Part shown: positions 1 to 64,000 of the stretch, piece by piece
Numbering within the stretch: position 1 is the stretch's first letter
Layout: each line of letters starts with the position of its first letter
Source of the DNA: a virus
Virus record (IMG/VR): IMGVR_UViG_3300020204_004581
Reading direction: 5' to 3' (one strand)
DNA: 64,000 nt
Position numbers and translations under genes: made by a program
Notes under the pieces: model-generated
Told to the model about the DNA's origin: nothing
Database searches by the model: none
What the model saw: the letters and a program-made list of their open reading frames with translations, nothing else

Positions 1-3000
1 TGATGATCCTGAGCTACCTGATGTTCCTGAGGAACCACTTGTGCCACTAGATCCTGAAGATCCACTTGTGCCGCTAGATCCTGAAGATCCACTTGTGCCG
101 CTAGATCCTGAACTACCATCAGTTCCTGATGAACCCGAAGAGCCTGAGCTACCATCAGTTCCTGATGATCCTGAGCTACCGCTTGTTCCTGATGAACCCG
201 ATGAGCCAGATGTACCTGAGCTACCACTTGTTCCTGATGAACCAGATGTTCCTGAGGTTCCGCTAGAGCCTGATGTTCCAGATGAACCAACACAAACTCC
301 TTGATATGTAATTGAAAAACCTACGAGGTCTGGACCGGAAACTGTTCCAACTATCGCACAAATTTCTTGTGTTGTACCGTTTGCGATAGAAGCACTAACT
401 GATGTTCCTGAACAATCAGTATACGTGTAATTTTGGGAAACTCCAGTTGTATTCGAAATTAAAAAACTACCACATGTTTGTCCACTAGTTCCTGATGTGC
501 CAGATGTTCCTGAGCTACCACTTGAACCACTTGTTCCTGAGCTTCCGCTAGAACCAGATGTTCCTGATGAGCCAGATGTTCCTGAAGAACCTGAGCTACC
601 ACTTGTACCTGAAGAACCTGAGCTACCACTAGTTCCTGAAGAACCAGATGTCCCTGAAGAACCATTTGTTCCTGATGTTCCATCTGTACCATTACTACCG
701 CTTGTTCCTGAAGAACCACTTGTACCTGAGCTTCCTGATGTCCCACTTGAACCGTCTGTACCATTACTACCTGAAGTACCAGAAGTTCCTGAAGATCCGC
801 TTGTACCACTTGATCCTGAAGTACCATCTGTACCGTTGGAGCCTGACGTACCTGAGGATCCACTTGTACCACTTGATCCTGAAGTACCATCTGTACCATT
901 ACTACCACTTGTTCCTGACGTTCCCGATGAACCAGAAGTTCCTGAAGAACCTGATGTTCCATCTGTACCATTACTTCCACTTGTTCCTGATGTACCAGAT
1001 GAGCCAGAAGTTCCGCTCGAACCACTTGTACCATCTGTACCGTTGCTTCCTGAAGTACCAGAAGTTCCTGAAGATCCACTTGTTCCGCTAGATCCTGAAG
1101 TGCCATCTGTACCGTTGCTTCCTGAAGTACCAGAAGTTCCTGAAGATCCACTTGTTCCGCTAGATCCTGAAGTGCCATCTGTACCATTACTTCCTGATGT
1201 ACCAGATGAACCAGAAGTTCCGCTCGAACCACTTGTTCCATCCGTACCATTACTTCCTGAAGTGCCTGATGTACCAGATGAACCAGATGTTCCTGAGGAA
1301 CCACTTGTTCCGTCTGTACCGTTACTACCACTTGTTCCTGATGTGCCAGATGATCCAGAAGTTCCTGAAGAACCTGAGGTACCATCTGTACCATTAGATC
1401 CTGAAGTTCCTGATGTTCCACTTGAACCAGATGTTCCTGAAGAACCACTTGTTCCGTCTGTACCGTTACTTCCACTTGTTCCTGATGTTCCACTCGAGCC
1501 AGATGTTCCTGAAGAACCAGATGTCCCTGAAGAACCATTTGTTCCTGATGTTCCATCTGTACCATTACTACCACTTGTTCCGGAAGATCCACTTGTACCG
1601 CTAGATCCTGAAGTTCCTGAAGAACCTGATGTTCCATCTGTACCATTACTTCCGCTTGTTCCTGATGTACCTGATGAGCCAGAGGTTCCTGAAGAACCTG
1701 ATGTTCCATCTGTACCATTACTTCCGCTTGTTCCTGATGTACCTGATGAGCCAGAGGTTCCTGAAGAACCGCTTGTTCCATCCGTACCATTACTACCACT
1801 TGTTCCTGATGTGCCAGATGATCCTGATGTACCTGAGCTACCATCAGTTCCTGACGAGCCTGAACTACCTGAAGTGCCTGAACTACCTGAAGTACCATCA
1901 GTTCCTGATGTACCTGAGCTACCACTTGTTCCTGATGAGCCAGAAGTTCCTGAGGAACCTGAGCTTCCACTTGTTCCTGATGAACCAGAAGTTCCTGAAG
2001 AACCTGAGCTACCGCTTGTTCCAGATGAACCTGAGCTTCCTGAGGAACCACTTGTTCCACTCGAGCCTGATGTTCCAGAACTTCCAGCATCGGCTACTAA
2101 ATTCCAATCAGCTCCTCCTGCTGGTATTTCGTTTTGATTATCATTTATAGCAATGTATGAGCTTCCACTATAATATACAACATCATTCCTTGAGTAAAAT
2201 GTACCCATGGAGAACTCTCCCTCCCATGCGAAACTTGTTCCTGAAGAACCACTTGTTCCACTAGATCCTGAAGATCCACTCGTACCGCTAGAGCCTGAGC
2301 TACCTGAAGTACCTGAGCTACCATCAGTTCCTGATGAGCCTGATGAGCCTGATGTTCCTGAACTACCATCAGTTCCTGATGTGCCTGAGCTACCATCAGT
2401 TCCTGATGTTCCTGAAGAACCACTTGTCCCACTAGATCCTGATGTACCTGATGAGCCTGAGCTACCATCAGTTCCTGATGAGCCTGATGAGCCTGATGTT
2501 CCTGAACTACCATCAGTTCCTGATGTGCCTGAGCTACCATCAGTTCCTGATGTTCCTGAAGAACCACTTGTTCCACTAGATCCTGATGTACCATTAACAC
2601 CACTTAAACCTGATGTTCCTGATGTACCTGAGCTACCATCAGTTCCTGACGAGCCTGAACTACCTGAAGTACCTGAACTACCTGAAGTACCATCAGTTCC
2701 TGATGTACCTGATGAGCCAGAAGTTCCTGAAGAACCGCTTGTTCCATCCGTACCATTACTACCACTTGTTCCTGATGTGCCAGATGATCCTGATGTGCCT
2801 GAGCTACCATCAGTTCCTGACGAGCCTGAACTACCTGAAGTACCTGAACTACCTGAAGTACCATCAGTTCCTGATGTACCTGATGAGCCAGAAGTTCCTG
2901 AAGAACCGCTTGTTCCATCCGTACCATTACTACCACTTGTTCCTGATGTGCCAGATGATCCTGATGTGCCTGAGCTACCATCAGTTCCTGATGAGCCTGA

Positions 3001-5823
3001 TGAGCCTGATGTTCCTGAACTACCATCAGTTCCTGATGTGCCTGAGCTACCATCAGTTCCTGATGTTCCTGATGATCCACTTGTTCCACTAGATCCTGAT
3101 GTACCTGATGAACCTGATGTTCCTGAGCTACCATCAGTTCCTGATGAGCCTGATGAGCCTGATGTTCCTGAACTACCATCAGTTCCTGATGTGCCTGAAC
3201 TACCATCAGTTCCTGATGTTCCTGAAGAACCACTTGTTCCACTAGATCCTGAAGATCCACTCGTACCGCTAGAGCCTGAGCTACCTGAAGTGCCTGAGCT
3301 ACCATCAGTTCCTGATGAGCCTGATGAGCCTGATGTTCCTGAACTACCATCAGTTCCTGATGTGCCTGAGCTACCATCAGTTCCTGATGTGCCTGAAGAA
3401 CCACTTGTTCCACTAGATCCTGAAGATCCACTCGTACCGCTAGAGCCTGAGCTACCTGAAGTGCCTGAGCTACCATCAGTTCCTGAAGTACCTGAGCTAC
3501 CATCAGTTCCTGATGTACCTGAGCTACCTGAAGTACCTGAGCTACCATCAGTTCCTGATGTTCCTGAAGAACCACTTGTTCCACTAGATCCTGATGTACC
3601 TGATGAACCTGATGTTCCTGAGCTACCATCAGTTCCTGATGAGCCTGATGAGCCTGAACTACCATCAGTTCCTGATGTGCCTGAGCTACCATCAGTTCCT
3701 GATGTTCCTGAAGAACCACTTGTTCCACTAGATCCTGAAGATCCACTTGTGCCGCTAGATCCTGAACTACCATCAGTTCCTGATGAACCCGAAGAGCCTG
3801 AGCTACCATCAGTTCCTGATGAACCCGAAGAGCCTGAGCTACCATCAGTTCCTGATGATCCTGAGCTACCATCAGTTCCTGATGTTCCTGAAGAACCACT
3901 TGTTCCACTAGATCCTGAAGATCCACTTGTGCCGCTAGATCCTGAACTACCATCAGTTCCTGATGAACCCGAAGAGCCTGAGCTACCATCAGTTCCTGAT
4001 GAACCCGAAGAGCCTGAGCTACCATCAGTTCCTGATGATCCTGAGCTACCTGAAGTACCTGAGCTACCATCAGTTCCTGATGTTCCTGAGCTACCATCAG
4101 TTCCTGATGAGCCTGATGAGCCTGATGTTCCTGAACTACCTGAAGTACCAGAAGAACCATTTTGATTTACTATGTTAATAGTACCAATCATACCCGCATG
4201 ATTAGCACATTGATATACTATACTGCTTGGAGCATCCGCTGGAACTCTATAAATTATTAAAACACTAGTGTTAGCTTTTCCATTTACAGGATCGTTGTTG
4301 GTTGTACCCGGCACAGCTGATGTATCACCTGATGATAATCTTAAAGCAAACGGATGACTTGTTGAAACAGCACTTACATTAAAGTAATACAACTGTCCCC
4401 TTACTATAGTAAGAGTCGGAAAGTTACCAGCATATCCACTAATAGTATAATTTGAACCTGCACTAGTTACTGTAAATAATTGACCGCCTTCAATACCACT
4501 TGTTCCACTAGATCCTGAAGATCCACTCGTACCGCTAGAGCCTGAGCTACCTGAGCTACCTGAGCTACCTGAGCTACCTGAGCTACCATCAGTTCCTGAT
4601 GAGCCTGAGCTACCATCAGTTCCTGATGTTCCTGAAGAACCACTTGTTCCACTAGATCCTGATGTACCTGATGAACCTGATGTTCCTGAACTACCATCAG
4701 TTCCTGATGAACCCGAAGAGCCTGAGCTACCATCAGTTCCTGATGAACCCGAAGAGCCTGAGCTACCATCAGTTCCTGATGTTCCTGAAGAACCACTTGT
4801 TCCACTAGATCCTGATGTACCTGATGAACCTGATGTTCCTGAACTACCATCAGTTCCTGATGAACCCGAAGAGCCTGAGCTACCATCAGTTCCTGATGAA
4901 CCCGAAGAGCCTGAGCTACCATCAGTTCCTGATGTTCCTGAAGAACCACTTGTTCCACTAGATCCTGATGTACCTGATGAACCTGATGTTCCTGAACTAC
5001 CATCAGTTCCTGATGAACCCGAAGAGCCTGAAGTACCATTAACCCCACTTATACCTGAAGTTCCACTTGTTCCTGATGAACCTGAGCTACCACTTGTTCC
5101 TGAATTGATCCCTGTCACCTGTACGGAGGTTCCATCACTATTATTCAAAGTAAGTGTAGATGTCCCACTATTGTAAGTTCCTCCGGTTACTGTGCCTGTA
5201 AACCCTGTAATTGAAACTGATGTTCCATCATTATCTGATAAAACTAAAGTTGTAGTCGCAGAAAAATATGTACCACCTGTAATTACGGTGTCGTTCATAT
5301 TTGCAATTCTCCAACGTGCATTTGCTCTAGTAACCCCACCAACACCTTCAATTGTAGATCCTGTCCATACATTTACGAAATTTTGACCTGCAACTGTATT
5401 TGTATAACACTGATATCCCGTTTCTGAGTCTCCAACCAATGAACCCGAAGCTTCCGCAGCATCCCACAATGCGGCGTAGTTGTCTATCTCATATTGATAC
5501 GTCGTCTCAGCAGAGATGACGTATACCATCATACCTAAACGTCTTCTACCACAAGAAATCTCGTCGGTTTCTATGGTCACTGCGTTTGGTGAAGAAAGCG
5601 GTGTTCCATATGTGAAATTAATTGGTATTGTATTTCCTGAATACAAAATTGTACCTGAACTACCATCAGGAATCGTAAATTCGAGGTCCTGATGAGAAAA
5701 AACTTCCATGTAGCCTCCAATGGAGTACACGCTGAAGTTGGTACCTGTATTGTTATCTAACGTGACGGTATCTGCGCCTTGTAAGATAACTGCTGAAGTG
5801 GGATTTCGATACTCAAAGCTCAT
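1..5823 (-). CDS. Giant Gly-X-Y (GSS/GTS/GTD/GSN) repeat fibre-like protein with embedded cupredoxin, CBM5/12-like and 4-Cys domains; >1941 aa, C-terminus beyond the left edge
   Basis: Not in the ORF track because it has no stop in the window. ATG at 5823 (AATAAAAATG) gives MSFEYRNPTSAVILQGADTVT... I translated the three domain insertions (286-480, 2083-2235, 4165-4490) by hand and found no in-frame stop. The Gly-every-third register is still in this frame at position 1. Confidence 0.9.
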   Translation of the reverse strand, partial: MSFEYRNPTSAVILQGADTVTLDNNTGTNFSVYSIGGYMEVFSHQDLEFTIPDGSSGTILYSGNTIPINFTYGTPLSSPNAVTIETDEISCGRRRLGMMVYVISAETTYQYEIDNYAALWDAAEASGSLVGDSETGYQCYTNTVAGQNFVNVWTGSTIEGVGGVTRANARWRIANMNDTVITGGTYFSATTTLVLSDNDGTSVSITGFTGTVTGGTYNSGTSTLTLNNSDGTSVQVTGINSGTSGSSGSSGTSGTSGISGVNGTSGSSGSSGTDGSSGTSGSSGTSGSSGTSGSSGTSGTDGSSGSSGSSGTDGSSGSSGSSGTDGSSGTSGSSGTSGSSGTSGSSGTSGTDGSSGSSGSSGTDGSSGSSGSSGTDGSSGTSGSSGTSGSSGTSGSSGTSGTDGSSGSSGTDGSSGSSGSSGSSGSSGSSGTSGSSGSSGTSGIEGGQLFTVTSAGSNYTISGYAGNFPTLTIVRGQLYYFNVSAVSTSHPFALRLSSGDTSAVPGTTNNDPVNGKANTSVLIIYRVPADAPSSIVYQCANHAGMIGTINIVNQNGSSGTSGSSGTSGSSGSSGTDGSSGTSGTDGSSGTSGSSGSSGTDGSSGSSGSSGTDGSSGSSGSSGTDGSSGSSGTSGSSGSSGTSGSSGTSGTDGSSGSSGTDGSSGSSGSSGTDGSSGSSGSSGTDGSSGSSGTSGSSGSSGTSGSSGTSGTDGSSGTSGTDGSSGSSGSSGTDGSSGTSGSSGTSGSSGTSGSSGTSGTDGSSGTSGSSGTSGTDGSSGTSGTDGSSGTSGSSGSSGTSGSSGSSGTSGSSGTSGTDGSSGTSGTDGSSGTSGSSGSSGTDGSSGTSGSSGSSGTSGSSGSSGTSGSSGTSGTDGSSGTSGTDGSSGTSGSSGSSGTDGSSGTSGSSGTSGSSGTSGSSGTSGTDGSSGTSGTDGSSGTSGSSGSSGTDGSSGTSGSSGTSGTSGSNGTDGTSGSSGTSGSSGTSGTDGTSGSSGTSGSSGSSGTDGSSGTSGSSGTSGTSGSNGTDGTSGSSGTSGSSGTSGTDGTSGSSGTSGSSGSSGTDGSSGTSGTSGLSGVNGTSGSSGTSGSSGTSGTDGSSGTSGTDGSSGTSGSSGSSGTDGSSGSSGTSGSSGTSGSSGTSGTDGSSGTSGTDGSSGTSGSSGSSGTDGSSGTSGSSGSSGTSGSSGSSGTSGSSGTSFAWEGEFSMGTFYSRNDVVYYSGSSYIAINDNQNEIPAGGADWNLVADAGSSGTSGSSGTSGSSGSSGSSGTSGSSGSSGTSGSSGTSGSSGSSGTSGSSGTSGSSGTSGTDGTSGSSGTSGSSGSSGTDGSSGTSGSSGTSGTSGSNGTDGTSGSSGTSGSSGTSGTSGSNGTDGTSGSSGTSGSSGTSGTSGSNGTDGTSGSSGTSGSSGTSGSSGTSGSNGTDGTSGTNGSSGTSGSSGTSGSSGTSGTSGSNGTDGTSGSSGTSGSSGTSGTSGSNGTDGTSGSSGTSGSSGTSGTSGSNGTDGTSGSSGTSGSSGTSGTSGSNGTDGTSGSSGTSGSSGTSGSNGTDGTSGSSGTSGSSGTSGTSGSNGTDGTSGSSGTSGSSGTSGTSGSNGTDGTSGSSGTSGSSGTSGTSGSNGTDGTSGSSGTSGSSGTSGTSGSNGTDGTSGSSGTSGSSGTSGSNGTDGTSGSSGTSGSSGTSGTSGSNGTDGSSGTSGSSGTSGSSGTSGSNGTDGTSGTNGSSGTSGSSGTSGSSGSSGTSGSSGSSGTSGSSGTSGSSGSSGTSGSSGSSGTSGTSGTSGQTCGSFLISNTTGVSQNYTYTDCSGTSVSASIANGTTQEICAIVGTVSGPDLVGFSITYQGVCVGSSGTSGSSGTSGTSGSSGTSGSSGTSGSSGSSGTSGSSGSSGTDGSSGSSGSSGTDGSSGSSGTSGSSGSSGTSGSSGSSGTSGSSGTSGSSGSS
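2083..2235 (-). other. CBM5/12 (ChtBD3)-like carbohydrate-binding domain within the repeat protein
   Basis: FAWEGEFSMGTFYSRNDVVYYSGSSYIAINDNQNEIPAGGADWNLVA fits the W..Y..D-V-V-x-Y-x-G-x-x-Y-x-A...P...W pattern. Confidence 0.65.
4165..4490 (-). other. Cupredoxin (type-1 blue copper)-like domain within the repeat protein
   Basis: QLFTVTSAGSNYTISGYAGNFPTLTIVRGQLYYFNVSAVSTSHPFALRLSSGDTSAVPGTTNNDPVNGKANTSVLIIYRVPADAPSSIVYQCANHAGMIGTINIV. It has an upstream His (HPF) and a C-x2-H-x2-M loop. Confidence 0.75.
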
Positions 5824-5841
5824 TTTTATTTATTTTTTGTG

Positions 5842-7461
5842 TTATATTAATGTATTACCTTTAAAGTAAATATCGTTAGTTGCGCCATTAAATCTAAATG
5901 TTGCATTTGTATATGTTGTGTATACTCTATACACACCCACAGGGATTGTTGAACCTGTATTTGTTACAGTTAGATTATAGATGGCTGCGGTCATATTGGC
6001 TGTTGTTAGTGTGTTAGGATCTGACGCATTGTTGAATCCAATCTGCGAGATTCTTTGGCCGTTTGTTGATCCTGTTGGAATAATGAACGTATACCAAGCA
6101 TTTCCAGGTACTGTAGCCGCAGAGACTTGGATTGTTTTAAATAAGTAAGCATTGATAACGTTCCCATAATCGTCTGTTCCGCCTCCAGTTGGTTGAGAGT
6201 ATGCTGTTTGTATGCTAGGAAAACTTCCACCCCAACCTGAGAATGATATGTAGTTATTCATTTGTGTATTAAAGGTTGCTTGAACTGTAGAAAGAGCAAG
6301 ACCGTTCGCGAAACCACGGAATAAACCAGGTGATGATTGAGATAACATCCATGAATTTATTTCTACGTTACCACTTACTGGTTCAATGAATAGGTAGTTG
6401 GGTAAAGCAGCATTAGTTGGTGTTGGAGTATTAGTTGGTGTTGGAGATTCTGTATTGGTAGGTGTTTGTGTTGTTGTTGGAGTATTAGTTTGAGTTGGAG
6501 TATTAGTTGGTGTTTCGGTATTGGAAGGTGTTGGAGTATTAGTTGGTGTTTCGGTATTGGTAGGTGTTTGTGTTGTTGTTGGAGTATTAGTTAGAGTTGG
6601 GGTTGGAGTTGGTGTTTCGGTATTGCTAGGTGTTGGAGTATTAGTTGGTGTTTCGGTATTGGTAGGTGTTTGTGTTGGTGTTTCGGTATTGCTAGGTGTT
6701 GGAGTATTAGTTGGTGTTTCGGTATTGGTAGGTGTTTGTGTTGGTGTTTCTGTATTGCTAGGTGTTGGAGTATTAGTTGGTGTTTCAGATGGTGTCTGAG
6801 TTGGCGTTGTTGTGGTAGTTGGTGTCTGAGTCGGTGTTTCAGTTGGCGTAGCGGTTAAGGTTGTTGTTGGAGATGGAGTTTGTGTAGAGGTAGCTGCTGG
6901 AGTTCCTGTTGGGGTGTTACTCGGTGTTACCGATGGTGTTTCAGTGGGTGTCTGAGTCGTTGTTTGTGTTGGTGTATTTGTTGGCGTCTCACTCGGTGTT
7001 GCGGAAAGTGTGGTTGTTGGAGTAGGTGTTGTAGTCGGTGTTTGAGTAGTGGTAGCGCTTGGTGTATTTGTTGGTGTCTCACTTGGTGTTGTAGTCGGTG
7101 ATGGTGAGGGTGTCGGAGTTTCAGTCGTACTTGGTGTTGGTGTTGGGCTAGTACCAACTGTAGCAGTTGGAGATGGAGTTAAAGTGGGTGTCGGAGTTGG
7201 TGTAGGTGTGGGTGTTACACATTCGAAAGTAATAATAACACCGTTGAACATATCTGTTCTCGTCTGAGCTGAGTAAGCTAAAGTTGCTCCTGTGAGACCT
7301 ATGGGAAAAGAAGAATAATATACATCAAATGGACCTAAAGCATTAGAACTCGAAGCAAGTCGTACTATGTAACTTGTACAACCTGTTACCGTAACTTGTT
7401 GTTCTATGGAATTATCACAGTCTGGGGCATTATTGACAACGAATATCGAGTAAAGACTCAT
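5842..7461 (-). CDS. Putative virion protein with a long Thr/Pro (mucin-like) linker between a small Cys-containing N-domain and a beta-rich C-domain
   Basis: About 270 aa of TPTPTNT-type repeats. A TATTTAT motif lies upstream. Confidence 0.8.
6608..6788. repeat. 66-bp tandem repeat (~2.7 copies) encoding [22 protein letters not shown]
   Basis: gttggtgtttc(g/t)gtattgctagg recurs at 6608, 6674 and 6740. Confidence 0.8.
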
Positions 7462-7545
7462 CCAAGATTTTTTTTATAAATACCCTTTTCCACTAATTTA
7501 TCATTGATATTATTACAATTATTTTTGTTAAGCCATCATCACCTT

Positions 7546-7929
7546 TCAACTTGACTCGGATAAACTCAGTGTGGATACACAGGAAGCTTCAACGGTCGAT
7601 AGTCCACCTACCTCACATGATGAAGTGCTTATTGTAATATCGGTGACACAAGAAACTGTATGTATGGTAATTAGAAACGAACATCCAAATCTGCACTCTA
7701 ACAATTGGATTCTCTCACAGCCGTTCGCATCAAGCATTTTGAGAAGTATAGCGGGGGCGGTCGCAAATACTGTTGAGAGTGTCACACCTGTCTCGGGAGG
7801 TATGGGATTACCTGAGGTAATTGTATAAATTAAAGTTTCATAATTACCATAAATGTCTGATACATACACATTTATTGGGTATGTACCTCCAGTAACCGAT
7901 GTGATTTCTACTCTTGTCATGACAAACAC
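7546..7929 (-). CDS. Small Cys-rich hypothetical protein (SprB-like half repeat)
   Basis: Contains TGGTYPINVY and DANGC motifs, similar to the adjacent SprB-repeat protein. Confidence 0.6.
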   Translation of the reverse strand: MFVMTRVEITSVTGGTYPINVYVSDIYGNYETLIYTITSGNPIPPETGVTLSTVFATAPAILLKMLDANGCERIQLLECRFGCSFLITIHTVSCVTDITISTSSCEVGGLSTVEASCVSTLSLSESS

Positions 7930-10112
7930 CTAATATCGTATAATATAATTAGTTCAACTATAACTTCTTCGCAATTTAAAGAACCCTCGGATCTATCGGT
8001 TTCGATTGTAATTTCGCTTGTAAGTTCATTTACTGTCACTTGTCCGATTCCAGGAATTGTTTCAAGTAAAGATTGAACTGTATTATACCATAATGAATCA
8101 GGTGGAGCGTCCACCAAACTTGTAGACACATAAAAATCTTGATCTAATTCGATTCCTTCGGGTTCTAATTCTACTTTTGCAATAAATGTGGCTGACACAA
8201 GTTGGCAGTTTGTTCTTCCTGTGGTTAATTCGTCAAATCCAGTATTCATGATTTGACCCAAACCTTTTTTTGTTCCCGATACATATGAGAATGTTTGTTC
8301 TCCGACCAAGTAAGTTCTGTAAGACACGTAACTCTTGTTACAGTCTATAATTGCATTTCTTGTTTGACTACATCCCCCTGAATCTATGACTGTAACAGAA
8401 TAAGTTCCTGCTGTTAAACCTGTGGCGGTTATAGACTGAGGATTACCCGATACATTATCTGACCACTCGAATTCGAATGGAGGTACTCCCTCAGATATAA
8501 ACGTTGTAATTAAACCATCTGACCCTTGTCCACAAGATGTAGAATATAGGTTGTATATCAAGGGCACACTACCGTTAACAAAAACTTGTTGAACCTGTGT
8601 GCATCCATCTGTATCTGTAATAGTAATTTGGTGTTGTCCTGATGAGACATTGGTAAATGTTACCGCACTAGCAGTTGTATCAATTATATTTTGAACTCCA
8701 TCTAAAGAATAGTCAAATGGAGATGTTCCTCCTGAAGATTTTTCCACTAAAATAATTCCAGTATTTCCTCCACATGTAGTCCCTGTAGTGGTTGCGGTAA
8801 AAGTGAAGATATTGTCAGACAGTATTGTACTTTCCTCTAAAAAGTAACACCCACTTGAATCCTCGAGAATTATAGAGTATGTTCCTCCTGATAAATCGTT
8901 AAATGTTTGTGATGCGGCGTTAGTTGTTATCGTTTCAGTTGATGAGTCAGGGTAAATCAATGTATATGTAAACGGTGAGGTGCCCCCTATAGCCGTAATT
9001 AGTATTGATCCGTCAGCATTACTACATGAGCTTTGTTCAATAGTAAGAATTATATCCGATATACCATTCTCTGTTGCCAAATCGATACCCGTACTGAATT
9101 TACATAGTGCTGCGTCCGTAACTAAAAAGTTATAAGATCCAGCAGGCACTCCACTCAGGGTAAATGACTGTGAATAAGATACATCAATTTGTCCCGTTGA
9201 GGCTGAATAATAGTATGGTCCTGTTCCACCGGTTATTGTCATGGTTATTACACCATCTGTGTTCAAGCAAGTTGGGATATTGTCGACGACAAAACTTCCG
9301 AGACCTACGGGATCGACTTGTCCAATTGACTGTTCTTTGATTTTAGAACATCCTGATGAATCTGTTACTTTTACAGAGTAAGTTCCCGCAGTGAGACCTG
9401 ATATTGTGCTTCCTGTGGATCCATCGTTCCAAATATAGCTCCATGGTTGTACACCTGTTTGTCCTGTGATAATCAATTTTCCTGAAGGTTGTCCACATTG
9501 GGTGTCGGGTATAATATAAAAACCAAAATCAACCTCGACTGATGGATTTATAACAAAGGTTTGTGTCTTACCTGTACATCCACCATAATCCACAGCTGCA
9601 ATATAGTAAGTTCCGGCAGAGAGATATTGGAAAGTTATCACTTCTAAGTCTGTTGTTGCAGATTGCAATAATTCTCCTTCAAACGTGTATAAAAAGAAAG
9701 AAGTCTCAGAGTAATCAGATGAATCTTCAGCCGAAACTGTACCATTATTCAGACTACAGGTTGTTGCCGAGACATCGATTATTGTTGCGCAGTTACCCGA
9801 TGATACTGGTACGTTGACAGTGAACTCTAAGTTGACAGGAACGGTAGAATCATTTACTCTGAAGGGGTATGTTGCTGCGGATAGATTATTAACTTGTGAG
9901 AACGTAAGTTTTGGCGAAAGTGGGTCAATGTAGTCGTAGTCATACGCTAAATAATCTATTGCCATAATACCCTCTATACTACCAGCATTACTTGGGTAAT
10001 ACCAAGTAACCGTATACGGTGGTGTTCCACCCGAGAAACCGGCCTCTATGGAACCTGAAGAATTGTTTTGACAATCACCAGTGACAAATAGTATGTAATT
10101 AAAATCAGCCAC
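7917..10112 (-). CDS. SprB-repeat protein (putative virion adhesin/decoration)
   Basis: About seven repeats of C..xGxI....GGTxPY/FxYxW...L.AGTYxVxVxDxxGC, the signature of the Flavobacterium gliding-adhesin SprB repeat. Confidence 0.75.
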   Translation of the reverse strand: MADFNYILFVTGDCQNNSSGSIEAGFSGGTPPYTVTWYYPSNAGSIEGIMAIDYLAYDYDYIDPLSPKLTFSQVNNLSAATYPFRVNDSTVPVNLEFTVNVPVSSGNCATIIDVSATTCSLNNGTVSAEDSSDYSETSFFLYTFEGELLQSATTDLEVITFQYLSAGTYYIAAVDYGGCTGKTQTFVINPSVEVDFGFYIIPDTQCGQPSGKLIITGQTGVQPWSYIWNDGSTGSTISGLTAGTYSVKVTDSSGCSKIKEQSIGQVDPVGLGSFVVDNIPTCLNTDGVITMTITGGTGPYYYSASTGQIDVSYSQSFTLSGVPAGSYNFLVTDAALCKFSTGIDLATENGISDIILTIEQSSCSNADGSILITAIGGTSPFTYTLIYPDSSTETITTNAASQTFNDLSGGTYSIILEDSSGCYFLEESTILSDNIFTFTATTTGTTCGGNTGIILVEKSSGGTSPFDYSLDGVQNIIDTTASAVTFTNVSSGQHQITITDTDGCTQVQQVFVNGSVPLIYNLYSTSCGQGSDGLITTFISEGVPPFEFEWSDNVSGNPQSITATGLTAGTYSVTVIDSGGCSQTRNAIIDCNKSYVSYRTYLVGEQTFSYVSGTKKGLGQIMNTGFDELTTGRTNCQLVSATFIAKVELEPEGIELDQDFYVSTSLVDAPPDSLWYNTVQSLLETIPGIGQVTVNELTSEITIETDRSEGSLNCEEVIVELIILYDIRCLS

Positions 10113-13104
10113 GTAAACAATTTATTGATATGTTTATTCCAACATTCAGTTGGAGTTTTGTCTGTAAGTTTTTTGGTATACAATCCATGTTTGTGACGTT
10201 CAGTGTGTTTCCATTCAAAAAGTAATTCAATCCGTACTGATATAAATTGTCCAAGTTATCCGCTAAACTATTTTTCCAAAGGCTGTTAGTCGGTACGTCA
10301 TTTAATCCCTCCCCCTGATAGAAAGTGGATTTAATTATTTGTTCATTACCTAACTTCAGGTCGACAAACCATGTTGTTGAAAGTGTATTAGTTATACAAT
10401 CATTAAGTGTTAGTCCTTCCTCAGTCAAATAATTCTGTAAGGCTTGTAGTAATACTCCTTGGAAATTAGATACAGTGGTATTTCCGTTCAACCAAGGAAA
10501 AACTTTGAATTCAACAAACTCAGTTGAACAGTCGTAGTTGAACATTGAACCTATAATATAACAGGCTTCAGCAGGTACGGGTATAAATTGACATCCTCTT
10601 TGTCTTCTGTAGACGAATTTCTGTTTTTGGAAAATAGAATTCTCGAATCTTGTACCTGAATTCCATATCGTTGTTGCTGGAATCATTTGTTCAACCAATT
10701 TTATCCAATATGGACCAAGACCATCAACATAATCTATTAATTTCTGATAAGTGTAGTTGTTGTTTGGTATACCAATTGTATTTTCTTGTTCAAGATACTT
10801 CCAAAATATTGATGATAGAGTTGGATACCCGCCAGTGTGACCATCAGTGATGTACATTCTATTTCTAACATTGATTGTATTTTGCCAGAAAGTTTGTGCG
10901 AACTCGAAGAAGGTTTTTTTCTTTGGTTGTGGGTTTATAAATGTCCAATCGACACCTCCTGGCGTAGGAAATGGAGTTGTCATTCCTGTCTCAGGTATTG
11001 GGTAATCATACAATCTTGATTGATTCCACACATCATATACTAACCCTTGTCCAGGATTTAGAAAAAGATCAACATTTTTTACGTTTAGCACCAATTTCTC
11101 TTTGTCGATGTAGTAAAATGCTTCATATCCACCTTCTGTTGATATTCTAAGGTCTTCATCATCTGTCAACCAAGATTTTTTGTTATCAATAGTTTTTCGA
11201 AGTTTGAACCCTTCAGTCATGTATGGAAAATCTCTGTATCTTTCCAAATAAATCTGTCCATAAGTAAATGGTTCAAGTTGGGTTTGAAATGTTGGATTCG
11301 TACCTGTGAATACATTTGTCTCTACAGGGATCTCAGGACTCCTATGTTGTGGTGTGGACTCATACCAACCAGCACCTACTTGGAAAAAATAGTCTTGTGT
11401 AGGAAGGGGCGCGTATGGAAAACCCTCTGTATCCATAGGAAAATCATCAAGTCCCAAATTCACTTGTTCAAAAATTGTTGTTGAGGTGAATGCACTGTAA
11501 GTTTCTCCTTGAAACTTGTAAGTCACCGTTGAGGATAATGTTGGCACATTATCTACATATGTACCTCCTGAAATCTTTGCATATTGAACTGCAAATTGAT
11601 CAAGATTTATTCTTTGGTCGGCAACATATATGTTTTCATTAAATTCTATCAAAGCGTCAGGTGCTCCCACTAATCTTAACAGAAACTCAACGGATCTTCT
11701 TGTACCTTTTGATTTGAAAAGATATCCGGAATTTAAAATTAGATTTCTATAAAATTGATAGTTCAATTCTGTTGGTGTAAGAGCTCTTGCGTAACCTGGA
11801 TAGACGGGCGCGTTGGTTTGTCCAAATACTGAGTCTAAAAAGTTTTCGTTGGTAATTGGTGATATATTAGGTTCCCACCCTAATGTCGCGGCCAAATTTT
11901 TTAGTAGTAGTGATGGTATGTCATTTTGGATCGTATAGTTAACCGAGGTCATGTTTGCCATGCCGTCAATAAACTTTTTAACTTCATCAAAACTTCTACC
12001 ATATATCTGAAGAATTTTTTCAACCTTTCTATCCTTGGTATCGAACTCTTTGAAAGAATCTTGTATCAAGAAACGGGAAATCAGATTTGTTTTATATGAA
12101 TCTAACTCCTCTGAAACGAAAAATAATTGTCTGAGATATTCATCAAATGAATTTGTTATAATGTCTAAATTCCATGTGCCTTGTAATGGCCAAGTGATTG
12201 ATGTAAAATTATTATAAAACTGACCGTTTTCATCCTCGCTCGGAACTTGAAAAACCGCTGTATATGGTGGTTGAATATATCTATTTAACAGGAATTTTTC
12301 TACCTCATCAAAAGATTCAGCAAACACCTCATCAACTACTAAGTCGTTTGGTCTTATATGGTAATTAGTTGTATAAGTTGTGGCTGTCGTCCCGAATGGT
12401 GATCCTGAAACATAAAATACCAAAGTACCTGATGCTAAACTTACTGATGGTTCAAACGATAATACCTTGAAAATATCATAAGGATTATCTGTGTTACCTG
12501 AGTTTGCAATTGCAATACAATAATCCAAGTAAGTACTATTCAAATTCCTAAGTGGAGAGGTAACTATCTCTCGAGCAACAATATTTGTTGCTGCAGAAAT
12601 AGAATAATCAATGGAAAATGGATTTGCTAGTCTATCAACATCAACTGAGAATATAGTCTCATCATTGACACCATCATATACAATATTATAGGCTGTCAAT
12701 CCAGTAATTGATTGTTCATTCATGAACCTGACGTCCAATGCGGCGGGAAATTTATTAATTATTTTTGTCACCGATACTTGAAGTCTCTTGGATAACGATC
12801 CATACATTGAGAAATTCGAAACCTCAGTTAAATCTAAGTTTGGATAAACTCTGAATTCTTTAGCAAATATCAATCTGCTTTCATCCAAACTCTCTATCTC
12901 CAAATCTTCTAAGCTAATGGGTGAGGAAAATGCTCCAATGTTAAATTCTCTCGTAACTTTTTCAACAACACTTGTTGTGAACTCGAAGTTACCTTGCGTA
13001 AGCCCGCCACCTTCAACAGTTTGTAAACCTACAATGTTGTCAAAGGGAGTTGCAGAACCACTACCTGGCCTTGGTGGATAAAAATATTTTTCTCGTTGTG
13101 GCAT
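10105..13104 (-). CDS. Baseplate wedge-associated protein (gpI/gp7-like domain)
   Basis: LLKNLAATLGW...YLFKSKGTRRSVEFLLRLVG is typical of P2 gpI/T4 gp7-like wedge subunits; baseplate context. Confidence 0.55.
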   Translation of the reverse strand: MPQREKYFYPPRPGSGSATPFDNIVGLQTVEGGGLTQGNFEFTTSVVEKVTREFNIGAFSSPISLEDLEIESLDESRLIFAKEFRVYPNLDLTEVSNFSMYGSLSKRLQVSVTKIINKFPAALDVRFMNEQSITGLTAYNIVYDGVNDETIFSVDVDRLANPFSIDYSISAATNIVAREIVTSPLRNLNSTYLDYCIAIANSGNTDNPYDIFKVLSFEPSVSLASGTLVFYVSGSPFGTTATTYTTNYHIRPNDLVVDEVFAESFDEVEKFLLNRYIQPPYTAVFQVPSEDENGQFYNNFTSITWPLQGTWNLDIITNSFDEYLRQLFFVSEELDSYKTNLISRFLIQDSFKEFDTKDRKVEKILQIYGRSFDEVKKFIDGMANMTSVNYTIQNDIPSLLLKNLAATLGWEPNISPITNENFLDSVFGQTNAPVYPGYARALTPTELNYQFYRNLILNSGYLFKSKGTRRSVEFLLRLVGAPDALIEFNENIYVADQRINLDQFAVQYAKISGGTYVDNVPTLSSTVTYKFQGETYSAFTSTTIFEQVNLGLDDFPMDTEGFPYAPLPTQDYFFQVGAGWYESTPQHRSPEIPVETNVFTGTNPTFQTQLEPFTYGQIYLERYRDFPYMTEGFKLRKTIDNKKSWLTDDEDLRISTEGGYEAFYYIDKEKLVLNVKNVDLFLNPGQGLVYDVWNQSRLYDYPIPETGMTTPFPTPGGVDWTFINPQPKKKTFFEFAQTFWQNTINVRNRMYITDGHTGGYPTLSSIFWKYLEQENTIGIPNNNYTYQKLIDYVDGLGPYWIKLVEQMIPATTIWNSGTRFENSIFQKQKFVYRRQRGCQFIPVPAEACYIIGSMFNYDCSTEFVEFKVFPWLNGNTTVSNFQGVLLQALQNYLTEEGLTLNDCITNTLSTTWFVDLKLGNEQIIKSTFYQGEGLNDVPTNSLWKNSLADNLDNLYQYGLNYFLNGNTLNVTNMDCIPKNLQTKLQLNVGINISINCLRG

Positions 13105-14009
13105 TAACTAATAATCGTGTTGAAGTTTTTACTGAAATCTATATTATCACCCCTATTTTGTCTAACTTCATATAGAAGATCATTGAACTGGTCTCTGATT
13201 TCAAACAAGTTGTATTGTCTGTAGATATTATTGTTAAAGTCATAGATTGTGTAAATTCCATCATCCATAGATTTAGTCTGATTTCCGTAAAGCGCGATTG
13301 CTAGCGTTGACACGTCATATTCAACCATTTCAATATCAATTGTTACAGGATTGAAAAAGGTGTTTGTTAAAACGATGTCTTGATCGGGTTGTCCGATATA
13401 TGGTGTTGCGTTTGGTTTGTTTGTTGGTGATGATGAAGGTGATAGGGTTAGGAACATTAAGTTTGCCGTACTATCAGTGTATCTGTATCTTATTGATTTT
13501 TGTTGGGTATTTACCTGATTTGTGACGACTGGCTCACAAAAGAAATTAGATGTAACAACTCTAAAGAAATTAGGTATTTTTGTACCATCACTATTCAGAT
13601 ATTCTATTCTAAATCCAACAAGACCTTGAGGAACAAATTTATTTCTATATTCCTGAGGTATCAAATTAAGGTCTAATACAAGTCCTTTTACGTTTGGTAA
13701 TGCGCTTAGAACGCCACAATCCACAATTACAGTTCTTATTTGTGCAGGTCTAATCAAAAGTGTGTAAATCCCAAGAGCATTGAATTCTGTCGCTGGAAGG
13801 GTTAAGTTGTATAATCCACCCAAGATTTCTACAGGGGACCCTCCGATTTGTTGATTGCTGAAATAAGGACGTAATAGAGTTTTAGCATCGAGTTTTTTCA
13901 AAACGAAATTGTTTGTTACGTCTCTTGAGGGAGTATAATTCAAAATTATCTCCATGTCATCTGGTGAACAGTCAGCTGGTCTTATTGTCCCGTATGAAGC
14001 TATTGCCAT
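13104..14009 (-). CDS. Hypothetical protein, probably structural
   Basis: 301-aa ORF, TAATG-coupled to the downstream gene, with an upstream TATTTAT motif. Confidence 0.6.
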   Translation of the reverse strand: MAIASYGTIRPADCSPDDMEIILNYTPSRDVTNNFVLKKLDAKTLLRPYFSNQQIGGSPVEILGGLYNLTLPATEFNALGIYTLLIRPAQIRTVIVDCGVLSALPNVKGLVLDLNLIPQEYRNKFVPQGLVGFRIEYLNSDGTKIPNFFRVVTSNFFCEPVVTNQVNTQQKSIRYRYTDSTANLMFLTLSPSSSPTNKPNATPYIGQPDQDIVLTNTFFNPVTIDIEMVEYDVSTLAIALYGNQTKSMDDGIYTIYDFNNNIYRQYNLFEIRDQFNDLLYEVRQNRGDNIDFSKNFNTIIS

Positions 14010-14044
14010 TTCTTTGTTTTATTTTCTATAAATAGTTTATCTGT

Positions 14045-15121
14045 TTATTTGGTTTCAACGTTGAAAAACTTGTAACCATAATTGATTAAGTCTCCCAAGT
14101 TATCTACCTCTCCAAGTCTTTGTATTTGTTCGTAAGCGGAGTTCTTTCCCCTTTCTATGTAGATATTAGTAACAATCTCCGCATCTCCCACAGCCTTCTG
14201 TAATGCAGGATTCTTGAAAAAGAATTGTGCTGTTAGTTCATTTTCAGTGAATCCTGAACTTTGGACGAAGAATTTAGTTTCTCCATTGGCAAAGTCGTAG
14301 TAATCCACATTGTGTATTGTGTATGCTGTAAATAATGGGGACCTATTATTTATAACTCCGAATATACCTCCGTCTTTAATTACGGGTGCCCCAACGATAA
14401 ATTTCTGAGGACCATATTGAGCAAGCTCTTGTATTCTCGAATTTGTTACACCCGAGACCGTATATGGTACAGTTGTAAACGTTGAAGATACTTGATCCTG
14501 TATGTTGTTTTCAGCATCACCTGAAAAAATGAAATTGTAACTTACAGGTGTAAAGGTCCAACTTCCTGTGTTTGATACAAAAAATGCGGTTCCGTTTGGA
14601 TTGATAATTGTTGCTATTCTATATGGGGTAACTACTTCCTTTTTAACAATATTTGTACCCCAAGGATTATTTTGAGTCAAAGTAATTGTATAAGCACTCA
14701 CAACCGTGGGGTATTGATGAGATATTGATGCGGGGGTGAGTTGATTGAAACTATTTGGGGATGATCCATCTCCCCAATCAATTGTATAGGTTGATAACTC
14801 AATAAACTTTTTGAACTCGTCTGATGTGTTGTAAACATTATAAATGTATGGGTTAGATGTCGTGGATGAAAAGATGAAATTTGTTACAACATCTTTTTGG
14901 TGCACAGCACCATCAAAAGGTGAGTAGTATCCACAATCTACAACATTTTCAGTTATAAGTATGGGTATTGTTAATCCAGTCAAAAGTGAAGATCCACCTG
15001 GTCCCGAACTAAGAACCTGTGTCATTGCTGAATAAACTCCCACAGGGCTGCCTGATACGTTGACCGTGAACAGATCTCCACTGATAACTTCGGGTGATAT
15101 AATGTAATTGTAATCGGGCAT
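14045..15121 (-). CDS. PKD/Ig-like domain protein, probably structural
   Basis: YTIDWGDGS...SHQY....YTITLT PKD signature. Confidence 0.6.
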   Translation of the reverse strand: MPDYNYIISPEVISGDLFTVNVSGSPVGVYSAMTQVLSSGPGGSSLLTGLTIPILITENVVDCGYYSPFDGAVHQKDVVTNFIFSSTTSNPYIYNVYNTSDEFKKFIELSTYTIDWGDGSSPNSFNQLTPASISHQYPTVVSAYTITLTQNNPWGTNIVKKEVVTPYRIATIINPNGTAFFVSNTGSWTFTPVSYNFIFSGDAENNIQDQVSSTFTTVPYTVSGVTNSRIQELAQYGPQKFIVGAPVIKDGGIFGVINNRSPLFTAYTIHNVDYYDFANGETKFFVQSSGFTENELTAQFFFKNPALQKAVGDAEIVTNIYIERGKNSAYEQIQRLGEVDNLGDLINYGYKFFNVETK

Positions 15122-15909
15122 TATGGATTTATGTATTCATACCATTTTATGGGTGTTAGGCCCCCAACCCTTTGAGGTTCTATGTTGAACGTATCAAATA
15201 CTTGATAAGTTCTGTTAGCGTAATCTAAATCTACTCTGTAGTAGAAATACTCACTCTGTGAGAAATTAAATTTGTTACCTAAAATTGATGACTGTGGTCT
15301 ATTCATCATTCTTACAAATTGACCGGTCTTTCCATCAAAAAACTTGGCAGACATAAAAAATCTTGATATATCTAAGAAAGTTCTTTTCTTCAACCAATAA
15401 ATAAAGAACCCTTCTTTATCACCAACATAGTTTAATATGTATTTAGGTTTTCTGATTAAAACATCCGTTGTCTGCATCAGAGTATTCATTCTTTCACCTT
15501 GTTGTGTGGGTATAATAATTGTGATGTAGTTAGTTTGTTGAGTATCAATCGGACTATCATAAAGGTCTAACTTGAAAAATGAGTTTTTAAATGAGTTAGC
15601 ATAGTAATATATTTCTTGTGTTGTAAAACCCTCGGCTCTGTAATCAATCTTCCAATTGTTTACGTTGGACAAACCAGCACCCTCGTAGAAATAGAATTCA
15701 TAGTTTATTTCTGTGGATGTTTGATAATCAGCGTGAGCAAATCTGTTGACTTCAAAATCCTTGTCAGATCTGAGTAATTCTTCGATAACATTATCTTGGA
15801 AGGCAACAATATCTGCCTCAGTATCAAGATACTCCCAATCCAAATTTACGGGAATGTTGATACTATTGTTGGTAATACCCGATAACAATATTTGTTTACT
15901 CACACTCAT
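15121..15909 (-). CDS. Hypothetical protein (baseplate region)
   Basis: 262-aa ORF overlapping both neighbours. Confidence 0.6.
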   Translation of the reverse strand: MSVSKQILLSGITNNSINIPVNLDWEYLDTEADIVAFQDNVIEELLRSDKDFEVNRFAHADYQTSTEINYEFYFYEGAGLSNVNNWKIDYRAEGFTTQEIYYYANSFKNSFFKLDLYDSPIDTQQTNYITIIIPTQQGERMNTLMQTTDVLIRKPKYILNYVGDKEGFFIYWLKKRTFLDISRFFMSAKFFDGKTGQFVRMMNRPQSSILGNKFNFSQSEYFYYRVDLDYANRTYQVFDTFNIEPQRVGGLTPIKWYEYINP

Positions 15910-17638
15910 CCACTATAGGTTTGACTACTTTATCTCCTGTGTTTATGCTAAACCCACTCAACGGTCCGAATTTGGGACCTTCGCTTATGACTCCTCCAAG
16001 ATCATACCCTCCGTCCGGTATTAGTCTAAATTGAGATGCGTTGAATGGATAATGTGAAAAATTTAAAAAAGGATAATTAACTCCTCTGTCCGCCTCATCG
16101 ATAAAACCATACTCATAAATGTCTCTCCACATAAACTGTTCATATGCGTTTGAATAAAAAGCCCAAAAAGGTATTTGATCAACGTTGTAGAGTTCCCCTG
16201 TTTCAATATAATTTGAAAATACTCTAATCACCATACCAATATGTGGTTGGTAATAATATCCGCTTGGATTTGTATTTGTGATTGGTTCACTTTTGAATAC
16301 ATCTTGGTTGTATTTAATCTTATGATAATATGGTGATATTATTCTCTCTGACTGAGTTACATCATTCCATTCACACCAATCTCCACAGATTGTGTCTCCC
16401 GATTTCAGATCCTTATTATAATAAAATTCCTCAGTTGATCCATTAGTTTTTGTATAAGAAGAATATCCGATGTTGGAATTTGACTTGAGGTTGTTACTGT
16501 CCCAATATAAATTGTTTCTTTCTGTTATGTTGAATTCCCAACCTTCTTTTAGTCCTGTTTCTTGTGTTGGCTTATTGAAATATCCAGTAAAACCTTTATT
16601 GATAATTGTGAGAAATATCTCATTTAGGGGTCTTTTCTGATTGTCCAAAATATTATCAATATTCAGGTCGTAGTTTGCAGTGAATGTGTATACGGTGGAT
16701 GCGTTCTTTTGGGAAATTCTTGATATATTGTTTGGGGTTAACGAGGAAAATTCAAACTTCTTGTTTGCGGTAAATGGTACTTCCTCAAATCCAGTTTTTG
16801 TTACAACAATATCATTAACGTTTGTGATAATCTTGTGCATTTTTACATAATACGTGGACTTTGATTCACCTGAATTTGTTATATCAACAATCTTTTTGAA
16901 AGTTCCCTTTGCATTGTTTGCAAATGTCGTACCAGTATATCCAACATTTGTTAGATTGAATATGTAAGTTTCTGACCCAAATGTACCATCACCGAGTGTG
17001 TTAACTTGGAATAGATTATTTCCGTCATACTTTAAAGACAATTCTACATAATCTCCTATCTGTAAGTTGTGTTCACTAATACAAATAAATGAAATGTAAT
17101 TTGTACCATCAAACTTCATATTTTTAACAACAAAAGGAATACCATCCCCTGATAGCCATTCAATTTCGTTAATTCCATCCGTCCAAAACATCTGTTTTGT
17201 ATAATTGTTCTCTTGTGGTAAACTTAAGTAATAAGTCCAATTATAAGTGTAAGCACTTTTAGCAACATAACTGATATGTTGATCCTGTATGTTAGGTCTA
17301 AAAAATTCAAACTCATAATATTGAGGAAACCCTCTCCAAATACCATTCACTAAAGATTTCTGAGCATCAACATAGTATAGGTTGTATAGAAATGGAATGT
17401 ATTCAGTTGTGCCAGTGTAGGAGTTTTCGTAAATCGGGCTGACCTTAAAAGTAGGTCTGAAAGTTGTTGAGGCTTGTCTTTCGTCATTGAACAAAACGGC
17501 GAGGTTAACAGAGGCAATCCGATCATATTCTGTTAGTTCGTTTTCTTTCGATTTAATTGAAACTTTGAGACTTTGATCTACAGTTGGTGCAGATTTGAAT
17601 CTCAACCTACTTGGTACTATGGTTGTTGTTCCGTTCAT
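15896..17638 (-). CDS. Hypothetical protein (baseplate region)
   Basis: 580-aa ORF with an ATGA overlap to the upstream gene. Confidence 0.6.
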   Translation of the reverse strand: MNGTTTIVPSRLRFKSAPTVDQSLKVSIKSKENELTEYDRIASVNLAVLFNDERQASTTFRPTFKVSPIYENSYTGTTEYIPFLYNLYYVDAQKSLVNGIWRGFPQYYEFEFFRPNIQDQHISYVAKSAYTYNWTYYLSLPQENNYTKQMFWTDGINEIEWLSGDGIPFVVKNMKFDGTNYISFICISEHNLQIGDYVELSLKYDGNNLFQVNTLGDGTFGSETYIFNLTNVGYTGTTFANNAKGTFKKIVDITNSGESKSTYYVKMHKIITNVNDIVVTKTGFEEVPFTANKKFEFSSLTPNNISRISQKNASTVYTFTANYDLNIDNILDNQKRPLNEIFLTIINKGFTGYFNKPTQETGLKEGWEFNITERNNLYWDSNNLKSNSNIGYSSYTKTNGSTEEFYYNKDLKSGDTICGDWCEWNDVTQSERIISPYYHKIKYNQDVFKSEPITNTNPSGYYYQPHIGMVIRVFSNYIETGELYNVDQIPFWAFYSNAYEQFMWRDIYEYGFIDEADRGVNYPFLNFSHYPFNASQFRLIPDGGYDLGGVISEGPKFGPLSGFSINTGDKVVKPIVDECE

Positions 17639-20600
17639 TCTGTTGTAACGTATTTTTTAATAAATCTATTCATGGATGACTTTCCAACACCTAATCCGAA
17701 GTAGAAGTGATAAGGAAGACCAACAGTGAAATAAGTATTTAAATTTACAGGATCATAGCTCGGTGAATCGGATGTATTCTTATCACCCTCAAATTGATAT
17801 GCTTCATTCAATGTGTTAGGCTGAAACAGGATATTACTTCTATTATAGATGTATCCTCTCATAAAGTCCGCCTTAGGGTTTTCACCCATAAAATAATTTG
17901 AGTTAATATCTGTACGATTAAATCTTTGGTAATAACTTTTTTGAATGGTATTTGTTTTCCATTCATTTTTCTCTGTTCCAAATATTGCATTACTATCTTT
18001 GGTGGTCCAACTGTAGTATGGTATCAGTTGGGAATTACTACCCAAATAATCGTAAACAGCATTGTTATAATTAACGTTATCATTTCTTATCAACCTTCTC
18101 GGAGATATTAAATCTCTAGTCTGTGTTTCTGAAGAAAAAAATATACCCATCACAGGTTCCTTAGATCTATCTTGACCAATATAGAATGGATTATTTACAT
18201 TAGAACCCGACTGAGCGGTGTAAGCCTCAAAATTGAATTCTTGCACCCCTATCTCTGAATTAATTGAAATCATTTGTGCATAGTCACCGTCAATTTTAGA
18301 TTTTGTTCTTGAGAAAAACGAATTCACGGATCCATCTCCTAGTCCAATAATATTTGCAAGCCAACTTGAATTGACTTGTCTCGATAATATGAATAATGTC
18401 AATATATCTTGAGGATTGTTGAATGAAGTTGTCGGTACCTTGTTCATGTTATACCCAAAGAAATCAGCGTTCAATGTAACTTCTTGAGTGAAGGCGTCTC
18501 TCGGTCCCATATCCATAATTGTGGTTGGAAAAAGTATTTCTTTGTCGTTTCTTCCACGTGATCCAGTCCTTTGTTTACCTACGAATGTTGTTCCATTGAA
18601 CGGTGATGATCTGTAGTAGAAATTGTTTGTTTGATTATGTAATAGAACCACGTCATTACAATATTCATTATATGGTCCATTAGGATCTACAGGATCTTTA
18701 GGTGATTTGAAAAATCTCAAATTCCTAAATGGGAAATGGTATAACACTCCATTAACCCAGTTATTTAAAAAAGTATGTCCAAAAACACCTCTACATGCCG
18801 CAAAATTAACTCTAGTTCTAGCTTTGAACTCGGCAAGTTGTTTGAAGTCGTTTGGAAGTGAAAGTATAACTTTACTAACGAAGACATAACACCCACCTTT
18901 TATAACTGTTTTTTTATAGCATTTATCTGTTTTGGGGTAAATCCCAAAAGTTTCAGAATCCCCTGAATAACATTTGAGTGGTACTAACCCTTGACATGAA
19001 AAAGTTGATGCAAATTGGTCTTCATACTGACTTAGTTCTTCGGCCGCATCATTAATTAAGAATGAAGACCCTTCCGCATCATATGATTCTACTAAACCTT
19101 CGTCTGTTATAAAATAAAATGCAAAGTTTGTGTTTTGGTGTAAAAGGTAGGTATTGTTAAGATAACCAGATCTCGATGTCGATGTTGGTAGTCGATCAGT
19201 TCTCATCACAATTTTTTGTGTTCTTGCCTGAACATCCAATGTTGTTGCCGTTGAATATGCAGGTGAGAAATAAACAAATCTATCGTATCTAATTGAAGCT
19301 AAACCCTCTTCCAAACTACCTCCAACAGATGAAAAGAAATACGATCCACCCTCAACATACTCATCATTCCAGTAACCATTCATCTTTTTACCTTGCGACC
19401 ACGGTTGGTTACTATAATAAGACCCGAAGATTCGATACCAAGGATCCCATGCGAATGCATCAGAAAGATAATTTGGCTGTCTGATTACAATTGGATAGCT
19501 CGACATTCCAAAAATGTTGACCGAAGTGTTCGATTTCACATATCCACCACCACTACCTGTGTTTATGTTAATGTGGGTTGGTGTCAAAATTGAATATGTA
19601 TTTTGGGGTGATACTTGAAAACCGTTGTAACCAACTTTGGTTGAATCCAAAGAAGAATAGTTTGTGTGCATATTTGTCGTATAACCCGAGTAATTATTAC
19701 CAGTATCAAATATGTAAGAATCAAAAAATATAGGATTGTCTTCATTGGATTGATATTGATCATGTCTTGGTAAGACCAATCCAGGTTGAATAGGTATATT
19801 CAACTTGTATTTTGATGTTACTAAAACAGATCCGTAGTTCTGACCGCATATTCTTGATATATCAACAGTTGTCGTCTGTCTTGTACTATTTGGATCAACT
19901 CCTCTCTGTAGTATTACAACTACTATTTCTTTATTATCAGGGATTGCAAAGAAAGGTCTTGTCGCTGTGTTAGGTAACCAAGTTTTAGCACCTGAACCTA
20001 AGCCCAAGAAACCGGTTCTGCGGTGATGCTCTTCCCATAGATACATGGTACCACCAATATACCTCTCATTCAAACTTTTTTGACCTGAGAATGTGGGAGG
20101 ATTCAATGAGGCGAAATTTTGATAAGTCATTGCTGTGATCACTTGGAAATACTCACAATCCGACTTAGCCTTGGTATACATCAAATATTTAGGATTGGAA
20201 CAGGTCGCTGTGGTAATATTAACACCTTCGTATGGGAATAGATCATTAACACAAATAGAACCTGTAGTTGGGGTATCACCAGAATGGTATACCCCATCAC
20301 AATCAGTGTAAAACCATTTTTCACCGTCTTCAACTGTGATGATAGATCCTACCCAACAGTTCTGTATAGTATCCGCACTTTGATTCACGATGTATTGTTG
20401 ACTCAGTGACTGATCTGGAAAATCAGGGTTTGCATAATTTACAGTCACCGCTCTCAAATTTTTGGCATAACCTGTAGAGGAACTAAATCCAGAGAAATTA
20501 GTTTCTGCTTGACTAGTGTTCGGATCCAAAGAATTAAAAGGGTTTTGGAATGTCATCATTCTTCCTGTGATAAACTGTTCGGCAGATGCCGCATCACAAA

Positions 20601-22926
20601 GAATTGTTATTGTATTATCATAATGAAATAAACCTGAGTTTGCGGTTATGTCAGAGGCAACGTATGTTCTAACTTGATTCCATCCCCCTGTCGAATTGAA
20701 ATAGTTAGCCTTCATATTGAAGAGATTCAATCTCTCTGACAAAGTAAGGTCCATAGAACATACTGGTCTGTTTGTTTGGTCTCCTACAGGCATCCATATT
20801 GTCGCGGGTGTTCTTTGTCCAACTATTCCCTGATTATTACCTGCAACGATTCTTTGAATATTTTGTTGCTGATAAGCCATGGCATTTTCTACTGTTTCGA
20901 TTCTACATGCAATTCCTTGATCTTCTAAATTCAAATAGTTGGCTGAATAATATTTGAACCAAGGATCATCTTGACAATATTGTTCGTCAAATATATTTCC
21001 ATAACTGACGGGATTTGGCGAATCAATCAGGAGCGTAAGTGACGTTGTCTTTAATGACTCTTGTATAAAGGCTGCAGCGCTTGCATTTTCCTCGGGTGAT
21101 TCTTCTTTACAACTACATAACTCACAGTCAGGATAAATTATTGTAGGTAAAGAAATATTCTTGAATGGATTTCCAAGCGAATTGAATATATCTTTAAATG
21201 ATGGCGGTTTTGGACAATTTATATTCACGAATGGGATAGCATCAATAATTTTACAGAGGACGAAAATGAATGTAGCAATTACTCCATATACAAATGTTAT
21301 AAGAATTTTAAGTATAGGCCACAGGAATGCAACAATATGAACATTGACCAACAATGGGAATAAAAGAAGTAGGATAAATGAAAAAAAGAAGTTAAAAATA
21401 ATGAATATAAGATCGAAATTCTTAACACCGTCGTTAGTTGGAAACCTATTGTTAGTTGAATCACACGCAGAATCTAAAATTTCTTTGATACCAATAAACC
21501 TTCCTCTGTTTGCACCATTGTGGTAACCATCTATAAATTGAGATATAGTATAAACTTTATTGTATCCAAATTGATAAAAAGTATCTTCGCAATTTATTGC
21601 TGATTGAGGACTTGAATAATCATTCCAATCTAATGAAAACGCATATGATTTTTGAAATTGGTTCCATTGTGTGTTGGCACTATAGTTTGGTGTGTATATT
21701 GGACTTTTAGGATCCGAGAAATCTGCGGGATCTATATTTGGAGATGTCCAACCATATTCTCTAACATTCGGGACTAGATAATATGCCCTCTTTACTTGTT
21801 TTCCTAAATCAGGGTCTTGTTCCCATTTTACTTTAAATCTATATTTTCCTTTGGTTGGTATACCTACATTTGGGTCTAAAGAGATTGTTTTTTCTCCAAA
21901 TTCATTGGTCACAATATAGTCCAAATTCATTGGTAAATCGACTAAAAAAGTTCCATCTCCGTCTATCACTTTCGCACCTCCGTCAAACTCGTAAACTTCT
22001 AAACCTGGCCTACCATTGGAATCTTGTCCGACCGTCTGTCTGATACATAAGATCTCTCCTGGCCCTGATATTAAGTCACATAAATTACCCGCTTCAGTTG
22101 AAGGTCTACAGTTTTTTCTCAGTACTCTTCTGTCACTTGCAGAAATAACAGACCCCATGAATACGGCAGTTGGTTGGATATCGATGTTGGCCTGTTCTCT
22201 CAAATCAAAATCAACTCTGTTGATTGCAATTTGGCAAACCTCGGGTTGTCCCCAAAGTGGAGAAACATCTATATTGGCTTGTAATGAAATAATCTGTGGT
22301 AATGATGCGAGGTTTGGCGATGACGCAAATTTATTTCCATTAAGTTGAGTTTCATTTGCAACTCCCATTCTTATGAGATCTTGTGGTGTCAAACTAAACT
22401 CACCTATATCGGAAAGATCACAATCCATGAACACAGTTTGATTACCCAACGGAACGCCCATAATCATGTAATCCCCACTCTCGTTGGTTCTCACTGTGTA
22501 TTTGTAATACTTGTCATAGACTTGTATTACTGTCGGATTTGTTAAAACATCATTTCTTGACGGGAAAGTACCAGTTGGAACGTGTGTCGAATAAGATTTT
22601 TCGTATGGTAAAAGATTGAATCTAAATCCATCTTCGTTTTTATCCCCTGTCGATTTATAAGGATATAGAGAAGTTATAATATCGTTGTTTCTATCTTCTT
22701 CTTGTATTGGTACAAAAACAGCAACTTTTACGTTTGGTATGCCGTATCCACCGTTTGCAACTACACGACCAACAACAACACCATAGTCCGCACAGTTTCT
22801 TGTGTAGATGTCCTCACTTTGTATCTTCATAGAGAGGATTTCTAAGAAATCGTACTCTTGATCTATGTTTACATTTAGGGTTTGGTCTTGTCCAATTTGA
22901 GTTTTAATTCTATACGAATTGGTCAT
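17635..22926 (-). CDS. Large baseplate-region protein with an N-terminal prealbumin/carboxypeptidase-regulatory-like domain and an internal hydrophobic hairpin
   Basis: 1763 aa. VVVGRVVANGGYGIPNVKVAVF...YTVRTNESGDYMIMGVPLG; ~60-aa hydrophobic stretch; many Cys. Confidence 0.6.
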   Translation of the reverse strand: MTNSYRIKTQIGQDQTLNVNIDQEYDFLEILSMKIQSEDIYTRNCADYGVVVGRVVANGGYGIPNVKVAVFVPIQEEDRNNDIITSLYPYKSTGDKNEDGFRFNLLPYEKSYSTHVPTGTFPSRNDVLTNPTVIQVYDKYYKYTVRTNESGDYMIMGVPLGNQTVFMDCDLSDIGEFSLTPQDLIRMGVANETQLNGNKFASSPNLASLPQIISLQANIDVSPLWGQPEVCQIAINRVDFDLREQANIDIQPTAVFMGSVISASDRRVLRKNCRPSTEAGNLCDLISGPGEILCIRQTVGQDSNGRPGLEVYEFDGGAKVIDGDGTFLVDLPMNLDYIVTNEFGEKTISLDPNVGIPTKGKYRFKVKWEQDPDLGKQVKRAYYLVPNVREYGWTSPNIDPADFSDPKSPIYTPNYSANTQWNQFQKSYAFSLDWNDYSSPQSAINCEDTFYQFGYNKVYTISQFIDGYHNGANRGRFIGIKEILDSACDSTNNRFPTNDGVKNFDLIFIIFNFFFSFILLLLFPLLVNVHIVAFLWPILKILITFVYGVIATFIFVLCKIIDAIPFVNINCPKPPSFKDIFNSLGNPFKNISLPTIIYPDCELCSCKEESPEENASAAAFIQESLKTTSLTLLIDSPNPVSYGNIFDEQYCQDDPWFKYYSANYLNLEDQGIACRIETVENAMAYQQQNIQRIVAGNNQGIVGQRTPATIWMPVGDQTNRPVCSMDLTLSERLNLFNMKANYFNSTGGWNQVRTYVASDITANSGLFHYDNTITILCDAASAEQFITGRMMTFQNPFNSLDPNTSQAETNFSGFSSSTGYAKNLRAVTVNYANPDFPDQSLSQQYIVNQSADTIQNCWVGSIITVEDGEKWFYTDCDGVYHSGDTPTTGSICVNDLFPYEGVNITTATCSNPKYLMYTKAKSDCEYFQVITAMTYQNFASLNPPTFSGQKSLNERYIGGTMYLWEEHHRRTGFLGLGSGAKTWLPNTATRPFFAIPDNKEIVVVILQRGVDPNSTRQTTTVDISRICGQNYGSVLVTSKYKLNIPIQPGLVLPRHDQYQSNEDNPIFFDSYIFDTGNNYSGYTTNMHTNYSSLDSTKVGYNGFQVSPQNTYSILTPTHININTGSGGGYVKSNTSVNIFGMSSYPIVIRQPNYLSDAFAWDPWYRIFGSYYSNQPWSQGKKMNGYWNDEYVEGGSYFFSSVGGSLEEGLASIRYDRFVYFSPAYSTATTLDVQARTQKIVMRTDRLPTSTSRSGYLNNTYLLHQNTNFAFYFITDEGLVESYDAEGSSFLINDAAEELSQYEDQFASTFSCQGLVPLKCYSGDSETFGIYPKTDKCYKKTVIKGGCYVFVSKVILSLPNDFKQLAEFKARTRVNFAACRGVFGHTFLNNWVNGVLYHFPFRNLRFFKSPKDPVDPNGPYNEYCNDVVLLHNQTNNFYYRSSPFNGTTFVGKQRTGSRGRNDKEILFPTTIMDMGPRDAFTQEVTLNADFFGYNMNKVPTTSFNNPQDILTLFILSRQVNSSWLANIIGLGDGSVNSFFSRTKSKIDGDYAQMISINSEIGVQEFNFEAYTAQSGSNVNNPFYIGQDRSKEPVMGIFFSSETQTRDLISPRRLIRNDNVNYNNAVYDYLGSNSQLIPYYSWTTKDSNAIFGTEKNEWKTNTIQKSYYQRFNRTDINSNYFMGENPKADFMRGYIYNRSNILFQPNTLNEAYQFEGDKNTSDSPSYDPVNLNTYFTVGLPYHFYFGLGVGKSSMNRFIKKYVTTE

Positions 22927-23016
22927 TAATTGACTTTTTTCATAAATAGTTTAACACCCATTTTCTAAGGAAAGGGCGTACAATCTAATAATAGTTGACT
23001 CGGGGTGATAATAAAC

Positions 23017-24855
23017 TTAAGAGAACTGAACGTTTTGGAAGTTCTTGACTTTGACCCTGATATCTTTGTTTGGATATCTTATCTGATAAACTTGGTTCGG
23101 TTGAGCAAAGATGGTGTCATCAACAGGTCTAATTTGTTTTGTTACATCATTTGAATATGCCATCGATGTTTGGAACCCTGAATATTGTCCACCTACTTCG
23201 TTAAACACGTCTATTGCGGTCACGGTAATTACTCCGTTCTCGTCTTGTATAAGACTATTGAGCTGAGATATGTAAATGTTCTGACCCAAATTTCTAATTT
23301 GAGGATCCAAGAAAGTTGACACTTTGTTGATGATATTTGTGATGACTTGTCCTTGGTTTTGTGTTGAATCAAGTACTACAGATATATCCAAACTCAAATC
23401 AATAACCTCAGCAGTCTCGATTGCTATGTAGTCATTCATCATACGATAATTTGACAAGTAATTAGCCAAATTTTGTTTCAGAGTGTTCGAGACAATGGAT
23501 GTCAACTTACCTGTGGTGTCATAAGAAAGTATTTGAACATTAATCTTATTGTTATTCTCAGTGATCGCAACTTTAGCAGGGGCTCCGAACTGAGAGGGCA
23601 TTTTTCTTATTAAAGCTTCGTAATCGTTAACGCTGACTGCTCTATTTTGTGAAGAAAAGTTGAAAGCAACATAATTTCTTGTTTCTTCGACTGTGGGTTG
23701 TCCAGCACCACCAATCGCGGCAGTTACGTTATTACATCTTAGTGAACTTGTAACTTGTTGATTTATGTTATCGGAAGGACCATTAACAAAAAAACTTATT
23801 GTTCCGATTTGATTAATAACATTTGTTCCCAAGTTTGTTGATAAACCACCACCTGTCCTGTATTGAACAAATAGAGTAGTGTTAGCTCTCAAAGCGGAAC
23901 CCAATGACATATTGTTTTGGTAAAGTTGTAAATTCAATGGTACTCCCAAAGTTGTAAATTGATTCAATGCATCTTGTGAAGTATTAGTTCCACCACCGAA
24001 TGTCATTTTCAAGAAACCCTCGGGTGTATATTCAGTTATAAATCGATTTTGGGTTTGAATATATTTTCCAACTTTGATACCTGGTTGATCCGAAACTTTT
24101 GTTGGATCTTCTATGAATATTCTGTCCTCAGCTAATGCGTCCACCTCAAAGCTTTTATTTTCAAAACCTAAAAATTCGTTGACCGTTGGAACTGTTGTGT
24201 AACTTGTACCATCTTTTAGAAGAACACTTGTCACTCCAAGCACGTTTTTTTCGGGTAAAAATATTTCCAAGAATGGTCTTACATCTGCAGGACCAATAAC
24301 TCTTTTGAATACTTTGGTAATTCCATTGACGACAACTTCTCTCTTTGTAATTGTGTAGTTTATAATTCTATTACTCGAGTCGAAGTTTGGAATTTTCAAT
24401 CTGTTCGGAAATCCTTGAGAGTTGTATGGTGAAGCAAAGTCAATGTCTTCAACATTTTCAAATACTTGTCCAGCACCTACAACTTGAGATCCTCTTCTTA
24501 ATTGGCCTAAGTATCTTTCATCCTCCTTGTCACCAAATGCCGGTACTGTGATTGAAAAATCAACAAGAGCAACAGAGGGTCTTTGTCCCGGTATTTTTAG
24601 TCCATAAGTTCTGGCAATATTATAAATTGAAGACCTCTGTTGTGCGTATTGTAATACGGTCTCTTGTATACTTCTATCTATGTGATAGTGTAAGTTGTCG
24701 GCTACCGCGGCGTTCAAATCCAAGAATACAGAAAACACAGAGGCATCATTAAAGTTCTGTATAAGTTCAGGATAATACGTTCTTACATATTGTATTAGTT
24801 CTTCTCTTATACCTTCAAAGTCCCTTGTTGTATATGGTATTCTACGATTAGCCAT
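23017..24855 (-). CDS. Baseplate wedge protein (T4 gp6 / Baseplate_J-like)
   Basis: YTTRDFEGIREELIQY, IYNIARTYG and QNRAVSVNDYEAL motifs; adjacent to gp25. Confidence 0.85.
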   Translation of the reverse strand: MANRRIPYTTRDFEGIREELIQYVRTYYPELIQNFNDASVFSVFLDLNAAVADNLHYHIDRSIQETVLQYAQQRSSIYNIARTYGLKIPGQRPSVALVDFSITVPAFGDKEDERYLGQLRRGSQVVGAGQVFENVEDIDFASPYNSQGFPNRLKIPNFDSSNRIINYTITKREVVVNGITKVFKRVIGPADVRPFLEIFLPEKNVLGVTSVLLKDGTSYTTVPTVNEFLGFENKSFEVDALAEDRIFIEDPTKVSDQPGIKVGKYIQTQNRFITEYTPEGFLKMTFGGGTNTSQDALNQFTTLGVPLNLQLYQNNMSLGSALRANTTLFVQYRTGGGLSTNLGTNVINQIGTISFFVNGPSDNINQQVTSSLRCNNVTAAIGGAGQPTVEETRNYVAFNFSSQNRAVSVNDYEALIRKMPSQFGAPAKVAITENNNKINVQILSYDTTGKLTSIVSNTLKQNLANYLSNYRMMNDYIAIETAEVIDLSLDISVVLDSTQNQGQVITNIINKVSTFLDPQIRNLGQNIYISQLNSLIQDENGVITVTAIDVFNEVGGQYSGFQTSMAYSNDVTKQIRPVDDTIFAQPNQVYQIRYPNKDIRVKVKNFQNVQFS

Positions 24856-24860
24856 TTATT

Positions 24861-25322
24861 TTAAATATTGATTATTACGAAATCACTGGTCGCGAATGTC
24901 GAGTCTTGCACTGAGAAATCTATTTTCACTTTAGCAGTGTATTCAGCTGTACCCTTTCCTGGATATCTATAAATTTGGGATGTTTGTGTGTCGGTACCTA
25001 CTTGAAATTCTGATTCTTCTTTGGGGTCCAACGGTTCAATAGTTATTTTATTTAGAATTAAATTTGGAATATATTTTTCAACGTTTGCTCTTATGTCTGA
25101 TTCAATTGCGTCGAAGGTCAAACCGTCCATAGGTTCGAAGATATATTCATACAATCTTGTCCCAAAGTCTGGTAAATAATATCTCGCACCTTTCCTTGTG
25201 AGTAAAAGATTAATAAGGTCAGCTCGGATTTCTTGGTTAACCGTATTTGTCAGAGCCAAGTAATCACCTCGCAAAGAATCACGAAAAGGAAAATTTATAC
25301 CATATGTAGTACCGTCTCCCAT
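24861..25322 (-). CDS. Baseplate wedge / sheath initiator (T4 gp25 / GPW family)
   Basis: LINLLLTRKGARYYLPDFGTRLYEYIFEP signature. Confidence 0.9.
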   Translation of the reverse strand: MGDGTTYGINFPFRDSLRGDYLALTNTVNQEIRADLINLLLTRKGARYYLPDFGTRLYEYIFEPMDGLTFDAIESDIRANVEKYIPNLILNKITIEPLDPKEESEFQVGTDTQTSQIYRYPGKGTAEYTAKVKIDFSVQDSTFATSDFVIINI

Positions 25323-25343
25323 ATAGTCATAAATATACTTGGA

Positions 25344-25541
25344 TTATTTTTCAATTAAAGTAATAGACCCTCTTTCGTATTTAGGTTCATATGGACAATG
25401 TCTACATACTGATCCACAACAAACCCCCCTTTTTATGTGCCAATATTCAGTATAAACCTTTCTTGTACCTTCCATATAAAAATCAGAGGGGAGAAGTTTG
25501 TTCTTCTCCCCGTCATGATTTTTCTTTATTTCGTCTGTCAT
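25344..25541 (-). CDS. Small Cys-rich protein (DUF5522-like)
   Basis: FYMEG..VYTEYWHIKRGVCCGSVCRHCPY; TAATG-coupled to nrdJ. Confidence 0.65.
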   Translation of the reverse strand: MTDEIKKNHDGEKNKLLPSDFYMEGTRKVYTEYWHIKRGVCCGSVCRHCPYEPKYERGSITLIEK

Positions 25542-27403
25542 TATGCCATTACAATTTCACAGGCACCTCCCGCACAAGCTACTTCGCCTGAGAGATCAGT
25601 ATTATCGTCAACTTCAATAATTTTTGAAAGATCAATGTCTTTGAGTGGTTTTAATAACTCTTCGTATTTTTCTTTTGTACAATCTTCAAATGGAGCTTGG
25701 ATATATGTTCCACCGTCGTATGGTAAAACTGAAAGTCCATTGTAGTGATCTCGGTTTTCCCACATCCACTCCCCAACAGCCGGCCACTCGTGTTCTCTGA
25801 TTGAGATTGTTGCCGATACATTGTGTGTGTTACTTCCTGTTCTGTGACCTCCTTTTACCCACTCAAGGTGTACCTTTTTTACTCTTTCCAATAATTGAAT
25901 TGGTGATTCGTTTCTGATTATTGCTCCATCGGGGGATTTTTGTGGTATGCCAATGACCGCTGTGTCGTGTGGTCTGAAATATTCGTCCTCGATAAGTTCA
26001 GGATGATTATTCTTTAGGTAAGAATATATTGCTTCGTTTTTGCCTACTCTCACTCTACGGATGTAGTGATCATTGTGCCAAGCGTGAATACCTGAAGATG
26101 TACCAAGTGTAAGTGATGTTGTACCCGCGGGTTTTACAGTTGTACATCTAGCCGCTTTGTTGATACCTATTAGGTCTGCAACTCTTTCGTTTTCTTCTTT
26201 GACAACTTTAGCCGCAGATTTCATGTTAAGTCCAATAACCGCGCCTGATCCAATACCTGTCATAGAGATTCCAACAAGAGCGTCTTTTTCTGTTGTTCTT
26301 TTCCATATTGGTCTAAGATAATGAAAATTAGTATATCCTGCCTGTAATGTACCAATAAATGATGCTGCTTTAACTCTTGATTCGTAGTCCTCTTGTGATA
26401 CGACATTTGATACGTTCACCTCTGTAAGATTACAAAATTGGAATGGGCGAAGTGCAATTTCACAACAAGGATTTGTTCCCCAATCTTTATCATTACTCAA
26501 GTAAATACCGGGTTCACCAGCTCCGCTTACTTCGATTCTCTTCCATAAATCCATGAAATATTCTTTATCAATCTTATGTCTCATAAGAGTTACAGAGTTG
26601 TTAGCTCTTCCTCTTTGTGGATTTGTTTCCCACCATGATCCACTCTTAGATCCAATCATCTCATCGTCCGATGCAGAGAATAAAGAGATAAGTGCCGCTC
26701 TTCTGATACCACCAGCAAGAACTGCGTCAGCTATGTGACATACCATATCGTGAACTTCGATCGGTCTTAGTTTTTCTCCATCTTCTTTTGAATCTAAGAT
26801 ACCTTCAAGTTTGATAAGACACTCTTTCAATGGTTGAGGACCAGGAGCTTTACCTCCTGATGTGACAAGACGGGCACCTTTCGGTCTTATGTCAGAAAAA
26901 TCAAATTCAATCTTTGAACCACCGAAGAAATAAGACTTGACTAAAACCTTAACGGCATCTGCCCAACCTTCAATAGAATCAGCTACCAACCATCTTCTTC
27001 CTCTATCTTTGTTTGGTTTTCTAATTTCTGGTATTTGTTCTACGTGATGTTTTTGAACTGAGTAACCAACACCTGTTCCACCTAATAAAAGGAACATGAT
27101 TTCTGAGAATACTCTCCAATCATCAACTGGAACAAATGCACAGTTGTAAATTCTGTTGGGTGATATCTCAATTGGTTTCCCTGCAAATTGCATTGATCTC
27201 ATAGATGGGAGAACTTGTTTCTTGTAAACGTACATGTAGTTCTCACGAATTTCTTTTTCTAATTTGGGATACATCTTAATATGCATCTGCATGTTTCTTG
27301 TTACGAGCTCTTGCCAAGTCTCTCTTCTCTTCAACTCAGGGATATACTTAGCGTATTTCATGTACACTGTGATGTCTGAGAGAATTCGGTTTGAAATGTC
27401 CAT
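25541..27403 (-). CDS. nrdJ: Class II (adenosylcobalamin-dependent) ribonucleotide reductase
   Basis: IYNCAF, GGIRRAALISL, TNPCCEI (thiyl Cys), TVKPAGT, C-terminal CAGGAC; no adjacent beta subunit. Confidence 0.9.
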   Translation of the reverse strand: MDISNRILSDITVYMKYAKYIPELKRRETWQELVTRNMQMHIKMYPKLEKEIRENYMYVYKKQVLPSMRSMQFAGKPIEISPNRIYNCAFVPVDDWRVFSEIMFLLLGGTGVGYSVQKHHVEQIPEIRKPNKDRGRRWLVADSIEGWADAVKVLVKSYFFGGSKIEFDFSDIRPKGARLVTSGGKAPGPQPLKECLIKLEGILDSKEDGEKLRPIEVHDMVCHIADAVLAGGIRRAALISLFSASDDEMIGSKSGSWWETNPQRGRANNSVTLMRHKIDKEYFMDLWKRIEVSGAGEPGIYLSNDKDWGTNPCCEIALRPFQFCNLTEVNVSNVVSQEDYESRVKAASFIGTLQAGYTNFHYLRPIWKRTTEKDALVGISMTGIGSGAVIGLNMKSAAKVVKEENERVADLIGINKAARCTTVKPAGTTSLTLGTSSGIHAWHNDHYIRRVRVGKNEAIYSYLKNNHPELIEDEYFRPHDTAVIGIPQKSPDGAIIRNESPIQLLERVKKVHLEWVKGGHRTGSNTHNVSATISIREHEWPAVGEWMWENRDHYNGLSVLPYDGGTYIQAPFEDCTKEKYEELLKPLKDIDLSKIIEVDDNTDLSGEVACAGGACEIVMA

Positions 27404-27545
27404 TTTTTTGTGAATTTTTATAAATACTAATTTATGAAAAAATCGAGGATTTTAAATGATAAATATAGGTCCATCATCTAATCTACCCGATTTTGAATAA
27501 AAAAATCTCCGTTTTTTTTAGTTTTTTTTTCAAACGAAGAGATAT

Positions 27546-28928
27546 TTAATTTATTTTTTTTTGTTCTTCTCTTTGCTTTCTTTTATCGAGAAGTTCTTTG
27601 ACTCGATCCGATTTTTTTTGTTCTTGTTGTTCTTCAAATCCTAAAAAGGTTACAGAAGTATCGGTGTCAATTTCCAAAAGTTCGTTGTTAAACTTACAGT
27701 TTTCAAAAACGACACCATCTTTACCAATACGAGACTTAGTAATCGCAATCGTAGCTAAATTTAACTCTTTCTGTTGAAGAGTTTTAGCTACAGAAATGAT
27801 TACGTGTCCGACTTGAGCTTTTTTAATTGATCCACCCATTTGATCGGTTGTTACAACTTCAGATGAAATTGAACTTCTATTACCTTGTGTTGCAGTCCAA
27901 CCGACTAATCCAAGTTCGTGACACATGGCTTCAAAATGTCTCATGACTGATCCTTCGCTTTTCCACTCATCACCCAAAACTTTTTCGGGCATTACACAAT
28001 CTATGTAATCCAATACAACCAAATCTACTTTATTACCATCAGCTATCATTTTACGGATTTGATTTTTTATTTGTAACATTGTAAGTGAATCAGATGGAAG
28101 TTTTTTTAGAATCAATTTGTTTTTCATTGAGTTTTGAATTTCATCTATCTTCTCAAATACTTTTTCTTTGTGTAACACAAGTTTATCAGGCTCTATACCT
28201 GTCCATATTGTAAAATGTTTTCTTTGTATAATTTTTGGATTGTCCTCAAAGAATACTTGAACAACATTGAAACCCATGTTAAATGCTGTGTTAGCTATTT
28301 TTGTCAGGATAGTTGTTTTACCGACACCGGTAGGCGCAAGTATCACACCAATCTCACCTTTTGCTAGTCCACCCTTAAGAAGATTGTCAATACCTCTAAT
28401 TCCCATCGGTACTGGTGATCTGAAATCCTCATCTAAAACCACATCTAAATTAGCAAAAACATCTCCAGTACCCAATTCACGTTCTCCAACTTGGATAGCA
28501 TCTCTAACTAGTTCTTCAACTTTGTCATAGGATTCGAAATCACCTTCATCGATTATTTTCTGAGCTTGTTTCATTGCTTTCTGTAACTCCTGTTGTTTAC
28601 AGAACTTCAAAGCTTTTTCTTGTACAAAAATGCTACCGTCAAAAGGGGCGTCTTTTACTTGTTTGATTGTATCCAAAATTATTTTCAGGACCATCTCAGT
28701 CGAGATTTCAGATTTAGCAATCTGTTCCAAGGTTTCGAAGGTTGGGGTGGATTGGTATTTCGTGTAATACTCCTTTACCATCGCAACAATCATTTTAAAG
28801 TATTTGTTGTCGAAATAAGAAGTTTCCAAGACATTTACTATCGTCTGTGAAAACTCCTTGTCTTCTATAATCTGATTGATTAATTGAACCTGAAATGTAT
28901 TACCTAAATAATCGAAATTTTTTTGCAT
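27546..28928 (-). CDS. Replicative DNA helicase (DnaB / T4 gp41-like)
   Basis: Walker A APTGVGKTT, VVLDYID, WTATQGNR, KSRIG. Confidence 0.9.
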   Translation of the reverse strand: MQKNFDYLGNTFQVQLINQIIEDKEFSQTIVNVLETSYFDNKYFKMIVAMVKEYYTKYQSTPTFETLEQIAKSEISTEMVLKIILDTIKQVKDAPFDGSIFVQEKALKFCKQQELQKAMKQAQKIIDEGDFESYDKVEELVRDAIQVGERELGTGDVFANLDVVLDEDFRSPVPMGIRGIDNLLKGGLAKGEIGVILAPTGVGKTTILTKIANTAFNMGFNVVQVFFEDNPKIIQRKHFTIWTGIEPDKLVLHKEKVFEKIDEIQNSMKNKLILKKLPSDSLTMLQIKNQIRKMIADGNKVDLVVLDYIDCVMPEKVLGDEWKSEGSVMRHFEAMCHELGLVGWTATQGNRSSISSEVVTTDQMGGSIKKAQVGHVIISVAKTLQQKELNLATIAITKSRIGKDGVVFENCKFNNELLEIDTDTSVTFLGFEEQQEQKKSDRVKELLDKRKQREEQKKIN

Positions 28929-28968
28929 ATATGTATGTCCCCACTACCCTTGAATTTATAAATACCTC

Positions 28969-29418
28969 CTATACTAACTCAATTCCACAGTATTCGTGAT
29001 TTAATTCTGTTTTTGAAAAAATGTCAGTCAGTGATGAAAGGATCTCTTTCAAATATGGTCTTACATCCACTGTATAACGAACTTTTGGAGGATAATTTTT
29101 TCCATCAAAAATTCTATGACAAATTGTCTCATCTCCAACTTTTACATAAAGATGAAAAACTTCGGGTCCTTCTGTAAAAGAGGTCTCCATGATTTTTTGG
29201 TCATGAATGATTGCCTCCTTATTGTCTAACATATAGACAACAGTCTTCATCTTCAGGTATTGGTGAAGAGTTTCTTTAACTCCATACATGTACTCGTACA
29301 AGTCGGTTGATAGTCTTGCCTTTGGATTGTAACCTCTAACGTTAAAAAATCTTTGGACGACAATGTTGTCATTAAGTGTAAGAAGGAATTCCATCTTAAC
29401 TTGATCTTGCTCTTTCAT
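28969..29418 (-). CDS. Hypothetical protein
   Basis: 149-aa ORF in the replication operon. Confidence 0.65.
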   Translation of the reverse strand: MKEQDQVKMEFLLTLNDNIVVQRFFNVRGYNPKARLSTDLYEYMYGVKETLHQYLKMKTVVYMLDNKEAIIHDQKIMETSFTEGPEVFHLYVKVGDETICHRIFDGKNYPPKVRYTVDVRPYLKEILSSLTDIFSKTELNHEYCGIELV

Positions 29419-29424
29419 GTTTTA

Positions 29425-30447
29425 TTAGTTTTTGTTTTTTCGTTTTTCTTTTCGTATCAACTTCATAAATGGTTTGAGGAAATTGACCCACGCTTCATCG
29501 TTTTTTGGTAGGTATTTGAATAATCCATCTGCCATCATATATTTCATCAAGTTTTTATATCCCCTATCTGTGGGATCGAGTTCTTCAGTATGAATGGACT
29601 CAACAAGTTGTTTTCCTTCATCTGTAATTAGTGGATTTTTTAAATCCACAATCAGTTTGTTTATTCGGTAGTATTCTTCTCCAAGTATACCCTTTTTTGT
29701 TCTTCCAGTCAAAATATTATTGATAACTTTTATAGGTTTTTGTTGTGGGATATTTCGTACATTATCAATAATTTCTTCGACTGTGCATGATTTTTCCAAC
29801 ATTTGTGGAAATAATTTCACCAATGTTTTTTCACCTAAACCTTCAATACCATCAATATTATCTGACTTATCCCCCATCAGTATTTTACACACTATGACAT
29901 TCTCGTGAGGTACATCAATATCTTTGAATTTTATTTTTTCTCCGAACTTGTGTATCTGTTTTGACACAGGTGAGTAAATTGATACTCTTGGACTTATTAA
30001 TTGTGTCAAGTCTTTGTCCGCTGAGAATATTGTAATTGTTTCTTTTGTAGCGACGGAACAATAGTGTGCTATCAGGTCATCCGCTTCGTTATCTTTTATC
30101 TCCACTTGTCGAACAAAAACTTCCTCCAAATACTGTTTTACTCTACCCTTCTGTGTAAGATAGGACTCGTATTTGTATTCGTTCATGCTAACTCTACGAT
30201 TGGCCTTATATTCAGGATATATTTTTTTTCTAGTGGATGAATTTGAATCACCATCCCAAAATACAACAACTTTATCGTATTCTATCTCCTCTAAAAATCT
30301 ACGTAATGTATTAATGAAGTGATATACTCCTCCGATGTGATTACCGTCGTAAAATAGTTCTTTGACCCCGTGAAATCCAATTTTGAATAGGTTATCCCCA
30401 TCCACCAATAATGTCTTAGTCACATAATCTATTTTACAGGTTGTCAA
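29425..30447 (-). CDS. 5'-3' exonuclease / flap endonuclease (T4 RNase H-like)
   Basis: LLVDGDN, YKANR, EADDLIA, SADKDLTQL, GDKSDNIDGIEGLGEKT. The true start may be a few codons downstream. Confidence 0.9.
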   Translation of the reverse strand: MTTCKIDYVTKTLLVDGDNLFKIGFHGVKELFYDGNHIGGVYHFINTLRRFLEEIEYDKVVVFWDGDSNSSTRKKIYPEYKANRRVSMNEYKYESYLTQKGRVKQYLEEVFVRQVEIKDNEADDLIAHYCSVATKETITIFSADKDLTQLISPRVSIYSPVSKQIHKFGEKIKFKDIDVPHENVIVCKILMGDKSDNIDGIEGLGEKTLVKLFPQMLEKSCTVEEIIDNVRNIPQQKPIKVINNILTGRTKKGILGEEYYRINKLIVDLKNPLITDEGKQLVESIHTEELDPTDRGYKNLMKYMMADGLFKYLPKNDEAWVNFLKPFMKLIRKEKRKNKN

Positions 30448-31445
30448 TCTTCTTTTTCTTCTTTCAAATCAAAGTCGCCTTCAGCTCCGATGATGTCTTT
30501 CCAATAGTCTGCATATTCTTTTTTGTAAGCTTCTATAGAAGATTTTTCTTCGGTGGTATCTTTACCCGCCAAAAAACCGTGAGGTGTAACGATAATTCTC
30601 CCATCGTCGTACCCTAAACCATTGATATGATTTTTCATAACAGATACTTTACTCCTGACAGCGAATTTGACTGTTCTCTTGTCTTTGGTCGCAGTAATCT
30701 TTGTTGTACCAGCACCTTTCTGATTACCGAAAAGAAATACTAAAGAGGAGTTTAACCAAACTGATTCCCCTCCCTTAGCTTTTATCTTTGGTTGTCCAAA
30801 TGGATTGTCAGGTAATTCAACCCATGGTTGATTGATAATGATAAGAGTGTTCTCATACTCTGTATCAGACTTCCTTGAGCCCGAGATTCTTTGATTGATT
30901 CCCATACCAATTTTATCTGACAAAACTGATGCGTTGTGTTGTTTTCCACCTTTACCCTCGTAAGTCATTTTACAAGGAACAGATCCGACTGAGTCCCAAA
31001 TAAAACATAAACTGTAGTTCAATTCACCCTTCTCTTGAGCATCTAAGAGCTGATTGATGTAATCAGTGATTTGTTCAATATAGCTAAAATTGTTATTAAA
31101 TAAGAAAAAACCATCCCAATCCATTTCTCCGGTCTCGGGATCGACTACTTCTTCGCATTGAAGACCCATCAGTTTAGCATGTTCAAAACTCCATTTCTGT
31201 TCTGTGATTATGAATACAGGAAGCATTTCTTTTTTCTGAGCGTCAACTGCCGCTTTTATTGCTCCAGTAGTTTTTCCAGTATCAGAGTGACCTAAGAACA
31301 TGTTTATATGACCAATTGCAGGACCGGGAAGTCCTACTGCATCCAAAAAATTTGATCCAAGATCCAAAAATCTTTGTGGTTTGTACTTTGCCGAGGTTGA
31401 GAATTTTTTCTTTACGGAATTAAAATCAGTTTTCTTGATTGCCAT
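30444..31445 (-). CDS. uvsX: RecA/UvsX-like recombinase
   Basis: Walker A GHSDTGKTT, FIWDSVGS, IIINQ, KAKGG, VMKNHI. Confidence 0.85.
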   Translation of the reverse strand: MAIKKTDFNSVKKKFSTSAKYKPQRFLDLGSNFLDAVGLPGPAIGHINMFLGHSDTGKTTGAIKAAVDAQKKEMLPVFIITEQKWSFEHAKLMGLQCEEVVDPETGEMDWDGFFLFNNNFSYIEQITDYINQLLDAQEKGELNYSLCFIWDSVGSVPCKMTYEGKGGKQHNASVLSDKIGMGINQRISGSRKSDTEYENTLIIINQPWVELPDNPFGQPKIKAKGGESVWLNSSLVFLFGNQKGAGTTKITATKDKRTVKFAVRSKVSVMKNHINGLGYDDGRIIVTPHGFLAGKDTTEEKSSIEAYKKEYADYWKDIIGAEGDFDLKEEKED

Positions 31446-31656
31446 AAGTATACTTAAAAAATTGTTGTAATGTATTTAACTTATCTGAAGCAGTGGCAAG
31501 TTTATCAACTAACTTGTCCATCTCTTCAATTAGTTGTGGATGTTCTCCGATACCCACAGAGTTTTCCATATAAACCATCAAAGCAGCTTCAGCTTCCAAG
31601 ATTTCACTCTCATATTTCCTTACGAGAGATTCGTACATTTTTTTTTTGATATTCAT
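31426..31656 (-). CDS. Small conserved phage coiled-coil protein
   Basis: NSVGIGEHPQLIEEMDK motif seen in T4-like phage hypotheticals. Confidence 0.65.
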   Translation of the reverse strand: MNIKKKMYESLVRKYESEILEAEAALMVYMENSVGIGEHPQLIEEMDKLVDKLATASDKLNTLQQFFKYTYGNQEN

Positions 31657-31672
31657 ATTTTAGTATTGAAAA

Positions 31673-31702
31673 TATGTTCCCGACACAAATGTCGGGAACA
31701 TA
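31673..31702 (-). terminator. Intrinsic terminator after the SSB gene
   Basis: Perfect 13-bp stem TATGTTCCCGACA-TTTG-TGTCGGGAACATA followed by TTTT on the minus strand. Confidence 0.75.
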
Positions 31703-31709
31703 ATAAGAA

Positions 31710-32558
31710 TTAGAATGGTAAATCACCATCAACCTCAGAATCTATTTGAAGGTCTGCGTTAGTCGAAGATTTTCCTCCACCCATAGATGTCGTGGATACC
31801 TCATCGTTACCATAAACATATCCACCCTTTTCATTATCCCAACGTGGAACTTCACCTCTTGCGATTGCTTCGAGATATTCAACTGGTTTTTTAGAATAAA
31901 CATCTAACCATGTCAATTCATCGTTGACCCATTGTTTCATCACATCTTTATCTGGATGAACAGAACACGGATCATCATACATTATAGTTGATACTGTTGT
32001 GTATTCCTTACCTTTAGGTGTTTTTGATTTTGTCAGTTCGATGATAAGATCACGACCTTTATCTTGGTCAGTAATATCACCTTTATTTCTCCAAATCGGG
32101 ATGATTTTGTCGAGAATACCCTCATTCTTGTAGTTGTGTTTGAAACGCCAAAACTTTGGTCCCTCATCCTCTTTGTCACGGTCTATAACTTTTACGATGT
32201 AGAACTTACGTGACTTATATTGTTTTGCGAGTTCTTTGTCTGACTCCTTACCTGTTGAGATCAGCTCTTCGTAGACTTCATTCAATGGAGAACGTTCGTT
32301 ATCGTTTTTTCCTGGATCGTAGAACTTTTGCCATTTACCACCAACTTGGATTTCGTGATACCAAGCTTCTTTGAATGGTGATGATCCATCAGGTGTGGGA
32401 AGAATTCTAATTTTTCTTGATCCTGAACTTTCTTTGTCTTCAAGAATAAGAGCGAAGTATTTCTTCATTCTTTCCTCTTGTGACATTTTTGATTGGGCCC
32501 CGCCCGATGACTGTTTGTTTTTTTCGTACTGTGCCAATACGGCATCTAATGCACTCAT
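31710..32558 (-). CDS. Single-stranded DNA-binding protein (T4 gp32-like)
   Basis: KIRILP...PFKEAWYH, KGRDLII and an acidic C-terminal tail ending DLPF; next to the recombinase. Confidence 0.8.
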   Translation of the reverse strand: MSALDAVLAQYEKNKQSSGGAQSKMSQEERMKKYFALILEDKESSGSRKIRILPTPDGSSPFKEAWYHEIQVGGKWQKFYDPGKNDNERSPLNEVYEELISTGKESDKELAKQYKSRKFYIVKVIDRDKEDEGPKFWRFKHNYKNEGILDKIIPIWRNKGDITDQDKGRDLIIELTKSKTPKGKEYTTVSTIMYDDPCSVHPDKDVMKQWVNDELTWLDVYSKKPVEYLEAIARGEVPRWDNEKGGYVYGNDEVSTTSMGGGKSSTNADLQIDSEVDGDLPF

Positions 32559-32595
32559 GATTACTCTGTTTTAAATTGTTTATTAATGTATGTAA

Positions 32596-32624
32596 AATAT
32601 AGTTGAACTTGGGGTATCTGTCAA
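32596..32624 (-). promoter_or_regulatory. Putative host-RNAP (early) promoter for the SSB-recombinase-exonuclease operon
   Basis: TTGACA-N17-TATATT on the minus strand, directly after a terminator. Confidence 0.65.
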
Positions 32625-32625
32625 A

Positions 32626-32652
32626 TAAAAAAGGGATTAGTTTCCTAATCCC
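32626..32652 (-). terminator. Intrinsic terminator
   Basis: GGGATTAG-GAAA-CTAATCCC-TTTTTT on the minus strand. Confidence 0.85.
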
Positions 32653-32672
32653 CTCTTGTGTGTATATTACTT

Positions 32673-33314
32673 TTAATAACCAAAATCTTTTACATTGTCT
32701 GGTTTTGGTTGGAATGTATCCTTGATTTCTGAAGGGTTGATGTCTGTTACATCATCTGGTGTAAGTACATAGTCCCTCTTACCTGTCTTTTCCATTTCCT
32801 CTTCTTTTTCGTCGAAAAATTGTGAAAGTTTTTGATTAAAAGGATAGGAATCGTAACTTCTTAGTTCAAGTCTTTCTTCAGGAGTTTTTGTTCTATATTT
32901 TTCAATTTTGTTTTCGATTGAATTCAATCTTGCCATAATACTATCCATCTCAGAAAGTTTCTGTTCAAGTGAATTCAATTGATTAAATAGGTTTTCAAAA
33001 TAGTCGTCCTGCTTTGTTTCTATTTTTTTTTGTGAATCTACAAGTTCTGTTACATCCAATTCTTCAGTACCCTCTTCTTCACCCTCTTGACTTTTACCTT
33101 TCATGTCAATTTTCTCGACATCAGGATCATTTTCTACGTCTATCTTTTCAGGGGTAGCCGCGGATTCAGGTGCTGCTGCAGCGGGATCTGCAGGAGCTTG
33201 TCCCGCAATAGGATCTTCAGGGGCAGCTACAGCCGCAGCTTCTTGTTCTGTTATGTAACGATTTACTTTATTGTATTTTTCAATCTCAGCTAAAATTTTC
33301 TTATCCAAGCTCAT
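32673..33314 (-). CDS. Acidic coiled-coil hypothetical protein (possible head core/internal protein)
   Basis: N-terminal ILAE/YITEQ motifs, an Ala/Pro linker and a heptad region. Confidence 0.6.
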   Translation of the reverse strand: MSLDKKILAEIEKYNKVNRYITEQEAAAVAAPEDPIAGQAPADPAAAAPESAATPEKIDVENDPDVEKIDMKGKSQEGEEEGTEELDVTELVDSQKKIETKQDDYFENLFNQLNSLEQKLSEMDSIMARLNSIENKIEKYRTKTPEERLELRSYDSYPFNQKLSQFFDEKEEEMEKTGKRDYVLTPDDVTDINPSEIKDTFQPKPDNVKDFGY

Positions 33315-33317
33315 TTC

Positions 33318-33542
33318 TTATCCGTTTAATAATTGTTTAACACCGTGTGGTGTCTCAACTCTAACTTTTTTATTTATCGTTATGGTATTATCAACCCTTT
33401 CAATAAGTCCATCTTTTATACGAACTGTATAACAGTCACCAGTATCTAAATCACAAACTTGTTTTGTACCGTCACCATTATCCATTTCTGAATATCTTGT
33501 AGACTTACCCAAGTAGTTGTCTAAGGCTTCTTTGATGTTCAT
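33318..33542 (-). CDS. Hypothetical protein
   Basis: 74 aa, CDLDTGDC; upstream TATTTAT motif. Confidence 0.6.
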   Translation of the reverse strand: MNIKEALDNYLGKSTRYSEMDNGDGTKQVCDLDTGDCYTVRIKDGLIERVDNTITINKKVRVETPHGVKQLLNG

Positions 33543-33576
33543 ACTTTTTTTATTTATAAATATACTGCAAATACAA

Positions 33577-36500
33577 TTATGTACATTTCTTACCGTAAAG
33601 AATTATTTCCCTACCGTTGGTTCCATTAGGGTAACACACACCACATGGGTCCTCAAGTATTTCCTGATAGTCTTGTTCGTCAATCAATTGATTAGCAATG
33701 AAGTTCAGACCAGGACATCCTAATGGTAACACTACTTGTACAATACTATATGAATATTCAGGATATTCTTTGATTTTGAATCTTATACCTATTTTATCTT
33801 TGTCGTTAGCCGCGGCACTAAGTTCTCTCGTATAAGAGTTAGGTGTTATAAATTCGAAGGAGTTACCACCTGTGGTTGATTTAACCATAATACTTGATCC
33901 AATTTTTACTTCACCACCCATTCCTGTTAATGGGACTAAGTAGATGTCGACAGGGTAATCCTTGCTAAGGGTGTTGGGACCTATAACTCCTTTGATTTTT
34001 AACTTTCCATCATTTTGTACATTTGCATTAATTACATAAACTATACCAGTGTTTGGAATCCTGGCGTTTGAGAAAATTGTTCTATCGGTAGCGTTAGGTG
34101 TAACATTGGAGTTTACCTGTTGTCCTGACGGTGTAGTCGTTGTTGGGTTTGCCGTTGAAACGTATGGTATTCCTGCAGTTGGGAATAATGCTGCAATCTT
34201 TGTCATTGCTTCTTCTATCTTGGCTTTGACTTGTTTTCCTTGGTTCGTTTCAAAATTTTTCTGTTGTTTCTCGTCTCTAATCTGTGGCCAAAATCTCTTA
34301 TAGTAATTGTACATTGCATCAGCCGTTGGTATAAATGAGTTCGCCGACACAGTCTCGAATTCAGTAGCTTTACATGATTGATCTAAAGAGTCGAACATAA
34401 ATCCTAAAAACTTAGCCAAGGTTTCAAATCTAGCGAACGGTTTGGATTGTTGACCTTTATCAGTTCCCACGTTGACACAACAGAATTGTTTTTGAAAATA
34501 TTTGTTAGACTTACCTACACCCCAATCTATTTGTAGACTGACATTTGTGTAATTGTTTCCGAAAGACTTCATTTCTTCTCCCTTAGCGGATGAAACATAA
34601 CTGAACACAAAGACAGCCATTGCAAGTTGTGATCTCTTTTTTTCATCGGAAGACGAACTATTGTTATTGTTTTTCATTTCATTTACGAAAGTTTGTAGGC
34701 TTGTTTTCGTTTCGTTAGCGGCAGTGACACTATAATCCTTTTGGTACGTTGTAACACCTGTTGTTATTAGTTCTACACAACTGTTTTGAGCAGCATTCGT
34801 TTTGTCGCTCGTTTGATTTACCTCTCCTATGTTTGGTTTGACGGTAGCTGTTTTCAGATCCGTGGTTGTTAGTTTTTGTAATAAATTTTTATTCAAACTT
34901 ATCAAATAATTGTTAGGTCTTATGCTTGAAAATACTCGTTGTCTGACTCCCGAAAATGTTGTTTCAAAAACACCTGGACTAATTGTGTGTTGAACCGAAG
35001 TTATCAAATATGCTCCGTTAAACATCGGAACGTGGTTTAAACAGAAATACATTGTGGGTTGTAATAGTGCGTTTCCCAAGCATGTCACAGTGCTAGCGTA
35101 GCTCCTTTCGTTGTATATGTTCAGCAATGACACGTTATTCGAAACTACATCCCTACCTGAGGATTGATTTGCTAAATTATTGACTGCGACTAAACTTTCG
35201 GTAGTTGCCTTACCTATATCTTGTGATATTGTAAATTGTTTGAAAACATTTTGATTTCTAATACCCATATCAACGTTAAATCCTACACATCTGTTGGAGA
35301 GGGCGTAGTTTGTTTCTTTTCCGTCATCTGAAATCACTGGATTATCCGTTATACTATTACAATTGAATCCATCGTTTTTATATCGGAAATCTTTGTTTCT
35401 TCCCAATTCAGGGTAATTAGAAGGTTTCTCAGAATAAAAACAGACCAATTTTGGTTGTGAGTTTCTATAATCAACGTTCAAAAATGTACCCCATAAGTTG
35501 TTTGCAAAGTCTGCAGAACTTTCTGTCTTAGGTACAGGATTCCTACCATCAGGTGTTTGTATGTTATAGAAATTAACATAAGCTGGTAATGGCATAACTG
35601 AGAAGTTATTTTCAACTAGAATACCTGAGATTAATGTAAAAACACTTGCAGCAGTATTAAGATTTCTGACTCTTCTTGGAAGGTCCAACACGTCTACTAA
35701 TATACTATCCCCAACGCTTCTTGATGCTCTATCTACAAATAGGAAATCTTGTAATAGTGTCTCTTCGTTGTAGGCATTCCCTGAAATCCATTTGTCATTG
35801 AGAGCTTTGAACATTTCATAAAGTTGTGCTTTTACTAGATCACCTGAAATTGCACTTTTGATCTTACCTTGTACAGGATAGTTAACATCAGGTAATCCTT
35901 TCTGTAAGTTTGAAAATAAATTATTGAAAACGTTCTTGTGATACTCCAACATCTGATTAGAATACTCTCGGACTAAATTTTGGAATGAAACTGAATTCAG
36001 AGATTTGTCACTTAGTTTCTGAGTGGCATATATTCTTATAAGTGGTGCACATATAAGGACGTTGTTTTTATTAAACCTAATATTATTGTCTACAAAAAAA
36101 TCTGTTATAAATGATCCGTCGTCATTAAATATTAATTCAGGGATTGTTGTGGGTCCCACTTGTAAAAGTAGTTCTTTCCAAGCCTCAGGATTTGCCGCAA
36201 TAGATGCGGATAAGGTTACATTACCACCAAGGGTAGGCAGGGATCCTGTCACATATGTTTCGAATTTGAATGGATCCACCAATCTAAAATCTACGGACGT
36301 AGTTGTTGATGGTGTGGAGGTATTGTCAACAAAAATATACCCTGTTTTATAGTCAGGGTTGAAACTGTCAAACAATTTTCTATTGTAGTTTGATGGATTA
36401 CCCATTCTGAGTACAACATCATACTCCATAAAATTATTCAAGATTGATATTACGTTACCAAATTGTTGGGTTATGGCGCTTTTCAAATAATCTTTTATTG

Positions 36501-39500
36501 GTTGATTGACTTCGGGACTTCTGATTTCAAAAAACTCTCTTACCATAAGTTGAAAATTCTTCAAGTATCTATTGGGGTCATTTGTATCAACATTCAGGGT
36601 AATCTTGGGCTGGCTTGGACCAACATTATCGTTTATGTTATAAACCGATTTACTGAAATCGAGGAACTTTTGTTCCATTATCTCTAACTGTTCTTTGTTG
36701 AAAACTGCAAAAATTTCTTCAATACTTGAATAAGTAAAACCCAAACTCATAGGTTGTACTTCACCTTCTGGTTGGACCAAAGTCATGTACTCATTCGGGT
36801 TTGGCTTTGGATTTCTTAGAATATCAAAATAACCGTAGTTTGGTGCCCCCCAAAATGATCTCACACTACCATTGTATATTGCAGAATTATCTAAAATATT
36901 GATGGTTGATTTATACGTTCCTTGAGTCGATGTTGTATCAAAAATTGAATATGGAACTTGATTGTATATCGATCCGAATGAGGGTGAAGTGTAATAAGTC
37001 CCCGTTGAAGTATTTTTTATTGTGGTTGTCCACGGATTCATTCTGAAGATATTGAATGGAGTACCCGCCGACACAAATGTCTGATCCACATTAGATTCAT
37101 TGATGTTACCTACTTTCATAGTCACATCAACATACAATTGTATTTCTTCATCGGAATAGGTTGAAAAACACGGCTCACCGTTCAAGAACACATTCATGTC
37201 GTTTATCAATTTAGGATAAAATCCTGATTGTATGGTTTGACTTGTGAAGGAAATTGGCGCTTGAGGTGTTGTTGTACTAAAATAATATCCTTGTAAATAT
37301 ACTTTGGATAAAGTGTCCGGTTCGAAACTCAATTCATATACTTTGTCAACTCTACCCGTTACCGGATCGAAATTGTTCACGTAGTCAAAATTTTTCCAAC
37401 AAGTATCAAGTATGTCAACATTATCATTTACAAACTTTTTGTATCTGTGGTAGATTGAACCTAACTTTAGAATCCAAGGATATGGTAATTTGTGGACACC
37501 TCCGAATCTTTTGATTGAAGAAGCAATATAATCTAAACTCTCAACTCCTCCCTTATTCTTGTAGGTTCCTCTCAACGTAGATAAAGGAAGTGAGTTCAAT
37601 AACAGATACGCACCTTGTACAAATGGATATTCTTTTTTGGCCTGCCAATCAGCAACACCGTTCTGTAAGGCGTTTACAAAATAAGATGTATTAAGGATAG
37701 ATGTGGTTTGGGCGACATAATCATTTCCATTTGAACCCACGCAGATTCCTTCCGTAGAAAGAAATTGTGATGGTTTATCTCTGTATTGATAAAATATATT
37801 AAGGTTGTTTTGTGGTACAACGGGCTGAGTGAAGTTTTTATAACTAAAGCTTGTAACAGGTCTAATACTTTCATTAGTGGTCGTCTCTATAAAATTAGTG
37901 ATAACTTTTTTATCATTATTTACAAATAAAGTATTCTTTGTGTTGTAAAATAATCCAGCCAAACCCTTTGCACTTGTTTCTAAGTTTGTCTGGTCCCAAC
38001 TTATATTGGTGAAAGGATATGTGTCACAAAAGTCGGGCTTTACGTTTGTTTCAATAAGGGTTTTGAAATTATTTAGGTCTGTTTGAGTAAGACCTCTATT
38101 CACCGTTGGACTTGCTCCCTGTATCGTGCTATTATCGTAGATTTCAAAAGGTCTTTCCACCTCACTTTGAATATACGATGTTGCAAAAATGTCTCTAATT
38201 AATTTTTGTATTGAAGGGCCAGTACCTTGATTTGATATATGGGATAAGACACCTAAATAGTTTTCGAAGTTGAAACCGTAGTTTTTCAACTTCTGTATAA
38301 GGAAGGGTGATGATATACCCAAAGCATTAATAATATTATCTGCCTCATTTCTTCCAATCGTTTCATATATTTCTTTGATATTACCACCTCTTTGAAATCT
38401 ATTATAATGTGAATTCAAATAAGTTCTCTCCCAAATTTCAAAGAAAAACTTGACTTCCTCTTTGGAAAAATAAGGTAAATTACTTTGTGGAAATTCAATT
38501 CCGTTTAGTGTTAATCTATTAATTTCTTCCTCTTCGTTTTCTTTCGTTGTGGTATCAGGCACTTGTGGTCCTCTTTCTGTTGTCGCTTTGATGAACTCTT
38601 CAACAAATTCAACCTCAGGCCATTTTTTATAGTCAAATGCTTTAGTAGAGTCTACAACACTGGCGTCGCCTGGATATTGAATCACGAATCTTTGGGGGTT
38701 TTTATCGTCTTGTACAAAATATTGTGGCCATGGATATATCGGAACTAAATTTTGTTTGTTGAGAATTTGTACATCGTCCTTAGCATCAGAAGATGGATAT
38801 TTCAAAACAGCTGTTCTTCTATCAGGATCTTCCCTCTGATCCCAAGCCTTTTTATGTACATCGTCGAGTAATCTGATAAAAGCCTCGGTCGAAGCCATTA
38901 TAACTGTAATAATATTCTTAATTGATGGTCTGAATCCAACACCTTGATCCTTACTTTCTAGTCTAGCAGCCAAAACCGCAGTGATTCTCTCCTCTTCTGC
39001 TTGGGCCTTTGAGTTCAGAGTTTCATACATTTTATTTATTAAACCTGTGAACCTACCATTACCTTCAAAGACATACAACTTTACCTTGTCACTTTTTTCT
39101 TGTCCTTGATCATTGAATTCTATTTTAAGTAATAATTCTTTAGCAATTTGGGCTCTTAACTCAGCTTCTTCTGATGTCTCAGGTTTTCTATCTACTTTTT
39201 TTCTGATTTTGAAAGTGGCAACATAATCTATTGAACTAGATTCGATTTCCACAAACATGTTTTCATATGTAACGGTGCTTTTAACTTCCAAGTTTTTATC
39301 TTTTCCACCCTCTGATCCGAATACTGAGTTTTGAGCCAATTTTGAATTGTTTTCTGTTACAAGACTTTTAAGTTTACTATCAACCTCTTGTTTTTGAGTT
39401 ACACCATTTGTATTAGTTCCTTCTTGTACTGCTTTTTTTAATGGATACAAAGTTTCACCCATACCCTTAACAATAATTGCCTTCTCTTGATCACAATTGA

Positions 39501-48586: not shown

Positions 48587-49075
48587 TTAATATACAAGAA
48601 CACATCTGTCCATTCTCAAGGTTGTAGTTATGTTTGCCAACGCATCTTGGCTATAATTTAGTGCGTTGAAGTTAACATCTGTCAAGAACGTACCATAGAG
48701 TATCCATTTCTCAACCACTACTCCTGTTGGATCCAACATTTCAAGGTCAATGTCTTTTTTGTAACCCGCGGCGTAACCCATACGACCTGTAACAGATTCT
48801 GCGTGTAAACGAACCCACTCCATAAGAGCTTGTGCTGCAGATGGTCCAATAGGATCTCGGAATGTTACATTGATTGGTTGCCAGTTGAATCTACCAGCAA
48901 CATATGTTGATGTATTTAAAAATTGAATCTCTGTAGAAGCAATTGAAATGTGAGGTCTTGCAGCAGATTCTACAAACCACTCATTTATACCTAATGTCGA
49001 AGGAAATCTCAGAATAAATCGATTCTGACGTTTCGGTTCGTAAGGTATCGGCATTTTCATTAGTAAATCAGCCAT
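48587..49075 (-). CDS. Tail tube protein (T4 gp19-like)
   Basis: EPKRQNRF, YVAGRFNWQPINVTFRD, MLDPTGVVVEKWILYG, ITTTLRMD. Confidence 0.9.
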   Translation of the reverse strand: MADLLMKMPIPYEPKRQNRFILRFPSTLGINEWFVESAARPHISIASTEIQFLNTSTYVAGRFNWQPINVTFRDPIGPSAAQALMEWVRLHAESVTGRMGYAAGYKKDIDLEMLDPTGVVVEKWILYGTFLTDVNFNALNYSQDALANITTTLRMDRCVLVY

Positions 49076-49166
49076 AATATATTAATTTTTGTTTTTGTCT
49101 TTATAAGTATAAATATATCCCTAAAAATTTTTTTCTATTTACTTAATCCTCAAAAAAAAATATTCA

Positions 49167-49988
49167 TTATTCCATCTTAGATTTTTTTCCAGTTCCAGTG
49201 TAATAAGTTTTAACAACATTATCTGAATCTTTTTCAAACCTTTTTCTCATAACTTCCACATTTTTTAAGTCGTCATCAGAAAATCCAATAGTAGGTGTGA
49301 ATTTATTAGCAATATCTTTTTTAAGAAATGCTCTCTTGTTTAATAAAGCAGCCATGGCTTTGATGTAATTTACAAACCCTTCCATTGCTTCCACTTTTGC
49401 CTTTTCGGGGTTTTTTGCAGAATCCTCATTACCAAATGAGACTGGATGATATTTGTTTAACTCCAAATAGGTTTTTATTAATTCATCATCCGTCATTTCT
49501 CCTTCACCCACAAAAGAACGGTATTTTCTCAGATTCTTAAGTAGTTCCTTTTTACTGATACCGTTGAAATCATTGATGATATAATTGTATACTCCTTGTT
49601 TTATAGTGTTTGGGTTGTGACCTCTTGCTGTGATAATAGAAAAAATTGATCCATTATTGATTGCCTCTTTGAAGTCGTCAAATGCTGGACCTACTTTAGC
49701 TTTCATTGCGTCGATAAGGAATTGTTTGTCTCCACTTGTTCTGAAATTTCTGAAAGGGTTTTCAGCAAGTCCCACAATAATATCACCTTTGTAATCTAAA
49801 TTTTTTTTTCCTATCCTATCTCTATACTCAGCAAAATCAGCTGTTGACATACCCACCTCATCTCCATCTTTTGTTTTCAGGATAATTTCTGTTGGCATGT
49901 GAACTATGTTATCGTCCCAATCAAAAGCATAATATTTCATATCGGGACTTCCCTTTTCTGTAAAACCTTCCCTAAATTCATTTTTCAT
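49167..49988 (-). CDS. HAD-superfamily phosphatase-like protein
   Basis: Motif I AFDWDDNI, motif II IITARG, motif III K and motif IV GFSDDD. I moved the start to ATG 49988 because the track start (50021) lies in the sheath terminator. Confidence 0.65.
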   Translation of the reverse strand: MKNEFREGFTEKGSPDMKYYAFDWDDNIVHMPTEIILKTKDGDEVGMSTADFAEYRDRIGKKNLDYKGDIIVGLAENPFRNFRTSGDKQFLIDAMKAKVGPAFDDFKEAINNGSIFSIITARGHNPNTIKQGVYNYIINDFNGISKKELLKNLRKYRSFVGEGEMTDDELIKTYLELNKYHPVSFGNEDSAKNPEKAKVEAMEGFVNYIKAMAALLNKRAFLKKDIANKFTPTIGFSDDDLKNVEVMRKRFEKDSDNVVKTYYTGTGKKSKME

Positions 49989-49995
49989 CTTGGCT

Positions 49996-50019
49996 AAAAG
50001 GGGGGACATTGATCCCCCC
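49996..50019 (-). terminator. Intrinsic terminator after the tail sheath gene
   Basis: GGGGGGA-TCAATG-TCCCCCC-TTTT on the minus strand. Confidence 0.75.
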
Positions 50020-50030
50020 ATTATATTTTA

Positions 50031-53000
50031 TTAGATATTTTCGAATGTAGCACCTGCCGGTGTAATCAAAAACTCAATATCAATAAATTCAAGAGCTTTA
50101 GTTGGTTTGAGAAAAATCTTACCCGATAATGTATTTCTATCAAGATCCTCAGGTGAAGAAGAAACGGTCACACGGAAGTCGTACACACCTCTGTCTCTTC
50201 TGATTGAGTCCATAATAGGGTTAACACTATCCAAGAATTGTTGTCTTACAATTTCATCGTTTTGCTCGAACAACAATCTAACTGCTACAGCGGAAATCAA
50301 CTTACGAGCTTGTAGTAACAGTCTTCTAACGTTCAATCTGTCAAGAGCAGAGTCAGCAATTTGAAGTGTTTTGTTACCAAAAATTACAGTACCTACATCT
50401 GAAAAAGTCGCGATTGGGTTAATTCTTCCTTGATAAAGAGTGTCTCTATCCTCTTGAGTTAACTTGATCCGAGCCTTAATTGAATTTACCAAACCTCTTG
50501 TGTAACCCGCAGATGCGTACCAAGGGAAAGCAATGTTGTCAGTCAAAGCTAAGTTTCTACAAACCTCACCCGTTGCAGGGATGTAAAGTTGTGTGTTATT
50601 TACTGTGTCTCTTGTTAAGATCCAAGGATAGTAGGTAGCAGTGTAATTAGAATCTATACCTGTTTCTTCCAAATTGTTAACCGCCTCAGTTGGGTAAATT
50701 AAACCAATGTTATCGTATGTTGTTGGAAGGAACATATCGTAGTCAGGAGTAGTACAGATATAGATAGAATCTGCTCTGTCGTCCTCAACCATGTCTACAG
50801 CATATTCAACTAGACCGCTGTTATTCACATAATCGATACCTGGAGAAACAAAAACATTAATGTTTGTAGCCTCAGGATTAGCAAAAGTCGCAATACCAAG
50901 TTGGTAAGCGTAGAAATCACTGTTTCCCCAATTTGATACCAAGTCACCATAAGCATAGTCTCTGAAAGCACCCCAACCAGTAGCTGTAGGATATCTTGAG
51001 GTTGGACAAGCACCTTTGAGGTAACCTGAAGCACCTAAGATATATTCATCTGTATTGGTTCTTGATTCTCTGTAGATATCCCATCCATCAAATCCACCAG
51101 CAAAACATATTGTGAATTTTCTAGCAAAGATTCTATAGTAAGGGTTTGTAGGAGAGGTAGGTTCAGAGTTGAAACTTGCAACACCAACTTCGAAAGCTGA
51201 TTGACCACTTGTCATAAACGTATTTGCAATTTCCACAACAGTTGCGCCTGAGTCCATGTGGAAACCTTTTGTTCTATAATTGAAAGGTGTCTCAACATTT
51301 GTATCACAATGATCAGAAATATTTTGATACCCTTTAAACTGTAAAAGCGATTCATCAATACCTAATGTATTTGAGAAACCTAAAAATGTTCTTCTAACAT
51401 TATCACCCGAACTTGTAACAACATTTGAACCACCATTTGTCGTACCAAAAGGAGGATTGTAAATTACTTGACCAGGGAAATAGTAAGCTGTTTTATAAAT
51501 CGGTATAGGTGATTGATTATTTCCTGAATAATCTCTCATATTATATCCTTCGAATCCACAAGGAAGTGCATCAATAGGATATTCTTCTGAGAGCTCAACC
51601 ATAATGTATGCCGAATTCAAAGGATACTCACCATCAGACGATCCAATCTTTTTAGCAACAAATGAGTTAGATGCTGGATCCATAGTACAGTTCGTGAATT
51701 TTTCAAGAACCACAGGATTAGCATCAGTATCGAAGAAAGATCTAACCACGATATCAAATGTCGAGTTGTTGAACGACATGTTCATGATAGAAATTTTTAC
51801 CTGTGTATTTGCTGCGTCTCCGTCAGAAATAGAAACAAACTTGAATAGATTGTAAACTTTATTACCTCTAAGTTCCGAAACCACATACGGTGTTGTTGGA
51901 CTTTGATATTCAAATAAGTTATTTGCGATTGAAGAAATATTTCCACCTCGTGCTTCAGGAAGTGATACGAAGTCTGGAACAATACCACGGATATAACCGT
52001 TATTGTATGACCAGTTCAACATTGTTTGATATATCTCCTCAACAAAGACGGGGATATCCAACCTCGACTTAGAAAAGTTAGAAACACTTAATACTTTGGT
52101 TATGTATTCGGAATCGGAAGATTGGAATGATGTTTCGATTGAGAAAACATCACCTTCATATGTCTCACCTGTTATCGCGAATGTTGCATACGGGTTTGAA
52201 GTTAGACCTGAGTATGACCCAGAGGTGTCCAAACCAAGATCTGTTGAGCCTGTTACTTGATATCTCGGGCCTGCTGTGGTCGCGTTATAAAGAGATATAC
52301 CTCTTGACCTCAAAGTAGCGACAACTAAGTTGTCGTACTCAGAGAAAGACGTACCTGAATAGGTATAAATAGTTCCACTCATAGCACCTGAAAAAATTTC
52401 ATATGTTGCTGAAGTTCCACCAGTTACTTTTGAACAGTAGGTTAAGAATGAATACCCTGTGTAACTATTTGTTGTAAGATCTGGTTTGTCAAATGTTGCA
52501 TAATACCACTCATCATTTGTCTCTGCTGAGTATACTATGGTTGAATTATCCACATCACTACAATCAAACACGTTTTCTACAGTGTATGAAGATGGATCAA
52601 AATCAGATGTATCAATAGCCCCGTACACATACAAACTATCTCCTGAAGTAGCACCCGAGGCATTAGCAATACCCATAATTTGAGATTCAATATCCTCTCT
52701 CAAAGAAGAGACAGAACCGTCGTTCTGAGTGTAAGGTATATCAAGAGTATCGAAGATAATGTCTGGTACTGTTGACCCTGTCGGCGATGTAGACGCGAGC
52801 TGAGTTATTGTAATTGTTCCACCACTGTTACCTGAGAAGGTGAAAGCGAAGTCAACAGGAGATCCCGAAGTTCCAATTGTTGATTGATCGACATTAGCTA
52901 TTGTTGTGAAAGACCAAGAGGGTCCCGCATCATATCCTGATAGACCAAGAACTCTTGTCACGAACAATTGGTTCGATTGTTGAAGATACGACTTAGCGAT

Positions 53001-53237
53001 GTAAGCCGCTTCATATTTAGGTATTTGAGTGTTAACAAATTTCTCGGGGGACGTTGGACCAAAAAGAGCTTGGAACTGATCGAAACTTGTTATAAAAATT
53101 GGTTCGAAGGCTGGACCAGTCAAGGTTTCACCAACGATACCTAAAGTGGTTACTCCCACACTCTGAGATATGAATGATAAATCAGTCTCTCTGGTGTAAA
53201 CACCAGGTGATACGAATACTTTTTGTGCTGTTGCCAT
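50031..53237 (-). CDS. Tail sheath protein (T4 gp18-like)
   Basis: VSPGVYTRETDLS, PWYASAGYTRG, RINPIATF, GNKTLQ, RLNVRRLL, LKPTKALEFIDIEF. Confidence 0.95.
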   Translation of the reverse strand: MATAQKVFVSPGVYTRETDLSFISQSVGVTTLGIVGETLTGPAFEPIFITSFDQFQALFGPTSPEKFVNTQIPKYEAAYIAKSYLQQSNQLFVTRVLGLSGYDAGPSWSFTTIANVDQSTIGTSGSPVDFAFTFSGNSGGTITITQLASTSPTGSTVPDIIFDTLDIPYTQNDGSVSSLREDIESQIMGIANASGATSGDSLYVYGAIDTSDFDPSSYTVENVFDCSDVDNSTIVYSAETNDEWYYATFDKPDLTTNSYTGYSFLTYCSKVTGGTSATYEIFSGAMSGTIYTYSGTSFSEYDNLVVATLRSRGISLYNATTAGPRYQVTGSTDLGLDTSGSYSGLTSNPYATFAITGETYEGDVFSIETSFQSSDSEYITKVLSVSNFSKSRLDIPVFVEEIYQTMLNWSYNNGYIRGIVPDFVSLPEARGGNISSIANNLFEYQSPTTPYVVSELRGNKVYNLFKFVSISDGDAANTQVKISIMNMSFNNSTFDIVVRSFFDTDANPVVLEKFTNCTMDPASNSFVAKKIGSSDGEYPLNSAYIMVELSEEYPIDALPCGFEGYNMRDYSGNNQSPIPIYKTAYYFPGQVIYNPPFGTTNGGSNVVTSSGDNVRRTFLGFSNTLGIDESLLQFKGYQNISDHCDTNVETPFNYRTKGFHMDSGATVVEIANTFMTSGQSAFEVGVASFNSEPTSPTNPYYRIFARKFTICFAGGFDGWDIYRESRTNTDEYILGASGYLKGACPTSRYPTATGWGAFRDYAYGDLVSNWGNSDFYAYQLGIATFANPEATNINVFVSPGIDYVNNSGLVEYAVDMVEDDRADSIYICTTPDYDMFLPTTYDNIGLIYPTEAVNNLEETGIDSNYTATYYPWILTRDTVNNTQLYIPATGEVCRNLALTDNIAFPWYASAGYTRGLVNSIKARIKLTQEDRDTLYQGRINPIATFSDVGTVIFGNKTLQIADSALDRLNVRRLLLQARKLISAVAVRLLFEQNDEIVRQQFLDSVNPIMDSIRRDRGVYDFRVTVSSSPEDLDRNTLSGKIFLKPTKALEFIDIEFLITPAGATFENI

Positions 53238-53355
53238 TATTAAAAGGTTCTAGTTGAATTTATTTTATTCATAAATATTAAATTAAAGACAAAAATCTTT
53301 GTTCCTGAATATGTATTTGTAAATCAGGATATTTAATTCTGCCTTTTTTCTGCCT

Positions 53356-53529
53356 ATGAAAACACCCCCTAAATCGAACAAAGAGATAAAGAATATAAAA
53401 ATCTCAATAGAGTCTCACGAAAGATTGAGAAGATACTGTGATAAGAGGGGTTTGAAAATTTACAAATTCTTGGAAAACCTCATAATGGAGAGATGCAAAG
53501 AAAAGACTGACCTTTACGGCGAGGATTAG
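53356..53529 (+). CDS. Ribbon-helix-helix (CopG/Arc-like) DNA-binding protein, 57 aa
   Basis: Below the track cut-off. MKTPPKSNKEIKNIKISIESHERLRRYCDKRGLKIYKFLENLIMERCKEKTDLYGED: alternating beta strand KNIKIS, helix, Gly turn, helix. Confidence 0.7.
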   Translation: MKTPPKSNKEIKNIKISIESHERLRRYCDKRGLKIYKFLENLIMERCKEKTDLYGED

Positions 53530-54566
53530 AGTAGTTTAGCAATATACTCCAAAGATGACACTGCAGATGCGTCCTCAGGTATTATCTCGAATCTTACCGT
53601 ATCTCCTGATGTGATTTGAATTGTGGAAACATCTTGACCATAATAATAGTCATTCAGGTAGACATCCCAAGTTTCAAGGTTTATTTTACTATTAAAATTT
53701 AGATTCGCAGTGTATTTGAAATTCTCAGTATATCCTGTTTCACCGACACTAAAATTAAAAGTCAGAGGAAATTCTGTTGCGTTCTCTGGATATATCTTTT
53801 TTGGCTTTCTTCTTTTGAAATTACTTGTTTCTATAAGTTGGACCGTTCTTGAAATTGCTGGTTTTACCTGAAATTCTTCCTCATCTATTAAGAATCCCAT
53901 CATTAAAAAATCATAATTTTGAATATAATATTTTCTCTTGTCTAATTCTAAGACAGACTCATTAGAAACGTTCTGTAATATGATTGGAACAAAATGTCCT
54001 TTTACAAAAGTATAAGCCTGACGAGAAGCAAACTTCTGCATTACAATCTTATTTAGTTGGTTCAACTCACGCATCCTATTACACATAAACTTTAGACTAT
54101 AAATTATATCAACTGGCACTGGTTGAGGTATAGTGTATATGTCAATTCCTTTCCTTTGACCGTCCCACGTTGGGACTGTTGCAAAATAATACTGTCTTCT
54201 GTTCGGTATATTGTAAATAAGTGATGGATTTGATCCGTATTTGACATCTGGATTTCTAACAACAGTCATGAAAGGAACCTTGACGTTTTTATCTAAATCA
54301 CTAAAGTTCCAAGTCTCAGTAAACTGTGACCAATTCTGAGTTGTAATTATAATATCAACAACTGGCACCACCTTTCCTGATGTTACAGTCTCAAGATCTT
54401 TCTTCACAAAATCTAACATACCTCTATCCAAATCAGCGTGTAAAACAGACTTGGGTAAAAAAGTACCATCTCTTGTAATGTAATCCAAAAGCTGTTCCCT
54501 ACGAGCTAAAAGCTCTTTCTGAGGTACTAAATCAATTTTCTTTTTTACTTGTTTGGGAAACGGCAT
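53526..54566 (-). CDS. Tail completion/terminator-like protein (T4 gp15-like)
   Basis: VPFMTVVR and IPQPVPVDIIYSLKF motifs; located between the neck and sheath genes. Confidence 0.55.
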   Translation of the reverse strand: MPFPKQVKKKIDLVPQKELLARREQLLDYITRDGTFLPKSVLHADLDRGMLDFVKKDLETVTSGKVVPVVDIIITTQNWSQFTETWNFSDLDKNVKVPFMTVVRNPDVKYGSNPSLIYNIPNRRQYYFATVPTWDGQRKGIDIYTIPQPVPVDIIYSLKFMCNRMRELNQLNKIVMQKFASRQAYTFVKGHFVPIILQNVSNESVLELDKRKYYIQNYDFLMMGFLIDEEEFQVKPAISRTVQLIETSNFKRRKPKKIYPENATEFPLTFNFSVGETGYTENFKYTANLNFNSKINLETWDVYLNDYYYGQDVSTIQITSGDTVRFEIIPEDASAVSSLEYIAKLL

Positions 54567-54989
54567 TTATGGTTCTATTAAATGGATTTTATTTTTAGCG
54601 TTAATCAAAGCAACTTCTGATGCGTGATATATTGGCTCTTGTGTAGATTTGATTACAAAAGAATCATTAATGTATGGGTCATATGAAATAATTTCCGATT
54701 GGTCCATGTTTGGAATATTTTCACAATTTTGCACACAATAATCCTCGATTGTCCCAATCACAAATGCATGAACGTTTTTTGATTTATCTTTTCTTACTCT
54801 CTCCCTACCACCTTTTCTCACACGAAACTCAACGTCATACAAATAAACGTAATCGGCGTGTAAGACAACAATACCATTTTTTTGAACCGAGAACGTATGT
54901 TTGTGTAAATTATAGTAAACCATAACTTTTTGACCAAGTATGTTGTCACGGAGCAAAGACTCTTGTGATTCTGAAATTAAATAAATCAT
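54567..54989 (-). CDS. Conserved phage hypothetical protein
   Basis: VYYNLHKHTFSV...GRERVRKDKSKNVHAFVIG...YDPY motif; N-terminal LISESQ. Confidence 0.65.
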   Translation of the reverse strand: MIYLISESQESLLRDNILGQKVMVYYNLHKHTFSVQKNGIVVLHADYVYLYDVEFRVRKGGRERVRKDKSKNVHAFVIGTIEDYCVQNCENIPNMDQSEIISYDPYINDSFVIKSTQEPIYHASEVALINAKNKIHLIEP

Positions 54990-55498
54990 AAACCTCTGAA
55001 CTCGTTATCGTTTACATAAGTGGCAACTATTGTTCTGTAGAACGGCTTGTAACCACCATAAGTGTGTTTATTGTCTGAGTTAACCCTTCCATCATCAACA
55101 ACACTATAATATCTGACTCTATTTTCAGTCTCATAATATCCTATGTAGTCTCCAAAATCTATAGAGATCTCTAAATCGTCCAAGGTCTTTTGATAAACTG
55201 AAATCTGAATATTTCCCGGTTCAGATTGCGTAATTCTTGACCCACCCAGCATCGTGTTTGTTGGTATAAGAACCTTAACATATCCCTTAAACTCAACGGG
55301 AGGTAAGAATTGAATACCGTCTTGTAGAGCTTCTCCGTATACGTCATCTGTCTTTGTCTTTTTCTTATCAACCTTGTATAACACCAAAGTAAAATTCATG
55401 TCACCTTCCAACCACTCTTCACCCATACCGATATCAAGTGCGTAGTCTTCTCCACCAAAGAACTTACCTAACCTTGTAATTGGGACCTGTCTTTCCAT
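54986..55498 (-). CDS. Head-tail connector / neck protein (gp14-like)
   Basis: TDDVYGEA...FLPPVEF...GDYIGY. The start is probably ATG 55498, since the track start overlaps the TATTTAT motif. Confidence 0.55.
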   Translation of the reverse strand: MERQVPITRLGKFFGGEDYALDIGMGEEWLEGDMNFTLVLYKVDKKKTKTDDVYGEALQDGIQFLPPVEFKGYVKVLIPTNTMLGGSRITQSEPGNIQISVYQKTLDDLEISIDFGDYIGYYETENRVRYYSVVDDGRVNSDNKHTYGGYKPFYRTIVATYVNDNEFRGL

Positions 55499-55500
55499 TG

Positions 55501-55531
55501 TTGATAAATACATCGGAAAGAATTATATTTG
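55501..55531 (+). promoter_or_regulatory. Putative host-type promoter (Bacteroidota TTG-N20-TAnnTTTG; also reads as TTGATA-N17-TATATT)
   Basis: TTG at 55501-55503 and TATATTTG at 55524-55531, at the strand switch. Confidence 0.6.
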
Positions 55532-55545
55532 TTTTCAAAAATGAT

Positions 55546-55686
55546 ATGAAAATAAACCCACCAACCAAAATATACTTGAATAATAGTCCAATACATGGTT
55601 TAGGTGTGATTGCCTCAGATAGTATAAAGATGTCGGGTGTGATAGAAATATGTCCTATAGTTGAGATGAATTTTATTGGGGCATGA
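55546..55686 (+). pseudogene. Truncated SET-domain protein (N-terminal 46 aa only)
   Basis: IYLNNSPIHGLGVIASDSIKMSGVIEICP matches the SET N-terminal motif; the NHS and ELxxDY motifs are absent. Confidence 0.6.
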
Positions 55687-55711
55687 TTAAAAAAAATAAG
55701 GTAGAGAACAA

Positions 55712-57466
55712 ATGAGTGACATATCAATAGAATCGAAAGCCCTTTCTTTATTAGAGATCTATGAAGGATCCAACAATTACATTCAAGAACTCAAACGCAA
55801 ATTTAAACTTAACAGGAAATTTTATCCAACGAGAAGTCAATCTGAATATATTATAAACAACCACGACAAACCACCAAAGGTTGCGAAGAAATGGGCGATG
55901 CTTGACACATATTTCGCACAAAAACTGGCAAACGATAAATTATACACACAGATACCTGAAAAGATTTGGGTGGAAAAGTTATTAGCCGAGAAAGAGAAAG
56001 CTTATCATATATGGGGTAAATTTTTTGAAACTGAATCACTTCATGAATTTTGGTTACCAAAGGCCGCAGTGATAAAAGACCACACAGTAAAAGATGTAAA
56101 AATAGATTATGAAAAATATTCAAATAGACCACCGCTTGCTCATCAGAAAGAAGCCATTCAAAAGTTGGTCGAAAATAAAAGATATGTGCTTGCAGATGAT
56201 ATGGGTCTTGGCAAAACCACCTCTACCATTATAGCGGCTTTAGAAGCTAAGGCCAAGAAGATCCTGATTATCTGTCCCGCAAGTTTGAAGATAAATTGGC
56301 AGAGAGAAATCGAAAATTACTCAAAAAAATCAATTTATATTTCAGAAGGTAAGAACTTCAGCAAAGATCATGATTTCGTTATTATAAATTACGACATTAT
56401 AAAAAATTTCCATGACCCTAAAAAGAAAGATGATTCGCAAATTCTTAATGCCGGTTTTGATTTGGTTGTTATTGATGAAGCACACTATATCAAAAATCCT
56501 CAAGCCCAAAGAACAAAACTAATCAACGACTTTGTTAAAAGAGTTGACAGACTTTGGTTATTAACCGGTACTCCCATGACCTCAAGACCCATAGATTATT
56601 ATAATCTGTTGAACCTTGTGGATTCTCCTGTTGCAAAAAACTGGATGGCGTATGTTATCCGATACTGTGAGGGATATCAATTCAAAGTTGGGGCTAGAAA
56701 AGTTTGGAACGTTATGGGTGCATCCAATCTTGAGGAACTAAGAGACAGAACCTCCAATTTGGTACTAAGGAGACTAAAGGAAAATGTTTTAGATCTACCT
56801 GATAAAATTATTACTCCTGTTTACCTGAGATTAAAATCAAAAAAATATGAGGAAGTAATGGGTGACTACTACAATTGGTATGAAAAAAACCCTGACGAAA
56901 GCAAATCTCTTACCGTTCAATTTACTAAACTGACAGAAGTTAGGCAAGTTATTGCAGATGAAAAAATATTGAACACAATCGAACTCGCAGAAAATATTAT
57001 TGAACAGGGAAAGAAGGTAATAATATTTTGTAATTTCACAAACTCCTTAGAAAAAATAATAGAACACTTCGGTAAATCTGCAGTAAGATTAGATGGATCA
57101 ATGTCCAAACCCGACCGACAAAATAGTGTTGATAGATTTCAGAACGATGATAAAGTAAAAGTATTTGTTGGAAACATTAAAGCTGCAGGAGTTGGTATTA
57201 CTTTAACAGCCGCTGAAGCTGTTATAATGAATGACCTGTCTTTTTTGCCTTCAGACCACTCACAAGCTGAAGACCGAGCTTATAGATACGGTCAAAAAAA
57301 CAATGTGTTAGTATATTATCCAATATTTGAAAATACTATCGAAGGTATCATTTACGACATTCTAAATAACAAAAAACAAGTTATTGCTACGGTCATGGGT
57401 GATTTAAAAAATGATGTCGATATTGTAGAAGAAATCATGAAACAAATTAATGAACGTAGACAATAA
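55712..57466 (+). CDS. SNF2-family (SMARCAL1/ZRANB3-like) helicase
   Basis: LADDMGLGKT, DEAH, LLTGTP, AAGVGITLTAA, QAEDRAYRYGQ. Confidence 0.9.
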   Translation: MSDISIESKALSLLEIYEGSNNYIQELKRKFKLNRKFYPTRSQSEYIINNHDKPPKVAKKWAMLDTYFAQKLANDKLYTQIPEKIWVEKLLAEKEKAYHIWGKFFETESLHEFWLPKAAVIKDHTVKDVKIDYEKYSNRPPLAHQKEAIQKLVENKRYVLADDMGLGKTTSTIIAALEAKAKKILIICPASLKINWQREIENYSKKSIYISEGKNFSKDHDFVIINYDIIKNFHDPKKKDDSQILNAGFDLVVIDEAHYIKNPQAQRTKLINDFVKRVDRLWLLTGTPMTSRPIDYYNLLNLVDSPVAKNWMAYVIRYCEGYQFKVGARKVWNVMGASNLEELRDRTSNLVLRRLKENVLDLPDKIITPVYLRLKSKKYEEVMGDYYNWYEKNPDESKSLTVQFTKLTEVRQVIADEKILNTIELAENIIEQGKKVIIFCNFTNSLEKIIEHFGKSAVRLDGSMSKPDRQNSVDRFQNDDKVKVFVGNIKAAGVGITLTAAEAVIMNDLSFLPSDHSQAEDRAYRYGQKNNVLVYYPIFENTIEGIIYDILNNKKQVIATVMGDLKNDVDIVEEIMKQINERRQ

Positions 57467-57502
57467 CGAACTTATGGATTATTTATAGAATAATCGAATG
57501 TT

Positions 57503-64000: not shown

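What the first reader, a model, noticed from the sequence alone, without database searches (positions are those of the whole stretch)
1..5823. Hidden >1941-aa beads-on-a-string fibre: Pro-free Gly-Ser/Thr-X scaffold carrying three different globular domains
Seen: the true gene is absent from the ORF track. It has a ~240-aa N-terminal region, then roughly 1470 residues of Gly-X-Y triplets made almost entirely of S, T, D and N. In N-to-C order the triplets are interrupted by a cupredoxin-like, a CBM5/12-like and a 4-Cys domain. Established: collagen-like helices normally rely on Pro or charged pairs for stability, and Gly-X-X repeats can instead form polyglycine-II bundles, as in the snow-flea antifreeze protein and T-even gp38 adhesins. 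Inference: this is a very long virion filament (~400 nm if a triple helix at ~0.29 nm per residue) or a PGII bundle with a regular hydroxyl surface that may be glycosylated or bind ice or minerals. It would display sensing and binding modules along its length.
Basis: partly seen in the sequence, partly recalled or inferred. Interest (0 to 1): 0.85.

Follow-up and report, generated by a model that had tools for sequence, protein, structure and literature searches.

The report
Giant proline-free collagen-like phage fibre
A lake-water jumbo phage encodes a huge virion fibre whose shaft is about 1,500 residues of proline-free Gly-Ser/Thr-Ser triplets carrying three small globular "beads"; it belongs to a widespread, undescribed phage family and breaks the usual rules for collagen stability.

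Summary
Window 1-5823 (minus strand) is one stop-free 1,941-codon frame that runs off the window edge. It has a 241-aa N-domain and four Gly-X-Y arrays: 494 triplets, Gly 494/494, no Pro, no Lys/Arg. Three inserts interrupt the arrays: a cupredoxin fold with a conserved His/Cys/His/Met set, a weak CBM5/12-like domain, and a recurrent 4-Cys module.

It is the last gene of the baseplate operon of an uncultured T4-like jumbo phage. About 50 related viral contigs share the N-domain and the synteny. Most of them break inside the array, including two near-complete ~300-kb genomes. Complete relatives reach 3,744 and 3,260 aa; array-less orthologues also exist, so the array is a variable spacer. Some relatives end in endosialidase-type trimer chaperone domains or continue into classical Pro-rich collagen. 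A trimer model of the N-domain passes its controls.

In two relatives examined, a TibC/Aah-type O-heptosyltransferase abuts the gene's 3' end. The best reading is a homotrimeric, probably O-glycosylated, collagen-type virion fibre. A PGII or antifreeze bundle is unlikely.

Triple helix, glycosylation, copper binding and true length are all untested. This scan has already met the same fibre-plus-TibC pairing on other DNA.

The parts
5101..5823 (-). N-terminal conserved domain (aa 1-241). It is the family-defining anchor. Its last ~70 aa (aa 174-241, window 5101-5304) are two ~30-aa beta-hairpin repeats that form the modelled trimer interface.
   Evidence: 50 viral loci share it at 48-89% identity and 33 database proteins share it. 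Monomer model: core pLDDT 70-90. Trimer model: ipSAE 0.69 against control 0.00, interface at residues 174-248. No Pfam or PHROG family matches.
4480..5100 (-). GXY array 1 (aa 242-448, 69 triplets), proline-free G-[ST]-[SDN].
   Evidence: Pfam Collagen PF01391, E=3e-32, 110.6 bits. Holds a 278-bp exact internal DNA repeat.
4159..4479 (-). Insert 1 (aa 449-555): cupredoxin-fold module with H490, C539, H542 and M545 (loop C-x2-H-x2-M).
   Evidence: AF2 pLDDT 97.8. All top Foldseek PDB matches are cupredoxins, prob ~1, TM 0.45-0.60, E ~1e-3. Each ligand is ~88% conserved over 204 homologous segments. 2,582 representative clusters match. phrog_677, E=1.9e-21. It is the C-terminal part of gp9 in 274 cyanophage records.
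2233..4158 (-). GXY array 2 (aa 556-1197, 214 triplets).
   Evidence: Higher-order DNA periods of 153-180 bp with up to 96-99% matches.
2086..2232 (-). Insert 2 (aa 1198-1246, 49 aa): CBM5/12-like module (W...Y...D-V-V-Y-Y-x-G-x-x-Y...P...W).
   Evidence: Pfam PF02839, E=0.0035, 17.8 bits, below the 26.2 cut-off. No PDB sequence match. No NCBIfam match. The assignment is tentative.
475..2085 (-). GXY array 3 (aa 1247-1783, 179 triplets). It is the most diverged at DNA level.
   Evidence: 152 distinct 27-mers of 177 encode only 22 distinct 9-aa peptides. Gly 179/179.
289..474 (-). Insert 3 (aa 1784-1845, 62 aa): 4-Cys module. Its first Cys follows directly on one array; its last Cys lies one residue before the next.
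   Evidence: Seven copies aligned from the window, L032, L050 and L095, with the four Cys conserved. One copy in the 3,260-aa L095 protein is 80% identical. No Pfam or PHROG family matches.
1..288 (-). GXY array 4 (aa 1846-1941, 32 triplets). It runs off the window; the C-terminal part of the protein is missing here.
   Evidence: The DNA beyond base 1 could not be fetched.
5842..25322 (-). Upstream genes on the same strand: gp25-like (24861-25322), gp6-like baseplate wedge (23017-24855), 1763-aa, 580-, 262-, 358-, 301-, 999-aa proteins, SprB-repeat protein (7917-10112), 127-aa protein, and a Thr/Pro-rich 539-aa protein (5842-7461). The fibre ATG lies 18 nt after the last stop.
   Evidence: PHROG and Pfam hits. 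The seven genes nearest the fibre are colinear upstream of it in 49 of 50 relatives.

Best explanation
This is the 5' 5.8 kb of a giant homotrimeric virion fibre gene. It is the last gene of the baseplate-distal operon of an uncultured freshwater T4-like jumbo myovirus (relatives are ~295-317 kb).

The conserved 241-aa N-domain anchors the fibre to the particle and starts trimerisation through intertwined beta-hairpin repeats. The proline-free, lysine/arginine-free G-[ST]-[S/D/N] arrays are a length-variable spacer. They most likely form a parallel collagen-type triple helix, held in register by trimeric nodes: the N-domain, the inserted modules, and a C-terminal head or S74 chaperone domain in relatives. 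The arrays are probably stabilised by dense O-glycosylation of Ser/Thr by a phage TibC/Aah-type glycosyltransferase.

The three inserts would each appear as a three-copy bead along the shaft, giving extra contact points. The fibre would then act as a long (~0.4 um or more) capture line for first, reversible contact with the host surface.

Shown: the gene, its anatomy, selection on the triplet pattern, family, synteny, the cupredoxin fold and ligand conservation, and GT linkage in relatives. Inferred: virion location, trimer, triple helix (~0.55), glycosylation (~0.6), copper binding (~0.4), and the capture function.
For: Gene reality and selection: a stop-free 1,941-codon frame, Gly 494/494, and synonymous diversity behind a fixed peptide pattern.

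Structural-operon context: gp25, gp6 and tail sheath lie on the same strand. The same seven-gene block lies upstream in 49/50 relatives.

Family: 45 of 50 loci that share the N-domain continue into Pro-free arrays. Family-wide there are 10,538 triplets with 0 Pro and 30 K+R.

Complete members: G006 3,744 aa, L095 3,260 aa, L004 1,530 aa and L019 1,656 aa.

Spacer role: the array-less orthologue L049 (466 aa) shares both the N-domain and the C-terminal head with L019 (E=3e-17).

Trimer and triple helix: Pfam Collagen 110.6 bits. Peptidase_S74 trimer-chaperone domains close two fibres that carry the same Pro-free arrays: P0036 (7e-17), the far-end piece of G002's N-domain gene (assuming the two contig ends join), and P0037 (1.3e-11), whose N-terminus is different. 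The P0037 tail also gives many PHROG tail-fibre hits. In G002 the Pro-free array runs on in the same chain into classical GPQ-type collagen. Homotrimer model of residues 37-300: median ipSAE 0.69, best of 3 controls 0.00. That mark was reached by 20 of 30 proteins solved as pairs of one chain and by 1 of 23 solved as single chains. The runs share at least 33% of contacts and partner pLDDT is at least 74. The calibration used two copies and its own alignments, so the counts hold only roughly.

Glycosylation: a GT4+TIGR04414 (Aah/TibC) protein abuts the fibre's 3' end in G001 (218 bits) and G006 (224.5 bits; cut-off 200). Nine of 17 loci with this GT hold a long GXY array within 10 kb. Glycosylated Thr is reported to turn a random-coil (GPT)10 peptide into a triple helix, and Thr triplets are over-represented in bacterial and viral collagen-like proteins (PMC11923368).

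Virion-surface nature of insert 1: the same module ends gp9 in 274 cyanophage records.
Against: There is no direct evidence (proteomics, EM) that the protein is in virions or where it sits. The arrays lack every known sequence stabiliser of a triple helix: no Pro/Hyp, no Lys-Asp/Glu pairs, and a net charge of about -65 per chain. On my own knowledge, Gly-Ser-rich sequences are otherwise classic flexible linkers. The trimer model is confident only up to residue ~248, so the helix itself is not modelled. The Pfam Collagen match mostly reflects Gly periodicity. Slippage in 9-nt units would by itself preserve the triplet period. The TibC-type gene of this very genome lies outside the window and could not be read; it is known only from an earlier unchecked note. 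The C-terminus is missing and array lengths differ between assemblies. The N-domain has no recognisable fold match.
Confidence: 0.7

Rival explanations
1. Glycosylated, intrinsically disordered mucin-like tether. The protein is a virion fibre, trimeric only at its globular nodes. The Gly-Ser/Thr arrays are flexible random-coil or bottle-brush spacers rather than a triple helix.
For: The composition resembles engineered flexible Gly-Ser linkers (own knowledge). The arrays hold no Pro, no charge pairs and strong net negative charge. The adjacent gene 5842-7461 carries a ~300-aa Thr/Pro mucin-like linker. The triple-helical part is not confidently modelled. Array length varies freely from 0 to over 1,000 triplets.
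Against: A random coil does not need Gly at every third residue. Yet Gly holds 494/494 positions here and all 10,538 triplets family-wide keep the register inside arrays, despite extensive synonymous divergence. X and Y are limited to small polar residues. One relative joins the array to classical collagen in the same chain.
Confidence: 0.2
2. Polyglycine-II bundle, as in snow-flea antifreeze protein or the T4 gp38 adhesin. The Gly-X-X repeats fold back into stacked PGII helices with a flat hydroxyl face that binds ice, mineral or glycan.
For: Gly-X-X periodicity with small residues is compatible with PGII helices.
Against: PGII bundles need short helices joined by regular turns. These arrays run 69-214 triplets (588 in G006) with no periodic break, and Asp/Asn spacing is irregular at 1-11 triplets. 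The family's architecture is that of parallel trimeric fibres: S74 chaperone ends, continuation into Pro-rich collagen, and an N-terminal trimer model. No ice-related context was found.
Confidence: 0.04
3. Largely an assembly construct. A real but much shorter fibre gene has had its repeat arrays inflated, reordered or chimerised by short-read assembly, so the order of the 'three different beads on one string' is unreliable.
For: Exact DNA repeats up to 278 bp exceed typical read length. Nearly all related contigs end inside the array, including both ends of two near-complete genomes. L079, identical in the N-domain and cupredoxin insert, shows a different second array of more than 1,150 residues.
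Against: The frame stays open through all four arrays and three unique inserts. Array 3 is diverged enough at DNA level to assemble uniquely. Independent assemblies give complete genes of 1,530-3,744 aa with the same layout. Multi-insert layouts recur in L030, L032, L038, L050 and L095.
Confidence: 0.06

Closest known systems
Collagen-like phage tail-fibre proteins (Smith et al. 1998 'Bacteriophage collagen', cited in PMC1079782; E. coli O157:H7 prophage EPclA/B, PMC3368898; Prochlorococcus phage P-SSM2 orf028, PMC1079782)
   Same: Gly-X-Y arrays in phage fibre genes, flanked by non-collagen domains and presumed trimeric. P-SSM2 orf028 is ~49% Gly-X-Y with Pro, Ser or Thr.
   Different: No Pro and no Lys/Arg in 494 triplets here (0 Pro in 10,538 triplets family-wide). 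Arrays are several to many times longer. Folded modules are embedded inside the shaft. Relatives are linked to a TibC-type transferase. EPclA stability is attributed to Pro and ~22% charged residues (PMC11923368), and both are absent here.
BclA exosporium glycoprotein of Bacillus anthracis, and glycosylated-Thr collagens (Riftia cuticle collagen; galactosylated (GPT)10 peptides), as summarised in PMC11923368
   Same: A hydroxyl amino acid in a triplet repeat whose O-glycosylation replaces hydroxyproline as the helix stabiliser. A trimeric globular domain nucleates folding.
   Different: BclA triplets are GPT and so still contain Pro. BclA is a short filament (tens to a few hundred residues) on a spore, not a virion. 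Here both X and Y are Ser/Thr/Asp/Asn, and the candidate enzyme is a BAHT-type heptosyltransferase.
TibC-TibA and Aah-AIDA-I (bacterial autotransporter heptosyltransferases, NCBIfam TIGR04414)
   Same: A cytoplasmic enzyme that O-heptosylates many Ser residues of a long repetitive adhesin. Relatives of this fibre have a TIGR04414 protein above cut-off next to the gene.
   Different: The substrate would be a collagen-like array rather than a beta-helix passenger domain. The phage enzyme is fused to a GT4 domain. The sugar and the acceptor are unproven. This genome's own copy lies outside the window.
C-terminal module of gp9 'baseplate wedge tail fiber connector' of T4-like cyanophages (phrog_677; e.g. 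P-SSM4, S-SSM5, S-MbCM100)
   Same: A homologous ~100-aa module (39-42% identity; E=1.9e-21 to the PHROG), here shown to have a cupredoxin fold with conserved H/C/H/M.
   Different: In cyanophages it ends a baseplate protein. Here it is spliced between two collagen-like arrays. No copper binding has been reported for either (no paper found).
Snow-flea antifreeze protein and T4 gp38 PGII sandwich
   Same: Gly every third residue with small side chains.
   Different: Those are compact bundles of ~10-residue PGII helices joined by turns. Here there are hundreds of uninterrupted triplets and trimer-fibre termini.

Membership tests
Collagen triple-helix repeat proteins (Pfam PF01391; prokaryotic/viral collagen-like proteins) | Uninterrupted Gly at every third residue over long runs | tested here: met
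   494/494 triplets in four arrays of 69, 214, 179 and 32 triplets
Collagen triple-helix repeat proteins (Pfam PF01391; prokaryotic/viral collagen-like proteins) | Match to the family profile above the curated threshold | tested here: met
   PF01391 110.6 bits against a 27.2 cut-off, E=3e-32, on aa 242-448. The score mostly reflects Gly periodicity.
Collagen triple-helix repeat proteins (Pfam PF01391; prokaryotic/viral collagen-like proteins) | Sequence stabilisers of the helix: Pro/Hyp in X/Y or Lys-Asp/Glu salt-bridge triplets | tested here: not met
   0 Pro and 0 Lys/Arg in the arrays; 65 Asp unpaired. Family-wide: 0 Pro in 10,538 triplets.
Collagen triple-helix repeat proteins (Pfam PF01391; prokaryotic/viral collagen-like proteins) | Adjacent trimerisation domain that sets the register | tested here: met
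   N-domain homotrimer model: 0.69 against control 0.00. Fibres with the same arrays end in Peptidase_S74: P0036, assigned to an N-domain gene by joining G002's two contig ends, and P0037, which has a different N-terminus. The window's own C-terminus was not seen.
Collagen triple-helix repeat proteins (Pfam PF01391; prokaryotic/viral collagen-like proteins) | Physical triple helix (CD band at 220-225 nm, cooperative melt, 0.29 nm rise) | not testable with these tools
   Needs recombinant protein or EM. The GXY part of the model is low-confidence.
Phage tail fibres/spikes with a C-terminal intramolecular chaperone (Pfam PF13884 Peptidase_S74) | C-terminal S74 domain | not testable with these tools
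   The C-terminus lies beyond window base 1. The domain is present in relatives P0036 (E=7e-17) and P0037 (E=1.3e-11), but other relatives (G001, G006, L004, L019) end in other heads.
Cupredoxins (type-1 blue copper proteins) | Greek-key beta-sandwich cupredoxin fold | tested here: met
   Model pLDDT 97.8. The top-ranked Foldseek PDB rows are cupredoxins or cupredoxin domains of multicopper oxidases; a few unrelated beta-sandwich chains appear low in the list. Prob ~1, TM 0.45-0.60, E ~1e-3, so the similarity is moderate.
Cupredoxins (type-1 blue copper proteins) | His ... Cys-x(n)-His-x(n)-Met ligand set | tested here: met
   H490, C539, H542 and M545 (C-x2-H-x2-M), each conserved in 87-89% of 204 homologous segments.
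Cupredoxins (type-1 blue copper proteins) | Match to curated cupredoxin sequence profiles | tested here: not met
   No Pfam hit at E<=1 and no NCBIfam hit. Only PHROG tail families match.
Cupredoxins (type-1 blue copper proteins) | Copper binding and the ~600 nm charge-transfer band | not testable with these tools
   Needs purified protein.
CBM5/12 carbohydrate-binding modules (Pfam PF02839) | Profile match above the gathering threshold | tested here: inconclusive
   17.8 bits against a 26.2 cut-off, E=0.0035, covering profile positions 2-41 of 44. The aromatic motif is present. There is no PDB sequence match and the domain was not folded.
Polyglycine-II bundle proteins (snow-flea AFP, T4 gp38) | Short PGII helices separated by regular turns, forming a compact bundle | tested here: not met
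   No periodic interruption in arrays of up to 214 triplets (588 in G006). Asp/Asn spacing is irregular at 1-11 triplets.
Substrates of BAHT-type O-heptosyltransferases (TibA/AIDA-I-like pairing) | A TIGR04414 enzyme encoded next to the Ser-rich repetitive protein | tested here: inconclusive
   Met in relatives G001 (218 bits) and G006 (224.5 bits), cut-off 200, both abutting the fibre's 3' end. For this genome the region is outside the window and is only reported by an earlier unchecked note.

The most novel reading that the evidence does not exclude
The arrays are a new physical class of collagen. A sub-micrometre (0.4 to ~1 um) parallel triple helix contains neither imino acids nor salt bridges. 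It is made foldable and stable only by dense O-heptosylation of Ser/Thr by a phage-encoded TibC-type enzyme, and it is pinned in register by trimeric bead domains. One bead is a functional copper-binding cupredoxin displayed on a virion.
Probability: 0.25. Interest if true: 0.9.

Novelty: new variant of a known kind. Interest (0 to 1): 0.68.

Why it matters
Collagen-like phage fibres have been known since 1998. The accepted stability rules rely on Pro/Hyp or on Lys-Asp/Glu salt bridges (PMC11923368). This family has neither in more than 10,000 triplets, yet it keeps perfect Gly register under purifying selection. It is therefore a natural test of whether glycosylated Ser/Thr alone can carry a triple helix hundreds of nanometres long.

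It would also be a clear case of a bacteriophage glycosylating its own virion protein with a BAHT-type enzyme. It gives a recurrent cupredoxin-type module, also found on 274 cyanophage baseplate proteins, a testable hypothesis of copper binding.

There are two practical points. This gene is the single assembly break in otherwise complete ~300-kb phage genomes. Gene callers also mis-annotate it, so it is systematically missing from viral protein catalogues.

Tried and rejected
Recovering the window's own C-terminus and downstream genes failed. No genome is held. An exact 53-nt pattern from the 4-Cys insert found nothing in viral or metagenome contigs. Exact look-up of the neighbouring 539-aa protein gave contigs that all end inside the array.

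N-domain searches gave nothing useful. tblastn against deposited phages found no match. There is no Pfam or PHROG family. The VIA-align wide fold search matched only WD40-blade-like pieces for residues 177-268 at Z<=6.4, which is uninformative. Atlas feature search gave only viral hypotheticals at scores below 0.9 for the N-domain and nothing for the 4-Cys module.

The CBM5/12-like insert has no PDB sequence match at E<=1 and no NCBIfam match.

Pairwise BLAST gives only E=0.25 over a 10-residue Y-T-D-C motif, so this is not established.

The PGII/antifreeze reading and a chance or non-coding origin were both considered and rejected for the reasons given under rival explanations.

Literature searches for TibC + phage + collagen-like, and for cupredoxin + cyanophage gp9, found no relevant paper in the held library. 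A 2026 jumbo-phage review mentions hair-like appendages but not collagen or glycosylation.
Full report
OBSERVATION. Window 1-5823 on the minus strand is a single open frame of 1,941 codons. It starts at the ATG at 5823, 18 nt after the stop of the preceding gene, and runs off window base 1. The other five frames over the same DNA hold 22-354 stops.

A 241-aa non-repeat N-terminus is followed by four Gly-X-Y arrays of 69, 214, 179 and 32 triplets (1,482 residues). The arrays are separated by inserts of 107, 49 and 62 aa. Gly occupies position 1 in 494 of 494 triplets. X is Thr or Ser in 487. Y is Ser 404, Asp 65, Asn 22. The arrays contain no Pro, no Lys/Arg, one Glu and five hydrophobic residues.

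Recent duplication alone does not explain this regularity. In array 3, 152 of 177 27-nt windows are distinct, but they encode only 22 distinct 9-aa peptides. Ser is written with both TCN (460) and AGY (187) codons and Gly with three codons. Selection therefore maintains the amino-acid pattern, including every Gly.

Arrays 1 and 2 do contain young duplications, with exact repeats up to 278 bp and TRF periods of 153-180 bp at 96-99%. Their copy number in a short-read assembly is therefore uncertain.

CONTEXT. The window is part of a large T4-like myovirus. On the same strand lie a tail sheath (50031-53237), gp25 (24861-25322), a gp6-like baseplate wedge (23017-24855), several large unannotated proteins, a SprB-repeat protein (7917-10112) and a Thr/Pro-rich 539-aa protein. 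The fibre gene comes last. RNR, DnaB, a B-family polymerase and an SNF2 helicase are nearby. The closest deposited phages are only 25-27% identical in gp6: Flavobacterium phage immuto, Microcystis phage Mel-JY01 and a 484-kb uncultured phage. No host can be assigned.

THE FAMILY. The N-domain retrieves 50 true relatives in IMG/VR at 48-89% identity. In 45 of them it is followed by Pro-free G-[ST]-[STDN] arrays, and almost every contig ends inside the array.

Two near-complete genomes, G001 (317,259 bp, CheckV 100%) and G002 (294,914 bp, 98%), begin and end inside such an array on the same strand. This gene is therefore their only assembly gap.

The seven genes upstream of the fibre are colinear in 49 of 50 relatives. 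Across 52 family proteins there are 10,538 triplets with 0 Pro, 30 Lys+Arg and 1,670 Asp+Glu.

Complete genes exist:
- G006: 3,744 aa, with a 275-aa N-domain, three 83-aa two-Cys inserts, one uninterrupted run of 588 triplets and a 181-aa C-terminal head.
- L004: 1,530 aa. L019: 1,656 aa.
- L095: a 3,260-aa protein with a different N-terminus but the same arrays, four 4-Cys modules (one 80% identical to the window's) and other inserts.

Array-less orthologues also exist. L049 (466 aa) shares both the N-domain and the C-terminal head with L019 (E=3e-17), and L034 is 294 aa. Thirty-three database proteins carry the N-domain on non-collagen shafts.

The array is thus a variable spacer, from 0 to more than 1,000 triplets, between a conserved anchor and exchangeable heads. 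This is the usual logic of phage fibres.

A near-identical population variant (L079) has the same N-domain and cupredoxin insert but a different second array of more than 1,150 residues. The public gene caller placed opposite-strand ORFs on it.

TRIMER AND HELIX. Several lines point to a parallel homotrimer:
1. P0037 (L095) and P0036 (the far-end piece of G002's fibre gene) end in Peptidase_S74 intramolecular-chaperone domains (E=1.3e-11 and 7e-17), a hallmark of trimeric fibres and spikes. P0037's C-terminus also gives many PHROG tail-fibre hits.
2. In G002 the Pro-free array continues, after a short interruption, into classical GPQ/GAQ-type collagen in the same polypeptide.
3. The arrays score 110.6 bits on Pfam Collagen.
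4. A three-copy model of residues 37-300 gave a median ipSAE of 0.69 against 0.00 for the best of three controls. That mark was reached by 20 of 30 proteins solved as pairs of one chain and by 1 of 23 solved as single chains. The runs share at least 33% of contacts and pLDDT is at least 74. The calibration used two copies and its own alignments, so these counts hold only roughly. The confident interface is residues ~174-248, meaning the two beta-hairpin repeats and the first two triplets.

The helix itself is not confidently modelled. The arrays lack every known sequence stabiliser. I therefore put the triple helix at about 0.55, a disordered glyco-tether at about 0.2-0.3, and a PGII bundle at under 0.05. 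The PGII case is weak because there are no periodic turns and Asp/Asn spacing is irregular.

GLYCOSYLATION. In G001 and G006 the gene that converges on the fibre's stop codon encodes a GT4 domain fused to an Aah/TibC-type O-heptosyltransferase (TIGR04414, 218 and 224.5 bits, cut-off 200). G006 has a second, sub-threshold TibC-like gene (186.8 bits), and G001 has an FkbM methyltransferase.

Of 17 viral loci with this GT, 9 carry a long GXY array within 10 kb, and most of the rest are short contigs. G002 has the same GT ~10 kb away. Directly downstream of its fibre it also has 2OG-Fe(II) oxygenases and GT2 genes.

PMC11923368 records three relevant points. Thr-containing triplets are over-represented in bacterial and viral collagen-like proteins. 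BclA Thr is glycosylated. (GPT)10 becomes triple-helical only when galactosylated.

For this genome the transferase lies beyond the window. Earlier unchecked notes of this scan place a TibC-type gene and a heptose pathway there, and I could not read that DNA.

THE BEADS. Insert 1 (aa 449-555) folds with pLDDT 97.8, and the top-ranked PDB matches are cupredoxins or cupredoxin domains: nitrite reductase, rusticyanin, AcoP, plastocyanin, amicyanin and laccases. Probability is ~1, TM is 0.45-0.60 and E is ~1e-3. Its H490 / C539-x2-H542-x2-M545 set has amicyanin-like spacing (own knowledge). Each position is conserved in 87-89% of 204 homologous segments. The module occurs in 2,582 representative clusters, often in 2-8 copies per protein. 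It forms the C-terminal part of gp9 in 274 deposited T4-like cyanophages. No curated cupredoxin profile recognises it, and copper binding is untested.

Insert 2 is CBM5/12-like only at sub-threshold level.

Insert 3 is a recurrent 4-Cys module. Its first Cys follows directly on one array and its last lies one residue before the next. This position suggests, by analogy with collagen cystine knots (own knowledge), inter-chain stapling after release from the reducing cytoplasm. That is an inference.

COMPARISON AND NOVELTY. Collagen-like phage fibres are known (Smith et al. 1998; PMC3368898; PMC1079782). What differs here is:
- the total absence of Pro and basic residues;
- the extreme length;
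- folded modules spliced into the shaft;
- the linkage to BAHT-type transferases.

I found no paper describing this, though the library is limited. The same fibre-plus-TibC pairing has already been reported by this scan on at least eight other genomes, so the kind is recurrent. This locus adds the three-bead architecture, the cupredoxin result and the array-less orthologues. I class it as a new variant of a known kind.

VERDICT. The best reading is a homotrimeric, probably glycosylated, collagen-type virion fibre of a freshwater jumbo phage (confidence 0.7). Its true length, helix state, sugar, copper binding and attachment site all remain to be measured.

Noticed in passing
window 5842-7461 (-): A 539-aa protein immediately upstream of the fibre has a ~300-aa Thr/Pro/Ser mucin-like linker between two small globular ends. 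It is another likely O-glycosylation target. Homologues sit in the same position in 46 of 50 relatives.
   Followed up: partly
window 7917-10112 (-): A 731-aa structural-operon protein with SprB repeats (PF13573, E=4.8e-17), the repeat of the Flavobacterium gliding adhesin. It is conserved in 49 of 50 relatives.
   Followed up: partly
window 57503-59038 (+): A phage-encoded 511-aa protein whose N-terminal ~226 aa are a complete Fe/Mn superoxide dismutase (Sod_Fe_N 1.9e-22, Sod_Fe_C 2.3e-40). It has an unannotated C-terminal extension.
   Followed up: no
L094 (G002 278000-294914), ORFs 9688-13982 (-) and fibre end 14950-16914 (-): In this relative the Pro-free array switches to Pro-rich classical collagen and ends in an S74 domain. 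Directly downstream lie two 2OG-Fe(II) oxygenases (one fused to a GT2), a DUF6445 protein and a GT2. This may be a phage collagen hydroxylation/glycosylation cassette, reminiscent of mimivirus L230.
   Followed up: partly
G001 contig, 255,698-261,157 (-): Three further collagen-like open frames (607, 631 and 1,024 aa) lie elsewhere in the same 317-kb phage genome.
   Followed up: no
L079 11639-16787; G001 and G002 contig ends: The public gene caller split the fibre gene into opposite-strand 'PxxPxx' ORFs. Two near-complete ~300-kb genomes have their only break inside this gene. The family is therefore systematically truncated or mis-called in catalogues.
   Followed up: yes
window 33577-40581 (-) and 40894-45771 (-): Two giant proteins (2,334 and 1,625 aa) between the tail sheath and the replication genes have no Pfam or PHROG match.
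   Followed up: no
L034 10001-10885 and L049 10001-11401: Array-less orthologues of the fibre (294 and 466 aa) sit in the same operon position. L049 has a separate 337-triplet GXY gene ~7 kb downstream.
   Followed up: partly
Pairwise BLAST supports only a 10-residue motif (E=0.25).
   Followed up: partly
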